Shown here: positions 1 to 64,000 of the stretch, piece after piece
How the letters are laid out: each line of letters begins with the position of its first letter
Numbering within the stretch: the first letter of the stretch is position 1
Source of the DNA: a virus
Virus record (IMG/VR): IMGVR_UViG_3300036792_000363
Location: 60,774-124,773 of that record
Length of the DNA stretch: 64,000 nt
Strand: one strand, 5' to 3'
Made by a program: the position numbers and the translations under genes
The notes under the pieces: model-generated
Database searches by the model: none
What the model saw: the letters and a program-made list of their open reading frames with translations, nothing else
Told to the model about the DNA's origin: nothing

Positions 1-111
1 CGCGTACCGGCCGAACTGGACGTCGTACAGCCGGTCGTCTTTCGGGGCGTCCTTCAGCCAGAGCAGCGCACCCGCCAGGGCGTCGTTCTCGGCATTCGCG
101 GCATTGCTCAT
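1..111 (-). CDS. 5' part of a hypothetical protein (MSNAANAENDALAGALLWLKD...), runs off the window
   Basis: ATG at 111 just downstream of the dpdA stop; frame open to base 1. Confidence 0.6.
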   Translation of the reverse strand, partial: MSNAANAENDALAGALLWLKDAPKDDRLYDVQFGRYA

Positions 112-119
112 GCCCGTTA

Positions 120-809
120 CTACGCGGCAGCCTGATACGCCGCCAGCCGCTCGCGGTAGGCGGGATGGCTCGACGCGAACGCCACCCAGGTCTCCATCCC
201 CCCAGCCCTGTCCTCGACGAACTCCAGGTAGCGCAGCATGCGGCCCAGGTTCTCGTCGGGCCCGAAGCGGAAGAACTGGCCGTCCCCGGAATGACAGCCC
301 AGGTGCGCCGAGTACAGGAGGCGCTTACGGGTGTTGACCCGGCCCATGTGGACCCACAGCCCGCGAAGCCGGGCCTCGGCCACCATCTCGACCACCTCGG
401 CGCTGGCCTTGAACTCGTCGGTGCCGCCGATGAACAGCACGTCGAACTCGCCCCACGGCAGGTCGGCGCTGGTCCCCCCGTCCTGCACCGCGAGCGCCAC
501 CGGGTACCCGATCGAGCGGATGAGCGGCAGCCACGGGCGGGACAGCGCCAGCGACGCCTCGTGCTCGAACGGGACGTCGGGCGCGACCGCGAACTTGCAC
601 CGATCCGCCTGCGGCGCGAAGAGCCGGAGGAACTGGGTGAACTTCTCGTCGCCCACCCAGCCCTTCCCGAACTTCCCGTTGTCAGCGCACCACGTCACCC
701 CGTCGGGGATCGGGTTGAACTGCTTCGGGGTGACGATCTGCCCCAGGCGGCCGGCCTTCATCGCGGCGATGATCCGGTCGTTAGTGCAGGTGGTCCCGAA
801 ATAAAGCAC
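120..809 (-). CDS. dpdA: DpdA-like 7-deazaguanine DNA transglycosylase (TGT superfamily, actinophage type)
   Basis: WCADNGKF, FAVAPDV, LFIGGT, VHMGRVN and SGDG motifs typical of phage TGT-like/DpdA proteins; adjacent to QueF-like and YhhQ genes. Confidence 0.75.
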   Translation of the reverse strand: MLYFGTTCTNDRIIAAMKAGRLGQIVTPKQFNPIPDGVTWCADNGKFGKGWVGDEKFTQFLRLFAPQADRCKFAVAPDVPFEHEASLALSRPWLPLIRSIGYPVALAVQDGGTSADLPWGEFDVLFIGGTDEFKASAEVVEMVAEARLRGLWVHMGRVNTRKRLLYSAHLGCHSGDGQFFRFGPDENLGRMLRYLEFVEDRAGGMETWVAFASSHPAYRERLAAYQAAA

Positions 810-1065
810 GCGCCCTGACCTCGACCGCCCACGGCCCGGTGCTCCAGGTGGTGACCACCTCCGAGCCCTCGGGCACCAGGGCCGCCACCTCGCGGGTGAA
901 GTCCTCGTGGGTGATGGGCTCGGTCGTCAGGGCGTCGATGCGCGCGCCCAGCTCGTGCAGCTCCGGGGCCTCGTCGGCGTCGATCGTGATGACAAGCTCG
1001 CCGACGTCGGTCTCGTTCTTGAAAGGGCAGGTCTTGACGACCTGCCGGCGCAGGGTGACGTTCAC
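781..1065 (-). CDS. QueF-like T-fold protein (about 94 aa)
   Basis: CPFKNETD (catalytic Cys/Asp spacing of QueF) and ITHE motif; GTG at 1065 overlaps the yhhQ stop (GTGA). Confidence 0.65.
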   Translation of the reverse strand: MNVTLRRQVVKTCPFKNETDVGELVITIDADEAPELHELGARIDALTTEPITHEDFTREVAALVPEGSEVVTTWSTGPWAVEVRARALFRDHLH

Positions 1066-1622
1066 GCGGGCATCGCCACAGGGCCGGTCCTGCGCAGGCC
1101 CCACACCACCGGCACGGCCGCCAGCTGCACCCAGACCTTGCCGAGGACGAGCCCGGCGACGGCCGCCTCCCCCGAAGGCAGGTTAGCCAGGTGCAGGAAG
1201 ACCACCGAGTCGACCACGGCGGCCACGCAGCCGGAGGCCAGCACGGCGGGGACGAGCCAGCGGCGCTGCAGCGGGGTGTAGATCAGGAAGTCGGCGCTCT
1301 CCGAGCACAGGTAGGTCAGCCCCGACGCCAAGGCGATGTGCGGGCTGCTGACGCCGTAGGAGACGGCCGCGCCCACCACGATGGCGGCCACCCCGAGCCA
1401 GCGGCCGCCGATCCGCTGGGTGACGTCGCGGGCGGGGAAGCTGACCGCGGCGGCCCAGACGCCCGACGGGGCCAGCAGGCCGAAGCCGACGTAGGTCAGG
1501 TGGGTGCCCGGCCCGGCGGGGATCCCGACGTACGTGATCAGGTAGTTGGAGAGGACGATGGCGGCCACGTAGACGCCGAACGCAGCCGCGGCCCAGGGCC
1601 AGGTCTCTTTGATTTTGGGCAT
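1062..1622 (-). CDS. yhhQ: YhhQ/VUT-family preQ0/preQ1 transporter
   Basis: Multi-TM protein with SNYL, SFPARDVTQRIGG, SESADFLIYTPL and VVDSVVFL motifs of the Vut_1 family. Confidence 0.8.
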   Translation of the reverse strand: MPKIKETWPWAAAAFGVYVAAIVLSNYLITYVGIPAGPGTHLTYVGFGLLAPSGVWAAAVSFPARDVTQRIGGRWLGVAAIVVGAAVSYGVSSPHIALASGLTYLCSESADFLIYTPLQRRWLVPAVLASGCVAAVVDSVVFLHLANLPSGEAAVAGLVLGKVWVQLAAVPVVWGLRRTGPVAMPA

Positions 1623-1653
1623 GAGTGTCTCCCGGTAGAGGGCTGATGCTCTC

Positions 1654-1660
1654 TATTACG
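1654..1660 (-). promoter_or_regulatory. Class II phage promoter motif CGTAATA upstream of the yhhQ-queF-dpdA operon
   Basis: Matches recurring NGTA(G/A/T)TA motif; short leader with GGGAG SD follows. Confidence 0.55.
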
Positions 1661-1668
1661 GGCGAAGG

Positions 1669-2250
1669 TCAGATGCCCGGGTCCGTGGGGAAGCTCTGGG
1701 CGTTGACGTCGAAGAACTGCATGTCGAGCTGGTCGCGGTCGGCCGGGCCCACCAGGACCATCCGGCCCTCCTCGGGGTCCCACTTGATCCGCGCCAGGTC
1801 GTCCTTGGCGAAGTGCTCGAAGCCGGTGATCTGCCCGTAGAACACGCCGGCCAGGGACTGGCGCCGCGCCAGCCGCCGGATCGCCAGGTCGAACATGTCG
1901 ACCCCGGTCTTCTCCGACGTCACTTCGATCGCCTGCGCGTTGCGGGCCATCTCCTGGATCGGCTTGCTGTAGGAGTAGGACCCGATCTCCTCGGCCTGCA
2001 GCGGGTTGGCCATCACCTGCTGGTAGGGCCAGCGCAGGTACAGCCAGTCGGCCATCGCCATCACGCCCATGTTGGCGAGCAGCTGGTAGTCGGCGCTCAG
2101 CCCGCCGTAGTCGTCCGCCCCCAGCTCCGACAGGATCGTGAACATGATCGCGGCCTGCAGCAGCGCCGAGTTGGCGTACCCGGTGTAGCTGGTCACCGGC
2201 CGGCCAGAGTAGTTGGCAAGCTCGGCGACGGTGGGGACCGGCCAGGGCAT
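1669..2250 (-). CDS. Head-to-tail adaptor/connector protein
   Basis: N-terminal PTVAELANYSG and EEIGSYSYSK motif typical of head-completion proteins; downstream of capsid. Confidence 0.6.
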   Translation of the reverse strand: MPWPVPTVAELANYSGRPVTSYTGYANSALLQAAIMFTILSELGADDYGGLSADYQLLANMGVMAMADWLYLRWPYQQVMANPLQAEEIGSYSYSKPIQEMARNAQAIEVTSEKTGVDMFDLAIRRLARRQSLAGVFYGQITGFEHFAKDDLARIKWDPEEGRMVLVGPADRDQLDMQFFDVNAQSFPTDPGI

Positions 2251-2984
2251 CAGCCCTCCTGCCGCGCGAAGGCCAGCCGCGCCAGCTCGTGCCCCTCGTC
2301 GAGCACCAGCGCGCCGCCGTCAGCCCTGGCCGCCATGTGCTGCGCGTGCACCTGGCTGCCGACGTTGGCCCACAGCACCTGCACCCGGCCGTCGCCGCTG
2401 CCCCGCGCGCCCATCGGCACCACCGCTGCCTGGTGCCCTTCGGAGTCGGTGACGAACAGGTTGAAGTCGGCGCGCTTGAACGTCTCGATGTCGGTGATGG
2501 GCGTCGGGTAGTGGTGCACCCCGCCGCCGTGCGGCAGCACCCCCGAGTGCAGGCCCGCGGGCATCGGCACGCTGGCGTTGCAGATGCTGTCGGTCCACCT
2601 CGCGACCCCGGCCGCGTCCGTGATCGGGGCGGCCAGCAGGTCAGCGATCCCCAGTTCGCTCACCGCGCCGGGGAAGGCGGCGTACAGCCTGGACGCGTTG
2701 AGGCGAAGCTGGTCAACTCTGGACGGATCTGCGCAGAACTGGGCGCTCCACTCGATGCCGGCCAGGTTGCGGACGAAGAACCAGCCGCCGGAGTCCTTCA
2801 GCCACAGGCCGCCGCCGTGGTGGTCCTGGATGGGCGGCGGGCCGTAGTAGGTGCCGTCGCCGACCAGGTGGTGCAGCTCCGCCCGCGAGGCCTGGTACTC
2901 CGGGGAGTCGGTCCGGGGCGGGTGGTCGGGGATCTCGATGTCCCAGCCGTGGTCCTCGTGCTCGGTGTGGGTGCCCTCGCTCAT
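2250..2984 (-). CDS. His-rich conserved protein, DUF6424-like
   Basis: DHPPRTDSPEY, QDHHGGGLW, GIEWSAQFCADP, GVHHYPTP motifs recalled from actinobacterial DUF6424 proteins. Confidence 0.5.
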   Translation of the reverse strand: MSEGTHTEHEDHGWDIEIPDHPPRTDSPEYQASRAELHHLVGDGTYYGPPPIQDHHGGGLWLKDSGGWFFVRNLAGIEWSAQFCADPSRVDQLRLNASRLYAAFPGAVSELGIADLLAAPITDAAGVARWTDSICNASVPMPAGLHSGVLPHGGGVHHYPTPITDIETFKRADFNLFVTDSEGHQAAVVPMGARGSGDGRVQVLWANVGSQVHAQHMAARADGGALVLDEGHELARLAFARQEG

Positions 2985-2992
2985 GACCGTTG

Positions 2993-2998
2993 AATCGG
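2993..2998 (-). promoter_or_regulatory. Late promoter motif CCGATT, 8 nt before ATG 2984 (leaderless)
   Basis: Fixed N8 spacing shared with 8 other genes. Confidence 0.7.
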
Positions 2999-3008
2999 AG
3001 AGGCTTCG

Positions 3009-4190
3009 CTAGTCTGCGCCCATGAACGCCAGGAACGCCGACGGGTTGCCGGGAGCGGGGCCGACGGTCAGCTCCGCCTGGTCCATGGTGACGGAGATGA
3101 CCGTCGTGGAGCCGATCTCCGGGACCTGGAGGTAGGCCGCGACGCGGACGGTGTTAGGCGGGCACAGGTAGCTCACGCTGTACCGGGTGGGCGTGCCGGT
3201 CAGCGTGGTGAAGTTGGTGTCGGACTCGGACAGGTAGCTGCTGGACGAGTCGAAGCCCTCGATGCCGATGAAACCGTAGGCGTTAGTCAGCGACCCGGAG
3301 AGCCATACCGAGAACGTCAGGTACTGCCCGGGACTGGCGGTGATGGGCGACTGGTAGATCTCGGTCTTCGCCGTGCCGGCGTCGCCGGCCACGCCCGTGT
3401 AGGCGAAGTTCTGCGCGACGAGGCCGTCCGTGACCCCGCTGGTAACCAGCGAGTAGGTGGCCTCGGTGGCGGTGGTGTGCTCGTCCGTCCAGCCGGTGGC
3501 GATCGTCGTACCGGACTCGAAGCTCGGGTTGGTCAGCAGGTTGGGAGTGCCGCCGGGAGCGACCTGCAGCACGACGGCGATCGAGTTCTGGTTGCGGGCG
3601 GTGCCGTTGGAGCCCCGGTCCACGGTGATGGGGACGCCTGTGAGGCGTCCGGCGGCTAGGTTCACCGCGTCGACCATGAGCGCGGCGTTGTTCGCGGTCG
3701 TGTGGAACTGCGTCCCGGCGTCCGTCGTCCACGCGGCGGTGGAGTTGACGCCCGCCGCAGAGATCATCACCTCGTTGCCGGTGGCGATGTACCCGAGCTG
3801 CACTTCCGGCATGGCCACCGTCGAGGATGAGGAGTTCCCGACGGGCTGGGTGCCCGAATAGGCGGTCAGGGACGTGCTGGCACCCCGGTAGTTCGCGCAC
3901 CACCAGGACCACACCGAGCTGACGGTGCCGGTGACGGTGAATGTGGTCTGGCCGAGGCCGTTCGGGGTGAGCTGATACGCCCAGATCCGGCCGCCAGAGC
4001 CCCCGGCCGGGAGCGGGGTCGCGGTGGAGATGGCCGAGGAGAAGGTCAGGCTCGTCTGGACGTTGTTGCTGTTGACGATCAGCAGGATGCAGTCGCCGGT
4101 GGTGTAGCTGGGCAGCGTGACCGTGATGGATGTGCCGCCAGCGGTGTTCTGGCCGTTCGTAGCGGCAGTGGGTGCGGGGCTGAGCGGCAT
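3009..4190 (-). CDS. Virion structural/fibre protein with C-terminal carbohydrate-binding-like domain
   Basis: Thr/Ser/Gly-rich beta-type sequence; NLLTNPSFESG starts a CBM4/9-like module; ATG overlaps upstream stop. Confidence 0.6.
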   Translation of the reverse strand: MPLSPAPTAATNGQNTAGGTSITVTLPSYTTGDCILLIVNSNNVQTSLTFSSAISTATPLPAGGSGGRIWAYQLTPNGLGQTTFTVTGTVSSVWSWWCANYRGASTSLTAYSGTQPVGNSSSSTVAMPEVQLGYIATGNEVMISAAGVNSTAAWTTDAGTQFHTTANNAALMVDAVNLAAGRLTGVPITVDRGSNGTARNQNSIAVVLQVAPGGTPNLLTNPSFESGTTIATGWTDEHTTATEATYSLVTSGVTDGLVAQNFAYTGVAGDAGTAKTEIYQSPITASPGQYLTFSVWLSGSLTNAYGFIGIEGFDSSSSYLSESDTNFTTLTGTPTRYSVSYLCPPNTVRVAAYLQVPEIGSTTVISVTMDQAELTVGPAPGNPSAFLAFMGAD

Positions 4191-5518
4191 CAGGCCCCGG
4201 CCAGGAACGCGACGAACACCCATTTGCCCTTGGCTGCGTTATAGATGAACCCGAGCAGGTCCGTCGCCCCGGCGGCCGTGGACAGGGTGGGTGCCGGGAG
4301 GCCGGCGGTGAACTCGTAACCGGTGCCGTAGGCCAGGGTGAAACCGCCGCCGGTTCCCTGGGTCACCCACACGAGCATCTTCTGGCCGTCCACGGGATTC
4401 GTGGGGGTGGCCAAAGTGCCGGTGCTGGCGGTCAGGGTCAGCCGGAAGTCGTTGCCCAGGGCGGCGTTCACGGGGGTCGGGTTGCCGAACGCCAGGGTGA
4501 CCACTGCCGGGGCGACGTAGGCGGGCAGCGTCGCGCCCCCGGCAAAGTTCGTGGCCGTGGCCGCGTTCCCCGACGTGGACTGGTTGAGCGTCGGGACGTC
4601 GGCGGCGGCTATGGCGCGCATCGACGGGGCGCCCGCCCCGCCGGACGACGGCCCTGCGAACACCGCGTTCTGCGCGGCGGTCGACGCGCCGTAGCCGCCG
4701 TGCGCGACCGACAACGGCAGGGCCGACACCGGGACGCTCGCCGCCTCGGCCGCGCTCTGCGCCGCCGCCGCCGCGCCCGATACGTCCGCTCCGACCTGCG
4801 ATGCGGTGATGCCCGTCAGATCCGAGCCGCTCCCATTCGGAGCGAGGTAGTCGGAGCCCGCCGTCGCGGGCTCAACGGCGGGCGGGACGCCCTTCAGCAG
4901 CCCCGCGACCGACGTGCCGACCCCGACGGCAGGCGTGGTCGTCCCGTTCGTCACGCCGACCGTGAAGCCGTTCCCGGGCGTGCCCGTCACCTGGGTAACC
5001 GTGCCGGAGCCGCCGCCGGCCGACGGCTGCAGGGTCACGTTGCCGTCGGCGTCGGAGGTGAGCACCTCGCCCGACGTGCCGCCGGGGACCTTCAGCGGCG
5101 GGGACCCGGCGAGGGTCTGCGGCTCCGACCAGGTGTTGGCGGTGCCGAACGCCGTCGAAGCGGGCGGCGCGGTCCCCGGCACCAGCGCCGACAGGTCCAC
5201 CGACGCACCCAGCGTGCTCGGGATGGAGACGTTCGGCGTCACCGTCTTGCCCTGGAAGCCGTCGGGCGTCGCCAGCGTCACGTCGATGGTGTAGACGAAG
5301 GCCGGGGACACGCAGTCGGTGGTGGGGATGATGACCGGGGCCATCACGCCGTTCTCGACCTCGGCGGTCCCCGACCCGTCCAGCAGCACGCTGAGCGCCG
5401 GGTCGGCGACCGTGCCGCCGGCGCTGAAGACCACCATCCCGCTCAGCGGGGTGCCGTCCAGGGCCAGCAGGTGGAGCCCGGTGACCTCGATGACCGACAG
5501 CCCGGCGGGGAACGTCAC
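4190..5518 (-). CDS. Minor virion/fibre protein
   Basis: Gly/Ala/Thr-rich; C-terminal TLSTAAGATDLLGFIY domain common in phage fibre proteins. Confidence 0.6.
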   Translation of the reverse strand: MTFPAGLSVIEVTGLHLLALDGTPLSGMVVFSAGGTVADPALSVLLDGSGTAEVENGVMAPVIIPTTDCVSPAFVYTIDVTLATPDGFQGKTVTPNVSIPSTLGASVDLSALVPGTAPPASTAFGTANTWSEPQTLAGSPPLKVPGGTSGEVLTSDADGNVTLQPSAGGGSGTVTQVTGTPGNGFTVGVTNGTTTPAVGVGTSVAGLLKGVPPAVEPATAGSDYLAPNGSGSDLTGITASQVGADVSGAAAAAQSAAEAASVPVSALPLSVAHGGYGASTAAQNAVFAGPSSGGAGAPSMRAIAAADVPTLNQSTSGNAATATNFAGGATLPAYVAPAVVTLAFGNPTPVNAALGNDFRLTLTASTGTLATPTNPVDGQKMLVWVTQGTGGGFTLAYGTGYEFTAGLPAPTLSTAAGATDLLGFIYNAAKGKWVFVAFLAGA

Positions 5519-5526
5519 GCCGGTGC

Positions 5527-5532
5527 AATCGT
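5527..5532 (-). promoter_or_regulatory. Late promoter motif ACGATT, 8 nt before GTG 5518
   Basis: N8 spacing to start codon. Confidence 0.6.
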
Positions 5533-5537
5533 CCCGG

Positions 5538-6281
5538 TCAGGTGAAGTTGAGCATCGGCACGGCGCGCCCGCGCCGCCGCTCCGCCTCGTCCGCCTGCAG
5601 CAGCTGCGCGGTGGTCGGCGCCGGCACCCGCACCGGCGCGTCCTTCGGCCCGGTCACCAGCGGCTCGAAGCTGCCGTCGGCCTCGGTGTAGCTCCGGCGC
5701 CCGGGCCACGGCCCGAAGTCGAACTTCTGCTCCCCCCAGCGCTCGATCTGCTCGAACCGGCTCATGGTGATCCACCGCCGGGCCTCCGCCCACCGCGGGT
5801 GGTCGGGCCCGATCTCCAGCTCCTGCCCGATGAACCAGATCTGCCCGAACGCGGTCAGCCCGTCGGCGATGAAGTGGATGAGCACCGCCTCGCCCTCCGA
5901 CGCCACGAACGACGGCTCCACCTGCTCGAACTTGGCGGCCGCCGCCATGGCGGCGGCGTGCTGGCGGTCGCGCTCGGCCCGCTCGGCGTCGCTCAGCTCC
6001 GCGGTCGGCCGGGGGCGCGCCACGGTGACCGCGGCGGGCGGCGGGGGCGCGTCCATCGGCAGCCCGCAGTCGGCGCAGAACCGGGCGGACGCGAGGTTGG
6101 CGTGGCCCAGCGCGCAGCTGGCGGGCAGCGTCGGGACGGCCGGACCTCCAACTTGCGTTGGGGCTGCAGGCGCAACCTCCAACGAAACAGGCGATTTGTT
6201 GGAGGTTACCGCGCTCGGGCGCAGCGCCTCGGAGGCCGCAACCACGTCAACGACGGTCTGGTGACCGCTCAATCCTGCCAT
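5538..6281 (-). CDS. Hypothetical late protein with zinc ribbon (CALGH...FCADCG)
   Basis: Open frame; start moved to ATG 6281 because CCGATT-N8-ATG precedes it. Confidence 0.65.
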   Translation of the reverse strand: MAGLSGHQTVVDVVAASEALRPSAVTSNKSPVSLEVAPAAPTQVGGPAVPTLPASCALGHANLASARFCADCGLPMDAPPPPAAVTVARPRPTAELSDAERAERDRQHAAAMAAAAKFEQVEPSFVASEGEAVLIHFIADGLTAFGQIWFIGQELEIGPDHPRWAEARRWITMSRFEQIERWGEQKFDFGPWPGRRSYTEADGSFEPLVTGPKDAPVRVPAPTTAQLLQADEAERRRGRAVPMLNFT

Positions 6282-6289
6282 GGCGGGGG

Positions 6290-6295
6290 AATCGG
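6290..6295 (-). promoter_or_regulatory. Late promoter motif (G)CCGATT, 8 nt before ATG 6281
   Basis: N8 spacing. Confidence 0.7.
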
Positions 6296-6490
6296 CCGGA
6301 AATGCAACGAGGGCCCGGTTCGAGTCCAGGCCCTCGTCCAAACAGGAAGAACAACTCCGAGAATGATGCTACCGGAAATCGGGAGGGACGGGTGGCGGCT
6401 CTGCCCGGACTGCGCCAGGCCAGCGTAGCGCCCGGCCCTCCCTCATTCCCGGTGCCGGGTTCGGCGAGGCCCGCGCCACGGCACATCGTC

Positions 6491-6497
6491 TAATACG
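6491..6497 (-). promoter_or_regulatory. Class II promoter motif CGTATTA
   Basis: Motif match just downstream of the capsid terminator. Confidence 0.45.
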
Positions 6498-6506
6498 TCC
6501 GGACGC

Positions 6507-6537
6507 GAAACCCCCGGGCCGACGAGGCCCGGGGGCT
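6507..6537 (-). terminator. Intrinsic terminator after major capsid gene
   Basis: CCCCCGGGCC-TCGTC-GGCCCGGGGG hairpin followed by TTT on minus strand. Confidence 0.75.
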
Positions 6538-6569
6538 CACGTGATGCCCATCCGCTGGGCGGTCCGAGC

Positions 6570-7784
6570 CTAGTCGATCGGGCTGCCGGTGGTGCCCGCG
6601 CCGCCGTTGTAGTAGCCGGCCGGCGGGGTGTTGCCGTTGGTGATGATCCCGGTCGCCACCAGCATCTGCTCGGGCCGGGTGACGATCGGCAGCATGTGCC
6701 ACTCCAGCAGGTACTGGCGCGCCGACGGGTCCTTCTCTTTCCACGTCTTCGCGTACTTGCCGGTGAAGCCCTCCGGGGCCTCGTCGTCCGCGGTCGGCCC
6801 GATGAGCATCTCGACCGGCCGCTGGTCGGTGTAGTTGCCCATGTAGAGCTGGCCGTCAGGGACGAAGAACGTCAGGTTCCCGAGGTCGGACTCGAAGACC
6901 TGCTCCACCGTGTTCCAGGTGAGGCCCATGAACCCGGTCATGATGCCGGTCGAGTAGAACTCGTCCTTCATCCGGTCGCTCAGCATGGTGGCCGGGATGC
7001 TGACGGTGGACGCCTGCGTGGCGCTCACCCACGCCTCCATCAGGGCCGCCATCGTCACCGAGGTGGCGAACACCTCCTTGGCCGGCACGCGGCCGTGGAT
7101 CTGCAGCAGCCGCTTCCACGACCGGACGTCCTCGATCATCGACACCGGGGTGGCGTAGGTGATGGTGCCGCCGGAGGCGTTCAGCCTCGTGTTCGGCTGC
7201 CCGAGGGTGGACGCGCTGCCCGCCGCGCCGCTGTTGCCGCTCGCGCCGCCGGTGGTGTAGTAGCCGAGCGCGGTGTTCTCCACCCACGGCGTCGCCGGGG
7301 TGACGAAGTGGCTGCTCGGGAACTTGAAGTCGATCGTCGCCTGGATGTCGGCGTAGTTGTACTGGATCGCCCCGCCCAGGGCCTGCCAGCAGCTCCACTC
7401 GGCGAAGTTGTCGAACCGCTGGTTGATGTCGTTGATCTCGCGCAGCACCGCGCGCTCGGCGTTGATCTGGGCGATCTCGCCGGGGGTCCGCAGCCAGTGC
7501 AGGGTGGTCGGCTCGAAGACCTTCTTCTCGCGCAGGTAGATGAAGCTGGCGCTTTCCTGCGAGCGCCCGAGGCGGCTGATGATGTGCGCCTCGGAGTTGG
7601 GCACGTTCGGCTTGGCGACCGCGCGCGACCCCTTCACCACGTCCCAGGTGGCGGACGGGAAGGGCCACGGGGTCTGGTCAAGCCGGTTGAGCATGAGCAG
7701 CGTCTCGGGGGTCACGAACTTCTCGACCACGCCCCTCAAAACGACGGGTTCGAGTAGGCTGATGTCAGGAATCGCGTCCACCAC
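6570..7784 (-). CDS. Major capsid protein (lambda gpE / Phage_cap_E type)
   Basis: PDISLLEPVVLRGVVE, YLREKKVF, EWSCWQALGG, KTWKEKDPS, LPIVTRPE motifs; start uncertain (GTG 7784, GTG 7781 or ATT 7772). Confidence 0.85.
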   Translation of the reverse strand: MVDAIPDISLLEPVVLRGVVEKFVTPETLLMLNRLDQTPWPFPSATWDVVKGSRAVAKPNVPNSEAHIISRLGRSQESASFIYLREKKVFEPTTLHWLRTPGEIAQINAERAVLREINDINQRFDNFAEWSCWQALGGAIQYNYADIQATIDFKFPSSHFVTPATPWVENTALGYYTTGGASGNSGAAGSASTLGQPNTRLNASGGTITYATPVSMIEDVRSWKRLLQIHGRVPAKEVFATSVTMAALMEAWVSATQASTVSIPATMLSDRMKDEFYSTGIMTGFMGLTWNTVEQVFESDLGNLTFFVPDGQLYMGNYTDQRPVEMLIGPTADDEAPEGFTGKYAKTWKEKDPSARQYLLEWHMLPIVTRPEQMLVATGIITNGNTPPAGYYNGGAGTTGSPID

Positions 7785-7896
7785 CCTTGAGCGGATAGGC
7801 TGTCTGTTAAAAGTCTGTAGCAGCGACACCCGCTTGAGAGTGCCCGGCCTGCGCCGCCCCCGAGGGAGCCACCTGGCTGGCCTGTCTGGGCGTGTT

Positions 7897-7902
7897 AATC
7901 GG
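7897..7902 (-). promoter_or_regulatory. Late promoter motif GCCGATTAAC upstream of capsid gene (about 110-nt leader)
   Basis: Best match to sigma28 -10 GCCGATAA. Confidence 0.65.
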
Positions 7903-7918
7903 CACCAGGGAGGAAGCG

Positions 7919-8680
7919 ATGACTCAAGGCCGTCTAGCTGACGCGGAACCGCGCGTCTGCGTCATCTGCGGGACCCGGTTCACGCCCGCCCGGCGAAAGC
8001 AGGAGGCCTGCCCGGCGTCCACCGGGCGCACCTGCGCAATCACGCTCTCCAACCAGAAGCGGAGCGGGACGCGCAGTGCCGCGGGCAAGTTCGACAAGCC
8101 CGGGGAACGCCTGTGCGACCGATGCGAGCGGCCTTACCAGCCAGCGCGATTCGACTCCCGGACCTGCGGGGCCGACTGCCCGGGAAGGCCTGACGAGATC
8201 CGCGTCTGCGCCAACCCCGACTGCGCCCTCCGCACTCCTGTCGTCACGCGTGTCGTGGATGGCCGGGAGCTGCGGCCGGGCGAGTACATCGTCAAAGGCG
8301 GCAACCGCGGAAAAGCCAGCCAGCGGTACTGCTCGAAGAAATGCCGGGACCATGTGGCCCGCATCCGCCAGGGACAGCGGTTCCGCCGGTACGACGGCCT
8401 GACCCGCGAGGAGTTCACCTCTGCAGGGGAGGAGCGCGGCTGGCGATGCGACATCTGCGGCCAGGTCCCGCTCCCGGACTCTCGGCGCATCATGCTCGAC
8501 GAGCTTCCGTATCTTGTCGTCGACCACTGCCACAGGTCAGGCGAGCGCCGCGGGCTGCTCTGCGGGCCGTGCAACACGGCCATCGGGCTCCTGGCTGACG
8601 ACCCTGACCGCGCTGCCGCGGCAGCGGCCTACCTCCGGCTGTGGCAAACCCCGGCGGCGGCATCACCGCGCGCCGTATAA
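7919..8680 (+). CDS. Free-standing homing endonuclease, endonuclease VII domain with N-terminal Cys-rich zinc fingers
   Basis: CDICG...LVVDHCHRSGERRGLLCGPCNTAIG EndoVII signature; GGGAGGA SD before ATG 7919. Confidence 0.85.
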   Translation: MTQGRLADAEPRVCVICGTRFTPARRKQEACPASTGRTCAITLSNQKRSGTRSAAGKFDKPGERLCDRCERPYQPARFDSRTCGADCPGRPDEIRVCANPDCALRTPVVTRVVDGRELRPGEYIVKGGNRGKASQRYCSKKCRDHVARIRQGQRFRRYDGLTREEFTSAGEERGWRCDICGQVPLPDSRRIMLDELPYLVVDHCHRSGERRGLLCGPCNTAIGLLADDPDRAAAAAAYLRLWQTPAAASPRAV

Positions 8681-8686
8681 GGGGGT

Positions 8687-9055
8687 ATGACCTACATGAC
8701 CTACCGCCGCGCCGGGGCCCTCGGGCAGACCCGCGTGCGGCTGACCCGAAGACGCCGCCGGATGCTGCTGGCGCTGCTGGCCGGGGCGGACAACATGCAC
8801 GCCGAGCGGCTGAGTGCGGCGGCCGGGGTGTGGTCGGGGACGGTGTACCCGTTCCTGGAGCACCTGGAGAAAGCCGGCTGGGTGGTCCGCCACCGCCGCC
8901 GGGTGTACCTGCGCGACGTCTACTGCTACGACCTCACCGACGAGGGCCGGGTGCACGCCGCGGGCGCGCTGCTGCTGGTCTTCCCCGGCAAAAGCGAGGC
9001 CCGGCCCGGGTTCGCAGCCCCGGGCCGGGCCTCAACTAGAAGCTTCAGAACATGA
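8687..9055 (+). CDS. PadR-like winged-helix DNA-binding protein
   Basis: SGTVYPFLEHLEKAGWV...YDLTDEGR wHTH pattern. Confidence 0.7.
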   Translation: MTYMTYRRAGALGQTRVRLTRRRRRMLLALLAGADNMHAERLSAAAGVWSGTVYPFLEHLEKAGWVVRHRRRVYLRDVYCYDLTDEGRVHAAGALLLVFPGKSEARPGFAAPGRASTRSFRT

Positions 9056-9737
9056 AGGCGTTGACCCCGATGCCGGTGGGCACCGCGCCCGCGGCCGTCG
9101 GCGGCACCCCGTCCATCGGGCCGCCGGGGAACGGGGCGCCGAGCGAGGCCCCGGACACCGCGCCGCCCCACGGGACGTAGCGCGCCCCCAGCAGCGTCAG
9201 CGCCTGGCCGACGCCGGAGCCGACGCCGTTCTGCAGGATGTTGGTGGTGTCGGTGCCGGAGACCACGTTGCCGTTGAGGATGCCGCGGACCACCACGTTC
9301 CCGAGCGCGTCGACCGGGCCCTTGCCCGCCGGGCTGGGCGGGAACAGGCCGGTGGCGGCGCTGCCCGACAGCGTGATGCCGTCCGGGTTGACGTTGTTGG
9401 TGTTGGAGTTGTACGCGCTCAGGCTGGCCGAGCCGGGGCCGCCGGTGTCGCGCGCGTCGCGCAGCACCCCCACCGGGTTGGCGCGCCCGTCGGTGGCGGC
9501 CGCGTTGTAGGCGAAGTAGCGCCCGCTCGCCGTGTGCCGGGCGATGATGCAGCCGGTCGGCAGGACGCCCTGCCCGGCGGCCAGGGTGACCCCGCGCTGG
9601 GTGAACCCGGCGTAGGACAGCAGGAGTTCCTGGACGGCCTCGGCGTGGAACTCGTCGCCGTAGGGCTGCCCGTACTCATGGGTCGGCTTGCTGTAGCCGG
9701 GCGGGTAGTTGAACTCCACGCTGTCGTTGGCTGGCAT
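9045..9737 (-). CDS. Head decoration protein (gpD/HDPD-like)
   Basis: VTLAAGQGVLPTGCIIARHTASGRYFAYN...GVL pattern; between protease and capsid. Confidence 0.75.
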   Translation of the reverse strand: MPANDSVEFNYPPGYSKPTHEYGQPYGDEFHAEAVQELLLSYAGFTQRGVTLAAGQGVLPTGCIIARHTASGRYFAYNAAATDGRANPVGVLRDARDTGGPGSASLSAYNSNTNNVNPDGITLSGSAATGLFPPSPAGKGPVDALGNVVVRGILNGNVVSGTDTTNILQNGVGSGVGQALTLLGARYVPWGGAVSGASLGAPFPGGPMDGVPPTAAGAVPTGIGVNAFMF

Positions 9738-9764
9738 TCCCGGTGCTCCTTGTGCTCGGCCCGG

Positions 9765-10883
9765 TTACTTCCGGGTGCCGTCCGGCGTGAAGAACTCGCT
9801 GTGCGTGGCGGTCAGGCGCGCCAGTTCCGCGTCGATGTCCTGCTCCTGCTTCTGCTCCCCGTCAGGCCCGCCGATGCCCTTCTGGTTGTTCAGCGCGACG
9901 TACGGGCTGCCGGCGGGGGCGAGGATGGCGTCCAGGCCGGGGCGGTTGGACAGCGCCATCTGGACGGCGACCTCGCGCGTCTTCGGCAGCAGCCGCCCGG
10001 CGGCGATGTACCCGTCCACCTCGGTGCCCGCGGCGGCCAGCTGCAGCTCGTCCACCTTGGTGCTCAGGCCCCGGTTGTCCGCGGCCAGCTCCACCACCGC
10101 GGCGGTCACGTCGGAGAGGGTCAGCTGCCCGTTGTCGGGGGCGGCCAGCTGCACGCCCGCGGCCTTGACCGCCTCGGTGAAGGCGGCGGTGAGCGCGGCG
10201 GCGTCCGGCCCGGCCGGGGGGACGGCGGCGGCCTGCAGGGCGGCGACGTCGATGCCGTGCTCCGTCTTGAGCTGCGCGAGCAGCTCTTCCTTGGTAAGCG
10301 GCACAGGGTCCTCCGGCGCGGCGGTGAGTACGACGACTTCGCCGTCACTATCGGCCGAGGCCGCCAGGACCTCCTTGTAGTCGTCCAGGCCGGTCACGTA
10401 CGGGCGGTTGGTGACCGCCACGTGCAGCAGCGTCGGCCCGGCCTTCTTCCCGGTGGAGCTGTCGGTGTAGTCGGTCGACAGGAACGCCGACGCCCCCAGG
10501 TAGGTCTTGCCGAACTTGTCGGCGTCCTGGCGCGCGTCGATGAGCGCGTACACCTTGTCCCCGCGCGAGCGGATGCCGACCACCTCGCCCAGGTTGGCGG
10601 CCGGGCCCTCGACGTGCTTGTTGTCGTCGTTGGCGAGCGGCACCTGCACGATGTCGCAGGTGCCCCTGGCGAAGTTGTCCTGCATCGCCGCCACGAACGC
10701 GTCGTCGATGTTGATCTTCGCCCCGGTCTTCGGGTGCAGCAGCGTGCCCTTGTTGAGGATGTGCTTCTCGAACAGCCGGCCCTGCACCCGGCGCTCGCGC
10801 GCCAGCGCCACCGGGACGTCGGCCACCGGCCGGAAGGTGTCCGCCCCCGCCGGGGCCGGGACGATGTAGCGCAGGTCATCCAT
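9765..10883 (-). CDS. Capsid maturation protease/scaffold (Mu gpI-like)
   Basis: GASAFLSTDY...LLHVAVTNRPYVTGL protease motif plus Ala-rich scaffold tail. Confidence 0.8.
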   Translation of the reverse strand: MDDLRYIVPAPAGADTFRPVADVPVALARERRVQGRLFEKHILNKGTLLHPKTGAKINIDDAFVAAMQDNFARGTCDIVQVPLANDDNKHVEGPAANLGEVVGIRSRGDKVYALIDARQDADKFGKTYLGASAFLSTDYTDSSTGKKAGPTLLHVAVTNRPYVTGLDDYKEVLAASADSDGEVVVLTAAPEDPVPLTKEELLAQLKTEHGIDVAALQAAAVPPAGPDAAALTAAFTEAVKAAGVQLAAPDNGQLTLSDVTAAVVELAADNRGLSTKVDELQLAAAGTEVDGYIAAGRLLPKTREVAVQMALSNRPGLDAILAPAGSPYVALNNQKGIGGPDGEQKQEQDIDAELARLTATHSEFFTPDGTRK

Positions 10884-10889
10884 GCGCCG

Positions 10890-11018
10890 TTAATCGGATG
10901 ACGGCTCCCGGTTCACCGGCAGCGGGCACGCGCTGAGCAGGCGCAGGAAGTCGAAATCGGGCTCCAGGGTGTACCCGGGCTCCCCGTCGTCGCCCGGCCA
11001 TTCCCTGGTGAACGTCAC
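10890..11018 (-). CDS. Small hypothetical protein (MTFTREWPGDDG..., 42 aa)
   Basis: GTGA-coupled to upstream ORF. Confidence 0.45.
   Translation of the reverse strand: MTFTREWPGDDGEPGYTLEPDFDFLRLLSACPLPVNREPSSD
10892..10897 (-). promoter_or_regulatory. Late promoter motif CCGATT, 8 nt before ATG 10883
   Basis: N8 spacing. Confidence 0.7.
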
Positions 11019-11236
11019 CGCCCGGCCTCCCCGACCGCGACGGCGGCCTGCTTCAGCAGCTCCGCCGCCTGGGCGACCTTCCCCAGGCGGGCCAGGGCCT
11101 CCGCCCGGGCCACCAGGTCCTCCGCCTCCGCCAGCCCGAGCCCCGCCAGCCGCCGCCTCATGTCGGACAGCATGGCGGCCACCTGGTCCCCCGGCAGCGC
11201 CGTCACCCCGTGACGGCGGCTGAACGTTCCCGGCAT
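11015..11236 (-). CDS. Small helical hypothetical protein (73 aa)
   Basis: AGGAGG SD upstream; GC3-rich codons. Confidence 0.6.
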   Translation of the reverse strand: MPGTFSRRHGVTALPGDQVAAMLSDMRRRLAGLGLAEAEDLVARAEALARLGKVAQAAELLKQAAVAVGEAGR

Positions 11237-11247
11237 GGACCCCTCCT

Positions 11248-11264
11248 GCTTGACTTGAGTCTAG
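11248..11264. promoter_or_regulatory. Palindromic operator copy (GCTTGAC-TTGA-GTCTAG) overlapping a host-type -35 (TTGACT-N18-CAGTAT, + strand)
   Basis: Near match to palindrome at 22293 and 53712. Confidence 0.55.
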
Positions 11265-11325
11265 TATTTCGGGCAGTATGGGCCTCGGCAACCAATAGCG
11301 CAATTTCTACCGCAGGAGGCTACGC

Positions 11326-11442
11326 ATGGGACCATCATTCGCCAACGGGCCGAGCGACGGCAAGCCGCGCGAGGTGGCGGCGTCCGAGACCACCTTCTGG
11401 CACTTCGCCCACGGCACCAACCCGGGGGTCTACGCCAGCTAG
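11326..11442 (+). CDS. 38-aa peptide MGPSFANGPSDGKPREVAASETTFWHFAHGTNPGVYAS
   Basis: AGGAGG SD 6 nt upstream and its own host-type promoter; absent from ORF track. Confidence 0.6.
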   Translation: MGPSFANGPSDGKPREVAASETTFWHFAHGTNPGVYAS

Positions 11443-11582
11443 GCTGATTCAGCCTCATCATGCGGCGGGGAGTCCACCACGGGCTCCCCGCCGTTGTCGT
11501 CCCCGGGCAGGGCGGCCTCCTCCGGCGCCCTGGCGGGCGGCGTCACCCAGGCCGGCTCGCGCAGCGTCCACTCGGAATCCAC
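11439..11582 (-). CDS. Small acidic/Pro-rich hypothetical protein (47 aa)
   Basis: GTG 7 nt after upstream stop; stop overlaps the convergent peptide stop. Confidence 0.45.
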   Translation of the reverse strand: MDSEWTLREPAWVTPPARAPEEAALPGDDNGGEPVVDSPPHDEAESA

Positions 11583-11588
11583 GCCGGG

Positions 11589-11816
11589 CTAATCGTGCTC
11601 GGCCAGGCCGGGGATCTGCGCCAGCACCGCCGCGGCCGCCTCCAGGTCCTCCGGGCTGCCCGACACCACCAGGCCGCCGTCGCGCATCGACGCGACGTCC
11701 AGCGGCCCGTAGGCGTAGCTCACCGGGTGGGTGCGGGCGTACTCGAACAGGTTGATGACCGCCAGCGCGTAGGAGAGGGTGCTGTCCCCGAACCACTGGC
11801 GTGTCTGGTCAGCCAC
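11589..11816 (-). CDS. Hypothetical protein (75 aa)
   Basis: Coupled to the Mu-F-like gene; GGGGAAG SD. Confidence 0.6.
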   Translation of the reverse strand: MADQTRQWFGDSTLSYALAVINLFEYARTHPVSYAYGPLDVASMRDGGLVVSGSPEDLEAAAAVLAQIPGLAEHD

Positions 11817-12810
11817 TTCCCCCTGCCAGTCTCTTCAGTACCAGGTCCAGCTGGTGGGCCGCGGCCTGCAGGAACGCCAGGTCGGCCTGGTAGGCCTCCT
11901 CCGGCATGTCCCTGACGTCCTCCGCCGACACGAACCCGGCCGGCTCGGCGGGGGTCACGACGGCGGCCGCCCCTCCGGCCCGGACGATCTCCAGCCAGCA
12001 CCGGCAGAACGGGTGGAGGAGAGGGCCCTGCAGCTGCCCGTGGTACAGGCGGGGCGGGTGCGTGTAGATGATACGCGCGCCCGTCGGCAGGCCGTACCTG
12101 CGCTCCCCCGCCGGGGTGGCCACCCTGCGCTCGGTCCGCTGCGGCAGCGCCACCGCGGTGCCCAGGTAGGGGGCGAAGCTCTCGCGCAGGCCAATCGTCA
12201 CCCCGTTCAGGCGCCGGCACCAGACGCAGCAGGACGGGCTCTCCACGTGCGCCCGCCAGCGCTTCATCAGCCGCTCGCCCCGCGCCTCGCGGGCGTAGGC
12301 ATCCGCCAGCGTCGCCGCGGTGCCTCCGTGGCCCGCCGCCACGCTGGCCGTCATCCGCGCGCGCAGCGCCGCCTTCCGGGCCCAGGCGAGGATCGCGTCC
12401 CGCACCGCGGTGCCGCGCTCCTCCGCCGCCCGGGCCGACGGGTGGTCCCCCGGCTGGGTGACGCCGCGGACGAACCGGGCCGGGCCGACCGACGCGTGCG
12501 CGGTGCGCGTCAGCCCGCGCAGGTGGGGCAGGGCGTCGAAGATCCGGTCGACGTCGGCCAGCAGGTGGCCCAGCGTGGCGTCCTCGCCCGAGCCCCCGGC
12601 GTCGTACCAGGCCTGGCGGACCGCCTCCTCGGCCGCGGAGCGCGCCGTCTCCAGAGCCCCCGACAGCACCGCGTCGACGTCGGGCCGGGCCAGCATCGCG
12701 TCGGCCGACCCGAGCGGGTTGACCCGGGTGACCAGGGCGAGGTACCCGGCCGCCTCGGCCATGGCCGTGGTGATGGCGTCGGCCAGCTGGCGCTCCGCTG
12801 CCTCAGCCAT
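11809..12810 (-). CDS. Head morphogenesis protein, Mu gpF / SPP1 gp7-like
   Basis: KRWRAH...CCVWCRRLNG and PLLHPFCRCWL motifs; follows portal. Confidence 0.75.
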   Translation of the reverse strand: MAEAAERQLADAITTAMAEAAGYLALVTRVNPLGSADAMLARPDVDAVLSGALETARSAAEEAVRQAWYDAGGSGEDATLGHLLADVDRIFDALPHLRGLTRTAHASVGPARFVRGVTQPGDHPSARAAEERGTAVRDAILAWARKAALRARMTASVAAGHGGTAATLADAYAREARGERLMKRWRAHVESPSCCVWCRRLNGVTIGLRESFAPYLGTAVALPQRTERRVATPAGERRYGLPTGARIIYTHPPRLYHGQLQGPLLHPFCRCWLEIVRAGGAAAVVTPAEPAGFVSAEDVRDMPEEAYQADLAFLQAAAHQLDLVLKRLAGGSG

Positions 12811-13279
12811 GTAACTCGGGGTTCAGCTCGCCCCGGAACGACGTGCGGCGGTCCTCCGCGGTGGAGACCACCGTGACCAGGTAGGGGTCCCATCCCGGCT
12901 TGTGCACGGGCGCGTACGGGCGGGCGAGGATCTCGGCCTCCTCCCCGGCGCGCGCGAACGCGAAGTCCTCCATCCGCTCGTGGGTGTCGACGTCGCCCAG
13001 CCGCTCGAACAGCCAGCGGGTCCACGAGTCCCGGTTGTAGGTGGCGGCCGGCACCGCGAAGTAGTGGTTGACGGCGATCACGCGCTCGGGGTGGTAGGTG
13101 TCGCGCCCGCACCGCTGCACCACCAGCGTCATCCCGCGCGCCTCCCCGGTGTGGCGGCCCGGCTTGTCCCGCTGCAGGTCGTCGTCCAGCCAGACCAGCC
13201 AGCCGAGGTCCCGGCGGTAGCGCAGGCGCTCGACCAGATCGGCCAGTTCGATCGGGTACGGCGCGGTCTGGCTCATCAT
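12803..13279 (-). CDS. Hypothetical protein (MMSQTAPYPIELADLV...)
   Basis: Codon-biased C-terminal part of track ORF 12803..14074. Confidence 0.65.
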   Translation of the reverse strand: MMSQTAPYPIELADLVERLRYRRDLGWLVWLDDDLQRDKPGRHTGEARGMTLVVQRCGRDTYHPERVIAVNHYFAVPAATYNRDSWTRWLFERLGDVDTHERMEDFAFARAGEEAEILARPYAPVHKPGWDPYLVTVVSTAEDRRTSFRGELNPELHG

Positions 13280-13284
13280 CTCGG

Positions 13285-13578
13285 TCACCGACCGGAAATC
13301 GGCGGGCGGGGCGGCTGCGCGGGCGGCAGCATGCCCGGCGCCTGCCCGGTCGGGTTCAGGTGCTGGTAGGCGTGACCGGAGATGGCGTCGCCGGGCAGCG
13401 TCGCCAGGTACCCGCCCAGCCCCGGGTAGACGGCCGCCGCGCCGGCGGGGGCGGGGCCCGGCGGGGCGGGAGCCGGGGCGGCCTGCGGCGGCCCCGCCAG
13501 CTCCAGCGCCCGCCCCGCGCTGATCTCCTCCACCAGGTCGCGGGCGAGCGCCATCAGCGCCTCGTGCGGCCCGCTCAC
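13285..13578 (-). CDS. Pro/Ala-rich hypothetical protein
   Basis: GTGA-coupled to portal stop. Confidence 0.55.
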   Translation of the reverse strand: MSGPHEALMALARDLVEEISAGRALELAGPPQAAPAPAPPGPAPAGAAAVYPGLGGYLATLPGDAISGHAYQHLNPTGQAPGMLPPAQPPRPPISGR

Positions 13579-15182
13579 GACCCGCCCAGCCCGTTCCCCT
13601 TGGGCCCGGCGCTGATGGCGCTGCCGCCGGAGGCCGACGTGCCGGTGGCCTGCGTGCCGACCGGCACCTTGATGTGGATGGCGGGCGGCTGGCGCGACCC
13701 GGACGGGCTGCCCGCCCCCGTCGGAGGCTGCTGCTGGGCCTGCTGCGCGGCGGCCTTCGCCTGCTGCGCCATCTGGCGCTGCATCGTCTTCGCCTGCTGC
13801 TCGCGCTGCTCCTGGATCGTGTCGTAGTCCAGGTCGAAGCCGAAGTCCTGGGCCATCCGCTCCTCAAGCGCCAGCATGAACTCGGGGGTGACGTTCGCCT
13901 GCGGGCCGGCCTGGGACAGCTTGTCGAACGTGTCCTGGATCGCGCCCTTCTGCTCCTTGGTGAGCGGGCCCCACTTGAACTGCGGGTACTTCTGCGAGCC
14001 GAAATTCCAGTCGACGAACCGCGGGAAGATGTGGTCGTTGATGATCTGCGCCATCTCCTCCAGGATGCCCTCAAGCATCAGGAAGAAGGTGACGTCATCC
14101 TGCTGGCCGAAGTCGACCATCCGCGAGTCGCCCTGGCCGCCGCCGGTCGAGTCGTCGAACCACTGGGCCAGCACCGACTTGGACATCTGGCTGTTGTGGT
14201 GGTTGATCAGGCCCAGGAAGTCGAACCGCCCGGCCGCCTCGTTGAGCGTCTGCACGGTCCAGTCGGCGGTGGGCACCGCGATGTACTGGGCGAGGCCGAG
14301 CTGGGCGAGCGCGCGGATGAAGTTGCTCTTGTCCTCGGCCGGGGCGTTCGGCACCATCGTGCCCACCCGCAGGCCCACCGCCGCCCGCTGCGCGGCCAGG
14401 TGGGCGATGTAGTAGAGCTTCTCCTTCTTGTCGTAGTGGTAGAAGGCGCTCTCGAACATCGAGACCCCGTAGAACGGCCGCTCCGCCTCCTCGTGGGCGT
14501 AGTAGAGCGCCGTCTCCTTGGCGATCTTCACGTCGATGGTGCGGCCCTGGAAGAACGTCCGCTGCCGGAACCCGTTGAACTCGCCCTGCCCGTCGAGCAG
14601 GAAGGTGAGGGTCTCGCTCGGCCGCCAGTCGAGCTTGCGGAGCGTGTACTTGCCCTTGTTCGGCCCCGTGTCGGGCTGCCAGTACACCATCTCCCAGGCG
14701 GAGAACCCGTTGAACAGGGCCAGCAGCATCTGCTTGACGAACCGGTCGAAGCTGTGGGTCATGCCCCCCTGCGAGCGCGGCGCGAACAGCAGGTCCTTGC
14801 AGAACCTCGCCTCCTCCACCCCGCCGGTCACGCCGTCGGCCGGCACCACGTCCGCGTTCTTCATCGCCGCCAGCAGCGGCTTGGTCAGCAGCCGGTACAG
14901 CGCCCGCGCCTGGCCGTCCCGGCGGCGCATGGTGACCAGCTGGCGGATCGAAACCGGGTCGTCCCTGAAGACTTCCCAGCTGTCGCGGTACGGGGTGGCG
15001 AACGGGAGGAAGTACGGGACGCCGGTGGCGAAGTTGAGCGCCTCGTCGGGCGGCTGGACCAGCTCCTGGTCGTCGGCCAGGCGGTAGCCCTCCTGGCCGT
15101 AGCCCTGGGTGGAGACGCCCATCCCGCCGGGCGGGGCCATGCTGGAGGGTGAGCTGCCCTGCCCGCCGCCTGGAGTGGTCAC
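13575..15182 (-). CDS. Portal protein (DUF935 / Mu gp29 type)
   Basis: LLALFNGFSAWEMVY, PFYGVSMFESAFY, HHNSQMSKSVLAQ, INDHIFPRFVDWNF motifs. Confidence 0.85.
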   Translation of the reverse strand: MTTPGGGQGSSPSSMAPPGGMGVSTQGYGQEGYRLADDQELVQPPDEALNFATGVPYFLPFATPYRDSWEVFRDDPVSIRQLVTMRRRDGQARALYRLLTKPLLAAMKNADVVPADGVTGGVEEARFCKDLLFAPRSQGGMTHSFDRFVKQMLLALFNGFSAWEMVYWQPDTGPNKGKYTLRKLDWRPSETLTFLLDGQGEFNGFRQRTFFQGRTIDVKIAKETALYYAHEEAERPFYGVSMFESAFYHYDKKEKLYYIAHLAAQRAAVGLRVGTMVPNAPAEDKSNFIRALAQLGLAQYIAVPTADWTVQTLNEAAGRFDFLGLINHHNSQMSKSVLAQWFDDSTGGGQGDSRMVDFGQQDDVTFFLMLEGILEEMAQIINDHIFPRFVDWNFGSQKYPQFKWGPLTKEQKGAIQDTFDKLSQAGPQANVTPEFMLALEERMAQDFGFDLDYDTIQEQREQQAKTMQRQMAQQAKAAAQQAQQQPPTGAGSPSGSRQPPAIHIKVPVGTQATGTSASGGSAISAGPKGNGLGGS

Positions 15183-15190
15183 ACCGTTCT

Positions 15191-15196
15191 AATCGG
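15191..15196 (-). promoter_or_regulatory. Late promoter motif CCGATT, 8 nt before portal GTG
   Basis: N8 spacing. Confidence 0.7.
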
Positions 15197-15198
15197 GG

Positions 15199-15528
15199 CT
15201 ACGCTCCGCCCGCGGGCTTGGCCCGGGGGCCTCGGCCCGGCCCGGCGTGCTTCTCCTCGTCGTCCGGCTTGTCGTCCCCGGCCGGGGCGTCGATGATGCC
15301 GGCCAGGTTGGCCGCGGTCACGAACAGGTGGCGGCCGTCGTGCCCCTTCACCTGCAGGCCGATGAAGTTGCCCGCCTCGACCGCCAGCGTCACCTCGCTG
15401 CTGGGGACGCGGACCTCCTCGACCCCGCCCACCGGCTTGATGAGGGTGACGACGACATCGCCCTGCTGCGCGCCGGGGGCGTTGCCGGCCTCGGCCATGA
15501 ACTTGTGCCACATCGGCTGAAGATGCAT
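15199..15528 (-). CDS. Hypothetical late protein (109 aa)
   Basis: Open frame preceded by CCGATT-N8-ATG. Confidence 0.65.
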   Translation of the reverse strand: MHLQPMWHKFMAEAGNAPGAQQGDVVVTLIKPVGGVEEVRVPSSEVTLAVEAGNFIGLQVKGHDGRHLFVTAANLAGIIDAPAGDDKPDDEEKHAGPGRGPRAKPAGGA

Positions 15529-15536
15529 GCCGGCGT

Positions 15537-15542
15537 AATCGG
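15537..15542 (-). promoter_or_regulatory. Late promoter motif CCGATT, 8 nt before ATG 15528
   Basis: N8 spacing. Confidence 0.7.
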
Positions 15543-15557
15543 CTCCGCTACGCTGCC

Positions 15558-15893
15558 GTGGTGAACCTGCCCGCGCCGGTGCCCGAGCCGGACTTCGAGG
15601 ACGCCCTCTCCCGGCCCGACTTCGTGCTGTTCGGCATCACCGACCCGCTGGGCGGGGTGATCCTGTTCGCGAGCAAGGAACTCACCAAGGCGAAGCTGGA
15701 GAGCAAGGTCGTCGGGCTGGAGGTCGTCCCCCTCGGCCCGATCGTGAAAGCGCGCGTCGCCGACCGGCGGACCACCCTGTACGCGGAGTTCAAGAACTTC
15801 ACCATGATCCGCGCCGAGACCTACCCCGAGGCCTTCCGCTCGCTGATGAGCACCTGGCGGCCCCCGGACCCGCGGCGGGCGCTGCCGCAGTAA
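15558..15893 (+). CDS. Hypothetical protein (111 aa), antisense to the module
   Basis: Good codon bias; host-type -10 TACGCT just upstream (leaderless). Confidence 0.7.
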   Translation: MVNLPAPVPEPDFEDALSRPDFVLFGITDPLGGVILFASKELTKAKLESKVVGLEVVPLGPIVKARVADRRTTLYAEFKNFTMIRAETYPEAFRSLMSTWRPPDPRRALPQ

Positions 15894-15917
15894 GACCACG
15901 GCGGTGAGCATCGAGGG

Positions 15918-15990
15918 TGGCCCTGGCTGGACTCGAACCAGCGCCGTACCGCTTAGGGGGCGGCCGCTCTGTCCACTGAGCTACAGGGTC
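15918..15990 (-). tRNA. tRNA-Arg(CCT), C33
   Basis: Cloverleaf; loop CC-CCT-AA; A20. Confidence 0.85.
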
Positions 15991-15991
15991 C

Positions 15992-16068
15992 TGGAGGCGG
16001 CACCCGGAATTGAACCGGGGTCCATGACGCTTTGCAGGCGACTGCCTAGTCCTCTCGGCCATACCGCC
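15992..16068 (-). tRNA. tRNA-Cys(GCA)
   Basis: Cloverleaf; U73; CCA encoded. Confidence 0.9.
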
Positions 16069-16079
16069 AGGTAATTGCG

Positions 16080-16153
16080 TGCGCCCGGAGGGACTCGAAC
16101 CCCCGGCCTGCTGCTTCGGAAGCAGCCGCTCTACTCCACTGAGCTACGAGCGC
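16080..16153 (-). tRNA. tRNA-Arg(CCG)
   Basis: Cloverleaf; loop TT-CCG-AA. Confidence 0.9.
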
Positions 16154-16154
16154 G

Positions 16155-16241
16155 TGGTGGCAGAACCAGGTGTCGGGCCTGGTATGTCCCGAAGGACGAC
16201 GGCTTTACAGGCCGCTGAGCGTGCCGCCGCTCACTTCTGCC
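16155..16241 (-). tRNA. tRNA-Tyr(GTA), atypical D and T loops
   Basis: Loop CT-GTA-AA, long variable arm, T loop CCCGACA, CCA encoded. Confidence 0.75.
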
Positions 16242-16242
16242 T

Positions 16243-16318
16243 TGGGGTGAGATACGGGAGTTGAACCCGCCTTGCGGGGTCCACGGCCCCGCGCCTTCCC
16301 TCGACGGCAAATCCCACC
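16243..16318 (-). tRNA. tRNA-His(GTG), C33
   Basis: G-1, C73, loop CC-GTG-GA, CCA encoded. Confidence 0.85.
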
Positions 16319-16326
16319 ATGTGAAC

Positions 16327-16392
16327 TGGCAGGGGGCGGACTTGAACCGCCAGTCCCTCGTCAGGTCCCGGATCCGCGCCGGGCTCCTGCCA
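16327..16392 (-). ncRNA. tRNA-like mini RNA lacking a canonical anticodon arm
   Basis: GGCAGG/CCTGCC acceptor-like stem and GGCGG-TTCAAGT-CCGCC T arm; only about 66 nt. Confidence 0.5.
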
Positions 16393-16398
16393 GCTGCG

Positions 16399-16470
16399 TG
16401 GGCGCAGAAGGGATCGAACCTACGACCTGTCCGGTGTGAGCGGACCGCTCTTCCGCTGAGCTATGCGCCC
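16399..16470 (-). tRNA. tRNA-Val(CAC)
   Basis: Cloverleaf; loop CT-CAC-AC. Confidence 0.9.
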
Positions 16471-16587
16471 TTGTTCGCTAGTGCGGGGTACCGGCTCTCC
16501 CGCTCCCTGGTTCACGCCACACCCCCTGCAGGACCCGGGCCCGTGGCGCGCACCTGGGCTGTATCCCGCGGGCACCAGGCCCGCACG

Positions 16588-16660
16588 CGCGTTCGGAGGG
16601 ACTCGAACCCCCAGCCAGCAGCTCCGTAAGCTGTCGCTCTATCCGTTGAGCTACGAACGC
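16588..16660 (-). tRNA. tRNA-Arg(ACG)
   Basis: Cloverleaf; loop TT-ACG-GA. Confidence 0.9.
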
Positions 16661-16671
16661 ATTGTCTTGCG

Positions 16672-16743
16672 TGGGCGTGCCTGGAATTGGACCAGGCACC
16701 TCTTCCGTGTCGGGGAAGCGCTCTGCCGATGAGCTACACGCCC
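16672..16743 (-). tRNA. tRNA-Val(GAC), C33
   Basis: Cloverleaf; loop CC-GAC-AC. Confidence 0.85.
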
Positions 16744-16745
16744 GG

Positions 16746-16761
16746 GTTAACCCTGGTCAAG
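16746..16761. promoter_or_regulatory. Palindromic operator copy GTTAAC-CCTG-GTCAAG
   Basis: Near match to operator; upstream of leaderless + strand ORF (-10 TACCGT). Confidence 0.45.
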
Positions 16762-16790
16762 AGACCGGACATCGCGTACCGTCAGTAAAC

Positions 16791-16925
16791 GTGCTAGCAG
16801 CCTTCATCATCGGAGCCGTGATCGGCTTCCTCGTCGGCAACTGGGTCGGCGGCTGGCGGGCCGTGATCAACGTCAGCCGGGTCGCCCACAACGAACTCAT
16901 GCGCAAGGCCAAGCTGCGCAAATAG
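16791..16925 (+). CDS. 44-aa single-TM membrane peptide (MLAAFIIGAVIGFLVGNWVGGW...RKAKLRK)
   Basis: Hydrophobic N-terminus, basic tail; -10 TACCGT shortly before GTG. Confidence 0.65.
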   Translation: MLAAFIIGAVIGFLVGNWVGGWRAVINVSRVAHNELMRKAKLRK

Positions 16926-16926
16926 G

Positions 16927-17002
16927 CGGTCGAGACGGGATTTGAACCCGCGTTCTTCACCTTGACGGGGTGACGGGGACGGCCGAACTCCCCTACACGA
17001 CC
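16927..17002 (-). tRNA. tRNA-Asp(GTC), C33
   Basis: Cloverleaf; loop CC-GTC-AA; G73. Confidence 0.85.
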
Positions 17003-17012
17003 ATGACCTGCG

Positions 17013-17085
17013 CTCTCCCGATAGGACTCGAACCTATAACCCGCTGGTTAACGGCCAGCCGCTCTGCCAATTGAGCTACGGGGGA
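17013..17085 (-). tRNA. tRNA-Asn(GTT), C33
   Basis: Cloverleaf; loop CC-GTT-AA; G73. Confidence 0.9.
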
Positions 17086-17086
17086 T

Positions 17087-17164
17087 TGGTGGCGGAGGCG
17101 GGATTCGAACCCGCGTACCCCGGGTTATGAGCCCGGACTGGGACCTAACTCCAGCTACTCCGCG
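17087..17164 (-). tRNA. Initiator tRNA-fMet(CAT)
   Basis: C1:C72 mismatch, three G-C pairs at base of anticodon stem, CCA encoded. Confidence 0.85.
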
Positions 17165-17195
17165 TCGTTGGCACCAGCGTACGCCTGGTGCCTCG

Positions 17196-17268
17196 TTCTC
17201 CCAACGGGATTCGAACCCGTGCTCTCGCCTTGAAAGGACGGCGACCTGGGCCACTAGTCGATAGGAGA
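17196..17268 (-). tRNA. tRNA-Glu(TTC)
   Basis: Cloverleaf; loop CT-TTC-AA. Confidence 0.85.
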
Positions 17269-17279
17269 GCGATGCTGCG

Positions 17280-17353
17280 TAGTCCTGGTCGGATTCGAAC
17301 CGACGTCAACTGAGCTGAGAACCCAGCATCCTAGGCCGCTAGACGACAGGACC
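17280..17353 (-). tRNA. tRNA-Glu(CTC)
   Basis: Cloverleaf; loop TT-CTC-AG. Confidence 0.9.
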
Positions 17354-17441
17354 GCGGCCCGGCGGCTTGGCCGACCGCCGGATGAGGGAGCGGCGCTAGC
17401 AGCCGCGCCCACGGGGCCGTCTTTAAGCGCGGCCGTTCATG

Positions 17442-17514
17442 TGCGCCGGGCAGGATTCGAACCCGCGCGCGACTCCTTAGAGGGGAGCGGCTCTATCCGC
17501 TGAGCTACCGGCGC
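17442..17514 (-). tRNA. tRNA-Arg(TCT), C33
   Basis: Cloverleaf; loop CC-TCT-AA. Confidence 0.85.
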
Positions 17515-17518
17515 TCGG

Positions 17519-17591
17519 TGGGCCGCCAGGGACTCGAACCCTGAACCCGCTGATTAAAAGTCAACTGCGCTGCCAGTTGCGCCAGCGGCCC
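17519..17591 (-). tRNA. tRNA-Lys(TTT)
   Basis: Cloverleaf; loop CT-TTT-AA. Confidence 0.9.
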
Positions 17592-17594
17592 CGG

Positions 17595-17627
17595 CTAGTT
17601 AACCGGAAACCGTTTCAGCTTAAACAT
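17595..17627 (-). CDS. 10-aa micropeptide MFKLKRFPVN
   Basis: AGGAGG SD 4 nt before ATG; AT-rich island between tRNAs. Confidence 0.35.
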   Translation of the reverse strand: MFKLKRFPVN

Positions 17628-17664
17628 GGAGCCTCCTGCGTCCGCTTAGTGAACGTCATGCAAG

Positions 17665-17737
17665 TAGCGGTAAAGGGACTTGAACCCCTGGCCGACCCAT
17701 TATGAGTGGGGCGCTCTACCGGCTGAGCTATACCGCC
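17665..17737 (-). tRNA. tRNA(CAT), elongator Met or Ile2
   Basis: Cloverleaf; loop CT-CAT-AA; paired 1:72. Confidence 0.8.
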
Positions 17738-17743
17738 GTGCTG

Positions 17744-17819
17744 TGGTGGGCGGAGGAGGACTTGAACCTCCAACCTTTTCCGTATCAGAGAACTGCTCGG
17801 ACCATCGAGCTGCCCGCCC
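17744..17819 (-). tRNA. tRNA-Ile(GAT)
   Basis: Cloverleaf; loop CT-GAT-AC; CCA encoded. Confidence 0.85.
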
Positions 17820-17823
17820 GGAG

Positions 17824-17913
17824 CAGAGGAGGCGAGACTCGAACTCGCACGGGGGTTTCCCCCCTAACCGTTTTCGGGACGGCATCCGGTAGGCCAGCTC
17901 GGATTACTCCTCC
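17824..17913 (-). tRNA. tRNA-Ser(CGA), C33
   Basis: Long variable arm; loop CC-CGA-AA; G73. Confidence 0.85.
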
Positions 17914-18080
17914 ATGACAAACTGTGATACTTCGGTTACCGTGGTGAACGAACTTCTCGCCCGAGAGTTCGTAGGTTAACTACCGGCGTGAAGCGCGGCC
18001 AGATTACCGGAGAAGCACCCGGGGCCTGACGAGGCCGATGACGTCCCCGTTACAAGGGCGACCGGGTGCTTCTTCCGTTG

Positions 18081-18170
18081 CGGAGGGAGCGGGATTCGAA
18101 CCCGCGGGGCCGCTCTCGCGGCCCACTGCCTTAGCAGGACAGCGCCTTCAACCACTCGTGCCATCCCCCC
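18081..18170 (-). tRNA. tRNA-Ser(GCT)
   Basis: Long variable arm; loop CT-GCT-AA; G73. Confidence 0.9.
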
Positions 18171-18255
18171 AGGGGCCGATCGCCCCCTCCCGGGAAGGGG
18201 ACTGACCGCCGCGGCATGCGCGACGCCCCGGGGCCTCGTGCCAACAGCCCCAAAG

Positions 18256-18340
18256 TGGGCGAGGAGGGACTTGAACCCTCACTCCTCTTGCGGGGAACCG
18301 GATCCTGAATCCGGCGCGTCTGCCGTTCCGCCACCCGCCC
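18256..18340 (-). tRNA. tRNA-Leu(CAG)
   Basis: Long variable arm; loop TT-CAG-GA. Confidence 0.9.
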
Positions 18341-18414
18341 GAGCGTCACCGTGCCGGGCGCGACCCGGACATGTGCTGGACCCCCCTGCCCGGTGACCAC
18401 GGCGGGGGTACACG

Positions 18415-18488
18415 AGCCGACGACGGGATTCGAACCCGCGACCTCAACCTTGGCAAGGTTGCGCGCTAGCCAGCTGCGCTACGTCGAC
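18415..18488 (-). tRNA. tRNA-Gly(GCC)
   Basis: Cloverleaf; U73. Confidence 0.9.
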
Positions 18489-18499
18489 ATTGAACTGCG

Positions 18500-18571
18500 A
18501 GCGGACGACGGGGCTCGAACCCGCGACCCCGTGCTTGGGAAGCACGTGCGCTACCACTGCGCCACATCCGC
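18500..18571 (-). tRNA. tRNA-Gly(CCC)
   Basis: Cloverleaf; U73. Confidence 0.9.
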
Positions 18572-18604
18572 ACGCCGGGGCGGCGCTGGCCGCCCCGGGC
18601 ACTG

Positions 18605-18805
18605 CTAGAACCGCTCTCCCTCTTCGGACTGGGCGAACGGGTCGATCACCTCGATGCCGCCGTCATCGTGGAAGTCGATCGAGACCTCGCTGCCGAGGCA
18701 GGTGACCTTGCACCTGGCGCCCCAGCTCTCGACCTTCACCTTCAGCTCGGCCTGGACGTTGCCCAGGCCCACCGCGACGTCGCCGCGGGGCTTACTAGCG
18801 CTCAT
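18605..18805 (-). CDS. Hypothetical protein (66 aa)
   Basis: GGGGAGG SD; overlaps upstream ORF; GC hairpin after stop. Confidence 0.6.
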   Translation of the reverse strand: MSASKPRGDVAVGLGNVQAELKVKVESWGARCKVTCLGSEVSIDFHDDGGIEVIDPFAQSEEGERF

Positions 18806-18902
18806 CGCCGGCCTCCCCGTCTGCCACCGTGACCGTGACCGACTCGGTGACCGAGAGGCCCTGCGAGTCGGTCGCGGTGACGGTGATGGTGAGGTCAGCC
18901 AC
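18795..18902 (-). CDS. 35-aa Ig-like beta-strand peptide (MADLTITVTATDSQGLSVTESVTVTVA...)
   Basis: Overlaps stop of upstream Ig-like gene; ITVTATD Ig-repeat pattern. Confidence 0.5.
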   Translation of the reverse strand: MADLTITVTATDSQGLSVTESVTVTVADGEAGDER

Positions 18903-19230
18903 CGGCCGGCGGGGTGACGGTGGTCGTGAAGACCGCGGTCCCGGTCCCGTTGGCCAGGGTGTTGGACCCCGCGGCGTAGGTGTCGCCGAAGGTGTCCGTC
19001 GGGGTGACGTCCATCGACTCGCTGGCCTGCTCGACCACGGTGACGGTGGTGGATGCCGAGGCGGAGTTGCCCGCGGCGTCAGTCGCCGAGGCGGAGATGG
19101 TGAGGGTGACCGGGTTGGACTGGCTGTCGGCGTAGGTCGCCGTCAGCGTCAGCTGCTGGCCGGCGATGTAGCTGGCCGCGTCGGTCGCGAGGGAGAGGGT
19201 GGGGGTGCCAGGGGCTGGCGGAGTGGTCAT
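18895..19230 (-). CDS. Ig-like/Thr-rich putative virion surface protein (111 aa)
   Basis: LTLTATYAD, TISASATDAAGNSASASTTVTV pattern; AAAGGAA SD; late motif upstream. Confidence 0.6.
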   Translation of the reverse strand: MTTPPAPGTPTLSLATDAASYIAGQQLTLTATYADSQSNPVTLTISASATDAAGNSASASTTVTVVEQASESMDVTPTDTFGDTYAAGSNTLANGTGTAVFTTTVTPPAGG

Positions 19231-19267
19231 GGCGTTCCTTTGATCGGGAGGACGTTGCCTCCTGACC

Positions 19268-19273
19268 AATCGC
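19268..19273 (-). promoter_or_regulatory. Late promoter motif variant GCGATT upstream of Ig-like gene
   Basis: CGATT core; short leader. Confidence 0.45.
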
Positions 19274-19277
19274 CACC

Positions 19278-19354
19278 TGGAGCCCGGAACCGGGTTCGAA
19301 CCGGTGACCTCATCCGTACCGGGGATACGCTCTTCCACGCTGAGCTATCCGGGC
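19278..19354 (-). tRNA. tRNA-Thr(GGT), C33
   Basis: Cloverleaf; loop CC-GGT-AC; CCA encoded. Confidence 0.85.
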
Positions 19355-19496
19355 GAGTCTGATTCCATCTGCCGTCTACCTGCTGTTTTCCCGAAGGAAG
19401 GGGAGGTGTTCTTCGACAGTCAGAGTTCGCGGGCGTGTGAACTACCGGGGGCTCTGACCCCCCGGGCGGCCTGCCCAGAACCGCGTCTCCTCCCGG

Positions 19497-19581
19497 TGTC
19501 CGAGGCGGGACTTGAACCCGCACACCCCTTTCGGGGCACCAGCACCTCAAGCTGGGGCGTCTGCCGTTCCGCCACCCGGAC
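19497..19581 (-). tRNA. tRNA-Leu(GAG)
   Basis: Long variable arm; loop TT-GAG-GT. Confidence 0.9.
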
Positions 19582-19737
19582 GCGGGGCCTCGCCAATCCT
19601 GACGGACCCGTCGTGGTCGCAGAGGGAGCCGTCCGCGTGCACGCGCCGCGGGTGCCCTGGCTGCGAGTAGTCGATGCTCACGACTACGAGATCCCCGGTG
19701 CAGTAGACCGCCTTCGCTGTCATACCGCCGAGGATAG

Positions 19738-19811
19738 AGCCCCGAACCGGAGTCGAACCGATGGCCTGCTCATTACGAAAGAGCCGCTCTGGCCAGCTGA
19801 GCTACCGGGGC
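19738..19811 (-). tRNA. tRNA-Thr(CGT)
   Basis: Cloverleaf; loop TT-CGT-AA. Confidence 0.85.
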
Positions 19812-19820
19812 GTGCCTGCG

Positions 19821-19893
19821 TTCCTCCTCATGGATTCGAACCACACACCTCTGACACCAGACGCCAGCGCTCTGCCAACTGAGCTAAGGAGGA
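19821..19893 (-). tRNA. tRNA-Gln(CTG)
   Basis: Cloverleaf; U1-A72; loop GT-CTG-GT. Confidence 0.8.
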
Positions 19894-19990
19894 GCATTGC
19901 CGGGGGTCTTTTCTCCCCCCGGGGTAACGGCCTTGTCCCTCCCGCAGAGGAGGCCGGGCACGGATTCGCAGGACGGCCGTGCCAGCCGAG

Positions 19991-20066
19991 TGGGCGACGC
20001 GGGATTCGAACCCGCAGGTGACGCGGCTTTTGGGGCCGCCGCATATGCCGGTTCTGCTACTCGCCC
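19991..20066 (-). tRNA. tRNA-Leu(CAA), C33, short variable region
   Basis: Leu-type D loop; loop CC-CAA-AA; only about 7 nt variable region. Confidence 0.7.
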
Positions 20067-20070
20067 GTTG

Positions 20071-20142
20071 TGCGCCGCCAGGGACTTGAACCCCGTTCCG
20101 TGGATTAAGAGTCCGCTGCATATCCCTACATGCTCGCGGCGC
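20071..20142 (-). tRNA. tRNA-Lys(CTT)
   Basis: Cloverleaf; loop CT-CTT-AA. Confidence 0.8.
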
Positions 20143-20337
20143 ATTGTTTCCGGAAGTCAGTCCCGGGACCCCGCCGCGCGGAGCCTGGTGTCGCCCGCTT
20201 GCGGCGGGCTCACAGGGCGTCGGCGGGTGCCCCGGGGAGCATGAGACCCGGCCAGCCGGCTGGCCGGGCTTACGAGGCGTGTCGACTCGCGCCCGCCGGC
20301 CGGCCGTTTGATTACGGTCCTGACCGTCATACCCAAG

Positions 20338-20408
20338 AGCGGATGACCGGAATTGAACCGGCGTGGTCAGCTTGGAAGGCTGATGCTCGGCCACTGAGCC
20401 ACATCCGC
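20338..20408 (-). tRNA. tRNA-Gly(TCC)
   Basis: Cloverleaf; U73. Confidence 0.9.
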
Positions 20409-20419
20409 ATTGAACTACG

Positions 20420-20493
20420 TGGTCACAGAGGCGATCGAATCCTCGAACCTACCGCTTTTCAGGCGGTCGCTCTTCCGTCTGAGCTATGCGACC
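20420..20493 (-). tRNA. tRNA-Phe(GAA)
   Basis: Cloverleaf; loop CT-GAA-AA. Confidence 0.85.
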
Positions 20494-20632
20494 TCGTTGC
20501 TTGTCCCCGGATTTCCACTGTCGCAGGAATACCGGGTAACCGCACCTCGGCACGCATGCACCAGGTGGCCACCCAGTGCTTCAGCCGGTCTCTGCCAGGC
20601 GCTACCCGGGAACTGCAACTCGGGCCGCGGCC

Positions 20633-20702
20633 CGGCAGTCGGCAGGAGTCGAACCTGCCCGTGCGCATACCCCGCAGAGGGGCCAGGGCAGTCGCCGCTG
20701 CC
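20633..20702 (-). ncRNA. Second tRNA-like mini RNA
   Basis: GGCAG/CTGCC acceptor-like stem and GCAGG-TTCGACT-CCTGC T arm; no canonical D or anticodon arm. Confidence 0.45.
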
Positions 20703-20704
20703 CG

Positions 20705-20781
20705 TGGTCGGGATGACGCGATTTGAACGCGCGGCCCCCTGGTCCCAAACCAGGTGCTCTACCAAGCTGAGCTACACCCCA
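20705..20781 (-). tRNA. tRNA-Pro(TGG)
   Basis: Cloverleaf; CCA encoded. Confidence 0.9.
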
Positions 20782-20847
20782 GTGCGCGTTGTTTAGGGTC
20801 CCGTAGGCAGAGCCGGATACGGGCCTTATGGCACAACGCGTAAAGCC

Positions 20848-20924
20848 TGGTCGGGGAGGCGGGATTCGAACCCACGACCTCTGCTTCCCGAAAGCAGCGC
20901 GCTACCAAGCTGCGCCACTCCCCG
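20848..20924 (-). tRNA. tRNA-Pro(CGG)
   Basis: Cloverleaf; CCA encoded. Confidence 0.9.
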
Positions 20925-21123
20925 ATGCTCCGGTCCTCAGAGCCCTGCTTCGCCTTGACGAGAGTCCCCGGCCGACGTCAGCCAGGTGCCTCAGCGGCCG
21001 CGTGGCGGCGGCCTCGGCCAGCAGGCCCGAGTGGGGGTGGAGCTGGCGGGGCAGACCGGCTAGTGCCTTGTTCCGCATTACCAGGACAGCTTCCCCGCGG
21101 CCAAGCGGCTACCTGCCCGAGCG

Positions 21124-21196
21124 TGGAGACGACGCGATTCGAACGCGCAACCGCTTCAGTGCGAGTGAAGTGCTCTACCAGCTGAGCTACATCCCC
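21124..21196 (-). tRNA. tRNA-Ala(CGC)
   Basis: Cloverleaf; G3:U70. Confidence 0.9.
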
Positions 21197-21612
21197 TAGA
21201 TATGCTGCCAAATCTTGCGCTGCCTGATCTGCCAGATCAGGGTGTAATCCACCCCGAGCTGATCCGCTACCGCCCGAAGGGAGAGCGGCGAGGATCTCGC
21301 CATCAGGACGTCTGCTTCAGTCAGCTTGGCCGCGGCGTTGTCTTCTCCGCACAGCGCCTCGGCTGCCGACTTCTTCCTGTAGCACGGGCTGCACCGAACC
21401 ACGCATTTGGCCAGTTCGGCTTCCCGCCGGGCCTTAGCCCAAGACCAGACCCTGTGCGTGATCTTGGTAGACGGATCCACATGATCAACTTCAGGGCTGT
21501 CCCAGGAACCGCAGTCGACGCACGGCCCATTTTCTGCAATCCACGCAGCACGACGAGCAGCCATCCACATGCGCATGTACTCTCGCTGCTGAACTGGATC
21601 TTTATACGGCAC
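21196..21612 (-). CDS. HNH homing endonuclease with C-terminal HTH, inserted in the tRNA array
   Basis: CVDCGS...EVDHVDP...KCVVRCSPCYRKK; lower GC; CGTAATA-N6-GTG start. Confidence 0.8.
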   Translation of the reverse strand: MPYKDPVQQREYMRMWMAARRAAWIAENGPCVDCGSWDSPEVDHVDPSTKITHRVWSWAKARREAELAKCVVRCSPCYRKKSAAEALCGEDNAAAKLTEADVLMARSSPLSLRAVADQLGVDYTLIWQIRQRKIWQHI

Positions 21613-21618
21613 GCTCAC

Positions 21619-21625
21619 TATTACG
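21619..21625 (-). promoter_or_regulatory. Class II promoter motif CGTAATA, 6 nt before GTG 21612
   Basis: N6 spacing. Confidence 0.6.
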
Positions 21626-21636
21626 TGAAGCGCCCG

Positions 21637-21709
21637 TGGAGCCTACGCGATTCGAACGCGTGACCTTTTGCATGCCATGCAAACGCGCTACCAGCTGCGC
21701 CAAGGCCCC
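21637..21709 (-). tRNA. tRNA-Ala(GGC)
   Basis: Cloverleaf; G3:U70. Confidence 0.9.
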
Positions 21710-21929
21710 AGATAGGCGCTCGGCCAGGACGCGATGCGAACACGCCCCGGCCGAGCGCCGGTCAAACTGGCGCGACGCCCGGTACAGAGTGATCCCCGGG
21801 AGTAGCTGCTCTATCTTCCGTCGCGCCCAAATACACGGCGGCGAGATGGCGCTCGCCGCCTGATGCTCACCGCTATGGTCTTGTCATGTAGCGAGCACGT
21901 CCCCCGGGCCGAGGCCCGGATGGTGCCAG

Positions 21930-22003
21930 CAGGGGCGGCAGGATTTGAACCCGCGACGCGCAGTTTTGGAGGCTGCCGTTCTGCCTGGCTGAACTACGCC
22001 CCT
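21930..22003 (-). tRNA. tRNA-Trp(CCA)
   Basis: Cloverleaf; loop CT-CCA-AA; G73. Confidence 0.9.
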
Positions 22004-22084
22004 ACGTTCAGTTGTGAAACTAGAAAAGCCGCCCGCCAGGATCTTCTCCCGGGGACGGCTCCTGATGAGTCAGGGCCTGGTCCG

Positions 22085-22198
22085 CTACCCGGGGACCGCC
22101 TCGAAGGTCGGGATGCAGCTGCCTTCGGACAGATGCATGCGTGCGGGGATGGCGTACCACCCTCGTAGCTGCTTCTGATCCGATGACCTGTTCACCAT
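22085..22198 (-). CDS. 37-aa ORF at head of the tRNA-array transcript (MVNRSSDQKQLRGWY...)
   Basis: AGGAG SD; downstream of a strong host-type promoter. Confidence 0.35.
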   Translation of the reverse strand: MVNRSSDQKQLRGWYAIPARMHLSEGSCIPTFEAVPG

Positions 22199-22278
22199 GG
22201 CTCCTACGTTATCCGGGTGCCGGGCCGGCACCAACCGTTTTATCGGACGGGGGGCTTCCGCGCCCGCCGTGAGGTTCC

Positions 22279-22310
22279 ACCATACCGCGCTTGCTTGACT
22301 CGTGTCAAGC
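22279..22310 (-). promoter_or_regulatory. Host sigma70-type promoter for the tRNA array (TTGACA-N18-TATGGT) with perfect palindromic operator GCTTGAC-TCGT-GTCAAGC (22293-22310) over the -35
   Basis: Direct sequence match. Confidence 0.75.
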
Positions 22311-22562
22311 GCCGAATCCCGTGACGATCGTCCCCCGGTCGGCCACCACCGCGCGGGCCACCACCTCGTCCGTCGCGGCGCGGATGTCGACCGGGCTGAC
22401 GTAGGTCCGCTCCCCCGCCATGACCCGCACCGCGGCGATGGCGTCCAGCAGGCGGAACGGGTCCTCGCCCACCAGGCCGGCCAGGGCGCTCACCGACTCC
22501 TCGCCGTCCTCCGGCCCGAGCGTGGCCGCGTACTCCATCAGGCGCTCGAACGGCATCCGCAT
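22305..22562 (-). CDS. Hypothetical protein (85 aa)
   Basis: Open frame with good codon bias. Confidence 0.6.
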   Translation of the reverse strand: MRMPFERLMEYAATLGPEDGEESVSALAGLVGEDPFRLLDAIAAVRVMAGERTYVSPVDIRAATDEVVARAVVADRGTIVTGFGA

Positions 22563-22670
22563 TCGTCCATTATCGTACGAATCCGTTCGGTTAGTCGACA
22601 CCCCCGCCCGCGCCCGGCACACTGGGGGTGCGGGGTAAGCCTTTCCCCCGCGCGCACCATGGGCGGGTGC

Positions 22671-22907
22671 TCAAGGGGAGGCCCGGGCAGCGGGCCTCCC
22701 CTGCCTGCTCACCAGCCACCCCCGGTGCTGCCGGACGAAATCGTGGTAGGCGGTGCCGAGGCCGCACTCCGCGCAGGTCAGCATCCCGTTCATCGAGGTG
22801 ATGAACGGCAGCCTGTTCCGGCGCCGCATCAGGCCCGCCTCAATCTTGAAGAAGATCCCGCCGCAGAACGGGCACCGGAGGCGGAACGGGGGACGACGCA
22901 GGCGCAC
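22671..22907 (-). CDS. Small zinc-finger protein (CPFC...CAEC)
   Basis: Two CxxC pairs; directly after terminase. Confidence 0.55.
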   Translation of the reverse strand: MRLRRPPFRLRCPFCGGIFFKIEAGLMRRRNRLPFITSMNGMLTCAECGLGTAYHDFVRQHRGWLVSRQGRPAARASP

Positions 22908-22916
22908 CGGCCCAGG

Positions 22917-24884
22917 CTACTGCTGCCACCCGGCCTCCGGCCCCCAGTCGTCCATGAACCCGCCCGCGTGCTCCATCCCGGCCCGGGACGGGGGCAGGAA
23001 GGCATCGGGCCCGAGCTGCGAGAGCGACGGCATGCCGGCGGGCGTGAACCCCTCCAGGCCGCTGTGCGGCCCGTAGAACTGGATCTGGCCCGGGTAGGCG
23101 CGCTTGCCGGCCGGGTCCTCGGCGCCGCCGACCTCCAGCGCCCCCACCACCGCGCCGGCCAGGGAGTCGGCCTCGTCCTTGGAGCTGTCGCCCAGGTGGT
23201 CGATCTTCCCGCTGGGCAGCCGCGACAGCCCCAGCAGCTCGATGATCGTCAGCTCCCGCAGCGGCATCTCCAGGCGGCCCTCGTACATGACGTCGCGCAG
23301 GGTCCGCCAGCCCTCCTCCGACACGTCGGTGGAGAACCGGTCGGTCTCGATGCCGTGGCTCTCCAGGATCTGCATCGAGTCCTTGCTCTGCCACTGGTCG
23401 AAGGAGAACCGCATGATCGGGAAGCCCATCCGGCGCAGCTCCAGGCACAGCATCCGGGCCCACCGGATCTGGATCTCCATCGGGGGCACCGCGCCGGCGT
23501 CGGACTGGTAGGACAGGGTGAAGTCGACCTTCACCACCGGGCGGCGCTCGCTCACCTGGATCTCCAGGCCCTGCTCGTCCGCGCCGGTGAGCGCGTGGTC
23601 CTGCCAGCGCTTCACGTGCGCCATGCTCACGCCGGCCCGGTCGCCGGAGGCCGCCAGGTCGGCGTGCATGGCGTACAGCGCGCCCTTCACCGCGAACAGC
23701 TCCGGGGAGAACGTGTAGACCGGCCGCCAGCTGGCCCCCTCGCGCACGTAGCCGACGCTGACCGGCGGCTGCGCGTACTCGGTGCAGCAGTCGCGGATGG
23801 CGGCCTCGTTGGCGAAGTAGGGGTTGATCGCCCGCCGCGGCTTGCACTCGTACTTGGCCTCCGCCAGCGCCGGGTCCTTCTCGTAGTCCTCCGCGAACGC
23901 CGCCTTGCCGGAGATGCGGGGGTTGGCCTCCCAGGTGGCGAGCGGGCCCGACACGTAGTAGCGGCTCGCCTCGCCCTTGGCCGCGTTGTCGGCCTTGCCC
24001 TTCGCGACCAGCTGCTGGATGGTCGAGCCGAGGTAGCGCGGGTAGCTGATGTGCACGTTCTTGAACACCTCGGGGAACCGGGTGGTGGCCGAGGTCCGGA
24101 TCATGTCCAGGATCGCCTCGGCGGAGCTGCTCGACTCGCGCTGCTTCGGCCCCGACGACCTGGCCAGCTCCGCCGCCGAACGGAAGGCGTCGATCTCGTC
24201 GGCGATGCCGAGGATCAGGTTGAGGCCCTCCTGGCTGTCGGCGTCGCTGTGGCCCGACACCGCCTCGATGTTGTGCTCGAACCTGATCGTGTCCAGCAGC
24301 GCGGTGGTGCGCTCGCCGCGGGCGCCGCGGCGCTGGCGGTCGGCGGCGTCGAGGATGTCGATGCCGCCGACCCGCTGGAACCAGCAGCCGGGCCGCTGCA
24401 CCGCGCGGCGCATGGGGGCGAAGAACGCGCGCTGGGCCTGCTTCGAAGAAGATGCGACGTTGAGGACGTGGATCGAATCCTGTTCGGGCATCTGGTAGTA
24501 AAGCTGCGGACTGCGCAGGCACAGCAGCAGGTAGCAGACCCGCATGGCGATCATCCGGCAGGTGTGGTCCTTGCCCCCGCCCTTGCCCCACTCCAGCTCC
24601 AGGAAGTTGACCATCCGGCACGGGGCCGACCAGTAGGCGCGCACGGCCGGGTCGGCGCTGTCGGCCAGCAGCTTGTAGGTCTCGGGGTAGTAGACCCGCT
24701 CGGCGTGCCGGACCGCCTCGTACTGCACGTCGGACAGCGGCGGGTTGGCCATGTACCCGCGGTCGCGCACGAACACGTCGAGCGGGACCGGCTCCTCCTC
24801 GAAGACCGAGAACCCGGGCGCGCTGGTGCCGGCGGCGCCGACGTTCCCGAGCAGCGCCGCCGCGGCGGCGCCGGGGGTGGTCAC
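22917..24884 (-). CDS. terL: Terminase large subunit
   Basis: Walker A WGKGGGKD, Walker B IADEIDAF, C-terminal RNase H-like domain (HADLA, FSFDQWQS, SKDEADSLA); GTG 24884 overlaps upstream stop. Confidence 0.9.
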   Translation of the reverse strand: MTTPGAAAAALLGNVGAAGTSAPGFSVFEEEPVPLDVFVRDRGYMANPPLSDVQYEAVRHAERVYYPETYKLLADSADPAVRAYWSAPCRMVNFLELEWGKGGGKDHTCRMIAMRVCYLLLCLRSPQLYYQMPEQDSIHVLNVASSSKQAQRAFFAPMRRAVQRPGCWFQRVGGIDILDAADRQRRGARGERTTALLDTIRFEHNIEAVSGHSDADSQEGLNLILGIADEIDAFRSAAELARSSGPKQRESSSSAEAILDMIRTSATTRFPEVFKNVHISYPRYLGSTIQQLVAKGKADNAAKGEASRYYVSGPLATWEANPRISGKAAFAEDYEKDPALAEAKYECKPRRAINPYFANEAAIRDCCTEYAQPPVSVGYVREGASWRPVYTFSPELFAVKGALYAMHADLAASGDRAGVSMAHVKRWQDHALTGADEQGLEIQVSERRPVVKVDFTLSYQSDAGAVPPMEIQIRWARMLCLELRRMGFPIMRFSFDQWQSKDSMQILESHGIETDRFSTDVSEEGWRTLRDVMYEGRLEMPLRELTIIELLGLSRLPSGKIDHLGDSSKDEADSLAGAVVGALEVGGAEDPAGKRAYPGQIQFYGPHSGLEGFTPAGMPSLSQLGPDAFLPPSRAGMEHAGGFMDDWGPEAGWQQ

Positions 24885-25054
24885 GCGGGCGGGACCCGCC
24901 CCGGCCACCACCGGTAGTGCAGGTACAGGTGGATGGCGATGGAGATCATCCCCAGCAGGAACACGCCTTCCGCGTCGAACGGGTTATGGCCCTTGCCCGC
25001 CCAGTGCAGGACGAAAGCGATGAGCCACAGGACTCCGGCGATGATCGCGAACAT
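24881..25054 (-). CDS. 57-aa two-TM membrane protein, holin candidate
   Basis: MFAIIAGVLWLIAFVLHW...GVFLLGMISIAIHLYL; GAGGAG SD; absent from ORF track. Confidence 0.6.
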   Translation of the reverse strand: MFAIIAGVLWLIAFVLHWAGKGHNPFDAEGVFLLGMISIAIHLYLHYRWWPGRVPPA

Positions 25055-25067
25055 GTCTACCAGCTCC

Positions 25068-25868
25068 TCACCAGTTGCGCTTCGGGGTCGACCCGGGCCG
25101 GTGCAGCGGCCCGCCGTCGTGGTGGCTGTCGCCCGCGTGCTGGTGCGGGTGGCTGTGGGCGCCCGACTGGAAGTGGGTGTGCGTGTGGGTCCCGTTGAAC
25201 GGCCCGTGGTTCATCGGGATGCCGCCGTCCCCCGCCGCCTTGGCGGCCAGCTCGATCATCGACGCGGCGGCCTTCTCGCCGTCCTCGTCCGACTGCCCGA
25301 ACCCCGGCAGCGTGCTGACGTCCACCCCGAACTTGGGGGCCTTCCTGCGGATGAGGGCCTGGGCGGCCTTCCAGTCGCCGTGGTGCGAGGCGGCCAGGGT
25401 CGCGGCGGAGTGCAGCTGCCGCACGCTCTTGACCGGGTACGACCCGTCCGGCAGCGCGTCGCCCTCGTCGGCGGCGGCCCTGCGGCCTTTCGCGGTCTCG
25501 CTGGGCGGCGTCAGCGTCACCATGTCGATGTCGAGCCCGGGGCGTCCCGACAGCATCGCCGCCAGCGACCCCGCCAGCCGGGACGCCTTCACCTTCTTGT
25601 CGGACCGGGCGCACATCGACGACGCCCGCGCGGCCGGGACGCCCTTCTTCACCAGGGCCTTGTAGGTAGGGTGGTCGGCGTGCCCGCCGCCATCGCCATC
25701 GCCCCCCTTGCCGTCGTCGCCCTTGCCGCGGTCGTCCTCATCGTCGTCGGACGCAAGCAGGACGGCTAGCTCGCCGGCGGCCGTCTGCACGGCCAGCAGG
25801 AGGTCGGCGTCCGGGTCGGCCGGGGCGGGTCCGCCGCCCGCCAGCGCCAGGACCTTATCGAGCGACAT
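25068..25868 (-). CDS. Hypothetical head-associated protein
   Basis: ALPDGSYPVKSVRQLHSAATLA motif recurrent in phage head-module proteins; His-rich tail. Confidence 0.65.
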   Translation of the reverse strand: MSLDKVLALAGGGPAPADPDADLLLAVQTAAGELAVLLASDDDEDDRGKGDDGKGGDGDGGGHADHPTYKALVKKGVPAARASSMCARSDKKVKASRLAGSLAAMLSGRPGLDIDMVTLTPPSETAKGRRAAADEGDALPDGSYPVKSVRQLHSAATLAASHHGDWKAAQALIRRKAPKFGVDVSTLPGFGQSDEDGEKAAASMIELAAKAAGDGGIPMNHGPFNGTHTHTHFQSGAHSHPHQHAGDSHHDGGPLHRPGSTPKRNW

Positions 25869-25903
25869 CAGGGGCCTCCCCGTCGGCGTGGGTTCCCCGT
25901 GCC

Positions 25904-25909
25904 AATCGG
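25904..25909 (-). promoter_or_regulatory. Late promoter motif CCGATT with short leader and GGGAGG SD
   Basis: Motif match. Confidence 0.6.
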
Positions 25910-27514
25910 TTACCTGCCCGCCAGGGTCACCCGCTCGACCGCGCTCAGCTTCGCAGCCGGGGTCTGGTTGCCGGTGTCGGCCACCGTCTGCGGGCTGTTC
26001 TGCGGGCTCACCGTCTTCCCGCCGCTGGCCATCCGCCCCGCCTCGGCCCCGGTGTGAGTCGTGCTGCCCATGTCGGCCAGCGCCCGGACGTGGTGCCTGA
26101 TGTGCCGGGCCAGGTCGTGCGCGCCGCTCTCCCAGGCCACCGCGGCGGCGCGGATGGCGAACTGCGCCGCCCCGGCCCGGTTGGTGCCCAGCATCTCCCT
26201 GGCCCTGTCCAGGTAGGCGGTCACCCGGGCCTTGTCCAGCGCGGGCAGGGCCGCCAGCTGCCGCGCGGCGTCCGCGTCGGCGATGTTCAGCAGGTCCTCC
26301 GGCGGCTGGATGAGCGGGGTCCGCCCGCTGACGTCGGAGGTAGCCGGGAAGGACACGTCCTTGCCGGTGGTGATCGGCGCGCCGGCCAGCGCCAGCAAGC
26401 GGTCGAGCGCGGTCATGTCATCCTCCGTGAACCTGCCCAGCTGGGAGGGCCCGTTGTAGACCCCGTGGAAGAACTTCTTGCGGATGCGCTCCGCCAGCGC
26501 CTGCACGTGCTGCTCGGCCTTGCGCCAGGCCAGCTGCCTCGCCGTGCCCTGCTTCATCGCGGTGGTGGCGGACGACTGGGCGGCCGGGGGGACCGCGGTG
26601 AACACGTTGGCGGTGTAGACCGCCGGCATCAGCTCGCTGATGTCGGCCTTGTGCCCGGCGTACAGCGCCGCCTGCGCCGACCGGAGCACCCCCAGCGCCT
26701 CCACCGGGTTGCCGCGCTCGATCTTGGCCGCGGCCTGCTCCAGGAACTTGCGGGCGGTGGCCGACAGGTCCGGCTTGCTGCACTCGGGCACCAGGGCGAT
26801 GCACGCCTTCACCTCGGCCGGGGTCGGCAGCGCGACGTCGGGCGGCAGCGGCGGGCTGGGCGAGATGGTGGCGGCCGGGCGCTGGTGCAGCCCGTACTGG
26901 GCGTAGCTCCCGCCGGTCGGGCTGGTCACCGGGGCGGGGCGGGCGCCGGGCGCGGTCATCATCTGCGGGCCGGCCAGCCCCACCGCGGTGGCCTTCGCCT
27001 CGTGCCCGGCGCTCCGGGCGTGCGCCTTGGCCCGCGACGCCTCCCACTCGGCCACGTTCTTGGCGGCCGCGGCGCGGACGTCGGGGTGGGTGCGCTTGCC
27101 CTTGCCGCTCTTGGTGTCCCACCCGCCCGGGTTGACGCCCGCCGCCCACTTCTTGACGATGCCGATGGCCACCCCGTACGCGCCGTGCTTGCCGTACCGG
27201 CCCACCAGGTGCTTGTAGAGGTGCTCCACGTACGGCGGCAGGTGCTCGCCCTTGATGTGGAACAGCCCCGGCCCTCCGGGCGGGACGGTCGGCTGCACCA
27301 CCGTGGAGGCCTCCGGGGTGCGCGGGGTGAACTTGACCAGCGCGCCGCCGCGGTCGTCCTCGTCGTGCGGGTCGGGCACCGAGCGGCAGTACATGTCCGG
27401 GTGCTCGCGCCCGCCGCCCTCGACGTGCCGGAACCACGGGCACTCGCCGACCAGGTGCACGCGCGCTTCGCGGTCCTCGTGGTCGGCGACCAGCTTCTCC
27501 AGCGCGGCGGCCAT
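25910..27514 (-). CDS. Hypothetical late/virion protein (about 534 aa)
   Basis: LPPYVEHLYKHL...AIGIVKKWAAG domain; start fixed by CCGATT-N8-ATG. Confidence 0.7.
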   Translation of the reverse strand: MAAALEKLVADHEDREARVHLVGECPWFRHVEGGGREHPDMYCRSVPDPHDEDDRGGALVKFTPRTPEASTVVQPTVPPGGPGLFHIKGEHLPPYVEHLYKHLVGRYGKHGAYGVAIGIVKKWAAGVNPGGWDTKSGKGKRTHPDVRAAAAKNVAEWEASRAKAHARSAGHEAKATAVGLAGPQMMTAPGARPAPVTSPTGGSYAQYGLHQRPAATISPSPPLPPDVALPTPAEVKACIALVPECSKPDLSATARKFLEQAAAKIERGNPVEALGVLRSAQAALYAGHKADISELMPAVYTANVFTAVPPAAQSSATTAMKQGTARQLAWRKAEQHVQALAERIRKKFFHGVYNGPSQLGRFTEDDMTALDRLLALAGAPITTGKDVSFPATSDVSGRTPLIQPPEDLLNIADADAARQLAALPALDKARVTAYLDRAREMLGTNRAGAAQFAIRAAAVAWESGAHDLARHIRHHVRALADMGSTTHTGAEAGRMASGGKTVSPQNSPQTVADTGNQTPAAKLSAVERVTLAGR

Positions 27515-27522
27515 GCACTGGT

Positions 27523-27528
27523 AATCGG
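27523..27528 (-). promoter_or_regulatory. Late promoter motif CCGATT, 8 nt before ATG 27514
   Basis: N8 spacing. Confidence 0.7.
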
Positions 27529-27531
27529 GTG

Positions 27532-27759
27532 CTACCGCCCCCGAACGCGCCTGCGGGCAGCCCTGTCGCGGCGCGCCTGGTCCCGGGCCTGGTCGCGTGC
27601 CGTCCGCTCCAGCCGGTCGGCGCGGGCCCACTCTGCGGCCACCTCGCGCCCGGCCGTCATCTCGCTGCGCCGGAAATCCGCGTCGGTGGCCAGCCTGTAG
27701 ATCATTCCGAGATTGCCCCTGGGGCGTTCGTCCGGGCTCCGCTTCCTGAATAGCCTCAT
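27532..27759 (-). CDS. Arg-rich small protein (75 aa)
   Basis: Open frame; CGTATCA motif 5 nt upstream. Confidence 0.5.
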   Translation of the reverse strand: MRLFRKRSPDERPRGNLGMIYRLATDADFRRSEMTAGREVAAEWARADRLERTARDQARDQARRDRAARRRVRGR

Positions 27760-27778
27760 ACCCCTGATACGGAGGGGA

Positions 27779-28219
27779 TCAGGCGGCCGCCAGGGCGTCC
27801 ACGAACTTGTCCTGCAGCAGCGCGCGCAGCCCCGCGTCGTGCACCTCGCCCAGCACCGCCAGGAACACGTCCCGCACCCGCTCGGGCGACAGGCCCTCCA
27901 CCCGCGGCCTGCTCTTCATCCGCACGTCGTCCCACGTCTTGGCGATCTGCTCCCAGGCCAGGATCGCGTCCTTCTCCTGCCCGGGGTGCTGGTAGCCGTC
28001 GTCGGTGCCGTAGCCCTTGCGGGAGGTCTGCTGGTGCTTGAAGAACCAGTTGAGCATGACGCTCGTGCGCATGATCTGCGCGGCCGACATGTCCAGGCCC
28101 TCGCACTCGCGGCGCGCGGTGGCGTAGAACTCCTCGTAGCTGCTGCGCAGGTCCACGTCGGTCACGGAGGCGGGGCAGGTGAACAGCCCGTCGAACTTGT
28201 CCCAGTTAGCGTCGGCCAC
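27779..28219 (-). CDS. Hypothetical late protein (146 aa; terminase small subunit candidate)
   Basis: Helical; late motif; upstream of the terminase operon. Function is inference only. Confidence 0.55.
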   Translation of the reverse strand: MADANWDKFDGLFTCPASVTDVDLRSSYEEFYATARRECEGLDMSAAQIMRTSVMLNWFFKHQQTSRKGYGTDDGYQHPGQEKDAILAWEQIAKTWDDVRMKSRPRVEGLSPERVRDVFLAVLGEVHDAGLRALLQDKFVDALAAA

Positions 28220-28227
28220 GCCCTGGT

Positions 28228-28233
28228 AATCGG
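28228..28233 (-). promoter_or_regulatory. Late promoter motif CCGATT, 8 nt before GTG 28219
   Basis: N8 spacing. Confidence 0.7.
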
Positions 28234-28390
28234 GTCGGCCCGTGGTGCGGGCACTCCGGGTCGGTGGTGAGGCGCACCCAGCCCTTGCCGTAGCCGCGCG
28301 TCTCCTTCAGGGCGTACTCGCACGGGCACAGGTCGTCGTGGTAGACGTAGACGATCCAGGCCCGCAGGCTCTCGTCCTCGCTAACGCGGG

Positions 28391-29182
28391 TCAGCCGGGC
28401 ATCCCCGACAGCCGCATCCGGTACCGCCCGCCCTCCCGGTGCGGCCGGAACGAGCGCGACTGCTGCCCGGGGAACATGTGCGGCAGCGACGCCCAGCCGC
28501 CGAACTCGCCGATCGTCTGACTGCGGGCGGCGTCCGGCACGATGCACGACCAGCCGCCGGCCTGGACGAGGCGCTGCAGGTTCCAGTCGTAGCCGGAGTC
28601 CTGGTCGCCGCCCGAGTCGCAGTCCCAGTCCCAGGCCGGGCGCATCACCGTCAGCCAGGTGCCCCGGCGGACCATCCACACCCAGGGGTTGAAGTAGGGC
28701 AGCTGCCGCGCCCGCCACTGGTCGGCGTCCTGGTCCTGGCGGGGGCCGTCCAGCCCGTCCCAGCCGGTGCCGCCCTGGTTGTGGGCGAGCACGGCGAGCA
28801 CCCCATCCAGGTACCAGTGCTTCGACCACTCGAACCAGGCGAGGGCGTCGTCGGAGACGATGACGTCCTCCTCGCCGCAGATCACGTACTCCGGCCGGGT
28901 CTCGCCGAACGCGCGGTCGATGCCCTCGCCCAGCGCCCGGTGCATGCCGGGGCTCTCGCGCGCCTCGATGCTGTCGCGGAACACGACGACCGGGCGGCCG
29001 AGATCCGCCTCCGCCTCCTTGATGACGTCCATCTGGTCGTCCCACCGGTGCGACATGCCGAGCGCGACGATGACGCGGCCAAGCTCGCCGACCTCCGGGC
29101 ACGCCGCCCAGCTGGCCAGCGTCTCGCGCAGGTACTCGGGCCGCTTGTAGGCGGTGATGAGCAGCGCGGTGTCACCCAGCAC
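28391..29182 (-). CDS. GT-A fold glycosyltransferase (GT2/GT13-like)
   Basis: LLITAYKRPEYLRETLASW start and ICGEEDVIVS DxD-like motif. Confidence 0.7.
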   Translation of the reverse strand: MLGDTALLITAYKRPEYLRETLASWAACPEVGELGRVIVALGMSHRWDDQMDVIKEAEADLGRPVVVFRDSIEARESPGMHRALGEGIDRAFGETRPEYVICGEEDVIVSDDALAWFEWSKHWYLDGVLAVLAHNQGGTGWDGLDGPRQDQDADQWRARQLPYFNPWVWMVRRGTWLTVMRPAWDWDCDSGGDQDSGYDWNLQRLVQAGGWSCIVPDAARSQTIGEFGGWASLPHMFPGQQSRSFRPHREGGRYRMRLSGMPG

Positions 29183-30041
29183 GGAGCCCCCTCGGCCGGA
29201 ACCACACGTCGGGCGCGGGCCCCCGCGGGCTCTTGGCCTCGGCGTCCCAGCTGTCGGCGATCCACTGCGGCCAGGTCCGGTCGACGGTCACCGGGGTGAA
29301 CTGGGTCTCGTGCGGGCGGCCGCTGCCCGGCCACCACACGCCGTCGCGGTAGTACTTCCCGGCGCCCAGGCCGGTCATCGTCTCGGGGATGGCCTCCACG
29401 TGGCTGAACGCGTGCACCTTCTCGACCGCCGCCTGGCGGCCGCCCAGCCAGGTCAGGTGCCAGCCGTGCGAGCCGTCGGGGGCCTGCCCGTGCGGCCATG
29501 TTCCCCACCCGGTCTCGCGCAGCTGCGTCATGTTCTCCAGCTGGCCGACCCGCATCACCGACGGGGCGTTCCAGCGCCAGGGCACCTCCCAGTCGACCGC
29601 GAACATGAAGAACCGCAGCGACAGCTTGCACGGCACGATCTCGTCCTCGCGCGCCCGCAGCGAGGTGACCGCCGCGCGGGTGGGGATCTCGTCCACGTCC
29701 CCGTGCAGGATGACGTCGCCGTCGACCGCGCCCGCCGACCGCGCCCCGAACAGGGCGGCCTGGCGGGACGAGTGCTCGCGCGCCCAGGCGAGCCCGGGCT
29801 CCTTGCCGGGCTCGACGGTGGTCGGGTAGTGCGGGACGTACATGATCCGGTCGCGCCACGGGGCGAACCGGCGGGCGTCCAGCTCGTCGAAGGTGAGCGG
29901 CTTGACGTCCCCCTGGAAGGTGAGCGCGCCCTCCACAATCACATGCCAGTCGACCAGCCCGTCAAGCTCGCGCAGGCGGCACTCCAGCAGGTCCGGCTCG
30001 GTGCCCATCCCGGAGTAGAGGAACGTGTCGTAGAGCTTCAC
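29172..30041 (-). CDS. Glycosyltransferase, GT17 (MGAT3-like) family
   Basis: KLYDTFLY...LLECRLREL...HVIVEGALTFQG..KPL, GDVDEIP, GWHLTWLGG, FSHVE. Confidence 0.8.
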   Translation of the reverse strand: MKLYDTFLYSGMGTEPDLLECRLRELDGLVDWHVIVEGALTFQGDVKPLTFDELDARRFAPWRDRIMYVPHYPTTVEPGKEPGLAWAREHSSRQAALFGARSAGAVDGDVILHGDVDEIPTRAAVTSLRAREDEIVPCKLSLRFFMFAVDWEVPWRWNAPSVMRVGQLENMTQLRETGWGTWPHGQAPDGSHGWHLTWLGGRQAAVEKVHAFSHVEAIPETMTGLGAGKYYRDGVWWPGSGRPHETQFTPVTVDRTWPQWIADSWDAEAKSPRGPAPDVWFRPRGLRAG

Positions 30042-30613
30042 GCGCCCAGGTGCTCCACGTAGAAGAGCGTCTCCGACCTGTACTGGGTGTCGGTGGGCAG
30101 CGCCTCGGCGCGCCAGCGGAAGTCCCCCAGGTGCCCGGTCAGCTCGAAGTAGTTGAGCGCCAGGTCGCAGTACGGGTCCCCGGGCGGCCGCAGCCTGCTG
30201 GTCGCCCCGTTGGTGAACGGGGTGAAGACGACCAGGCACAGCCGCTGGGTGAACGACTGCAGCGCGTGGTCCAGGATCCGGTCCCAGTTGAACTCGTTGT
30301 GCTCCAGCACGTGCCGCATGAAGATGCCCTGCGGCTTCGGCTTCGGGTCCCACGCGGTCAGCTCGCACACCACGTCCGACAGCGGCGCGCTGTCGGGGCT
30401 GCCGTCCACGCCGGTGTAGAACCTGTCCGGCGGGCAGAACCGCCGCCCGTAGGCGGGCCCGCAGCCCCAGTCCTGCACGTACTCGCAGCCCTCGTACAGC
30501 CAGCCGAGGCCCATCCGGTAGGTGGTGTCGTCGCCGAACGGCCGGACGGCCGCCGGGTCCGGGTACTGGTAGGTCCAGATCTCCGGCGTGTACCCGCCCT
30601 CAAGCCGCGGCAC
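30038..30613 (-). CDS. Class I SAM-dependent methyltransferase
   Basis: VQDWGCGP, YTGVDGS, IFMRHVLEHN motifs. Confidence 0.75.
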   Translation of the reverse strand: MPRLEGGYTPEIWTYQYPDPAAVRPFGDDTTYRMGLGWLYEGCEYVQDWGCGPAYGRRFCPPDRFYTGVDGSPDSAPLSDVVCELTAWDPKPKPQGIFMRHVLEHNEFNWDRILDHALQSFTQRLCLVVFTPFTNGATSRLRPPGDPYCDLALNYFELTGHLGDFRWRAEALPTDTQYRSETLFYVEHLGA

Positions 30614-31442
30614 GGGGCCTCCCCTTGATCGGCCGCCACCAGACGTCGGGGCACAGGCGGCGGTGCACCCACAGCGGGGACTGCAGCTCCCACGGCAGCG
30701 CGTCCCGCTCCTGGCGGCTGTCGACCCACGGGATGTCGATGACCGGCTGCGGCTCGACCGACCCGTCCGGGCGCACCCGCGACATCCCGTACGTCCACAT
30801 GACGTTGGCGTCGTTGGCCGCCATCGTGTCGTCGTAGGACTCCAGGTGGGCGAAGCAGTTGGCCTTCTCCGCGATGGCGGCCTGGCCGCCCAGCCACGAC
30901 AGGTGCCAGCCGGCCCGCTCGTAGCGCGGCAGCCGGTCCCGGCGCTGGCGCATCTGGTCGATCGAGTCGATCGCGCCGGCCCGCGCCAGCACCTGCATCA
31001 CGCCCGGCGTGCCCGGGGTGTCGACGGTGGCGAACCGCAGGTCGATGCAGCCGCCCAGGAACGGGGCCGGGTTCTGCTCGAACGCCGCGGTCGACGGGAT
31101 CTCGTCCAGGTCGGAGACGATCACGATGTCGTCGGGGTCGGTCTTCGGCATGAACGCGAGCATCGCGCAGTCGCGCTGCCAGCGCTCGCGCACCCACGGG
31201 TCGGGCACCTGCTCGCGGGTGGGCATGTCGTCGACCACCACGTGGATGATCTTGTCGCGCCACTGCTCGAACCGGTCCTGGTGGTCGTCATAGTAGAGGG
31301 GCTTCGGCCGCCCCTGGTGGGTGAGCGTCGCCTCCACCAGCACGAACTTGTGCACCCGGTCGGCGTTCTCCTCCAGGGCGCATTCGAGCATGTCGAGTTC
31401 CCAGTTGAGCATGAACGGGAACCAGTAGCGGGGCGCGCTCAC
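30600..31442 (-). CDS. Second GT17-like glycosyltransferase
   Basis: FMLNWELDMLEC...FVLVEATLTHQGRPKPL, VSDLDEIP, GWHLSWLGG, FAHLE. Confidence 0.8.
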   Translation of the reverse strand: MSAPRYWFPFMLNWELDMLECALEENADRVHKFVLVEATLTHQGRPKPLYYDDHQDRFEQWRDKIIHVVVDDMPTREQVPDPWVRERWQRDCAMLAFMPKTDPDDIVIVSDLDEIPSTAAFEQNPAPFLGGCIDLRFATVDTPGTPGVMQVLARAGAIDSIDQMRQRRDRLPRYERAGWHLSWLGGQAAIAEKANCFAHLESYDDTMAANDANVMWTYGMSRVRPDGSVEPQPVIDIPWVDSRQERDALPWELQSPLWVHRRLCPDVWWRPIKGRPRAAA

Positions 31443-31669
31443 CCGTCCGAGTCCTCGATCGCCTGCCGCACCGCCGCGTCCCTGCCGTCGGTGAGGTGGC
31501 GCAGCGCGATGACCAGCTGCGGGCCGTCGCCCAGCTTCGACAGCAGCCGGTCCCTCATGTCTGCGAACATGGCCGAAACCGTAGCAGGCAGGCCCGGCGG
31601 CAGGCTGGGGTTTGGCGTAAGCCACTTGGCCGCGTCCCGCACCGACGGGTGCCGGTCCTCCAGTTTCAC
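31439..31669 (-). CDS. 76-aa helical protein, possible Acb2/Tad1-like nucleotide sponge
   Basis: LPPGL...VSAMFADM...GDGPQLVIALRHLTDGRDAAVR resembles the hairpin family pattern; recalled similarity only. Confidence 0.45.
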   Translation of the reverse strand: MKLEDRHPSVRDAAKWLTPNPSLPPGLPATVSAMFADMRDRLLSKLGDGPQLVIALRHLTDGRDAAVRQAIEDSDG

Positions 31670-32835
31670 GTCTCCCCCAGCAGGGTCCTCAGCTCGTTGA
31701 TGGGGGCCGGGGCGGCCTCCGGGGAGGACATCGGCACGGGGGCGTCCAGCGCCTGCGGGCACAGCCTGCGGGCGATCATCGCCGCGGCCAGCGTCACGCC
31801 GGCCTCGCGGTCGTCGGGCCGGACGCGGGCGAGCACGTCCCACAGCACGGCCAGGGCGGCGTGCGCGCGGGCCGGGCCCAGCCGGGCGGCCAGCTCCCTG
31901 CGCGCCTCCAGCGCCTGCCCCTGCGCGGGGACCTGCGCGCCGCACGACAGCACCAGCACGTCGCGCAGGCAGCGCGACAGCTCCCTCACCACGTGGGCGG
32001 GGTCCCCCAGCGACGACAGCGCGCCGTCGAGGGCCGCGTACATGGCCGGGTAGTCGCCGTCGGCGGCCGCCTTCAGCAGGACGGGGGCGAAGTCGGTCTC
32101 CCCGGTCAGCTCGCGCCACAGCGCCACGCTGGTGATCCCGGCGGCGGCCATCTGGTCGAGGCGCACCAGCGCGTCCCGCACCCGCCCGCCCGACACCTCC
32201 GCCAGTTCCGCCAGCAGCTCCGGCTCGGCGTCGAACCCCTCCGCCGCGCACACCTTCTCCAGCCGCTCCAGGACCTGCCCGGCAGGCAGCGCCCGGAACT
32301 GGAACGGGCTGCAGCGGCCGCGGATCGTCTCCGGCAGCGCCATCGGCTGGGTGGTGAGCAGGATGAACACCGTGCGCGGCGGGGGCTCCTCCAGGATCTT
32401 CAGCAGCGTCTCGGCCCCCGGGCCGCTCATCGCGTGCGCCTCGTCGATCAGGAACACCCGGTACCCGGGCCCCGCCGGCCCGTACTGCGCCCGCTGGCGC
32501 AGCTCGCGCATCATCTCCACCGTCCCGTTGGACGCGGCGTCCACCTCGTCCACGTCCAGCGAGTTCCCGGCCAGGATGGCCGTGCAGCTGGCGCACGAGC
32601 CGCACGGCCACTGGCCGGGCGGCCCGGGCGGCGCCTCGCAGTTGATCGCGCCGGCCACGATCCGCCCCAGCGTCGTCTTGCCGCTGCCGGACTCGCCCGA
32701 CAGCAGGACGGCGGGGGGGAGGGTGCCCCGCTTGGCCATCAGGTACAGCAGCACCACCACCGGGCGCTGTCCGGCCACGTCCCCGAACGTGCGCGGACGG
32801 TACTTGGTCGCCAGCGCCTCGCGGGCGTCACTCAT
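31666..32835 (-). CDS. dnaX: DNA polymerase III gamma/tau-like clamp loader ATPase
   Basis: LATKYRPRTFGDVAGQ, GESGSGKTT, four-Cys zinc motif, EVDAASN, FLIDEAHAM, ETIRGRC. Confidence 0.9.
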   Translation of the reverse strand: MSDAREALATKYRPRTFGDVAGQRPVVVLLYLMAKRGTLPPAVLLSGESGSGKTTLGRIVAGAINCEAPPGPPGQWPCGSCASCTAILAGNSLDVDEVDAASNGTVEMMRELRQRAQYGPAGPGYRVFLIDEAHAMSGPGAETLLKILEEPPPRTVFILLTTQPMALPETIRGRCSPFQFRALPAGQVLERLEKVCAAEGFDAEPELLAELAEVSGGRVRDALVRLDQMAAAGITSVALWRELTGETDFAPVLLKAAADGDYPAMYAALDGALSSLGDPAHVVRELSRCLRDVLVLSCGAQVPAQGQALEARRELAARLGPARAHAALAVLWDVLARVRPDDREAGVTLAAAMIARRLCPQALDAPVPMSSPEAAPAPINELRTLLGET

Positions 32836-33061
32836 CGGGCCTCCTGCGTATGTCAGCGCCGAGGAACACGGGCCCCGGCTCGGTCTCGGGGGCGACGGGG
32901 AGCCCGGCCGCGCACACCGGGCCGGCGGACGCCAGCTGGTACCCGAACTCGGCCCCGCACTGCGGGCACGCGTAGTACCGCGCGTCCCCGGCCTGCTCCG
33001 GCTCCGCCTCCGAATAGCACTGCGGGCACTGCGCGGGCTCCGCCAGCAGGGGCTCAGCCAC
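32828..33061 (-). CDS. Small zinc-ribbon protein (CPQC...CPQC)
   Basis: Two CxxC pairs; coupled to neighbours. Confidence 0.65.
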   Translation of the reverse strand: MAEPLLAEPAQCPQCYSEAEPEQAGDARYYACPQCGAEFGYQLASAGPVCAAGLPVAPETEPGPVFLGADIRRRPDE

Positions 33062-33203
33062 CCTGCTGGTCCGGGTCCCCGGTCTCGTCGTCCACCGGCC
33101 TGGTGAACCCTCTGCCCGCCCAGTCCTCCTCGGCGGCGGGCGGCGGCCCCCCGTAAGGCTGGCCGAATTGGTGCGCCCTGCCGCTGAATCCGGGACTGTC
33201 CAC
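33054..33203 (-). CDS. 49-aa acidic hypothetical protein (MDSPGFSGRAHQFGQPY...)
   Basis: GGGGAG SD 7 nt before GTG; overlaps next start. Confidence 0.45.
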   Translation of the reverse strand: MDSPGFSGRAHQFGQPYGGPPPAAEEDWAGRGFTRPVDDETGDPDQQGG

Positions 33204-33240
33204 AGGCTTCTCCCCACCGCGTGGAAAACATCTGGTGCCC

Positions 33241-36093
33241 TGTTAATACGCCCGCGGCGGGAAGGGCGGCGATGACCCGCCCCGCGGCCTCGTCGGCGCA
33301 GCGCGGGCACAGGCCCTCCGGCCAGGGCGCCCCCAGCAGGCTGACCGGCACCGGCGCGCCGCACCCGGCGCAGGCGCCGGCGCCGCCGGAGAAGAACTCC
33401 ACCCGGCGGGCGGTGTAGCGGGCCGCCTCGATCCAGCTGGGCCGCCCCATCAGCGCGGCGTAGGCCTGGTACGGCCCGATCCTGCCGTTCAGCACCATCC
33501 GCAGCACGATCCTGCGCCCGTCGCGGGCGACCCAGAAATCAGCGACGTGCTCCCTGGCGTCCCCGTGCTGCGCGGTGGCCCCCACGTAGAAGCTGTCGGC
33601 CCGCACCAGGACCGGCACCTCCTGCGCCTCCGCCCACCAGCGCAGCCGCGCCGCCACCTCGGCGGCGGGGTCGGCCACCTCCAGTTCCCACAGGCTGGCG
33701 GGGCGGGGCGGCAGCCGCGCGCCGGGCGGCAGCTCCCCGAACTCCCCGCGCCATTCCAGGTGCGGGGCAAGCTCGTCGCCGAACGCGGCCAGGAACCACG
33801 GCAGCCCGGCGTCGTCGCGGCGGGTGACGCCGAACTCGGCGTAGTCGGCGCCGGTGGACCGGTCCCGGTAGGCGGTGGAGCCCGACACCAGCCGGACGGT
33901 GGCGGGCGCGATGGGCGGGAACCCGGTCCGCTCGCACGCCCGGTAGGCGGCGCGGCGGATGATGAACGCCAGCGAGGAGTTGGAGACGAACCGGAACGCC
34001 TCCGGCCGCTCCACCCGCAGCCGCAGCTTCAGCGCCACGGTGGAGTGGTCGAGCGGGGTCACCGGGTCGGCCGCCAGGTCGCGGTCGGCGGCGGTCACGC
34101 GGTCCCGGCGGATCTCCAGGTCGCGGCGGTCGCACGCCCCGCACGCGTTCCCCTGGCAGCGCTGGTCGCAGCGGTCGACCCACTCGTTGCCGTGGTAGCC
34201 CTCGTCGCACAGGTCGTCGTAGGTGCCCGCGCTGGTGCCGGTGAGCAGGTCCACCATGTCGCGGTAAACCCGCCACATGAGGGACTTCTCCACGCCGGTG
34301 TCGATGTGCTCCCAGCCGAGCAGGTCGTGCTCGAACCGCTCGCCGAAGATGTCGGCCAGCCCGTTGCGGAACCCGCGGCCGATGAGGGCGGCGTCCAGCC
34401 GCTCGGGCGTGTCCTTGGGGAACCCGCCCCAGCTGGCGACGCCCAGGCCCTCGATCACGTCGACGATCGCCTCGCCCGCGTCCCGGCTGGCGCGCTGGCA
34501 CGCCTGGAAGAACGCCAGCTTGGCCGGGTTGGCCTTGCTGCCGATCTTCACCCAGATCCGGTGCTCGCGCAGCGCGTCGAACGCGGGCTGCAGCGAGTAG
34601 TCGGGCGGGGTCACCTCGAACCACTGCATCGGGGTCTGCGCCTCGATGAGCAGCGGCGTCCAGCTCATGATGATCTGCACGCCGGCCGCGTCGGGCCCGA
34701 AGCCGTCGCGGACGTCGGCCAGCCGCTTCCCCAGGTCCACGATCCGCATGACGTCGCGCTCGGTCTCGCCCGGCCAGTTGGTGATCATGTAGAGCTTCAC
34801 CTTGCGGATGCCGGCGCCGATGGCCTGGGCGACGGCGCGCACCACGTCCTCGTCGGAGGTGCCCTTCCCGGCCAGGTCCCGCATCAGCTGGCTGTTGCCC
34901 TCCAGCCCGAACGTGATGGCCTCGGTGCCGCCGATCTGCATCACCATCGACAGCTGGGGGTCGGCGGTGTAGTCGTCGATCCGCATGCTGGACGCGTTCA
35001 CCCGCCCGGTGACGTTCTCCAGCAGCCCCGCAATCAGTGCCTTTTTCAGCGTGTGCGCGGGCGGGTCGGGGGCCACCAGGGAGATCTCGGTCGAGCCCAT
35101 GTTCCGCCGCCACTTCCCGGCGCGGGCGATCGTCCGTTCCGGGTCCTCCTGCCGCTGCGGCTTGGTGACCCACCCGAGCTTGCAGAACACGCACCAGTTG
35201 TCGCAGCCGCGGGCCATCTCCACGTCGCCGGAGCCCATGCTCGGGTCGGAGAACAGCACCGGCGCCGACGTCATCAGGTCGGCGGCGTTGAGGTCGTGCA
35301 CCCGGCGGGCGCGGAACCGCGGCCCGACCCCGGGCACCAGCGGGTAGGAGCGCGAGACCATCTTCGTCGGCTCGGGCAGCCCGCGGTCCTCGTACCGGTA
35401 GGAGAACGCGGTGAAGCGCGGGAAGTACAGGAAGTTGAACTCGCGGGCGAGGGCCAGGTAGCAGCCCTCGCGGTCAGCCTGCCACGACCCGGCGCTCTTG
35501 AACTGCGCGATGCGCTCGCACACCGCGCCGATGCCGGGGTTGCCGGGCTCGTCCTCGGCCTCCCCCAGCCACACGCAGTCGACCACCGGGGCCATGAACT
35601 CGGGCGCGCAGTAGGCCAGCCCGCCGACCATGACCATGGGGTAGTCCTCGGCCCTGGCCTGGCGGTCCGCCCAGCGCAGGGGGACGCCGCTCATCGACAG
35701 GTACTTGCAGAAGTTGACCAGCAGCACCGTGTAGCTGATGGACGTGCCCACCACGTCGAAGTCGCGCAGCTGGCGCCTGCTCTCGATGCCGAACGCCGGG
35801 ACCTGGCCCTTCTCCAGCAGGTCCATGTCGCGCTGGGTGGCGGGCAGGTACCAGCGGTCGGCCAGGTTCCGCGGCCCCGCCTTGTGCACCGCGTCGTAGA
35901 TCACCGGCATGGCCATGTTGCCGGCCGCCTGGCTGTAGTCCCAGGACGCGGCCAGCAGGCAGCGCACGTCGGTGTGCTCCCACGACCGCCGCTCGGCGTT
36001 CGGCTCGGTGCCCAAAAATTGTCCGGGCCCATCAAATCTATATAGATTTGCGTCCAACCATCGAGCGATTGAATCTGGCGAGCGGCCTGCCAC
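33241..36093 (-). CDS. Radical SAM enzyme, TIGR03960-like domain fused to TIGR03936/DUF2344-like domain and C-terminal zinc ribbon (about 950 aa; frame stays open into dnaX)
   Basis: RGCDNWCVFCK (CxxxCxxC), FGIESRRQLRDFDVVGTS, KVKLYMITNWPGET, RFVSNSSLAFIIRRAAYRA. Confidence 0.8.
33244..33250 (-). promoter_or_regulatory. Class II promoter motif CGTATTA upstream of the dnaX operon
   Basis: Motif match. Confidence 0.55.
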
Positions 36094-36550
36094 AAAGAGT
36101 CACCTCCTCCCCCTCGAAGTACGCCACCTTGGCGCATGCCACAGCCAATTGCGTCAGCCGCCGGTCCGACAACAAAGGACCGACCAACACCAGAAACTCC
36201 CAGGCCCGCTTGCCGTTTAGATACAGATAGCTAATGCCGTCCACTCCAGGATTGCCCATACTGCCCCCGAAGTACCGACGAAGGAACACCAATGGCTGCA
36301 CGTCCTTCTGGGGCAGGGTCACACGCAACGACCCGCCATGGCAGTCCGCACTTCCCTCGCCCTCGTAAAACCCAGCAGCGTACCCAATCTCTAGAGGACC
36401 GGGAATTAGCTCGGGGGCGGTTCTCTCAGGCGGGTTGTTCCATCGGAACCGGTCTGCGCACCTCCGGCAGCGTGCCGCGTAGTGATATTTGGCGTTACCG
36501 CACTCACAAAATGGACCACAACGCGGGTCCGACGCAGGGATGCTCGGCAT
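36038..36550 (-). CDS. LAGLIDADG homing endonuclease with N-terminal zinc finger
   Basis: IGYAAGFYEGEGS helix, VTLPQKD, FLRRYFGG; markedly lower GC. Confidence 0.85.
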   Translation of the reverse strand: MPSIPASDPRCGPFCECGNAKYHYAARCRRCADRFRWNNPPERTAPELIPGPLEIGYAAGFYEGEGSADCHGGSLRVTLPQKDVQPLVFLRRYFGGSMGNPGVDGISYLYLNGKRAWEFLVLVGPLLSDRRLTQLAVACAKVAYFEGEEVTLCGRPLARFNRSMVGRKSI

Positions 36551-37206
36551 AACTCACTCTCCCCTTCGAAAACCCGCGTCAGCCCGTCCGGCCCGAGCGT
36601 CAGGCGGATGAGCTGGTCGGCGTACTGCGCGTAGGTCACGCTGTGGGCGGACAGGACGATCTGCACCCCCGCCTGGTAGGCCGCCTCGCGCAGGAACGCG
36701 GCCACCCGGTCGGCGTAGCTCTCGCTCACGTGCGCGAAGCTCTCGTCCAGGAACAGGACCTGCCGCGCGCCCGGCGTGAACAGCAGCATGACCAGCCGCA
36801 TCATGAACCCGGCGACCGCCGCCATCCCGCCACCGCGGGCGTCGAGCACGGAAGTCTCCGTTATCGTACCGCCGTAGTCGGAGCGGATGACGGGCTCCAG
36901 CGTGGGCTGCCCGCCGGTCTCCCCCGGCACCAGGCCGAACGACAGCTCCGGCCCGAAGATGATCTGCAGCGCCCGGGTGACCGCGCCCTCGAACCGGGCC
37001 CGGTCGTCCTCCTGCTTGCGCTCGCTGATGGTGGTGAGCAGCAGCGCCACCTTGGCGTGCAGCTCCGCCGCGGCCTCCAGCCGGGCGATCTCCGCGTTCA
37101 CCGCGGCGGCGTCGGCCCGCACCTGCTGCGCCCGGCCGGTCTCCCGGTCGACCTGCTGGCGGGCCAGCCGGACGCGCTCGGCGAGCGCGGCGGCGTCAGC
37201 GGTCAC
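36406..37206 (-). CDS. sbcC: SbcC/Rad50 C-terminal half (coiled coil + ABC signature/Walker B)
   Basis: LDARGGG signature, LFLDESFAHVS Walker B/D-loop, VLSAHS H-loop; reads 48 codons into the HEG. Confidence 0.8.
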   Translation of the reverse strand: MTADAAALAERVRLARQQVDRETGRAQQVRADAAAVNAEIARLEAAAELHAKVALLLTTISERKQEDDRARFEGAVTRALQIIFGPELSFGLVPGETGGQPTLEPVIRSDYGGTITETSVLDARGGGMAAVAGFMMRLVMLLFTPGARQVLFLDESFAHVSESYADRVAAFLREAAYQAGVQIVLSAHSVTYAQYADQLIRLTLGPDGLTRVFEGESELCRASLRRTRVVVHFVSAVTPNITTRHAAGGAQTGSDGTTRLREPPPS

Positions 37207-37376
37207 TGGGGCTCCTGCAGCGTCCAGTGCCACAGGTGGATGTTCTCGGCGACCTCGGGATGCGCCGACAGGTAGTCCACCATCTCCGCCGGGCTGTCGA
37301 ACTTCACCTGCGCGTGCGCGTCGGTGATGGACACCGACTGGGGCGGCGGCCGGAAGCGGCCGAGCAGCCACGACAT
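37203..37376 (-). CDS. Small hypothetical protein (57 aa)
   Basis: Coupled overlaps at both ends. Confidence 0.55.
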   Translation of the reverse strand: MSWLLGRFRPPPQSVSITDAHAQVKFDSPAEMVDYLSAHPEVAENIHLWHWTLQEPQ

Positions 37377-37594
37377 CAGGGGTTCACCGCCGAGATGGCC
37401 GCGGTGACGGCCCGCATGTGCCGCGGGGTCCCCGCGCCGCGCCCGCGGTCGTAGGCCGCGTAGACCTCCCGCTGCAGCGGCCCGGGCACCTGCCCCCAGT
37501 GCCCTCCGCACATCAGCTTGTTCCTCGGCACCTGCGCCTTGCACAAGTGCCCGGGGCACTTGTGCGTGTTCTGCACTGCCTGCGCCATCGTCAT
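37376..37594 (-). CDS. Small Cys/His zinc-binding protein
   Basis: HKCPGHLC...MCGGHW motif; AAGGAG SD. Confidence 0.65.
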   Translation of the reverse strand: MTMAQAVQNTHKCPGHLCKAQVPRNKLMCGGHWGQVPGPLQREVYAAYDRGRGAGTPRHMRAVTAAISAVNP

Positions 37595-37600
37595 TCTCCT

Positions 37601-38800
37601 TCAGTAGCCGAGCCGGCCGGGGACCTGCTGGGGGCAGGTCCCCATCACGCCGGCCTCGATGTCCTCCAGCAGCAGCGGGAACCGCCGCTGCCCGCTGTCG
37701 GGTGCCAGCCGGAAGTCGCAGACGGGCGACGGGTGCGCCGCCAGCATCGCCTCCAGGAACCCGGCGTTGACCACCGCCTGCTGCTCGTCGGCGCCGGGCT
37801 GCCAGTCGTCGCCGACCTTGGCGGACCAGTCGGCGGCCGGGATGACCTCCTCGGAGCTGTTGCCGTCGGGGTCGCGGGCGGTGACGGCCAGGGTGGCCCG
37901 GCCGTCCGCCACGGCGGCGCGCAGCGCCACGGCCGACGACCGCGGGTTGGCGTTGATCCGGGCCCGGCGCAGCGCGCCCGCCAGGTCGGCCTTGTCCACC
38001 GTCAGCCGGCGGCTGTGCCCGGCGACCGGCTGCAGGAACTGGCTGTCGACGTCGGGGAACTCGCGGGTCGACCTGGCGGCGGCCAGCGTCACCCGCCCGA
38101 TGCGGAACACCACGCACGCCTCGGTCTCCCCTGCCTCCACCGTCTCGCCCTCGGGGCTCTTGGCCAGGATCTTCAGCAGGTCGTCCAGCGCGGTCAGCGG
38201 CACCGACACCGGGAACGGGAAACCGGGGACGGCCGCGCGGGCGAACTGCCCGCTGTCGGACGCCATCGCGCACATGACCCCGCCCGACATGCCGATCCGC
38301 ACCTGGGTGAACTCGGGCCGGCCCAGGTCCCGGCCGACCGCGTGCTTCACCGTCTGCAGCGCCGACAGCAGCCCCTTGCGGTCGACCGCGGCGAACTCGG
38401 CCCCTGACAGGTCCGGCAGCCCGATGTAGGACTTGGCGGGCCACAGCCGCAGCGACCACGACGCGGACCCGGCGGTCACCTTCGCGGCCGCGCCCTTCAC
38501 CGCCACGGTGACGTCCCCCTCGGGGGCGGCCGCCAGCATCTCGCGCAGCTTGCGGGCCGGGATGAGGGCCTCGCCGCCGGTCTTGGACTCCACCGTCGGC
38601 GTGGAGGCGATCACCGTCAGCTGCTGGTCGGTCCCGGCCAGCGTCAGCAGCTCGGGGGTGACGGTGACCTTGAAGCACCCGTTGACCGGCAGCGTCGGCG
38701 AGCCCGGCACCGCCTGCACCGCCCACTCCGCCAGCTGCGCCAGCCACCCCCGCCGGGTGGTGAACGCCCAGTTCCCGTAGTCCGCCCCGCCGTCGCTCAT
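37601..38800 (-). CDS. dnaN: DNA polymerase III beta sliding clamp
   Basis: LAGTD, ALIPARKLREML, AMASDSGQFA, EFPDV, VNAGFL three-domain pattern. Confidence 0.85.
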   Translation of the reverse strand: MSDGGADYGNWAFTTRRGWLAQLAEWAVQAVPGSPTLPVNGCFKVTVTPELLTLAGTDQQLTVIASTPTVESKTGGEALIPARKLREMLAAAPEGDVTVAVKGAAAKVTAGSASWSLRLWPAKSYIGLPDLSGAEFAAVDRKGLLSALQTVKHAVGRDLGRPEFTQVRIGMSGGVMCAMASDSGQFARAAVPGFPFPVSVPLTALDDLLKILAKSPEGETVEAGETEACVVFRIGRVTLAAARSTREFPDVDSQFLQPVAGHSRRLTVDKADLAGALRRARINANPRSSAVALRAAVADGRATLAVTARDPDGNSSEEVIPAADWSAKVGDDWQPGADEQQAVVNAGFLEAMLAAHPSPVCDFRLAPDSGQRRFPLLLEDIEAGVMGTCPQQVPGRLGY

Positions 38801-39045
38801 GCCGCGCTCCCTGTCAGCTGCTCTTCCACGTTGGCGGCCTCCGCCGCCACCTGCTGGCGCAGCAGCGCCAGCAGCCGCTCCGCGTCCTCCAGGCCGTCGG
38901 CCTGGAACTCAGCGCGCAGCTCCTCGGCCGCCAGCCGCTCCCTGGTCTCCGCCTCGGCCACCCCGGCGGCCGCGGCGGCGTGCCGCCGGCCTGCCTCCTC
39001 CGCCTCGCGGCGGAGCCTCGCCACCTGCTGCGCGATGTCTTCCAT
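38797..39045 (-). CDS. 82-aa coiled-coil protein, possible middle segment of split SbcC
   Basis: Pure heptad helix; GGTAGTA-N6-ATG start. Confidence 0.65.
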   Translation of the reverse strand: MEDIAQQVARLRREAEEAGRRHAAAAAGVAEAETRERLAAEELRAEFQADGLEDAERLLALLRQQVAAEAANVEEQLTGSAA

Positions 39046-39046
39046 G

Positions 39047-39892
39047 TCAGCTACTACCGGCGGTGAGGGCGGCGCGCCCGGTGCGGCCGATGGGCGGCGC
39101 GAACTTGGGGCAGACGCGCTGCACGTCGCACCAGTCGCAGCCCTCGTCATCCGCTTTTGGGTGCACCCGGCCTGCCCAGATGTCGTGGGCGGTCCGCTCG
39201 ATCCGCCACGACATCTCCCGCACGGCCGTCATGCCGACGTCGAACGGCAGCACCTGCTCCGAGCACATGGGCTGGATGATGCCGGTCTTCACCGGCAGCC
39301 GTCCCCGCATCGCGGCCACCGCGATGGCGTAGAACGCCAGCTGCCCCAGCACCTTCTTGTAGTACTGGTCGTTCTGGGTCGCCTTCAGGTCCCAGACGAC
39401 GATGCGCCCCTGGCTGTCCTCCACCAGCAGGTCCATCTCGCCGATGAGGATGATCCCCCGCGGCTCGCCGTCCAGGCCGGTGATGGTGACCGGCACCTCG
39501 AACCGCCTCGCCGGGGTCCAGGTGAACGGCAGCGCGTACCGGTTGAGGATCTTCTCCAGCCGTTTGACCAGCTCGCGGCAGAACGCCAGCAGCTGCGCCC
39601 GGTCGTCGGCGTGCTTCCACTTGACGATCCCCTCTTTCGAGGGCTTGCTGCACTCGTCGAGCAGCTCCTCGATGTGCGCCAGCATCCACCCCGGGGGCGG
39701 CTCCTCGAACTCCAGCCAGCGCCGCATCGCCAGGTCGGTCGCGTTGCCGTGCACGAAGTTGCGGTTGTCGAACAGCGGGGACCGGTTCCCCCTGCGCAGG
39801 TCGTACTTGGCCGGGCACTCGTCATGGGTTCGCAGCCGGCTCCAGGACAGCCGCAGCGGCTTCGGCGCTTCCAGGACCGCCAGGTCGCTCAA
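39047..39892 (-). CDS. PD-(D/E)XK exonuclease (RecB/Cas4-like, Fe-S Cys)
   Basis: LSWSRL..HDECPAKY, GEMDLLVE...VWDLKAT, QLAFY, CDWCDVQRVC. Confidence 0.85.
   Translation of the reverse strand: MSDLAVLEAPKPLRLSWSRLRTHDECPAKYDLRRGNRSPLFDNRNFVHGNATDLAMRRWLEFEEPPPGWMLAHIEELLDECSKPSKEGIVKWKHADDRAQLLAFCRELVKRLEKILNRYALPFTWTPARRFEVPVTITGLDGEPRGIILIGEMDLLVEDSQGRIVVWDLKATQNDQYYKKVLGQLAFYAIAVAAMRGRLPVKTGIIQPMCSEQVLPFDVGMTAVREMSWRIERTAHDIWAGRVHPKADDEGCDWCDVQRVCPKFAPPIGRTGRAALTAGSS
39052..39058 (-). promoter_or_regulatory. Class II promoter motif GGTAGTA, 6 nt before ATG 39045
   Basis: N6 spacing. Confidence 0.65.
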
Positions 39893-40872
39893 CGCCCGCC
39901 CCCGTAGGCCGCTTCCGCCAGCAGCTCCGACGCCAGGTCGACCTGCGCCGGGTCGAGCCCCAGCGACTTGATGTGAGCGATGACGCCCTCGATGCTCAGC
40001 ACGTCCATCTGCGCGGTGCCCACCTGCTCCAGGAACCCGGACAGCAGCGCGCGGGAGGTGACCACCCGCTCGTGCTCGCGCAGCCGGAACACCTCCTCCG
40101 GCGGCCGGGCCCGCAGCGGGGCGAAGGTGAACTGCCCGGTCACGGTGTCCCACAGCGTGCACCCGACCTGCCGGCCCGGGTCCAGGTTGTAGTCGTCCAG
40201 GCTGCCCCGGGAGATGGCCCCGTTGTTGCAGAACGTCAGCCCGCCGTGCTCCCACACGCCGTGCGGCTCGTGGATGTGCCCGTAGAACAGCCCGTGGCCC
40301 ATGTCCCCGTCCTCGGCGGCCGTCGACCACCAGCCGGCCGGGGTGCACTCGGCCCCCTCGTAGCGCGGCACCTTGTCCGGCGGGTAGATGGGCGCGTGGG
40401 AGACGATCAAGGTCCGGCTGAAAACGCTCTCGCGGAAGTCCCCCAGCGCGGCGGCGACCCGAGCCTCCGACCAGTCCTGCTGCCAGGGCACGCCGTACAC
40501 CGGCAGGCTGCCCTCGGCCCAGCCCTCCAGCCGCTGCGCCCCGGCCTCGTACAGCACCCCGAGCGGCTGGGTCGCCTCGATCGAGTCGAGCCGGTCGTTC
40601 TGCAGGTCGTGGTTGCCCGGGGTGATGAGCACCGGGCACGGGTACGCCTTAATCACTCTTATCAGGTCGAGGATCACGCCGTACGTGGTCCGCCCGGGGG
40701 CCTTGTGGTGCAGCACGTCGCCCGCCCAGGCCACCGCCAGCACCTCGTGCTCGCGCGCCAGCGCCACGCTCTGCCACAGCAGGTCGAGCAGGTCGGGCCA
40801 GTACGCGTCGGTGCACGACGACGGCGGCCGGTAGGTGGCGTGGATGTCGGACAGGCACAGGATCTCACCCAT
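39889..40872 (-). CDS. sbcD: SbcD/Mre11 metallophosphoesterase nuclease
   Basis: LSDIH, AGDVLH, PGNHD, VSHA, GHIH. Confidence 0.9.
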   Translation of the reverse strand: MGEILCLSDIHATYRPPSSCTDAYWPDLLDLLWQSVALAREHEVLAVAWAGDVLHHKAPGRTTYGVILDLIRVIKAYPCPVLITPGNHDLQNDRLDSIEATQPLGVLYEAGAQRLEGWAEGSLPVYGVPWQQDWSEARVAAALGDFRESVFSRTLIVSHAPIYPPDKVPRYEGAECTPAGWWSTAAEDGDMGHGLFYGHIHEPHGVWEHGGLTFCNNGAISRGSLDDYNLDPGRQVGCTLWDTVTGQFTFAPLRARPPEEVFRLREHERVVTSRALLSGFLEQVGTAQMDVLSIEGVIAHIKSLGLDPAQVDLASELLAEAAYGGGR

Positions 40873-40878
40873 GCCTCT

Positions 40879-40885
40879 TACTACG
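40879..40885 (-). promoter_or_regulatory. Class II promoter motif CGTAGTA, 6 nt before sbcD ATG
   Basis: N6 spacing. Confidence 0.65.
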
Positions 40886-40887
40886 GA

Positions 40888-41808
40888 CTAGCCGTAGAGG
40901 GCCTCCCAGGTGTCCCGGCCGATGCGGCCGTCCTCCGTCAGCTTGTAGTGCCGCTGCACCGCCACCACCGCGGCCTTCATCTTGGCGCCGAACACGCCGT
41001 CGTCGGCGATGGCGGTCACCGCCCCCAGCCCGTTCCAGCGCCCGACGGCCGCGACCATCACCTGGGCCCGGTGCACGTAGAACGTCGACCCGGCCTTGTC
41101 GTCCGAGCCCTCCTCCAGCGTCGGCAGGTTCGCCATCATCTCATCCGTCCAGTTGAACTCGGCCCGCCAGGCGGCAAGCTCGTTGAGGTCGCCGTTGAAG
41201 TAGTCGAGGTCCCCGCCGCCGGGGCCGCCGCCCTGCTCCTTCTGCCAGAACACCCACATCGGCCAGGGGTGCACGTTCTCCGGCGGGGCCGGTTCGTACC
41301 AGGCGGCGAACAGCGGGTAGCGCGCGCAGGACGTCAGGTAGTTCTGCGCCATCCACATGTCGGTGTAGAGCATCACCGGGCACGTCGGCCCGACCAGCTC
41401 CTCCACCTTCTCCAGGAACGCCAGCGCGGCCGCGCCCACCGCGGTGCCCGCCGGCCCCCGCAGCAGCGGCAGGCTCATCCGGCGCGCGGGCGCGGCCCCG
41501 TACCGCTCCACCCCGTCCCCGCCGGAGAGGATCTCCACGTCGGCCAGGAACACGTCGCCGTCGCTGATCCCGTGCGCCCGCACGGTCGAGACGAAGAACT
41601 CGGCCTGGGTGACCGGGTTCTCGGCCGGGTGGAAGAAGTGGTAGGCCCCGCGGACGATGCCGGCGTGGCCCAGGTTCCCCCAGTTGGCCGCGAACGTCGG
41701 GTCGTCCCAGGTGGTGCCCTCGGTGGCCTTGGCGAACCCGAAGGAGTTCCCGCCCCACCCGGTGACGGGCTGGTAGGTGCTCCGGTCTTCGCCGGGCGCG
41801 TACGACAT
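40888..41808 (-). CDS. Endolysin: GH25 muramidase + peptidoglycan-binding domain
   Basis: FAKATEG..WDDP.F..NW, GAYHFF, LADVE, DLDYFNG; DDGVFG...AVVAVQ...LTEDGRIGRDTW. Confidence 0.85.
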   Translation of the reverse strand: MSYAPGEDRSTYQPVTGWGGNSFGFAKATEGTTWDDPTFAANWGNLGHAGIVRGAYHFFHPAENPVTQAEFFVSTVRAHGISDGDVFLADVEILSGGDGVERYGAAPARRMSLPLLRGPAGTAVGAAALAFLEKVEELVGPTCPVMLYTDMWMAQNYLTSCARYPLFAAWYEPAPPENVHPWPMWVFWQKEQGGGPGGGDLDYFNGDLNELAAWRAEFNWTDEMMANLPTLEEGSDDKAGSTFYVHRAQVMVAAVGRWNGLGAVTAIADDGVFGAKMKAAVVAVQRHYKLTEDGRIGRDTWEALYG

Positions 41809-41845
41809 CCGGACTCCCGCCTGCGAGGCAACACGACGCAGGGGG

Positions 41846-41851
41846 AATCGG
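41846..41851 (-). promoter_or_regulatory. Late promoter motif (G)CCGATT upstream of endolysin
   Basis: Motif match, short leader, GGGAG SD. Confidence 0.65.
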
Positions 41852-41855
41852 CCGG

Positions 41856-42794
41856 TTAGGTGACGGCCTGCCCGCAGGTCGGGCACAGGCCGGCCCGGGC
41901 CAGCGCGTCGTGCGCCGTCTGCCGCGCCCGGTCCGCCCGGTCCGACGCGTCCGACGCGACCTGCCGCAGCCGGGCGGCGTCCTCCCGGCCCTGCCGCAGC
42001 CGGGCGATGACGCCCGCCAGCCGGGCCTCGCGGGCCGCCAGCCCCTCCAGCCGGGCCAGGGACGGCGGCTCCCGGCGCGAGGCCTCGGCGCGGGCTCCCG
42101 CGGCCGCCGCCCGGGCGGCCCGCAGCCGGGCCGTGAGGGCCTCCAGCCGACGCAGCGACGCGGACGCCGCCTGCAGCCGCGCCAGCGCCTCCTCGGCGGC
42201 CTGGACGGCCTTCCTGCGCTCGCCCAGCCCGATGAAGGACTGCGCCTGCGCCAGCAGCGCCTCGCGGCGCTCGCGGGCCGCCTCCAGGTCCCGCTCGATC
42301 CGCTTGCGGCGGCGGCTGGCGCCCGCGGCGGCGGCCAGCACCCAGGACACGTTAGTCAGCTCGCCCAGCGTGCCGGCCAGCTTGGTGCCGGTCACGTCCA
42401 GCAGGTAGGGCATGTCGAACTGCCCGGCGAAGTTAAGCTCGGTCAGCCGCAGCGCGTCCGCCGCCTCCTGCGGCACCGCGCCGGCCAGCTTGGTGTGCTT
42501 GGTCCGCGTCCACGCCGCGCCGTCCCACGCGGCCACGTGGTAGGCGTCCAGCCTGCGCGAGCGGGAGCGGGTGATCCGGACCACGCCGGCGCCGTCCCCC
42601 ACCGCCACCGAGCACGAGGCGCGGCCGTTGGTGATGTAGCCGGTGCCGCGGGCGTTGAAGGCCAGCAGCCGCACGGCGCGGAAGACGGCGCTCTTGCCGG
42701 AGCTGGACGGGCCGGTGATGACGGTGAACATGCGCAGCGGGATGTCCACGGCGTCCAGGCTCTGGTACCCGCGGACCTCGATGCGCTCAAGCAC
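41856..42794 (-). CDS. sbcC: SbcC/Rad50 N-terminal half (Walker A, Q-loop, coiled coil, terminal zinc hook)
   Basis: LERIEVRGYQS, ITGPSSSGKSA, FAGQFD, ends CPTCGQAVT. Confidence 0.85.
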   Translation of the reverse strand: MLERIEVRGYQSLDAVDIPLRMFTVITGPSSSGKSAVFRAVRLLAFNARGTGYITNGRASCSVAVGDGAGVVRITRSRSRRLDAYHVAAWDGAAWTRTKHTKLAGAVPQEAADALRLTELNFAGQFDMPYLLDVTGTKLAGTLGELTNVSWVLAAAAGASRRRKRIERDLEAARERREALLAQAQSFIGLGERRKAVQAAEEALARLQAASASLRRLEALTARLRAARAAAAGARAEASRREPPSLARLEGLAAREARLAGVIARLRQGREDAARLRQVASDASDRADRARQTAHDALARAGLCPTCGQAVT

Positions 42795-42948
42795 GCGGGC
42801 CCCGCTCGATCCGGAACGGCAGCATCGGGATGATGACGATGTAGTCGGAGTCCTCGCCGTGGAACCACCCGATCCACAGGTCGCGCGGCTCGAACCACTG
42901 CGACCAGCGCCCAAGCTCCCACAGCCGGGTCTTCAGCTCCCAGAACAT
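42787..42948 (-). CDS. Trp-rich small protein (53 aa)
   Basis: FEPRDLWIGW motif; coupled overlaps. Confidence 0.6.
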   Translation of the reverse strand: MFWELKTRLWELGRWSQWFEPRDLWIGWFHGEDSDYIVIIPMLPFRIERGPRA

Positions 42949-43166
42949 CAGCCCGCCTCCGTCCGGTAGGAGTAGCCCGGGTACTCGGCTTCCCACGTCT
43001 CCGCGCACTCGCCGCAGGTCTGCAGGGCGGGCTCCACGTCGTCGTCGGAGTCCTCCGGCTCAAGCCAGACGCCCTCCATCTCGACGCGGCACTTCGGGCA
43101 GCAGATGACCATGACCAGCGGCTGCCGGTCCGACTCGGGAAGACTGGCGTCAGGCAGGCCTGGCAT
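42948..43166 (-). CDS. Small zinc-ribbon protein (CPKC...CGEC)
   Basis: Two CxxC pairs. Confidence 0.6.
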   Translation of the reverse strand: MPGLPDASLPESDRQPLVMVICCPKCRVEMEGVWLEPEDSDDDVEPALQTCGECAETWEAEYPGYSYRTEAG

Positions 43167-43365
43167 GGCCCCATCCGTTTCTCAGTGCGCTGCGGACCCG
43201 CGGCTGCAGGTCGCTCTTTAGTACCGGCACGCAGATCACGGGGTTCTGCGCCAGCGAGAACAGGTAGTGCCGGTCCGACCCGGTGGTGAAGACGCGCCAG
43301 CGCGTTCCGAACGCGCCGTTCACCTCGGCCACGAACTTCATTACCTGCAGCTCGGGGACCATCAT
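43150..43365 (-). CDS. Small hypothetical protein (71 aa)
   Basis: Starts 3 nt after upstream stop. Confidence 0.5.
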   Translation of the reverse strand: MMVPELQVMKFVAEVNGAFGTRWRVFTTGSDRHYLFSLAQNPVICVPVLKSDLQPRVRSALRNGWGHARPA

Positions 43366-43367
43366 CG

Positions 43368-44540
43368 CTACTCGGCCTCGTCCCGGGACCAGTCCTCCGG
43401 GACGGGCCGGCGGCAGCCGTGCTTGAGGCTGCCGTCGCACATGCCGCCGCCGCGGTGCACGATGTCCCCGCCGAACATCATCAGCGTCTGCGCGGTCCGC
43501 CAGCCCACCTCGTCGGTCAGGTTGGCGGCCTCGATGCCGGCGTTCATGATGGCGTACATGGTCAGGTCGCCGGGCAGGTCCTCGATCGCGACCGCGATCC
43601 GCAGCTGCTCGTCCCGCGGCACCTTGTTGTCCTTGAACAGCTCCCGCAGCAGGCGCCCGTAGTCGCCGTCCACCTGGCGCTTGACCAGCGCCTGCAGCCC
43701 GCTGAACGCGGACTCGACCCCGCCGAAGATGTCGCGGCAAGCCTCGGCGCACCAGGCGTACGCGCCCTCGGGGGTGGAGCCCCGGCGCTTGAACCCGCCG
43801 GAGGTGTGCTCGACGTCCAGGCACACCGCGGTGGTGGACAGGCGCATCATGCACCCGCTGACGATGGTCTGCTTGAGCGCGGTCAGGGAGTTGTGCACCT
43901 CGATGCCGTAGCACCAGGCGTCCTCGTCCTCGTCGGACCCGAGGATGATGCTCTGCACGGCCGGGAACAGCACCCGGAAGCTGGTGTGCTCCAGGTCCGT
44001 CCACAGCTTATAGTCCACGCAGGCGGTGTCGGCGGCCTCGTCGCCGAACCGGGCCCGCGCGCAGCGCAGCACCGTGTCCAGCAGCGTCACGTCGCTGAAC
44101 GGGACGATGGTGTCGCGGCACTGGGCCACCGCCAGCGGCACCCGCTCCCCGTTCTGGTCGGCGCCCGAGCCGGACAGCAGCAGCTTCAGCGGCCGCTCGC
44201 CCAGCCCGTCGCGCAGCGCGAAGTTGGCCGCCTGGGACAGCAGCGGCGCGGGCAGGAACTCCTGCAGCTTCTTCGGCACCCGCGCGGTCGAGCCGACCTG
44301 CTTGGCGGCCATGTGGGTCAGCTGGAACCAGCCGCCCGACGGGACGTACAGCCACGCCGGGGCCGGCTCCAGGTCCGGCACGGTGAACCAGTCCGCGCCG
44401 TGGACGACGGCCAGCCCGTCCTCGCCGCACTCGAAGGTGAAGCTGCCCAGCTGGTCGCCCAGGGCCAGCCGGGCGCGCGCGTCGTCCACCGGGATCATCC
44501 CGGCGTCGTCCGCGTCGAAGGGAACGCTGGTCCAGGTCAT
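43368..44540 (-). CDS. Hypothetical protein, possibly DUF932-like (390 aa)
   Basis: YGIEVHNSLTA...IVSGCMMRLS pattern; strong SD. Confidence 0.6.
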   Translation of the reverse strand: MTWTSVPFDADDAGMIPVDDARARLALGDQLGSFTFECGEDGLAVVHGADWFTVPDLEPAPAWLYVPSGGWFQLTHMAAKQVGSTARVPKKLQEFLPAPLLSQAANFALRDGLGERPLKLLLSGSGADQNGERVPLAVAQCRDTIVPFSDVTLLDTVLRCARARFGDEAADTACVDYKLWTDLEHTSFRVLFPAVQSIILGSDEDEDAWCYGIEVHNSLTALKQTIVSGCMMRLSTTAVCLDVEHTSGGFKRRGSTPEGAYAWCAEACRDIFGGVESAFSGLQALVKRQVDGDYGRLLRELFKDNKVPRDEQLRIAVAIEDLPGDLTMYAIMNAGIEAANLTDEVGWRTAQTLMMFGGDIVHRGGGMCDGSLKHGCRRPVPEDWSRDEAE

Positions 44541-44550
44541 TGACGGTCTC

Positions 44551-45132
44551 CTATCCGGCGTCGGCCGCCAGCGCGGCCAGCCGCGGCCAGTCGATGACCG
44601 GCTCGCTCTTGTGGGTCCGCTTGTTCACCCTGACCCGGCGCAGGACCGCCTCGCGGTCGGCCGGCATCTTCACCAGCGGCAGGCCGTACGCGGCGGCCCC
44701 CATGGCCGCCAGGGTGAAGGCGTCCGCCTCGTCGTCGCCCCGGACGTCGACCAGCGGGAACCGCTTGACGACCTCCAGCACGCACTCGACCTTCTCGGCC
44801 TTGCCCTTGCCGGTCAGCCACAGCACCCGCGAGGCCGGCTCCACCACCGCGTAGGGCACGCCCATCTCGTACAGGGCGTGCCTGACCAGCCAGTGCAGCC
44901 CGACCAGGGCCATGTGCGTCTGCGCGCCCGGCAGGCGGCTGAATGGCGCGCCCTCGACCACCGCCACATCGCAGCCCCGGGCGATGGTCATCACCTCGGA
45001 CATCAGGTACGCGAGCCGGGGGTGGCCCGTCAGCTTGGTCTGGAACCGGAACAGCTCCGGCGCCACCCCCGGCCCCTGCACGACCGCCCCGCCGAACGAC
45101 GTCAGCGAGGGGTCTAGGCCGCAGACGCGCAC
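44551..45132 (-). CDS. ruvC: RuvC-like Holliday junction resolvase
   Basis: VCGLDPSLTSFG, VAVVEG, GKGKAEK, DDEADAFTLA. Confidence 0.9.
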   Translation of the reverse strand: MRVCGLDPSLTSFGGAVVQGPGVAPELFRFQTKLTGHPRLAYLMSEVMTIARGCDVAVVEGAPFSRLPGAQTHMALVGLHWLVRHALYEMGVPYAVVEPASRVLWLTGKGKAEKVECVLEVVKRFPLVDVRGDDEADAFTLAAMGAAAYGLPLVKMPADREAVLRRVRVNKRTHKSEPVIDWPRLAALAADAG

Positions 45133-45134
45133 GC

Positions 45135-46397
45135 TCAGCCTTCCAGGCCTTCGAAGATGTCGTCGAACGACTTGGCAGTTCCCGGGGCGGCAGGTGCGGG
45201 CGCCGCCGGGGCCTGCGCAGCCGCCGGGGGAGCTGCGACGGCAGGCGCAGCCGCCGGGGCCTGCACGGGCGCCGCCGGGGCGGCAGGTGCGGGCGGCACA
45301 TCCGCCGGGCCGCCGAACAGGTCGTCGTCCGGGGCCGGGGGCAGGGGAGCGGCCGCCGCCAGCGCGGGCTGCTGGTCCGGGGCGGCGAACTCCGCCATCC
45401 CGCCCGGGTGCCCGTCCAGCGGGTCGTCGGCGAGCGCGGACGGGGCGAACAGGTCGTCGCTGTCCAGGCTGGCCGACAGGCCGTCGATGCTGGCCGACAG
45501 GGAGTTCGTGCCGAGCGCCAGCGCGCCGCCGCCGGTCGGGTCAGCCCCGGCCGGGCTGCTGGCGCCGTGCGCCTTCCGCCAGCGCCACTCCACGTCCTCG
45601 GTGTCGCGCGCCAGCCATTCGAGGGTGCTGTCCCGCCCGCAGGCCGCCCGCAGCTGCTCGTCGGTGGGCCGGTTCTCCTCGTTCCCCCACAGCGCCGCGA
45701 TGAAGGCCTTGACCTGCCGGCCGCCCTCCGACTGGTGCTGCCAGATGGCGCGCAGCGCCCAGATGCGGTCGTACTTCTGCCAGGCCTTGTTGTCGCAGTG
45801 GATGGCGAGGTCGCACATCGACAGCTTGACCTGATCCTTGAGGACGTCCTTCTCGGGCGTGCTCAGCAGCTCCGCCATCTGGCCGCGGGTCTCGTCCAGC
45901 TGCTTGTACGTCCACCCGGACATCGCCCATACCAGGATGGAGCCGCCCGGCGGGGTCTGCAGCGGCGCGGGCTCGGTCCGCTTGAGGGTGGTGTACCGGA
46001 TCACCGGCACGGCCAGACGCAACTGCGCCTTCATGTCCACGGCCTCGGTGATGCCGTCGTCCACCAGGCGCTTGATCATCGCGCAGGCCAGGCACTTGTC
46101 GACGTCAAGCCCCTGCGACTTGAGCGTCTCCTCGTCGCCCTTGCAGATGGGGCGGCCGAGGAAGTCGGTCTCGATGACCGGGCGCTCGATGCCCCGGATC
46201 GTCTTGGTCCCCATCAGCGGCGAGCCGTCCTCCCTGAACAGCGGGACGCGCAGCGTGTGGGTGTACTCGCGCCAGGCCTTCTTCTGGTCGGGGATCCAGA
46301 GGCGGGCGACCTCATCCTTATCCAGCTTGAGCTGGTCGTACCGGTCGCCGCCCTGCTCCTCGCGGTAGGCCCCGGACTCCAGGTTTGCTCTCGGCAT
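45135..46397 (-). CDS. Single-stranded DNA-binding protein (gp32-like, Zn-binding)
   Basis: CKGDE...CLAC Cys cluster, OB-like core, long Ala/Pro linker and acidic tail (DDIFEGLEG). Confidence 0.6.
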   Translation of the reverse strand: MPRANLESGAYREEQGGDRYDQLKLDKDEVARLWIPDQKKAWREYTHTLRVPLFREDGSPLMGTKTIRGIERPVIETDFLGRPICKGDEETLKSQGLDVDKCLACAMIKRLVDDGITEAVDMKAQLRLAVPVIRYTTLKRTEPAPLQTPPGGSILVWAMSGWTYKQLDETRGQMAELLSTPEKDVLKDQVKLSMCDLAIHCDNKAWQKYDRIWALRAIWQHQSEGGRQVKAFIAALWGNEENRPTDEQLRAACGRDSTLEWLARDTEDVEWRWRKAHGASSPAGADPTGGGALALGTNSLSASIDGLSASLDSDDLFAPSALADDPLDGHPGGMAEFAAPDQQPALAAAAPLPPAPDDDLFGGPADVPPAPAAPAAPVQAPAAAPAVAAPPAAAQAPAAPAPAAPGTAKSFDDIFEGLEG

Positions 46398-46434
46398 TCG
46401 CGTCTCCTGACTTGGCGAGTAGCTCTTTGGTGTC

Positions 46435-46441
46435 TAATACG
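46435..46441 (-). promoter_or_regulatory. Class II promoter motif CGTATTA upstream of SSB
   Basis: Motif; leader with AGGAG SD. Confidence 0.6.
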
Positions 46442-46459
46442 CCCGAGCCGCGCGGGCCC

Positions 46460-46621
46460 TCAGCGGTCCGAGACGAACCGGATGGTCTGCGTGCCGGGGT
46501 CGAACTCGATCCGGTCGACGGTGTACCACCAGGGCTCAACGGCGTCGGGGATCTGCAGCTTGCACGGCCCGTACTCGTTCTGAATGCGCTCGATCTCCTC
46601 CAGCGCCTCCGGAGACTCCAA
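46460..46621 (-). CDS. 53-aa hypothetical protein (MESPEALEEIERIQNEYG...)
   Basis: TTG start with GGGAAG SD; GC3-rich codons. Confidence 0.5.
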   Translation of the reverse strand: MESPEALEEIERIQNEYGPCKLQIPDAVEPWWYTVDRIEFDPGTQTIRFVSDR

Positions 46622-46658
46622 CGATCTTCCCTTCCGCCGGGTTTTGGCGGAGCGATCG

Positions 46659-47165
46659 TCACGACTCCAGCGAGTGCAGCCAGGGCAGGAAGCTGTCCAG
46701 CGTGGTGAGCAGCTCCTTGCGGATGTCGCGCAGGCCGAAGAACGACGACCGCAGCGAGTCCTCGGCCTCCTCCACCCGGTCGAGCACGACCGCGGCGGCG
46801 CGCGCCTGCCTGCGCAGCGGCGAGGCCTTGATCCGGGCCCCCACCAGCCGGTCCTGCGCGCTCTCGAACTCGCGCGTGACCGCGCGCTCGGCCCGCCGGT
46901 TCAGCTCGGTGTCGTAGACCTCGTTCGCCTTGTCGTCCAGCCGCCGGTAGGCGCGCCGGACCCGGCGCTTGGCCCTGGCGATCTCCTGCACGAGCCCCTC
47001 GGCGGCGTCCAGCCGGGCGCGCAGCTCGCGCACCGCCTGGTGCACGTCGTCGGGCAGCGCGTCGTGCGGCGGGATCTCGAACTCGCGCAGCGTCCTCATG
47101 GCGGCCAGCGTCTGGTCGATCAGGGCGACCGTCTCCGGCTCCAGGCTCTCCAGGTCGTCGATCAC
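46659..47165 (-). CDS. Coiled-coil hypothetical protein (168 aa)
   Basis: Helical; GTGA coupling. Confidence 0.7.
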   Translation of the reverse strand: MIDDLESLEPETVALIDQTLAAMRTLREFEIPPHDALPDDVHQAVRELRARLDAAEGLVQEIARAKRRVRRAYRRLDDKANEVYDTELNRRAERAVTREFESAQDRLVGARIKASPLRRQARAAAVVLDRVEEAEDSLRSSFFGLRDIRKELLTTLDSFLPWLHSLES

Positions 47166-47527
47166 TGCGCTGCGGCCGCCTGCTGCGCCGCGCGGCGCTC
47201 CTCGGCCTCCGCCAGCGCCGCGGCGAGCGCGGGCACGTACTTGGCCAGCACCCGGTCGCGCCGGCCCCGGTGGAGCTTGATGCCAGCCTTCAGCTCGCCC
47301 TCCTCCACGGAGCCCCTCGGTGTCCAGGACAGGGCCAGGTAGGCCGTGAAAGACTGCAGCTCCTCGTCCATGGCCATAAGCACGTCGGAGGAGATCATGG
47401 CCGCCGACGTCTTCTCCGGGTCGTCGGCCCCCGCCTCGGCGAGCATCCGCAGCAAATCGGACTCCTCCACCATGGCGCTGACCTTGTTCCGGCCGAAGTC
47501 GGTGCTCACACCGCGCTGAACGTTCAT
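47162..47527 (-). CDS. Hypothetical protein (121 aa)
   Basis: TGTAGTA-N6-ATG start. Confidence 0.65.
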   Translation of the reverse strand: MNVQRGVSTDFGRNKVSAMVEESDLLRMLAEAGADDPEKTSAAMISSDVLMAMDEELQSFTAYLALSWTPRGSVEEGELKAGIKLHRGRRDRVLAKYVPALAAALAEAEERRAAQQAAAAQ

Positions 47528-47533
47528 GTCACC

Positions 47534-47540
47534 TACTACA
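47534..47540 (-). promoter_or_regulatory. Class II promoter motif TGTAGTA, 6 nt before ATG 47527
   Basis: N6 spacing. Confidence 0.65.
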
Positions 47541-50055
47541 GGTCGAGGTCCCCGGCGAGGGCCTCCGCGTCCACCGAGTCGAGAGCGTAGTGCACCGACC
47601 CGCCGCCCAGGATGAGCGACACCCGCGCCTCGTGCCCCGGGGTCAGCCCGCAGGGGAAGCCGACCGGCACCACGGCGTCCGGCACGTGCAGCTCCACCGT
47701 GTTGGCGCCGGGCAGCTGGCGCAGGTACGTGGCCAACTGCGCCGCCTGGTCGCGCGACGGCGCGCTTTTCGCCAGCACAATCACTTTCCTCGGCGGACCC
47801 GCCGCAGGCAGGGGGCTCGGGAGATCGGGGACGACCTCGGCCGGGGCAGGCTCGGGAGGCGGCGCAGGGCGCTTTTTCTTCTGCTTCACCCGGACGCTGC
47901 CGTCGTCGAGGACCTCGATCTCCTTCTTGCCGCCCCACGACTCGCCGATGTGCCAGTCCGCCACCAGGGTGGGCCACGCGACGCCGGGCCCGTTGATGGG
48001 CACGATGACCGCCGGGTGCAGCACGGCGATGACGTCGGCGGGGGCGACGTCGCGCCGCACCTCGAACTCCAGCGCGTCGTGCACGTTCATAATCAGGCGA
48101 ACCCGGTCCGACAGCCCGGCCTTCTCCAGCGCCTTCACCGCGCGGACCATGACCGCCTTCACGTAGTCGCCGGTGGCCGGGCCCTGGATAACGCAGTTGC
48201 CGGCGGTGCGCTCCTCGGCCGACCGGACCCGCTTGTTCTCGTTCCAGATGTCGTGCAGCGTCACCCGCCGCCCGAACTTGGTGATGACGAAGCCCAGGCG
48301 GCGGGCCTCGGCCACCACGCGCCGGGAGTAGGGCTTCAGCCTCGGGTACGCGCGGTGGTAGTCGGCGAACAGCTGCTCGCACTCCTCCAGCGGCTTGCCC
48401 GTCTGCTCGGCCATGCCGTGCGGGCTCAGGCCGTAGCCGATGGCGAAGTTCATCCGCTTGCCCTTGTCCTGGCGCTGCTCGTCGGTGACGTCCTCCAGCG
48501 GGATGCCGAGCATGCGCGAGGCGGTGAGGCGGTGCACGTCCTCGCCGCGCTCGAACGCCTCCAGCAGCTCCGTCTCCCCCGCCTCGGCCGCCAGCACCCG
48601 CAGCTCGATCTGGCTGTAGTCGAACCCGAGGATGTACCAGGGGATCGCGCTCGGCTCGTCCGGCGGGGTCCAGCCGGCCTCGATGAGCACCAGCTCCCAC
48701 CACTGCCGCTGCCCCGGCAGGGCCGGGATGATGGCGTCGCGGAAGTTGAAGTCGAACGTGTCCCCGTCAGCCAGCACCACGTGGTACTTGCCGGGCGGCT
48801 GCTGGGCGTTGGGGCTCTCGCAGGAGAACCGGCCGGCGATGGTGCCGTGCTGCACCAGCAGCGGATGCGCCCGGCCGTCGGCCGCCCACAGGTACTTCTC
48901 CTCGTAGATGTCCAGGAAGTTGTCGATCAGGGTGTTCAGCCGCCGCCACTGGTGGTACCGGGCGACCGCCGGGTACTCGGCGATGAGCCGCGGCAGCGCC
49001 TTCTTCGCGTCGGTCGACGCCTTGGGCACCCCCGACTTGCCGCCGTCGGTCCAGTGGTAGACCGGCATCTTGCACTTGACGTAGAACAGGTCGGCCAGCT
49101 GCTGCGACGACCCGAAGTTGAAGTCCGGCGGCAGCCGCTCCCCGCACAGCTCCTCGAATCCCTCGATCACCTCCGGCAGCAGCCGGTTGGCGAACTCGCG
49201 CGCGTCCTCGGCGGCGCGGCGGATCATGTCCCAGTCGTACTGCAGCCCGGTGTCGGCCATCTGGCAGACGACCGGCAGCACCGCCATCTCCACCTTGTAC
49301 GGGAACCCGTTCCGCACTTTCGGCCAGCGCCGCAGGTGGTGCCCGAGCGCGTACACCACGTCCTCGCAGGCGTAGGAGATGACCTCCGGCGCGCTCGGGT
49401 CGAACACGTTGAACCGGACCGAGTTGCCCTCCTGCGAGGTGGGGGCCCGCCCCAGGTGCCAGGCCAGCAGGCTGCCCGGGCCGTCTTTCAGCTCCCGCAT
49501 CTGGTGCCCGAACCCGCCCTTGCCCGGCGGCAGGGCGGTCATGTTCTTGAGGCCGTGCGAGGGGTTGACGCCCTCGGCGAACGACTCCAGCAGAGTGCAG
49601 GACCGGATGGGGTAGTACCCGCGGGCGGCGATCACCTGGCGCCCGTACAGCGGGTGGTCCCACAGGTTCCGCAGGAACCACCGGGCGAGCCAGCGCAGCT
49701 CGGCGACCGCCCCGTGCGCTATGGCGAGCGGCAGCCCCTCGTCGTCGAGAGCGTGCAGCATCGGCCAGAGGATGGCGGCGGCGGCCTTGTTGTCGACGTT
49801 CTCGCCCGAGTCGAACCCGAGGGGGATCAGCCGCGCCCAGGACATGTCGTTGGTGAACTGGAAGGAGACGATGAGGTTCTCCTCCGCGTGCAGCGACACG
49901 CCCTCCCGGCTGTCGCCGTGGTACCCGGTCTCGACGTCGATGGCGATCGGCAGCTTCGCGGCGGCCAGCGCCTCGCAGCGCTCGCGGATCTCCGCCAGGT
50001 CGGTCAGCGCCGCGGTGCTGGGCGAGGCGGGGGCCTCCAGGACCGCCGCCGTCAC
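47536..50055 (-). CDS. polA: Family A DNA polymerase with 3'-5' exonuclease
   Basis: IAIDVETG (ExoI), GTIAGRFSCESPNAQQ, GFDYSQIELRVLA (A), KRMNFAIGYG (B), MNVHDALEFE (C). Confidence 0.95.
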   Translation of the reverse strand: MTAAVLEAPASPSTAALTDLAEIRERCEALAAAKLPIAIDVETGYHGDSREGVSLHAEENLIVSFQFTNDMSWARLIPLGFDSGENVDNKAAAAILWPMLHALDDEGLPLAIAHGAVAELRWLARWFLRNLWDHPLYGRQVIAARGYYPIRSCTLLESFAEGVNPSHGLKNMTALPPGKGGFGHQMRELKDGPGSLLAWHLGRAPTSQEGNSVRFNVFDPSAPEVISYACEDVVYALGHHLRRWPKVRNGFPYKVEMAVLPVVCQMADTGLQYDWDMIRRAAEDAREFANRLLPEVIEGFEELCGERLPPDFNFGSSQQLADLFYVKCKMPVYHWTDGGKSGVPKASTDAKKALPRLIAEYPAVARYHQWRRLNTLIDNFLDIYEEKYLWAADGRAHPLLVQHGTIAGRFSCESPNAQQPPGKYHVVLADGDTFDFNFRDAIIPALPGQRQWWELVLIEAGWTPPDEPSAIPWYILGFDYSQIELRVLAAEAGETELLEAFERGEDVHRLTASRMLGIPLEDVTDEQRQDKGKRMNFAIGYGLSPHGMAEQTGKPLEECEQLFADYHRAYPRLKPYSRRVVAEARRLGFVITKFGRRVTLHDIWNENKRVRSAEERTAGNCVIQGPATGDYVKAVMVRAVKALEKAGLSDRVRLIMNVHDALEFEVRRDVAPADVIAVLHPAVIVPINGPGVAWPTLVADWHIGESWGGKKEIEVLDDGSVRVKQKKKRPAPPPEPAPAEVVPDLPSPLPAAGPPRKVIVLAKSAPSRDQAAQLATYLRQLPGANTVELHVPDAVVPVGFPCGLTPGHEARVSLILGGGSVHYALDSVDAEALAGDLDL

Positions 50056-50219
50056 CGCGCCGCCTTGTCCTCGGCGTCCAGCCGGGCGCGCACCTCGCCC
50101 CACTGGGCGTCGCTCACGACCTCCAGGACCGCCCCGAGCACCCGCTCCAGGGAGGCCTTCTCGGCCGTCACCTCGTCCAGCCTGGCCTGCAGCTCCACCA
50201 GGTCCTCCTCAGCGCTCAT
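50052..50219 (-). CDS. Small coiled-coil protein (55 aa)
   Basis: GTGA-coupled to polA. Confidence 0.55.
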   Translation of the reverse strand: MSAEEDLVELQARLDEVTAEKASLERVLGAVLEVVSDAQWGEVRARLDAEDKAAR

Positions 50220-50245
50220 AACCGGGTAATGCCCCGCCGTGTCGT

Positions 50246-50252
50246 TACTACG
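50246..50252 (-). promoter_or_regulatory. Class II promoter motif CGTAGTA upstream of the polA operon
   Basis: Motif match. Confidence 0.6.
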
Positions 50253-50256
50253 GCCC

Positions 50257-51174
50257 TCACCACAGCGCCACGATGCTCTCGGCCAGCCCGACGGCCGCGC
50301 CGGAGCGCCAGGCGGAGTCGACCCGCGCCAGGACGGAGCGCAGCCGCTGCACCCGGGCCGGGTCGTAGGCGGCGGCATGCAGGGCGACCTTGCGCGGCAC
50401 GTACCGGTCGCGGCCGGGGTCGTCGCCGGACCGCTGGGCCTCGCGGACCTCGGCCATGGCGGTCAGCCGGTAGTCCAGCAGCCCGACCAGGGCCCCGACC
50501 TCGCCGCGCGGCACCTGCGCGGCCAGCGCCATCGCCCGCGCCCTGTCCCCGGCGGCGAGGGTGTCCGCCAGGTCCCCGATCGCGGCCTGCGGGCAGACCA
50601 GGGCCGCCCGCTCGGGCGTCGGCTCCAGCCCCGCGGCGGTGCCCTGGCGGCAGGCCTGCCAGGCGGCCTCCAGCGACCCGCAGCGGGCCAGCAGGTCGTA
50701 GGCGAGGACCGGCGTCATGCCGGGCCACCAGGAGGCCACCAGGGCCGCCCTGGCGTCGGCGGACGACGGGGCGCAGCAGCGCACCAGCTGCGCGTCCCGG
50801 GCGGACTGCAGCGCGGCCAGGTGCGGCGCCAGGCCGTCCTTGGTCTTGGCGAAGTCGCCCTCGGACGACACGAACACCGCCACCGAGGCGTCCAGGCCTT
50901 TCGCCTGCGCCAGGTCGACGAGGGCGTCCGGGTGCTTCAGCCTCTCCGCGCCGTAGATGACCGCCCGGCGCCCGCCCGGCGGCGGGTAGGTCAGCAGCGT
51001 GTCCCACATGGCGGTCTCCGGGCCCTCCCCGGCGAACCACGTGGCCAGCTGGGACGGCTGCGCCCCCTCGCGGTGCGCGGCCACCACCTCGCGGGCGAGG
51101 CAGGCCTCCCCGCCGCACACCCAGGTGAGCCTGCGGACGGTCGGGTTCTTGCGCCAGGTGCTGTAGGTCGCCAT
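50257..51174 (-). CDS. holA: DNA polymerase III delta-like clamp loader subunit
   Basis: TWVCGGE...REVV, RRAVIYGAERL, C-terminal LARVDSAWRSG collar; CGCAATA-N6-ATG. Confidence 0.65.
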   Translation of the reverse strand: MATYSTWRKNPTVRRLTWVCGGEACLAREVVAAHREGAQPSQLATWFAGEGPETAMWDTLLTYPPPGGRRAVIYGAERLKHPDALVDLAQAKGLDASVAVFVSSEGDFAKTKDGLAPHLAALQSARDAQLVRCCAPSSADARAALVASWWPGMTPVLAYDLLARCGSLEAAWQACRQGTAAGLEPTPERAALVCPQAAIGDLADTLAAGDRARAMALAAQVPRGEVGALVGLLDYRLTAMAEVREAQRSGDDPGRDRYVPRKVALHAAAYDPARVQRLRSVLARVDSAWRSGAAVGLAESIVALW

Positions 51175-51179
51175 GCCCT

Positions 51180-51722
51180 CTATTGCGCCTGACGGAGTGT
51201 CCCCGTCTGGCGGGCGAGGGCGGCGATCATCCCCGGCGTGTAGCGCGCGCCCTCGGCCAGCTGCATCCGCCGGGTGGCCGGGCCCGCCTGCTCCAGTTCG
51301 GCGGCGATGTAGCGCTCGAACTCCAGCCTGGTCAGCGCCGCCCACCGCGGCCCGTTCGGCCCGGCGAAGCTGCTGATGGACTCGATCAGGTGGTTGACCC
51401 GGGCGTGCACCAGGAAGAACGGGTCGGGCGCGGCTCCCTGCGCGGCCAGTTCGGCGAACTTTCCCTGGTTCGCCTGGACCAGCTGCTCGAACTCGGCCTG
51501 GATCACCTCAAGGGAGGGGGTGACCTTCGGCGGGGCGATGCGGCCCTCCTGGGACGGGCCCGTGATCCCCTGCGGGTGCTGCTGGATGTCGGGCGCCGCC
51601 GGGCCGGGCGTCTCGGTGCGGATGACGCGGCGGGTCCTGCGCGGGATGCCGTCGGGCTGCTGGCTCAAGGTGACTCCTCGGGGAGAGATTCGACCCCTCC
51701 CCAATCGCCAGATCCGGCGCAA
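51180..51722 (-). CDS. Hypothetical protein
   Basis: Open frame; start may be GTG near 51671. Confidence 0.6.
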   Translation of the reverse strand: MRRIWRLGRGRISPRGVTLSQQPDGIPRRTRRVIRTETPGPAAPDIQQHPQGITGPSQEGRIAPPKVTPSLEVIQAEFEQLVQANQGKFAELAAQGAAPDPFFLVHARVNHLIESISSFAGPNGPRWAALTRLEFERYIAAELEQAGPATRRMQLAEGARYTPGMIAALARQTGTLRQAQ

Positions 51723-52400
51723 TCACCCCCCGCAGAAGACCCGGGCGAGCGCGACCTGGGGGGCGAGCCGGGCCCCGGGCATCCGCGCCAGGTCCGCCAG
51801 CAGCTGCAGGGCCTCGCTCGGGGTCACCCCGGGCGCGAAGTCGGGCCCGAACGCCCGCCAGCGCTGCGAGGCGGCCTCCGCCGCCCAGGCGGCCAGCACG
51901 CGCGGCTGCGGGGCGTCCTTCGGGGTCTCCTTGAACCACCCGCGCACCGTGGCGGCCAGCCGCAGGTGCTGCCCCCGGCGGGCGGCGTCGACCGCGGCGG
52001 CCACCGACATGCGGATCCGGGGGTCGGCCATGGCCGGGTCGTCGGCGGTGCCCGACAGCGGCAGCAGGCGGCACCGGGACGCGATCGTGGGCAGCACCCG
52101 GCCGGCCGACGCGAGCACGAACCGGGTGGTGGCGGGCGGCTCCTCCAGCACCTTCAGCAGCGAGTTCTGGGCGGCCGCCGAAGCGCCGTCCAGGCAGATC
52201 AGGTAAACGCGCTGCTCCCCTGTCGGCCGCAGCCACGCGGTGCGGTGCACCTCGCGCGCCGCCGCGGCGTCCAGCTTCCCGGTCACGTGCCATGCCGGGC
52301 GGTCCAGGGCGCCGGCAAGCTCCCACGCCCCCGCCCCGCGCACCAGCGTGGCCGGGGGCAGGTCGCCCTCCAGGGCCGCGCGCACCTGCTCAGGCGTCAC
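51723..52400 (-). CDS. holB: DNA polymerase III delta-prime-like subunit
   Basis: SAAAQNSLLKVLEEPP..TRFVL...VLPTIASRC. Confidence 0.85.
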   Translation of the reverse strand: MTPEQVRAALEGDLPPATLVRGAGAWELAGALDRPAWHVTGKLDAAAAREVHRTAWLRPTGEQRVYLICLDGASAAAQNSLLKVLEEPPATTRFVLASAGRVLPTIASRCRLLPLSGTADDPAMADPRIRMSVAAAVDAARRGQHLRLAATVRGWFKETPKDAPQPRVLAAWAAEAASQRWRAFGPDFAPGVTPSEALQLLADLARMPGARLAPQVALARVFCGG

Positions 52401-52593
52401 CGGTCTTCTCCTCGTCTGTCACAGCCCAGAACTTCCAGTAGCCGCCCCGGGTGCGGCCGGCGTGGATGAGCGCGTCCGGGTGCCCGTTGTCCCAGTGACC
52501 CGGGCGCTGCTCGCACCGGGCGGTCGAGCGCTTCGACGGCCACGTGCCACACGTCGGCGGCGGCTCAGGCGCTGACTCGATCGTGATCTTCAA
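52390..52593 (-). CDS. Small Cys/His protein (67 aa)
   Basis: TC...RCEQRPGH...H pattern. Confidence 0.5.
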   Translation of the reverse strand: MKITIESAPEPPPTCGTWPSKRSTARCEQRPGHWDNGHPDALIHAGRTRGGYWKFWAVTDEEKTGDA

Positions 52594-53659
52594 CGGCGGC
52601 CACCTCCGCCACGTCCTCCTCGGCGAGCACCGACTGGATGACGGTGAGCAGGAACGAGGTCTTGGACTCGCTGGCGCCGGGCATCCGCGACAGGATGGCC
52701 TGCAGCGCGCCCCACATGCGGGCGTCGAAGATCCGGACCGGGGCCTCGGGCTCGCGGTCGACCAGCAGCTCCAGGCCGTAGATGAGCGCCGCCTTCACCC
52801 CGCCGAAGTGGCCGCCCGGGTAGTGGCCGCCTTTCGGCACCCGGCACTCGGGGTGCTGCGCCTGCACCTTGCGGGCGAACGCGATATACCAGGTCTTGCC
52901 GGCGCCGGCGAGCGGGTGCCCGGCGTCGATGAAGGCCGGCAGCACCCGGTTGCCGGGCGCGGCCTTCAGCGCGGTCACGGCGGCGCGCACCTGCTCGGCC
53001 GACAGCACCATGCCGCCAAGGTCGAACCGGCGCGGGTCGGTGATCTCCCTCAGCGCCGCGCGCAGCTCCGCGTACAGGGCGGTCGCGTCGTCCCGGCCGA
53101 GCCCCAGCTGGCCGCGCACTCCCGCCGCGGTGACGGTCTCGCCCGCCGCGTACCGGGCGGTCACCGCGTCGAACATGGCCGCCAGCGGCGGGCTGCCGGG
53201 CTCCGCCTCGCGCGCCGCCAGCTGCCCGCGCAGGCGGTCCAGCACCTCGCTGTCGCCCAGCGACGGGTAGTCCTCCCACTGGCCGGGAAGCCGGTCCACC
53301 CAGCGGCCGCCGGACTCCTCGTCCCCGGACGCGTCGGCGTCGTACGACACCTCGCGGCGCTTGCGGGCCAGCCGGTCGCGCAGCCCCTTGCCGTAGGCGG
53401 CGACCTTGCTCAGCATGTACGCCCTGAACGTCACCGTCTTGCCGGTGAACTCGCTCAGGTGGCCCGCGTCGTACTTGGCGATGATGTCGTTCTGGATGAA
53501 CTGGCCGAGAATGTACTGCACGCCGTCGTCGGCGTCGGCCTCCAGGGCGTCAGGGCCGAGGGCCCGCCAGACCACCCGCTTTATGACCGGCCCGTACTCC
53601 CGGAACAATTCGTCGTAGTCGGCCGGGGCCGCGCAGACAGCTGTATTCGGAGACGCCAC
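52565..53659 (-). CDS. Sigma-70 region 2-containing (ECF-like) transcription factor with C-terminal extension
   Basis: YDELFREYGPVIKRVV...DADDGVQYI...TFRAYM...LRDRLARKRRE region-2 pattern; HTH-like segment later; GGGGAG SD. Confidence 0.6.
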   Translation of the reverse strand: MASPNTAVCAAPADYDELFREYGPVIKRVVWRALGPDALEADADDGVQYILGQFIQNDIIAKYDAGHLSEFTGKTVTFRAYMLSKVAAYGKGLRDRLARKRREVSYDADASGDEESGGRWVDRLPGQWEDYPSLGDSEVLDRLRGQLAAREAEPGSPPLAAMFDAVTARYAAGETVTAAGVRGQLGLGRDDATALYAELRAALREITDPRRFDLGGMVLSAEQVRAAVTALKAAPGNRVLPAFIDAGHPLAGAGKTWYIAFARKVQAQHPECRVPKGGHYPGGHFGGVKAALIYGLELLVDREPEAPVRIFDARMWGALQAILSRMPGASESKTSFLLTVIQSVLAEEDVAEVAAVEDHDRVSA

Positions 53660-53711
53660 GTAGAACTCCCCACGAAATTACCTCACCAGGTAGGCCGAAG
53701 CCTAGCCCTGT

Positions 53712-53729
53712 GCTTGACCGTAGTCAAGC
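53712..53729. promoter_or_regulatory. Perfect palindromic operator GCTTGAC-CGTA-GTCAAGC in the leader of the ECF-like sigma gene
   Basis: Identical arms to 22293 copy; GGTAGTG class II-like motif at 53737-53743 upstream. Confidence 0.65.
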
Positions 53730-53738
53730 TGAACACCA

Positions 53739-54041
53739 CTACCAGACAGCGTTGTACTCCAGCCGCGCCTTCTTCAGGGCGTGCACGCCGACGGCGATCC
53801 GGGGGCCGGGCAGGTCAACCGCGCCGTCCGGGTCGGTCTCGGCCAGGATCACGCCGCGGCGGCCCAGGTTGGTCGACAGCGGGGAGCGGTAGGCGCCGGG
53901 GGCGTCCATCGAGAACCAGCCGCGGTCGAAGCTCACCACCACCCCGGGCTGCGCCGGGTCGGCCGCCTTGCCGGTCAGCTCCTCGGCAACCCGCCACTTG
54001 CGGCCTTTGAACAGGTCGTCCCACATGCCGGTGGTGCTCAC
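53739..54041 (-). CDS. Hypothetical protein (100 aa)
   Basis: GTGA coupling. Confidence 0.6.
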   Translation of the reverse strand: MSTTGMWDDLFKGRKWRVAEELTGKAADPAQPGVVVSFDRGWFSMDAPGAYRSPLSTNLGRRGVILAETDPDGAVDLPGPRIAVGVHALKKARLEYNAVW

Positions 54042-54223
54042 AGGTGATCCCTCCGCCAGTGCCGGCGGTACGCCCGCAGCGTCCGGAAGCGCGTGCCGGA
54101 ATAGCGGCGCCGGACCATCCCGCACGACCAGAACGTCACCCTGCCGGCGGACTTGACCTCCCGCTCCTCCCAGGGGCAGTACAGGAACGTGCCGCCGCGC
54201 TTGGGCTCCGGGGGGTCGGTCAT
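54038..54223 (-). CDS. Small hypothetical protein (61 aa)
   Basis: Coupled ORF. Confidence 0.55.
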   Translation of the reverse strand: MTDPPEPKRGGTFLYCPWEEREVKSAGRVTFWSCGMVRRRYSGTRFRTLRAYRRHWRRDHL

Positions 54224-54226
54224 TGC

Positions 54227-54493
54227 TCACTCCAGCGGGTCGGGCACCTCGAACCGGGAGACGGACCGCGCCCGGCGGACCTGGGTATCGGCAACCCGGT
54301 CGGCTAGATCATCGGCATGCTCGGCCCGGGCCTCCTCGCGCCGCCAGCGGGCGTACTCCTGCGCCGCCGGGAGCGCGCGGTCCCGGTCGGCCCGGTACAG
54401 CGCGCCGAACTCCGCGCAGAACAGCACGTGCCGCTCGACCGCCTTGCGCTCCCCGGTCTCCCGGCACCCGGCGCAGCGGCCCCGCTCGCTCAC
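54227..54493 (-). CDS. Small zinc-binding protein (CAGC...HVLFC)
   Basis: C2HC motif; GTGA coupling. Confidence 0.6.
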   Translation of the reverse strand: MSERGRCAGCRETGERKAVERHVLFCAEFGALYRADRDRALPAAQEYARWRREEARAEHADDLADRVADTQVRRARSVSRFEVPDPLE

Positions 54494-54738
54494 CCGAACT
54501 CCAGGCAGAGGACGCCGGCGACGGTCAGCGGCCGGTCGGCCTCCAGCGCGGCGTCTATGTTCTTGCACAGCGTGTCGGCCCGGCGGGCGTAGCGGAACCC
54601 GGGGCAGGTGCACGACCACGACCCGTCGGCGTGCAGCGTCACCACGTGGATGGTGCCGGGGTCACGCGCCGACGGGAAGTGCCACTCGATGTCGGCCCCG
54701 GGCGCCGTCCGGTCGGGGACGCCGATGCTCACGTGCAC
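54490..54738 (-). CDS. SWIM zinc-finger protein
   Basis: WSCTCPGFRY...LCKNI (CxC...CxH-like). Confidence 0.7.
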   Translation of the reverse strand: MHVSIGVPDRTAPGADIEWHFPSARDPGTIHVVTLHADGSWSCTCPGFRYARRADTLCKNIDAALEADRPLTVAGVLCLEFG

Positions 54739-55016
54739 TACCCCGCGACCGTGAGCGGGCCGTCGGCCCCGGGCGCGGGCCCCGGCGAGTACGTGACCTG
54801 GCCGGTCCCGGTGTCGGCCGTGTAGTGGCCGGGCTCCCCCGCGATGGTGACGTTGACGACGGGGGCCTGCCCGGCCGCGGCAAGCTCCCGTCTGTGCACG
54901 CTCTCCTGGTACTCGCGCACGGTGGCCTGGTCCTCCCAGTCCTTCTTCAGCCTGTCGAAGAACGGCGTGTCAGTGTCGCTGACCATCGCGGCGGGGGTGT
55001 CAAGCTCGTCGGCCAT
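54738..55016 (-). CDS. Hypothetical protein (92 aa)
   Basis: CGTAGCA-N6-ATG start. Confidence 0.6.
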   Translation of the reverse strand: MADELDTPAAMVSDTDTPFFDRLKKDWEDQATVREYQESVHRRELAAAGQAPVVNVTIAGEPGHYTADTGTGQVTYSPGPAPGADGPLTVAG

Positions 55017-55024
55017 AGCTGATG

Positions 55025-55324
55025 CTACGACGCGAGCGCAGCCGGCTCCCGGGAAACCGCGGCCTTGGCCTCGGCGGCCTGGGCGCGCTCCGCGGCGGCC
55101 TGCTGCGCGGCCCTCTGCTCGGCCAGCAGCCTGTCCACCTCGTCCCTGGAGACGAGGTAGGCGGCCGGGCGCTTGTCCGGGTCCGAGCCCGGCACATAGC
55201 ACAGCGACGTCAGCTTGCCCGACTCAGCGCGCTGGAACATGCTCTGCCGCGAGATTTTCAGCTCCATGCCCGCCTCGGGCAGGGTGAGCCAGCCTTTGAT
55301 GTGCGGGCAGTCGATCTTCTTCAT
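55025..55324 (-). CDS. Excisionase/MerR-like helix-turn-helix protein
   Basis: WLTLPEAGMELKISRQSMFQRAESGKL...YLVSRDEVDRL; GAGGAGGA SD. Confidence 0.8.
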   Translation of the reverse strand: MKKIDCPHIKGWLTLPEAGMELKISRQSMFQRAESGKLTSLCYVPGSDPDKRPAAYLVSRDEVDRLLAEQRAAQQAAAERAQAAEAKAAVSREPAALAS

Positions 55325-55356
55325 GAGTTCCTCCTCAGACGCTCTTTACCTTCCCA

Positions 55357-55374
55357 GCTTAACCCAAGTCAAGC
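55357..55374. promoter_or_regulatory. Palindromic operator copy GCTTAAC-CCAA-GTCAAGC over the -35 (TTGACT) of the HTH gene promoter
   Basis: One mismatch to perfect palindrome. Confidence 0.6.
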
Positions 55375-55920
55375 TTACTTGGGTAGCGGGACATTCAGCG
55401 CCTTCCCCATGATTCTCTTGCACCCCGCCAGCCACGCATCGCAATCACTGGCTGATCGCACCTGCGGCAGCAGCGCGTTGCACCCCGCCAGCGCCCTGGC
55501 GGTGCGCGGCTCGAACTGCCGGGCCTGCCAGTCCGGGCAGTTGGCGGAGCACCAGATCCGCAGCGCGTCGGCCAGGTCGGAGCGGGCCGGCTCCTGCACG
55601 GCCGCCGCGGTCTCGGCGAACCGGGACGAGTAGTCGGGGGCCACGTACCCGATGAGGTCCAGCGCCTTGTCCGCGGCGTCCTCGCGCTCCATGTTCCAGT
55701 AGTCGGCCAGCAGCCGGACCGGGGTGACCCAGAGCCTTTGAGAGAAGCAGTACCCGTGATCGGGGTAGACGCGCATCCCCGCCGACGCGCCGCACAGCGG
55801 GCAGGTGACCTTCAGCCCGCGGTCCCGCCGCCCGGCCGGGGCCCCGGCCCACTCCAGCGCCTTGAGGAAGGACACCTTCTCGTTGGCGATCGAGGTCAGG
55901 GAGCGGGCGCCCCTGGTCAA
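55375..55920 (-). CDS. Primase-type zinc-binding (CHC2-like) domain protein without catalytic domain
   Basis: VTCPLC...MRVYPDHGYCF...VRLLADYWNMEREDAA; TTGA-coupled to dnaB. Confidence 0.6.
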   Translation of the reverse strand: MTRGARSLTSIANEKVSFLKALEWAGAPAGRRDRGLKVTCPLCGASAGMRVYPDHGYCFSQRLWVTPVRLLADYWNMEREDAADKALDLIGYVAPDYSSRFAETAAAVQEPARSDLADALRIWCSANCPDWQARQFEPRTARALAGCNALLPQVRSASDCDAWLAGCKRIMGKALNVPLPK

Positions 55921-57389
55921 TTCATGTCCAGGTCGGGCCCGAACAGCTCCTCCGGCGAGTCGAGCCCGCGCTCGGTGAAGCAGCAGGTGGCGTAGTCGGC
56001 GTAAAGCTCGAAGTTGTTGCCCCGTCGGCCCGCCCGGTTCTTCATCACGTTCACCAGCACCGGCGCGCGGCGCCCCCGGGAGTTGTCCTCGTCGGGGTTG
56101 AGCAGGGCCAGCACCAGGCCGGGGGTCTTGGCGGCCTCCTTGGTCTCGCTCATGTGCTGGTCGAGGACGAACTTGCCGTTGCTGCGCATCGACGCGGCCC
56201 CGTCCCCGTTCACCTGCCACGGGGAGATGAACGGGACCCCCTCCCCGTCGTCGACCGACCGGCACCAGCCGGCGGCGGCCTTGACGATCCCGGCCTGGTC
56301 CTCGTTGGCCCGCGAGTCGCGCTTGATCCGCTCGGGGGTGAACAGCTGCAGGTAGTCCGCGATGGCCAGGTCCACCGGGTACTGCCGCCGGATGGAGGCG
56401 TACCGGGCGGCCATCCCCGACACGGTGGCCACCTCGGGCAGCTGCACCACGTTCAGCTGCCCGTAGTCCCCGGTCTTCAGGTCGTCCAGCACCCAGGCGA
56501 GCGCCTTCTCCCCGTCGCCGTTCAGCCGGCCGGCCCGGATGTCGGAGTCGTCGATCCCGCGCGGCAGCCCGAACTTGGGGAGCATCGAGTGCCGGGCCAC
56601 GATCTTGGACCGCAGCGCCGGCCGCAGCTGCTCGGTGGTGAAGAAGACGACGTTCTTGCCCTCCATCACCGCGTTGAACCAGCCGCACTGCACGCACAGG
56701 GTCGACTTGCCCGCCGTGGTGGTCGCGGCCACCAGGGCCATCTCCCCGGGGCCCAGCCCGCTGCCCAGGTAGTCGTCCAGCGCGGGCAGCCCCCACCGGA
56801 TCCCGGGCGTGTGCCCGGCCAGCCGCAGCTCCTTCGCCCGCGCGTACTCCGACAGCACGGCGTCGCCCTCGGTGATGACGTTGCCCTCGGGGGTCAGCGC
56901 GCCCGAGGCCCGCTCGGCCCGGGCGAACACCTCCAGCACGTGCGCGCGGGCGTCCTTGTGGCCGACCAGCGGCTCTTTCGTCTTCTCGTCGATGATCTCC
57001 TCGCCCGGCCGCGGGTTGAGGATGGCCATGCCCTGCGCCAGCCCCTCGGCGGTGTAGCGGTGCGCCGACAGCTCGCGCAGCTGGGCAAGGGAGAACTTGA
57101 ACTCGTGCTCCTCCGGCCTACTCGCGGCCAGCTTGTCGTAGAACTCCGCCATCCGCTGCGCCGACCCGGGCCGCTGGGCCCGCATCAGGTCGAACAGGGC
57201 GTCCCGGCTGCAGATGCCGCCGTGGTCGCCCGCGTACCGGGTCAGGAACTCGAACAGCATCCGCTGCGCGCGGTCGGTGAAGTAGTCCAGGTCGTCGATC
57301 CGCGCGCCGGCGTAGTCGAGCGCCTTCAGGTCCCCGCCGCCCGCCAGGACGCGGGCGAGCACGATCTCGCCGTGCCCCTTGGCGTCCAT
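55917..57389 (-). CDS. dnaB: DnaB-like replicative helicase
   Basis: AATTTAGKST, VFFTTEQ, LAIADYLQL, ISPWQVN, KNRAGRRG. Confidence 0.9.
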   Translation of the reverse strand: MDAKGHGEIVLARVLAGGGDLKALDYAGARIDDLDYFTDRAQRMLFEFLTRYAGDHGGICSRDALFDLMRAQRPGSAQRMAEFYDKLAASRPEEHEFKFSLAQLRELSAHRYTAEGLAQGMAILNPRPGEEIIDEKTKEPLVGHKDARAHVLEVFARAERASGALTPEGNVITEGDAVLSEYARAKELRLAGHTPGIRWGLPALDDYLGSGLGPGEMALVAATTTAGKSTLCVQCGWFNAVMEGKNVVFFTTEQLRPALRSKIVARHSMLPKFGLPRGIDDSDIRAGRLNGDGEKALAWVLDDLKTGDYGQLNVVQLPEVATVSGMAARYASIRRQYPVDLAIADYLQLFTPERIKRDSRANEDQAGIVKAAAGWCRSVDDGEGVPFISPWQVNGDGAASMRSNGKFVLDQHMSETKEAAKTPGLVLALLNPDEDNSRGRRAPVLVNVMKNRAGRRGNNFELYADYATCCFTERGLDSPEELFGPDLDMN

Positions 57390-58051
57390 AACGCAGCCTC
57401 CCGCGCCAAGTAGGACAGCGCGTGCACGGCGATGTAGTTGGTGAAGTACGCCGGCGCGGCCTCCTTCATGAACTCGCGCGGCATGTACCGGGAGACCCCC
57501 ATCACCTCGCGGACCTTGGCGATGGGGGCGGCGTGCCCGGCGACCGACATGACGGTGCCCGGCACCCAGTGCCCCGCCCTGCTGGCGGGCATGGTGTGCT
57601 CGGGGTGGCGCAGCGCGGGGACGGTCAGCCCGTTGCCCAGCTCGAACCCGCGGTGCCGGTAGATCTCCCGGCCGAACGAGAACCCGCACAGCCACAGCGG
57701 GTCGATGAGCGGGCTGTTCTCCACGTTCTCGATGACGTAGGGGACGCCGCTGGCCTGCAGGACCGGGCGCATCGGCGTTATCAGGTCGGGGTACATCTTC
57801 GCCAGCCCCGGCCTGCAGTTGCTCATCTTCGACCACCGCTGGCAGGGCGGGGCCACGTGCACCAGGTTGAAGTTCTCGGCCAGGTACTCGGGGGTGAGCG
57901 TCAGCATGTCGACGCAGTGGAACTCGTAGGGGTACCACCGCTCGCACTCGGGGTTGTTGTCGAAGCCGACCACCTCGAACCCCGCCTGGGCGTACCCGTC
58001 TCCTGAGATGCCGACGCCGCCTCCGACGTCGGCCACGCGCTGGGCCGCCAC
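57326..58051 (-). CDS. C5-cytosine DNA methyltransferase (compact actinophage type)
   Basis: HVAPPCQRWS (motif IV), YVIENVE (VI), YRHRGFE (VIII); motif I degenerate (ADVGGGVG). Confidence 0.8.
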   Translation of the reverse strand: MAAQRVADVGGGVGISGDGYAQAGFEVVGFDNNPECERWYPYEFHCVDMLTLTPEYLAENFNLVHVAPPCQRWSKMSNCRPGLAKMYPDLITPMRPVLQASGVPYVIENVENSPLIDPLWLCGFSFGREIYRHRGFELGNGLTVPALRHPEHTMPASRAGHWVPGTVMSVAGHAAPIAKVREVMGVSRYMPREFMKEAAPAYFTNYIAVHALSYLAREAALWTPRGTARSCSPASWRAAGT

Positions 58052-58053
58052 GC

Positions 58054-58584
58054 CTACTCCGCCAGGCGGAAGGCCCTGAGAGGGTGCCCGGGGTCGAACG
58101 CGGCCCGGTTGCCGGCGACGCCGGTGAGGATAACCTTCATGCCTACTGCTACGTCCGGCACGCCGGCGACCGTCTCGTAGCGCAGCACCTGCTCGGTCTC
58201 GGCGATCTTGCCCACGTCCGGCACCACGTCCCCGGCCGCCACCTCGTCGGCGCGGCACTGCGTCCAGGCGCGGCCGTGGCGGTCGAGCGAGATCCGCTCG
58301 CGGCGGAACGGGGCCGGCAGCACCCGGCGGGTGGACGGCACCCGCGGCAGGTGCTCGCCGTCGAAGGTGATCCGCGACGCGGCCTCCGCCTTGGTGATGG
58401 GCACCATGTCCTGCTCGCGCACCGTGGCGGCCGCGTCGGTGTTCCGGGCGATCTCCTCCAGCACCGGCTCGGAGATGAACGCCTCCATCGGCGGGGCGGG
58501 CCCGTTCCCGGCGTAGTACCGGTCGACGTCCCTGCCGAGGGAGTCAGGTATCTCCAGGATGTGGCCCGGCTTGTCGTCGCTCAA
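58054..58584 (-). CDS. Hypothetical protein (176 aa)
   Basis: TTG start with GGGAGG SD; CCGATC late-like motif at 58612-58617. Confidence 0.65.
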   Translation of the reverse strand: MSDDKPGHILEIPDSLGRDVDRYYAGNGPAPPMEAFISEPVLEEIARNTDAAATVREQDMVPITKAEAASRITFDGEHLPRVPSTRRVLPAPFRRERISLDRHGRAWTQCRADEVAAGDVVPDVGKIAETEQVLRYETVAGVPDVAVGMKVILTGVAGNRAAFDPGHPLRAFRLAE

Positions 58585-58996
58585 CGTCCGCCCTCCCGTT
58601 TCCGGCGGGACGATCGGCGGCGACCGCGAACCGCCCGGTGCTAGAGCGGACGACCCGCCCGCATCCGGCGCACCCACCCTCTCTCCATATCCACGTGAAC
58701 AGGCCGTCCGCAGCCAGCACCTTACTGCCGTCGCAGTCGTAGTGCGGGAACTCCGCCGAGGTCGCCCCGACGGCGCCGCAATAGCAGACCCGGTACTCCG
58801 GGCTGGCCGCGCGGTGCTCGCGCAGCGTGATGCCGACGCTCGCGCCGCCCCGTGCGGCGCACTCGTGCCGCACCACCCGCCAGACCGCCAGCGCCGCCCC
58901 GTGCGGCGGTCTGGCGGCGTTCAGGTCGTCGAGCAGCCCCTGACGGTGGGCGCGGAACATGCGCCCGGCCTGCTTCTCGTCATCGGTCAGGGTCAC
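58544..58996 (-). CDS. Cys-rich zinc-binding protein
   Basis: VCYCGA...YDCDG...GCAGCGR. Confidence 0.6.
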   Translation of the reverse strand: MTLTDDEKQAGRMFRAHRQGLLDDLNAARPPHGAALAVWRVVRHECAARGGASVGITLREHRAASPEYRVCYCGAVGATSAEFPHYDCDGSKVLAADGLFTWIWREGGCAGCGRVVRSSTGRFAVAADRPAGNGRADVERRQAGPHPGDT

Positions 58997-59130
58997 CGGG
59001 CCCACCAGGACCGGTGCGTGACCCGGCCGCGCGGGTAGAACTGCACCCTCCGGCGGCACTGCGAGCACACCCAGCGCCTGCGCCGGTAGCTCCAGACCGC
59101 GAACGCCCGGTGCGGGATGAGCAGCCACAC
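58993..59130 (-). CDS. 45-aa basic zinc-ribbon peptide (WVCSQC)
   Basis: Coupled to sigma gene stop. Confidence 0.45.
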   Translation of the reverse strand: MWLLIPHRAFAVWSYRRRRWVCSQCRRRVQFYPRGRVTHRSWWAR

Positions 59131-59825
59131 TAGGCCACCGCCTTCATCATCGCGGTGTGGATCTCCAGCACCGCCCTCTGGTGAAGCCTGACGGCCTCGT
59201 CCTCTGATACGCCGATGACGTCCGCCACCTCCTGCACGGTCATACCGTGGTAATAGCGCAGCACCAGGATGATACGGGACGCCTCGCCCAGCCGCGCAAT
59301 CACTCCCATCACGGCGGCCAGCACCTCCGACACCACCGCCGACCCCTCCACGTCGTCGGCGCCGGCCACGTCGTGCGGCTCGGCGTCGAAGCTTACCGGG
59401 CGGGCCGACACCGCGGCCATCGTCTCGCGGATGTCGGCGACGCTGATGCCGGTGGCGGCCGACAGCTCCGCCTCGCTCAGCCCGCGGTCCTGGCCGGCCG
59501 CGCGCAGCGCCTTCGACCTGGTGCGGGCGCTGCGGGTCACCCAGTCCTGGCTGCGCAGCCAGTCGAGCATCGAGCCCCGCATCCTGCGCAGCGCGTAGGC
59601 CGGGAAGAACTGGTAGGCGGTCGGGTCGTGCCCGTTCTTCTCGCAGTACACGAGCCACCTCGCGGCCGCGGCGGCCAGGCCCGACAGCGCCAGCGACTCA
59701 AGCTCGTCCATCTCCAGGACGTGCGGGGCCCGCTGCCACACCTTGTAGGCCTCGGCCCGCGCCTGGGGCATGATCTCCGCCACCAGTTCGTTGATGCGCG
59801 CGCGAACGGCGTCGTCGTCACTCAT
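59130..59825 (-). CDS. RNA polymerase sigma factor, FliA/WhiG (sigma28) family
   Basis: FFPAYALRRMRGSMLDWLRSQDWVTRS (region 2.3-2.4), LSEAELSAATGIS (3), LVLRYYHGMTVQEVADVIGVSE...RLHQRA (4). Confidence 0.9.
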   Translation of the reverse strand: MSDDDAVRARINELVAEIMPQARAEAYKVWQRAPHVLEMDELESLALSGLAAAAARWLVYCEKNGHDPTAYQFFPAYALRRMRGSMLDWLRSQDWVTRSARTRSKALRAAGQDRGLSEAELSAATGISVADIRETMAAVSARPVSFDAEPHDVAGADDVEGSAVVSEVLAAVMGVIARLGEASRIILVLRYYHGMTVQEVADVIGVSEDEAVRLHQRAVLEIHTAMMKAVA

Positions 59826-60009
59826 CCTGTCTGACTTCGGCCCGGGCGGGCTCGTCCTGCTCGACTTCGACCCGGGCGGGGCGGACGACGGCATCAATCT
59901 CGGCGCGGGGGATCCCGCAGTGCTCGGCCACCCGCTGGTCGTCCCAGTCCCGGTGGACGCGGATGGTGCGCTTGGCGGCCAGGAACCACTCAACTCGGCT
60001 TGACGGCAT
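59818..60009 (-). CDS. Small protein co-transcribed with the sigma gene (63 aa)
   Basis: ACGATT-N8-ATG start; overlaps sigma start. Confidence 0.6.
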   Translation of the reverse strand: MPSSRVEWFLAAKRTIRVHRDWDDQRVAEHCGIPRAEIDAVVRPARVEVEQDEPARAEVRQDE

Positions 60010-60017
60010 GCCGTCGG

Positions 60018-60023
60018 AATCGT
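60018..60023 (-). promoter_or_regulatory. Late promoter motif ACGATT in front of the sigma28-like operon (possible autoregulation)
   Basis: N8 spacing. Confidence 0.6.
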
Positions 60024-60055
60024 CACGCCACCCAGACGGCCCGCAGCCGCCGTCA

Positions 60056-61774
60056 TTACGCGGCGGCGGCCTCCCCGCGCACCGGCTCCAGGCGGCCGGT
60101 GGCGATCAGGCGCAGCATCTGCCGCGGGGTGAGCTGCGCGAAGGTGTTGGCCTGCTCGTCCCACACCGCGTCCGACATGACGCCCTCGCGGCGCAGCATC
60201 GACAGGAACGCCTCCTCCAGGGTGCCCGCCGCCAGCAGGTGCAGCAGGTACACCGTCGGGTAGGGGCTGCCGACCCGGCGCACCCGGCCGAACAGCTGCT
60301 CCATCCCCTGCACGTTGAGGATGGTGTCGACCGCGATCAGGTACCGCGCCACCTGCAGGTTGAGGCTGGTCTGGATGGTGGTGGTGCCGACCAGCACACG
60401 GCACGCCGGGTCGTAGCGGAACGCCTCCAGGCGGCGCTGCCGCTCGCGCTTGTCGGTCTCCTGCGACCACATGAGCACGTGCCCGACCCCGGCCGCGGTC
60501 AGCCGGGCCGACAGGGCCGCCACATTCGGCCTGAAGCCGACGTAGCAGACCACCTTCTCCTCCGCCAGGTCCCCGGTGACCTCGCGCATCGCCCAGTCGA
60601 GCTTGGCGCTGTCGTCGAGCGCCACCCCGTCCAGGGTGGCCAGGCCCGAGCAGACCTGGCGGGCGCGGGTGAACGCCGCGCCGGCCTGCGCGCGGGTGAT
60701 CTCCACCCCGCCGTCGGCCCGCAGCCGCCGCAGCACGCCGTCGGACAGCTCCCGGTACCGGGTGCGCTGCCGCGGGCTCAGGTCGACCATGACGGGGGTG
60801 TACTGCACCTGCGGCAAGGTCACGTCGTCGCCGAAGTCGGACGCGGTGCGCCGCAGCACCAGCGGGGCCACCTTCCGGCGGAACTCCGCCAGCCGCGCCG
60901 GGTTGGAGGTGATCCCGTTGTTCGGCTGGACGACGCGCGACATCGCCGTGCGGCCTCTCCTGTCGCGCGGGTCGGCGGTGACGATGACCCGGCGCTCGGC
61001 CGCCTCGTACTTGCTCAGCATCCAGTCGAGCGACCCGAGCGCGGCCTCCCCGCCGGCCGGCTCCAGCATCCCCCACAGGTCGCGCAGCTGCTTCTGCAGC
61101 GGGGTGGCGTGCGCGCCGTGCACCCGCGTGCACCGGGAGGCCAGCCGGTTGACCGCGATGGCGGTCTTCGACTCAGGGTTGCGCATCGGGTCCACGTCGT
61201 CGTAGACGAGGATCCCGATGTCCAGCTGCATCAACAGCTCGATGTCGCCCTCGCGCCTCGCCTTGCGGCCCTCCGCCGGGGCGAGGGTGCGGTCGGAGAC
61301 GACCGCCACCTCCCAGTCGCCCAGGTAGCCGCGGACCCGGCTGTCGCGGTCCCCATCGGCGATGAGCACCTTCAGGCCGGGGGTGAGGCGCTTCAGCTCG
61401 TTCGCCCACGGGTCGTGCACCGCGGCGGCCTTGGTGACGATGACCGCCCGGTTGCGGGGCCCAAGCTCCCCGTTCTGCTTGCACATCGCCAGCATCAGCA
61501 GGATCTGGGCCGTCTTGCCCGAGCCCACCGTGTCGCCCAGCAGGCCGGGCAGGCCGTAGTACATCCACGCCGCGCCGATCCGCTGGTGGGCGCGGGGCAT
61601 GATGCCGCACCGGCGGCACAGGATGTCCAGCTGCTCGTGCCGGGCGCACGGGGCGGTATTGAACCACTCCAGTTCAGGCCAGGGGTCGATGTCCTTCTGC
61701 TGGCGGATGCTCCAGGCAGCGCGGCGGCGGGCCTCCGTGGAGAGGCCCGCCGCGTCGCGCAGAGGGGTCGTCAC
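60056..61774 (-). CDS. SNF2-family helicase/ATPase
   Basis: LLGDTVGSGKT, YDDVD (motif II), HATPLQ..L.DLW.ML, LRRT, SLNLQVA, QLFGRVRRVG. Confidence 0.85.
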   Translation of the reverse strand: MTTPLRDAAGLSTEARRRAAWSIRQQKDIDPWPELEWFNTAPCARHEQLDILCRRCGIMPRAHQRIGAAWMYYGLPGLLGDTVGSGKTAQILLMLAMCKQNGELGPRNRAVIVTKAAAVHDPWANELKRLTPGLKVLIADGDRDSRVRGYLGDWEVAVVSDRTLAPAEGRKARREGDIELLMQLDIGILVYDDVDPMRNPESKTAIAVNRLASRCTRVHGAHATPLQKQLRDLWGMLEPAGGEAALGSLDWMLSKYEAAERRVIVTADPRDRRGRTAMSRVVQPNNGITSNPARLAEFRRKVAPLVLRRTASDFGDDVTLPQVQYTPVMVDLSPRQRTRYRELSDGVLRRLRADGGVEITRAQAGAAFTRARQVCSGLATLDGVALDDSAKLDWAMREVTGDLAEEKVVCYVGFRPNVAALSARLTAAGVGHVLMWSQETDKRERQRRLEAFRYDPACRVLVGTTTIQTSLNLQVARYLIAVDTILNVQGMEQLFGRVRRVGSPYPTVYLLHLLAAGTLEEAFLSMLRREGVMSDAVWDEQANTFAQLTPRQMLRLIATGRLEPVRGEAAAA

Positions 61775-61780
61775 CCTGGT

Positions 61781-61787
61781 TACTACA
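61781..61787 (-). promoter_or_regulatory. Class II promoter motif TGTAGTA, 6 nt before GTG 61774
   Basis: N6 spacing. Confidence 0.65.
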
Positions 61788-61792
61788 CCCTG

Positions 61793-62011
61793 CTAGTCGA
61801 ACTCGCTGCCGGAGTCGTCGTCTTCGTCCTCGTCGTCGCCCATCTCCTCGGTGGGGTCGACGTCGGAGTCCCCCAGGATCCACTGCAGGGTGTCGTAGAC
61901 GGCCGAGGCCACCTCGTCATCCTGGCCGCTGTCCTCGGCGTCGAACGCCGCCTTCTGGGCCCGCGCTCGGGCCTCGCTGATCTCTTCCGCGGTGCGCGCT
62001 ACTGCTGCCAT
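61793..62011 (-). CDS. Small acidic protein (72 aa)
   Basis: GAGGAG SD; D/E-rich tail. Confidence 0.65.
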   Translation of the reverse strand: MAAVARTAEEISEARARAQKAAFDAEDSGQDDEVASAVYDTLQWILGDSDVDPTEEMGDDEDEDDDSGSEFD

Positions 62012-62108
62012 GGCTGTCTCCTCGGTCGGGCCGGCTCGGTGAGGATGCCGCGTGCCGTGGCCTTCCGGCCCGCAGGCCGGCGATCCGTGGGATAGGTCAT
62101 CCGCCCTC

Positions 62109-62115
62109 TACTACG
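62109..62115 (-). promoter_or_regulatory. Class II promoter motif CGTAGTA
   Basis: Motif match upstream of 62011 gene. Confidence 0.55.
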
Positions 62116-62130
62116 CCCGAGGGGTGCCGG

Positions 62131-62448
62131 TCACCGGCTGATCCGCTCCAGGTGCTCGGCGTGCAGCCGGTGGATCAGCTCCCGGTGCGGGCGCCGGCCC
62201 TTCAGGTCGGGGTGGTGGTGCCTGCACAGCTTGAACATCCCGCCCGCGGCCTCGTACTTCCCGCGCCGCAGGCACTTCCAGGAATCGTGGCAGGTCTGCC
62301 CCAGGTACCAGGTGACGATGAACACGATCACGCCGACCACGAACGACCCCGACACCCCGGACCAGAAGTCGTAGGGCACCAGCACGCCGTAGGGCGCGCC
62401 GTAGTCGCAGCCGAAGAAGTGGACCAGGAAATGCCAGGCGATGATCAC
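62131..62448 (-). CDS. Membrane protein (105 aa) with Cys/His C-terminus
   Basis: TM segment FVVGVIVFIVTWYLG. Confidence 0.65.
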   Translation of the reverse strand: MIIAWHFLVHFFGCDYGAPYGVLVPYDFWSGVSGSFVVGVIVFIVTWYLGQTCHDSWKCLRRGKYEAAGGMFKLCRHHHPDLKGRRPHRELIHRLHAEHLERISR

Positions 62449-62467
62449 GAGACTGGTGGCGGGACCC

Positions 62468-62731
62468 TCACCCGGCGCTGAACAGCGCCTTGATGTCGGT
62501 GAACAGCTGCTCGCCCAGCGCCGCCAGCTCCGGCCCGTACTGCGCGGCCAGCGCGGCCAGCTGGTTCTTGGCGTTCTCGGCGATCAGGACGGCCTTGCCC
62601 TCGGCCTCGCCCGCCACGGCGATGGCCTGCCGGGCGACCGACAGCGCCTCGCCGTCGAACTCCCCGACCTTGACCTCCACCTCGTGGAAGACCTTCTCGA
62701 CGGCCTGCTCGACGTTACTCAGAACGGACAT
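62468..62731 (-). CDS. Helical hypothetical protein (87 aa)
   Basis: GGGAG SD; late motif upstream. Confidence 0.65.
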   Translation of the reverse strand: MSVLSNVEQAVEKVFHEVEVKVGEFDGEALSVARQAIAVAGEAEGKAVLIAENAKNQLAALAAQYGPELAALGEQLFTDIKALFSAG

Positions 62732-62897
62732 GCGGTTCTCCCTCGGCCTTGGCTCCGGACAGGGAATCGGCTATGTCCAGCACCCGGCGCAATTCGGCCC
62801 GCTGGGGCTGCTTCAGCAGCATGAAGCCCTTGGCGAGGGAGTCGGTGTCATAGTCGAGAAGCGCGCGCAGGTCCATCGCCGCGGCGGTCGACGCCAT
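62715..62897 (-). CDS. Small hypothetical protein (60 aa)
   Basis: TGATG coupling. Confidence 0.5.
   Translation of the reverse strand: MASTAAAMDLRALLDYDTDSLAKGFMLLKQPQRAELRRVLDIADSLSGAKAEGEPHVRSE
62765..62770 (-). promoter_or_regulatory. Late promoter motif (G)CCGATT
   Basis: Motif match with short leader. Confidence 0.55.
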
Positions 62898-63625
62898 CAC
62901 GCCGCCCACCCCCCCGCCGCCACCGCGTCGTCGTCGAACACCTTCACGCCCTCGGCGAGCCCGCCCGCCGCCAGGACCTCGGCCGCCTGGGCGGACTCGG
63001 TGAACGACAGCCCGGCGCGGACGTGGTTGGCCGGCCGGGTGAACTTCCCGGGCCCGGCCACCGCGACCGCCAGCCGCAGGGCGGGCGAGGCGAACCGGCA
63101 CGAGCCGGAGCCGCAGGCGGTGTCCTCGTCGCAGGTGAACTCCCCGGGCCGCTCCCCGCACAGGGCCAGGGCGCGGTGCACCGCGGCCCGGACCGACGAC
63201 CGCACCCCGGCCGCGCGGGCCCGCTCGCGGACCCCGACGGCCTCGCGGGCCATCGCCGCCGCGTACCGCTCGTCGCGGGCGAACGCGTCCAGGGCGGCGG
63301 CGATCTCCCGCTCGCGCGCCGCCTCCAGGGCGGCCTCGACGGCGATGATGAACGCGGTCTTGGTCACGTGCCGCCCGGCTGCGCCGATCCGGCCCGTCCT
63401 CGGCCAGTACCGGCACTGCTCGATGTACGGCGCGGCCGCCGCGAAGTAGTCGCACCCGGCCAGCGGGCTGCCCGCGGTGCGCAGGGAGGGCTGGATGACG
63501 GAGCTGGCCGTGGCGGCCAGGATCCCGGCGGCGCGCTCGGCCTCGGCGTAGGACACCTCGACGCCGCCGACCGTGACGCGGCGCTCGGCCAGCGCGGGCC
63601 ACGCGCCCGAGAGGTTTGACTTCAC
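62897..63625 (-). CDS. Ala-rich hypothetical protein (242 aa)
   Basis: Long open frame with good codon bias. Confidence 0.65.
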   Translation of the reverse strand: MKSNLSGAWPALAERRVTVGGVEVSYAEAERAAGILAATASSVIQPSLRTAGSPLAGCDYFAAAAPYIEQCRYWPRTGRIGAAGRHVTKTAFIIAVEAALEAAREREIAAALDAFARDERYAAAMAREAVGVRERARAAGVRSSVRAAVHRALALCGERPGEFTCDEDTACGSGSCRFASPALRLAVAVAGPGKFTRPANHVRAGLSFTESAQAAEVLAAGGLAEGVKVFDDDAVAAGGWAA

Positions 63626-63795
63626 GGCGCGGTCGGGCAGACTGGATGTGCATGCGGCACATGGCGCGACCGCATAGGCACTGGTGCCCCGCCCGTATCC
63701 CCACCGTCCTCACCAGCCGGCTTCGGGCGGGGCGCTGTCATGTCCGGGGGCAGGCGAAAGGCCAGCCGCCCGGGTATCCAGATGGCTGGCCTCAT
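63622..63795 (-). CDS. 57-aa Pro-rich ORF (MRPAIWIPGRLAF...)
   Basis: AGGAGG SD; GTGA-coupled to next gene. Confidence 0.45.
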   Translation of the reverse strand: MRPAIWIPGRLAFRLPPDMTAPRPKPAGEDGGDTGGAPVPMRSRHVPHAHPVCPTAP

Positions 63796-63884
63796 CTATC
63801 CTCCTGCGATGCGGGCAGGAGGCAGGCCGGAGGCCTGTCCTCCGGCTGTGAACCGGCTGACGGGCCTCTCGGGCTCTGCGCCGA

Positions 63885-63914
63885 AGGCTAAGCCCCCGGC
63901 CGCCCCCGCGTCAA
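63885..63914 (-). promoter_or_regulatory. Host sigma70-type promoter TTGACG-N18-TAGCCT
   Basis: Direct match to actinobacterial housekeeping consensus. Confidence 0.6.
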
Positions 63915-64000
63915 TAATCACCTCTTGCGCGTCGTCCGGTCCACCCGGTCCCGGGGCGTCCGGGACGTCCGGGCCCGGGACGTCCGGGCGCGCTTGGCGC

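What the first reader, a model, noticed from the sequence alone, without database searches (positions are those of the whole stretch)
15918..20066. Nine phage tRNAs replace the near-invariant U33 with C
Seen: anticodon loops start CC in Arg(CCT), His(GTG), Val(GAC), Asp(GTC), Asn(GTT), Arg(TCT), Ser(CGA), Thr(GGT) and Leu(CAA); stems and T arms are intact, so this looks selected rather than decayed. Known: U33 forms the U-turn, U33-G34-U35 is the TGT recognition element, and anticodon-loop changes in mycobacteriophage tRNAs have been linked to escape from anticodon nucleases. Inference: C33 evades host tRNases and/or keeps three of the four GUN tRNAs out of reach of TGT/DpdA-type enzymes. Post-transcriptional C-to-U repair is an alternative.
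Basis: partly seen in the sequence, partly recalled or inferred. Interest (0 to 1): 0.75.

Follow-up and report, generated by a model that had tools for sequence, protein, structure and literature searches.

The report
Phage tRNAs with C33 loops
About a quarter of the roughly 35 transfer RNA genes of this uncultured high-GC phage carry C where nearly all tRNAs have U just before the anticodon; they look like working tRNAs, and the swap comes and goes quickly among related phages, but its purpose is untested.

Summary
ARAGORN and Infernal place C at position 33 in eight solid tRNAs (Arg-CCT, His, Val-GAC, Asp, Asn, Arg-TCT, Thr-GGT, Leu-CAA). A ninth, weaker Ser-CGA also has it. All nine loops begin CC.

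This is a clade trait. In related IMG/VR phages 110 of 497 unique tRNAs (22%) have C33. The rate is 3.7% in an unselected sample of viral tRNAs. It is 0 of 95 in the three nearest outgroup phages, and C33 was not found in tRNA-Asn of 401 Actinomycetes genomes.

C33 tRNAs are as intact as U33 ones and show compensatory stem changes, so they are maintained, not decaying. The state flips often (at least 81 changes on a 19-phage tree) and is biased by isoacceptor. It sits in an anticodon arm that evolves 3-4 times faster than the other stems.

GC pressure alone does not explain it. Queuosine (TGT) avoidance is not supported: C33 is not specific to GUN tRNAs, and TGT was found in only 6 of 61 Actinomycetes. 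No deaminase or tRNA enzyme was found in the phage.

Escape from host enzymes that act on the anticodon arm is the leading reading, and near-neutral tolerance is a close rival. This scan has reported C33 phage tRNAs on many other genomes. I found no paper on it.

The parts
15916..22003 (-). tRNA array: 33 ARAGORN tRNAs plus sub-threshold Ser-CGA and Tyr-GTA. It lies between the terminase and portal genes and runs in the same direction as both.
15916..15990 (-). tRNA-Arg(CCT), loop CCCCTAA, C33 at 15958
   Evidence: Rfam 57.5 bits
16243..16317 (-). tRNA-His(GTG) with encoded G-1, loop CCGTGGA, C33 at 16285
   Evidence: only 23 bits on RF00005
16671..16743 (-). tRNA-Val(GAC), loop CCGACAC, C33 at 16712
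16925..17002 (-). tRNA-Asp(GTC), loop CCGTCAA, C33 at 16967
17012..17085 (-). tRNA-Asn(GTT), loop CCGTTAA, C33 at 17053
17441..17514 (-). tRNA-Arg(TCT), loop CCTCTAA, C33 at 17482
17823..17910 (-). Weak tRNA-Ser(CGA), loop CCCGAAA, C33 at 17877. It has two acceptor mismatches and a poor D stem.
19278..19354 (-). tRNA-Thr(GGT), loop CCGGTAC, C33 at 19321
19990..20066 (-). tRNA-Leu(CAA), loop CCCAAAA, C33 at 20033
16155..16241 (-). Sub-threshold tRNA-Tyr(GTA) with U33, a long variable arm, a CCA end and a non-canonical T loop. This is the fourth GUN tRNA.
13575..15182 (-). Portal protein (Mu-like), used to collect the related phages
22917..24911 (-). Terminase large subunit, upstream of the array

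Best explanation
These are working phage tRNAs. In this clade of high-GC phages, probably of actinomycetes, position 33 has become a free pyrimidine in a subset of isoacceptors. Single U-to-C changes and reversals arise repeatedly inside an anticodon arm that diversifies much faster than the rest of the molecule. The most likely driver is pressure from host enzymes that read or cut the anticodon arm, such as defence or toxin tRNases. C33 would be one of several arm changes that alter recognition while the ribosome still accepts the tRNA. Shown here: C33 is real, clade-wide, recurrent and isoacceptor-biased, sits in intact covarying tRNAs, and is absent from host-class tRNA-Asn and from the nearest outgroup phages. 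Inferred, not shown: expression, charging and decoding of the C33 tRNAs, and the existence of any enzyme that distinguishes U33 from C33.
For: Clade rate is 110/497 unique tRNAs with C33, against C at U8 2.4%, T54 1.6% and T55 3.4%, and almost no purines at 33. Every related array with 10 or more tRNAs holds 2-10 C33 genes. C33 is absent from the outgroups Magritte (0/25), G001 (0/33) and G002 (0/37). The unselected viral background is 20/544 = 3.7%; clade versus background gives OR 7.4, p 2e-20. GC does not explain it: non-clade phages at 60-67% GC have 6/163, and C33 tRNA-Asn occurs in viral contigs from 27 to 69% GC. Integrity: stem mismatches are 0.64 for C33 versus 0.70 for U33 tRNAs (p 0.76), and core invariant bases are intact in 89% versus 81%. 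Compensatory pairs number 16/20 in C33 Asn and 13/21 in C33 Thr-GGT. Isoacceptor bias: chi-square 89.8, df 31, p 1e-7, not corrected for phylogeny. Turnover: at least 81 state changes on the portal tree, against 82.3 for shuffled labels. When the other three stems are identical, the anticodon stem differs at 20% of positions, against 5% for the acceptor, 7% for the T and 1% for the D stem in the matching comparisons, and position 33 differs in 24.5% of such pairs. The C33 tRNAs read heavily used codons: all Asp, Asn and His codons, 68% of Thr and 45% of Val. Precedent: T5 tRNA-Lys escapes the PARIS nuclease AriB through two anticodon-stem substitutions (PMC12409363). The general hypothesis of nuclease-insensitive phage tRNAs is in PMC10264068.
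Against: No enzyme is known that discriminates U33 from C33. Gamma-toxin and colicin E5 cut U33C substrates as well as wild type (PMC2275089, PMC1635277). Close relatives carry different C33 sets; for example L042, with 91% portal identity, has U33 in Asn, Asp, His and Val-GAC. That pattern fits drift as well as it fits fluctuating selection. In the viral background C33 is no commoner than deviations at other invariant positions, which run at 2-3%. The fast anticodon stem may partly reflect weaker constraint; in Myrna versus Bxz1 it is also the most diverged stem. The host is unknown. The portal tree may not describe a recombining tRNA array. Counts of unique sequences are not phylogenetically independent.
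Confidence: 0.42

Rival explanations
1. Near-neutral tolerance. Phage tRNAs are under weaker purifying selection than host tRNAs. In this clade U33 and C33 are almost equivalent for a subset of isoacceptors, and transitions helped by strong GC bias make the state drift back and forth without any adaptive role.
For: The state has no phylogenetic signal: 81 observed changes against 82.3 for shuffled labels. Only pyrimidines occur. C33 goes with C32 (OR 2.2, p 0.002; 19 of 20 in the background), as a local GC or context bias would predict. Diversity at position 33 (0.31) resembles that of position 32 and of stem sites. Phage tRNA-Asn within one clade is more diverse in every arm than host tRNA-Asn across a whole bacterial class. 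Published work shows that some enzymes do not care about U33C (PMC2275089, PMC1635277, PMC13276492).
Against: The clade has six times the viral background at the same GC as non-clade phages that have 0-4%. Other invariant positions are not relaxed in the clade. Many isoacceptors never take C33: 0/18 Arg-ACG, 0/14 Gly-GCC, 0/12 Ile, 0/12 Ser-GCT. With GC3 near 96%, a truly neutral site should be mostly C, not 22%.
Confidence: 0.36
2. C33 is corrected or chemically altered after transcription, by C-to-U editing or a C33-specific modification from a host or phage enzyme, so the mature tRNAs have a normal or marked U-turn.
For: The phage encodes a large radical-SAM protein of unknown role (Radical_SAM_N2 plus Radical_SAM, within 31666-36093). 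From my own knowledge, bacterial C-to-U editing at position 32 exists (Vibrio TrcP). Isoacceptor bias could reflect an editor's specificity.
Against: No CMP/dCMP-type deaminase appears in six-frame search of the 125-kb record at E up to 1. Pfam scans of about 100 ORFs found no deaminase, pseudouridine synthase, RNA ligase, kinase or CCA enzyme. The record is only 82% complete. No editing at position 33 is known in bacteria.
Confidence: 0.07
3. C33 keeps the GUN tRNAs (Asn, Asp, His) from being queuosine-modified by TGT, or from competing with the phage's own 7-deazaguanine pathway.
For: A UGU sequence is reported as the minimal element for E. coli TGT (cited in PMC1635277). Three of the four GUN tRNAs in the window have C33. 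In the clade Asn (56%) and Asp (44%) are above average. The phage has a VUT/YhhQ-type transporter next to a protein whose nearest named look-alike is DUF6610, the DpdA4 family (PMC10516641).
Against: Thr-GGT (80%), Ser-CGA (83%), Val (36-40%) and Arg-CCT (32%) are as rich or richer in C33, and Tyr is poor at 7%. TGT was found in 6 of 61 sampled Actinomycetes and in neither of the two genomes above 8 Mb. Pfam TGT finds nothing in the phage. DpdA enzymes act on DNA.
Confidence: 0.04
4. The C33 genes are not decoders. They are decaying copies, or decoys that soak up host tRNA-binding factors.
For: Ser-CGA and His score poorly on tRNA models. tRNA-like mini elements lie in the same array.
Against: Stem integrity equals that of U33 tRNAs, and compensatory covariation is strong. 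Seven of the nine score 43-60 bits on RF00005. They include the only phage-encoded decoders for Asp, Asn and His.
Confidence: 0.05

Closest known systems
Nuclease-insensitive phage tRNAs (hypothesis of van den Berg et al. 2023, PMC10264068; shown for T5 tRNA-Lys against PARIS AriB, PMC12409363 and PMC11464382)
   Same: A large phage tRNA array whose members differ from host tRNAs in the anticodon arm. Here too the anticodon stem and loop are the fastest-changing part.
   Different: Those cases involve positions at or near known cleavage sites (36-41). Position 33 is not analysed in PMC10264068. No nuclease is known for this clade's host, and no U33-dependent nuclease is known.
tRNA arrays of large actinobacteriophages (cluster C mycobacteriophages Bxz1 and Myrna, Microbacterium phage Magritte, Streptomyces phage Francob)
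   Same: About 25-40 tRNAs covering most amino acids. In Francob the array also follows the terminase gene. Bxz1 and Myrna also have C33 in Val tRNAs.
   Different: C33 is rare or absent there (0-6% of tRNAs), against 22-25% here. Francob carries RNA ligase and polynucleotide kinase, and none was found here.
Cytoplasmic initiator tRNA-Met of fungi and plants (C33), from my own knowledge
   Same: A natural, functional tRNA with a C32-C33 loop start, which shows that C33 is compatible with ribosome function.
   Different: That is a single, fixed, initiator-specific case in eukaryotes. Here C33 is polymorphic across many elongator isoacceptors.

Membership tests
Canonical bacterial-type tRNA genes | Cloverleaf with a 7-nt anticodon loop, a T loop and invariant core bases, recognised by tRNA models | tested here: met
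   ARAGORN. RF00005 scores 43-60 bits for seven of the nine. His and Ser-CGA fall below the gathering score.
Canonical bacterial-type tRNA genes | U at position 33 (the U-turn) | tested here: not met
   C at position 33 in eight solid and one weak tRNA.
Canonical bacterial-type tRNA genes | Structure maintained by selection, seen as compensatory changes among orthologues | tested here: met
   16/20 pairs (Asn) and 13/21 pairs (Thr-GGT) have double compensatory changes within C33-only sets.
Nuclease-insensitive phage tRNAs | Anticodon-arm differences from host tRNAs of the same anticodon | tested here: met
   All 27 host-class tRNA-Asn have U33, and 26 have the loop CU..AA. Clade Asn tRNAs have C33 in 10 of 18 and far more varied stems.
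Nuclease-insensitive phage tRNAs | A host nuclease that cuts the host tRNA but not the phage variant | not testable with these tools
   The host is unknown and no assay is possible. Literature nucleases tested with U33C are not affected (PMC2275089, PMC1635277).
Queuosine-avoiding GUN tRNAs | Change confined to, or strongly enriched in, GUN tRNAs | tested here: not met
   Thr-GGT 8/10, Ser-CGA 5/6, Val 16/42 and Arg-CCT 7/22, against Tyr 1/14 and His 5/19.
Queuosine-avoiding GUN tRNAs | TGT present in the host lineage or in the phage | tested here: inconclusive
   TGT was found in 6 of 61 sampled Actinomycetes and not in the phage. The host itself is unknown.
Edited tRNAs (C-to-U) | A deaminase encoded nearby or in the genome | tested here: not met
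   PF00383 gives no match at E up to 1 in six frames, and none appears in Pfam scans of about 100 ORFs. The record is 82% complete, and distant deaminase folds could be missed.

The most novel reading that the evidence does not exclude
Position 33 is itself a battleground. Some actinomycete defence or toxin enzyme would need the U-turn uridine of particular tRNAs. C33 would give those phage tRNAs immunity at a small decoding cost. Hosts with different enzyme repertoires would then keep the C33/U33 state polymorphic, which would explain the isoacceptor bias, the fast turnover and the restriction to one phage clade.
Probability: 0.3. Interest if true: 0.8.

Novelty: new variant of a known kind. 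Interest (0 to 1): 0.6.

Why it matters
U33 is among the most conserved nucleotides in biology and textbooks treat it as required for the anticodon U-turn. This is a natural, nearly complete tRNA set in which a quarter of the members lack it, yet show every sign of being kept functional. Dozens of matched C33/U33 natural variants exist among relatives. That offers a ready-made series for measuring what U33 really contributes to decoding, modification and nuclease recognition. If the driver is host defence, the pattern points to tRNases in actinomycetes that are not yet described. If the trait is neutral, it shows how far phage tRNAs can depart from cellular rules, which matters for tRNA gene finders and for reading phage tRNA arrays.

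Tried and rejected
- **GC pressure as sole cause: rejected.** Non-clade phages at 60-67% GC have 0-10% C33. C33 tRNA-Asn occurs in viral contigs down to 27% GC.
- **Decay: rejected**.
- **TGT avoidance: rejected as the main cause**.
- **No close cultured relative.** Megablast of the array against cultured phages found nothing close.
- **The 229-aa and 107-aa proteins next to the VUT transporter stay unassigned.** They gave no Pfam or PDB sequence match. Only a weak Atlas lead to DUF6610/DpdA4 turned up.
- **Control pairs were too diverged.** Myrna-Bxz1 and Magritte-G001 could not calibrate the per-arm rates.
- **The T6SS toxin that ADP-ribosylates tRNA-Thr(GGU)** targets positions 35/36 and says nothing about position 33.
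- **One paper was not held.** Nonekowski and Garcia 2001, on U33 and TGT, could not be read, so the size of the U33C effect on TGT was not checked.
- **The isoacceptor bias stays unexplained.** I saw no obvious link with the anticodon bases at 34-36 or with codon usage. The one association seen is with position 37: G37 tRNAs carry C33 less often (9/103 against 101/392 for A37).


Full report
**What the window is.** The window is the right-hand 64 kb of a 124.8-kb IMG/VR virus record that is 82% complete and has 71% GC. It encodes a Mu-like portal, an E-type major capsid protein, a family-A DNA polymerase, DnaB, a beta clamp and a GH25 endolysin, plus a terminase. Nearly all genes and all tRNAs are on the minus strand. 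The tRNA array (15916-22003) lies between the terminase and the portal.

**The observation.**
- ARAGORN finds 33 tRNAs in the array, and Rfam's tRNA model confirms 31 of them at gathering score.
- I read positions 32-38 from the ARAGORN anticodon coordinates. Eight tRNAs have a normal 7-nt loop that starts CC: Arg-CCT, His-GTG, Val-GAC, Asp-GTC, Asn-GTT, Arg-TCT, Thr-GGT and Leu-CAA.
- Infernal independently aligns the model's U33 to C in Asn, Val-GAC and Asp.
It has two acceptor mismatches, but it does have the loop CCCGAAA.
- A sub-threshold Tyr-GTA (16155-16241) has U33.
The only caveat is that one of the nine is a weak tRNA.

**It is a clade trait.**
- The portal protein recovered 80 related IMG/VR loci.
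- ARAGORN over these loci plus the window gave 497 unique tRNAs with 7-nt loops, of which 110 (22%) have C33. Purines at 33 are essentially absent. C replaces the other invariant uridines far less often: U8 2.4%, T54 1.6%, T55 3.4%.
- Every array with at least 10 tRNAs from phages with 67% or more portal identity has 2-10 C33 genes.
- The nearest outgroups have none: Microbacterium phage Magritte (portal 51% identical, 62% GC) 0/25, and two IMG/VR relatives with 55-57% portal identity 0/33 and 0/37.

**Background rates.**
- For a sample not chosen on position 33, I scanned IMG/VR for the tRNA-Asn anticodon plus T arm and took all tRNAs in the returned loci. After removing clade loci, 20 of 544 unique tRNAs (3.7%) have C33. 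That is similar to deviations at T54, T55 and A58 (2-3%), and 19 of the 20 also have C32.
- The sample is the first rows of a capped scan, not a strict random draw.
- Cultured high-GC phages give 1/35 (Myrna), 2/31 (Bxz1), 3/28 (CcrColossus) and 0/11 (Frankenweenie, 66.7% GC). Francob (47% GC) gives 0/24.
- A scan for tRNA-Asn with C32-C33 found genuine examples in 57 of 80 returned viral loci, spanning 27-69% GC.
- So C33 is a low-level feature of viral tRNAs in general and is six-fold enriched in this clade (OR 7.4, p 2e-20). GC content does not account for it.

**Hosts.**
- The host is unknown. Earlier notes of this scan argue for filamentous actinomycetes, which I did not test. The phage tRNA-Asn does closely resemble actinomycete tRNA-Asn.
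- In 401 Actinomycetes genomes the C33 form of a tRNA-Asn pattern matched once, in a sequence that does not look like a tRNA. The reversed-pattern control gave 7 hits.
- The U33 form matched in 34 of 41 genomes.
- The 27 host tRNA-Asn genes I fetched all have U33.
- Six genomes in the samples (G012, G020, G029, G035, G037, G041) are flagged unpublished. They count in those tallies, and as part of the same numbered series they probably also count in the 401-genome tally. They were left out of the 27 fetched sequences.

**Functional or decaying?**
- C33 tRNAs have as few stem mismatches as U33 tRNAs (0.64 against 0.70, p 0.76). Their invariant core is intact at least as often (89% against 81%).
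- Alignments made only of C33 tRNAs show compensatory double changes in 16 of 20 pairs (Asn) and 13 of 21 pairs (Thr-GGT).
- In the window the C33 tRNAs include the only phage-encoded readers of Asp, Asn and His codons and the main readers of Thr and Val codons.
- These are maintained genes.

**Dynamics.**
- Which tRNAs carry C33 differs from phage to phage. The closest relative (91% portal identity) has U33 in Asn, Asp, His and Val-GAC.
- On a portal tree of 19 phages the state needs at least 81 changes over 26 polymorphic isoacceptors, the same as for shuffled labels. This means either very fast turnover or exchange of tRNA genes between phages.
- Some isoacceptors never take C33: Arg-ACG 0/18, Gly-GCC 0/14, Ile-GAT 0/12, Ser-GCT 0/12, Phe 0/11, Pro-CGG 0/11. 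Others often do: Thr-GGT 8/10, Ser-CGA 5/6, Asn 10/18, Asp 8/18, Val 16/42. The heterogeneity gives p 1e-7, uncorrected for relatedness.
- Within isoacceptors, position 33 is as variable as position 32 and the stem sites.
- In orthologous pairs whose other three stems are identical, the anticodon stem differs at 20% of positions. The symmetric test gives 5% for the acceptor, 7% for the T and 1% for the D stem. Position 33 differs in a quarter of such pairs.
- One pair (tRNA-Asn of L016 and L051) has the same body but a wholly different anticodon arm.

**Phage-encoded helpers.**
- Six-frame searches of the whole record find no CMP/dCMP-type deaminase and no TGT.
- Pfam scans of about 100 ORFs find no RNA ligase, polynucleotide kinase, CCA-adding enzyme, pseudouridine synthase or known tRNase.
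- A radical-SAM protein of unknown role is present.
- A VUT/YhhQ-type transporter sits next to a 229-aa protein whose nearest named look-alike is DUF6610. That family has been assigned to the DpdA4 DNA transglycosylases (PMC10516641). This is a weak lead to DNA modification, not tRNA modification.

**Literature.**
- I found no paper that reports C33 in phage tRNAs.
- PMC10264068 proposes nuclease-insensitive phage tRNAs but does not mention position 33.
- AriB of PARIS cuts the anticodon stem between positions 40 and 41, and T5 tRNA-Lys escapes through two stem substitutions (PMC12409363).
- Gamma-toxin and colicin E5 cut U33C substrates normally.
- Bacterial TsaBD makes no base-specific contact with U33, so t6A should still form.
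- TGT was found in only 6 of 61 sampled Actinomycetes.

**Verdict.**
- The finding is real, specific to a clade and clearly not decay.
- The leading reading is diversification of the anticodon arm under pressure from host enzymes, with C33 as one tolerated change (0.42).
- Near-neutral tolerance is nearly as likely (0.36).
- Editing (0.07), decoys or decay (0.05) and queuosine avoidance (0.04) are minor.
- Other follow-ups in this scan reached similar conclusions on other genomes. My rates were measured independently here.

Noticed in passing
window 16326-16392 (-): A 67-nt tRNA-like element with good acceptor and T arms but a collapsed anticodon arm. ARAGORN calls it only at a relaxed threshold. 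A second similar element was noted by another reader near 20633-20702.
   Followed up: partly
window 16155-16241 (-): Sub-threshold tRNA-Tyr(GTA) with a long variable arm and an encoded CCA, but a T loop that lacks the TTC motif.
   Followed up: partly
window 8494-8591 (+): ARAGORN calls a 98-nt 'tRNA-Gly' on the opposite strand, far from the array and inside a high-GC3 ORF. It is probably a false positive, and Rfam does not report it.
   Followed up: no
window 21196-21618 (-): An HNH endonuclease gene sits inside the tRNA array (PHROG 4234, E 1.5e-26), as in the arrays of Magritte and Francob.
   Followed up: no
window 120-1622 (-): A VUT/YhhQ-type transporter (PF02592) is followed by a 107-aa and a 229-aa protein with no Pfam or PDB match. 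The 229-aa protein's nearest named Atlas cluster is DUF6610 (DpdA4 family). This may be a 7-deazaguanine DNA modification module, but Pfam TGT finds nothing in the genome.
   Followed up: partly
L016:tRNA-Asn versus L051:6764-6836: Two phages share a tRNA-Asn with a nearly identical body but completely different anticodon arms (GCAGG[TTGTTAC]CCTGT against GCTGA[CCGTTAA]TCAGC). This suggests patch-wise exchange or very fast change of the arm.
   Followed up: partly
window 31666-36093 (-): One long open frame holds a radical-SAM enzyme (Radical_SAM_N2 plus Radical_SAM) and, in its C-terminal third, a DnaX-type clamp-loader ATPase. These are probably two genes in the same frame.
   Followed up: no
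L161, L164 (Mycobacterium phages Myrna and Bxz1); L167 (CcrColossus): Cultured phages also carry C33 tRNAs: Val-GAC in Myrna, Val-CAC and Val-GAC in Bxz1, and Pro-CGG, Pro-GGG and Ile-GAT in CcrColossus.
   Followed up: partly
L191, L193, L205, L210, L218, L224, L230, L237, L239 (IMG/VR sample 3300045988 and others, 47-50% GC): An unrelated mid-GC phage family carries two tandem C33 tRNA-Asn copies, usually alongside C33 Ser-AGA and in some loci also C33 Gly-TCC.
   Followed up: no
Actinomycetes genomes G006-G066: Pfam TGT was detected in only 6 of 61 sampled genomes of the class, so queuosine seems uncommon in the likely host class.
   Followed up: partly
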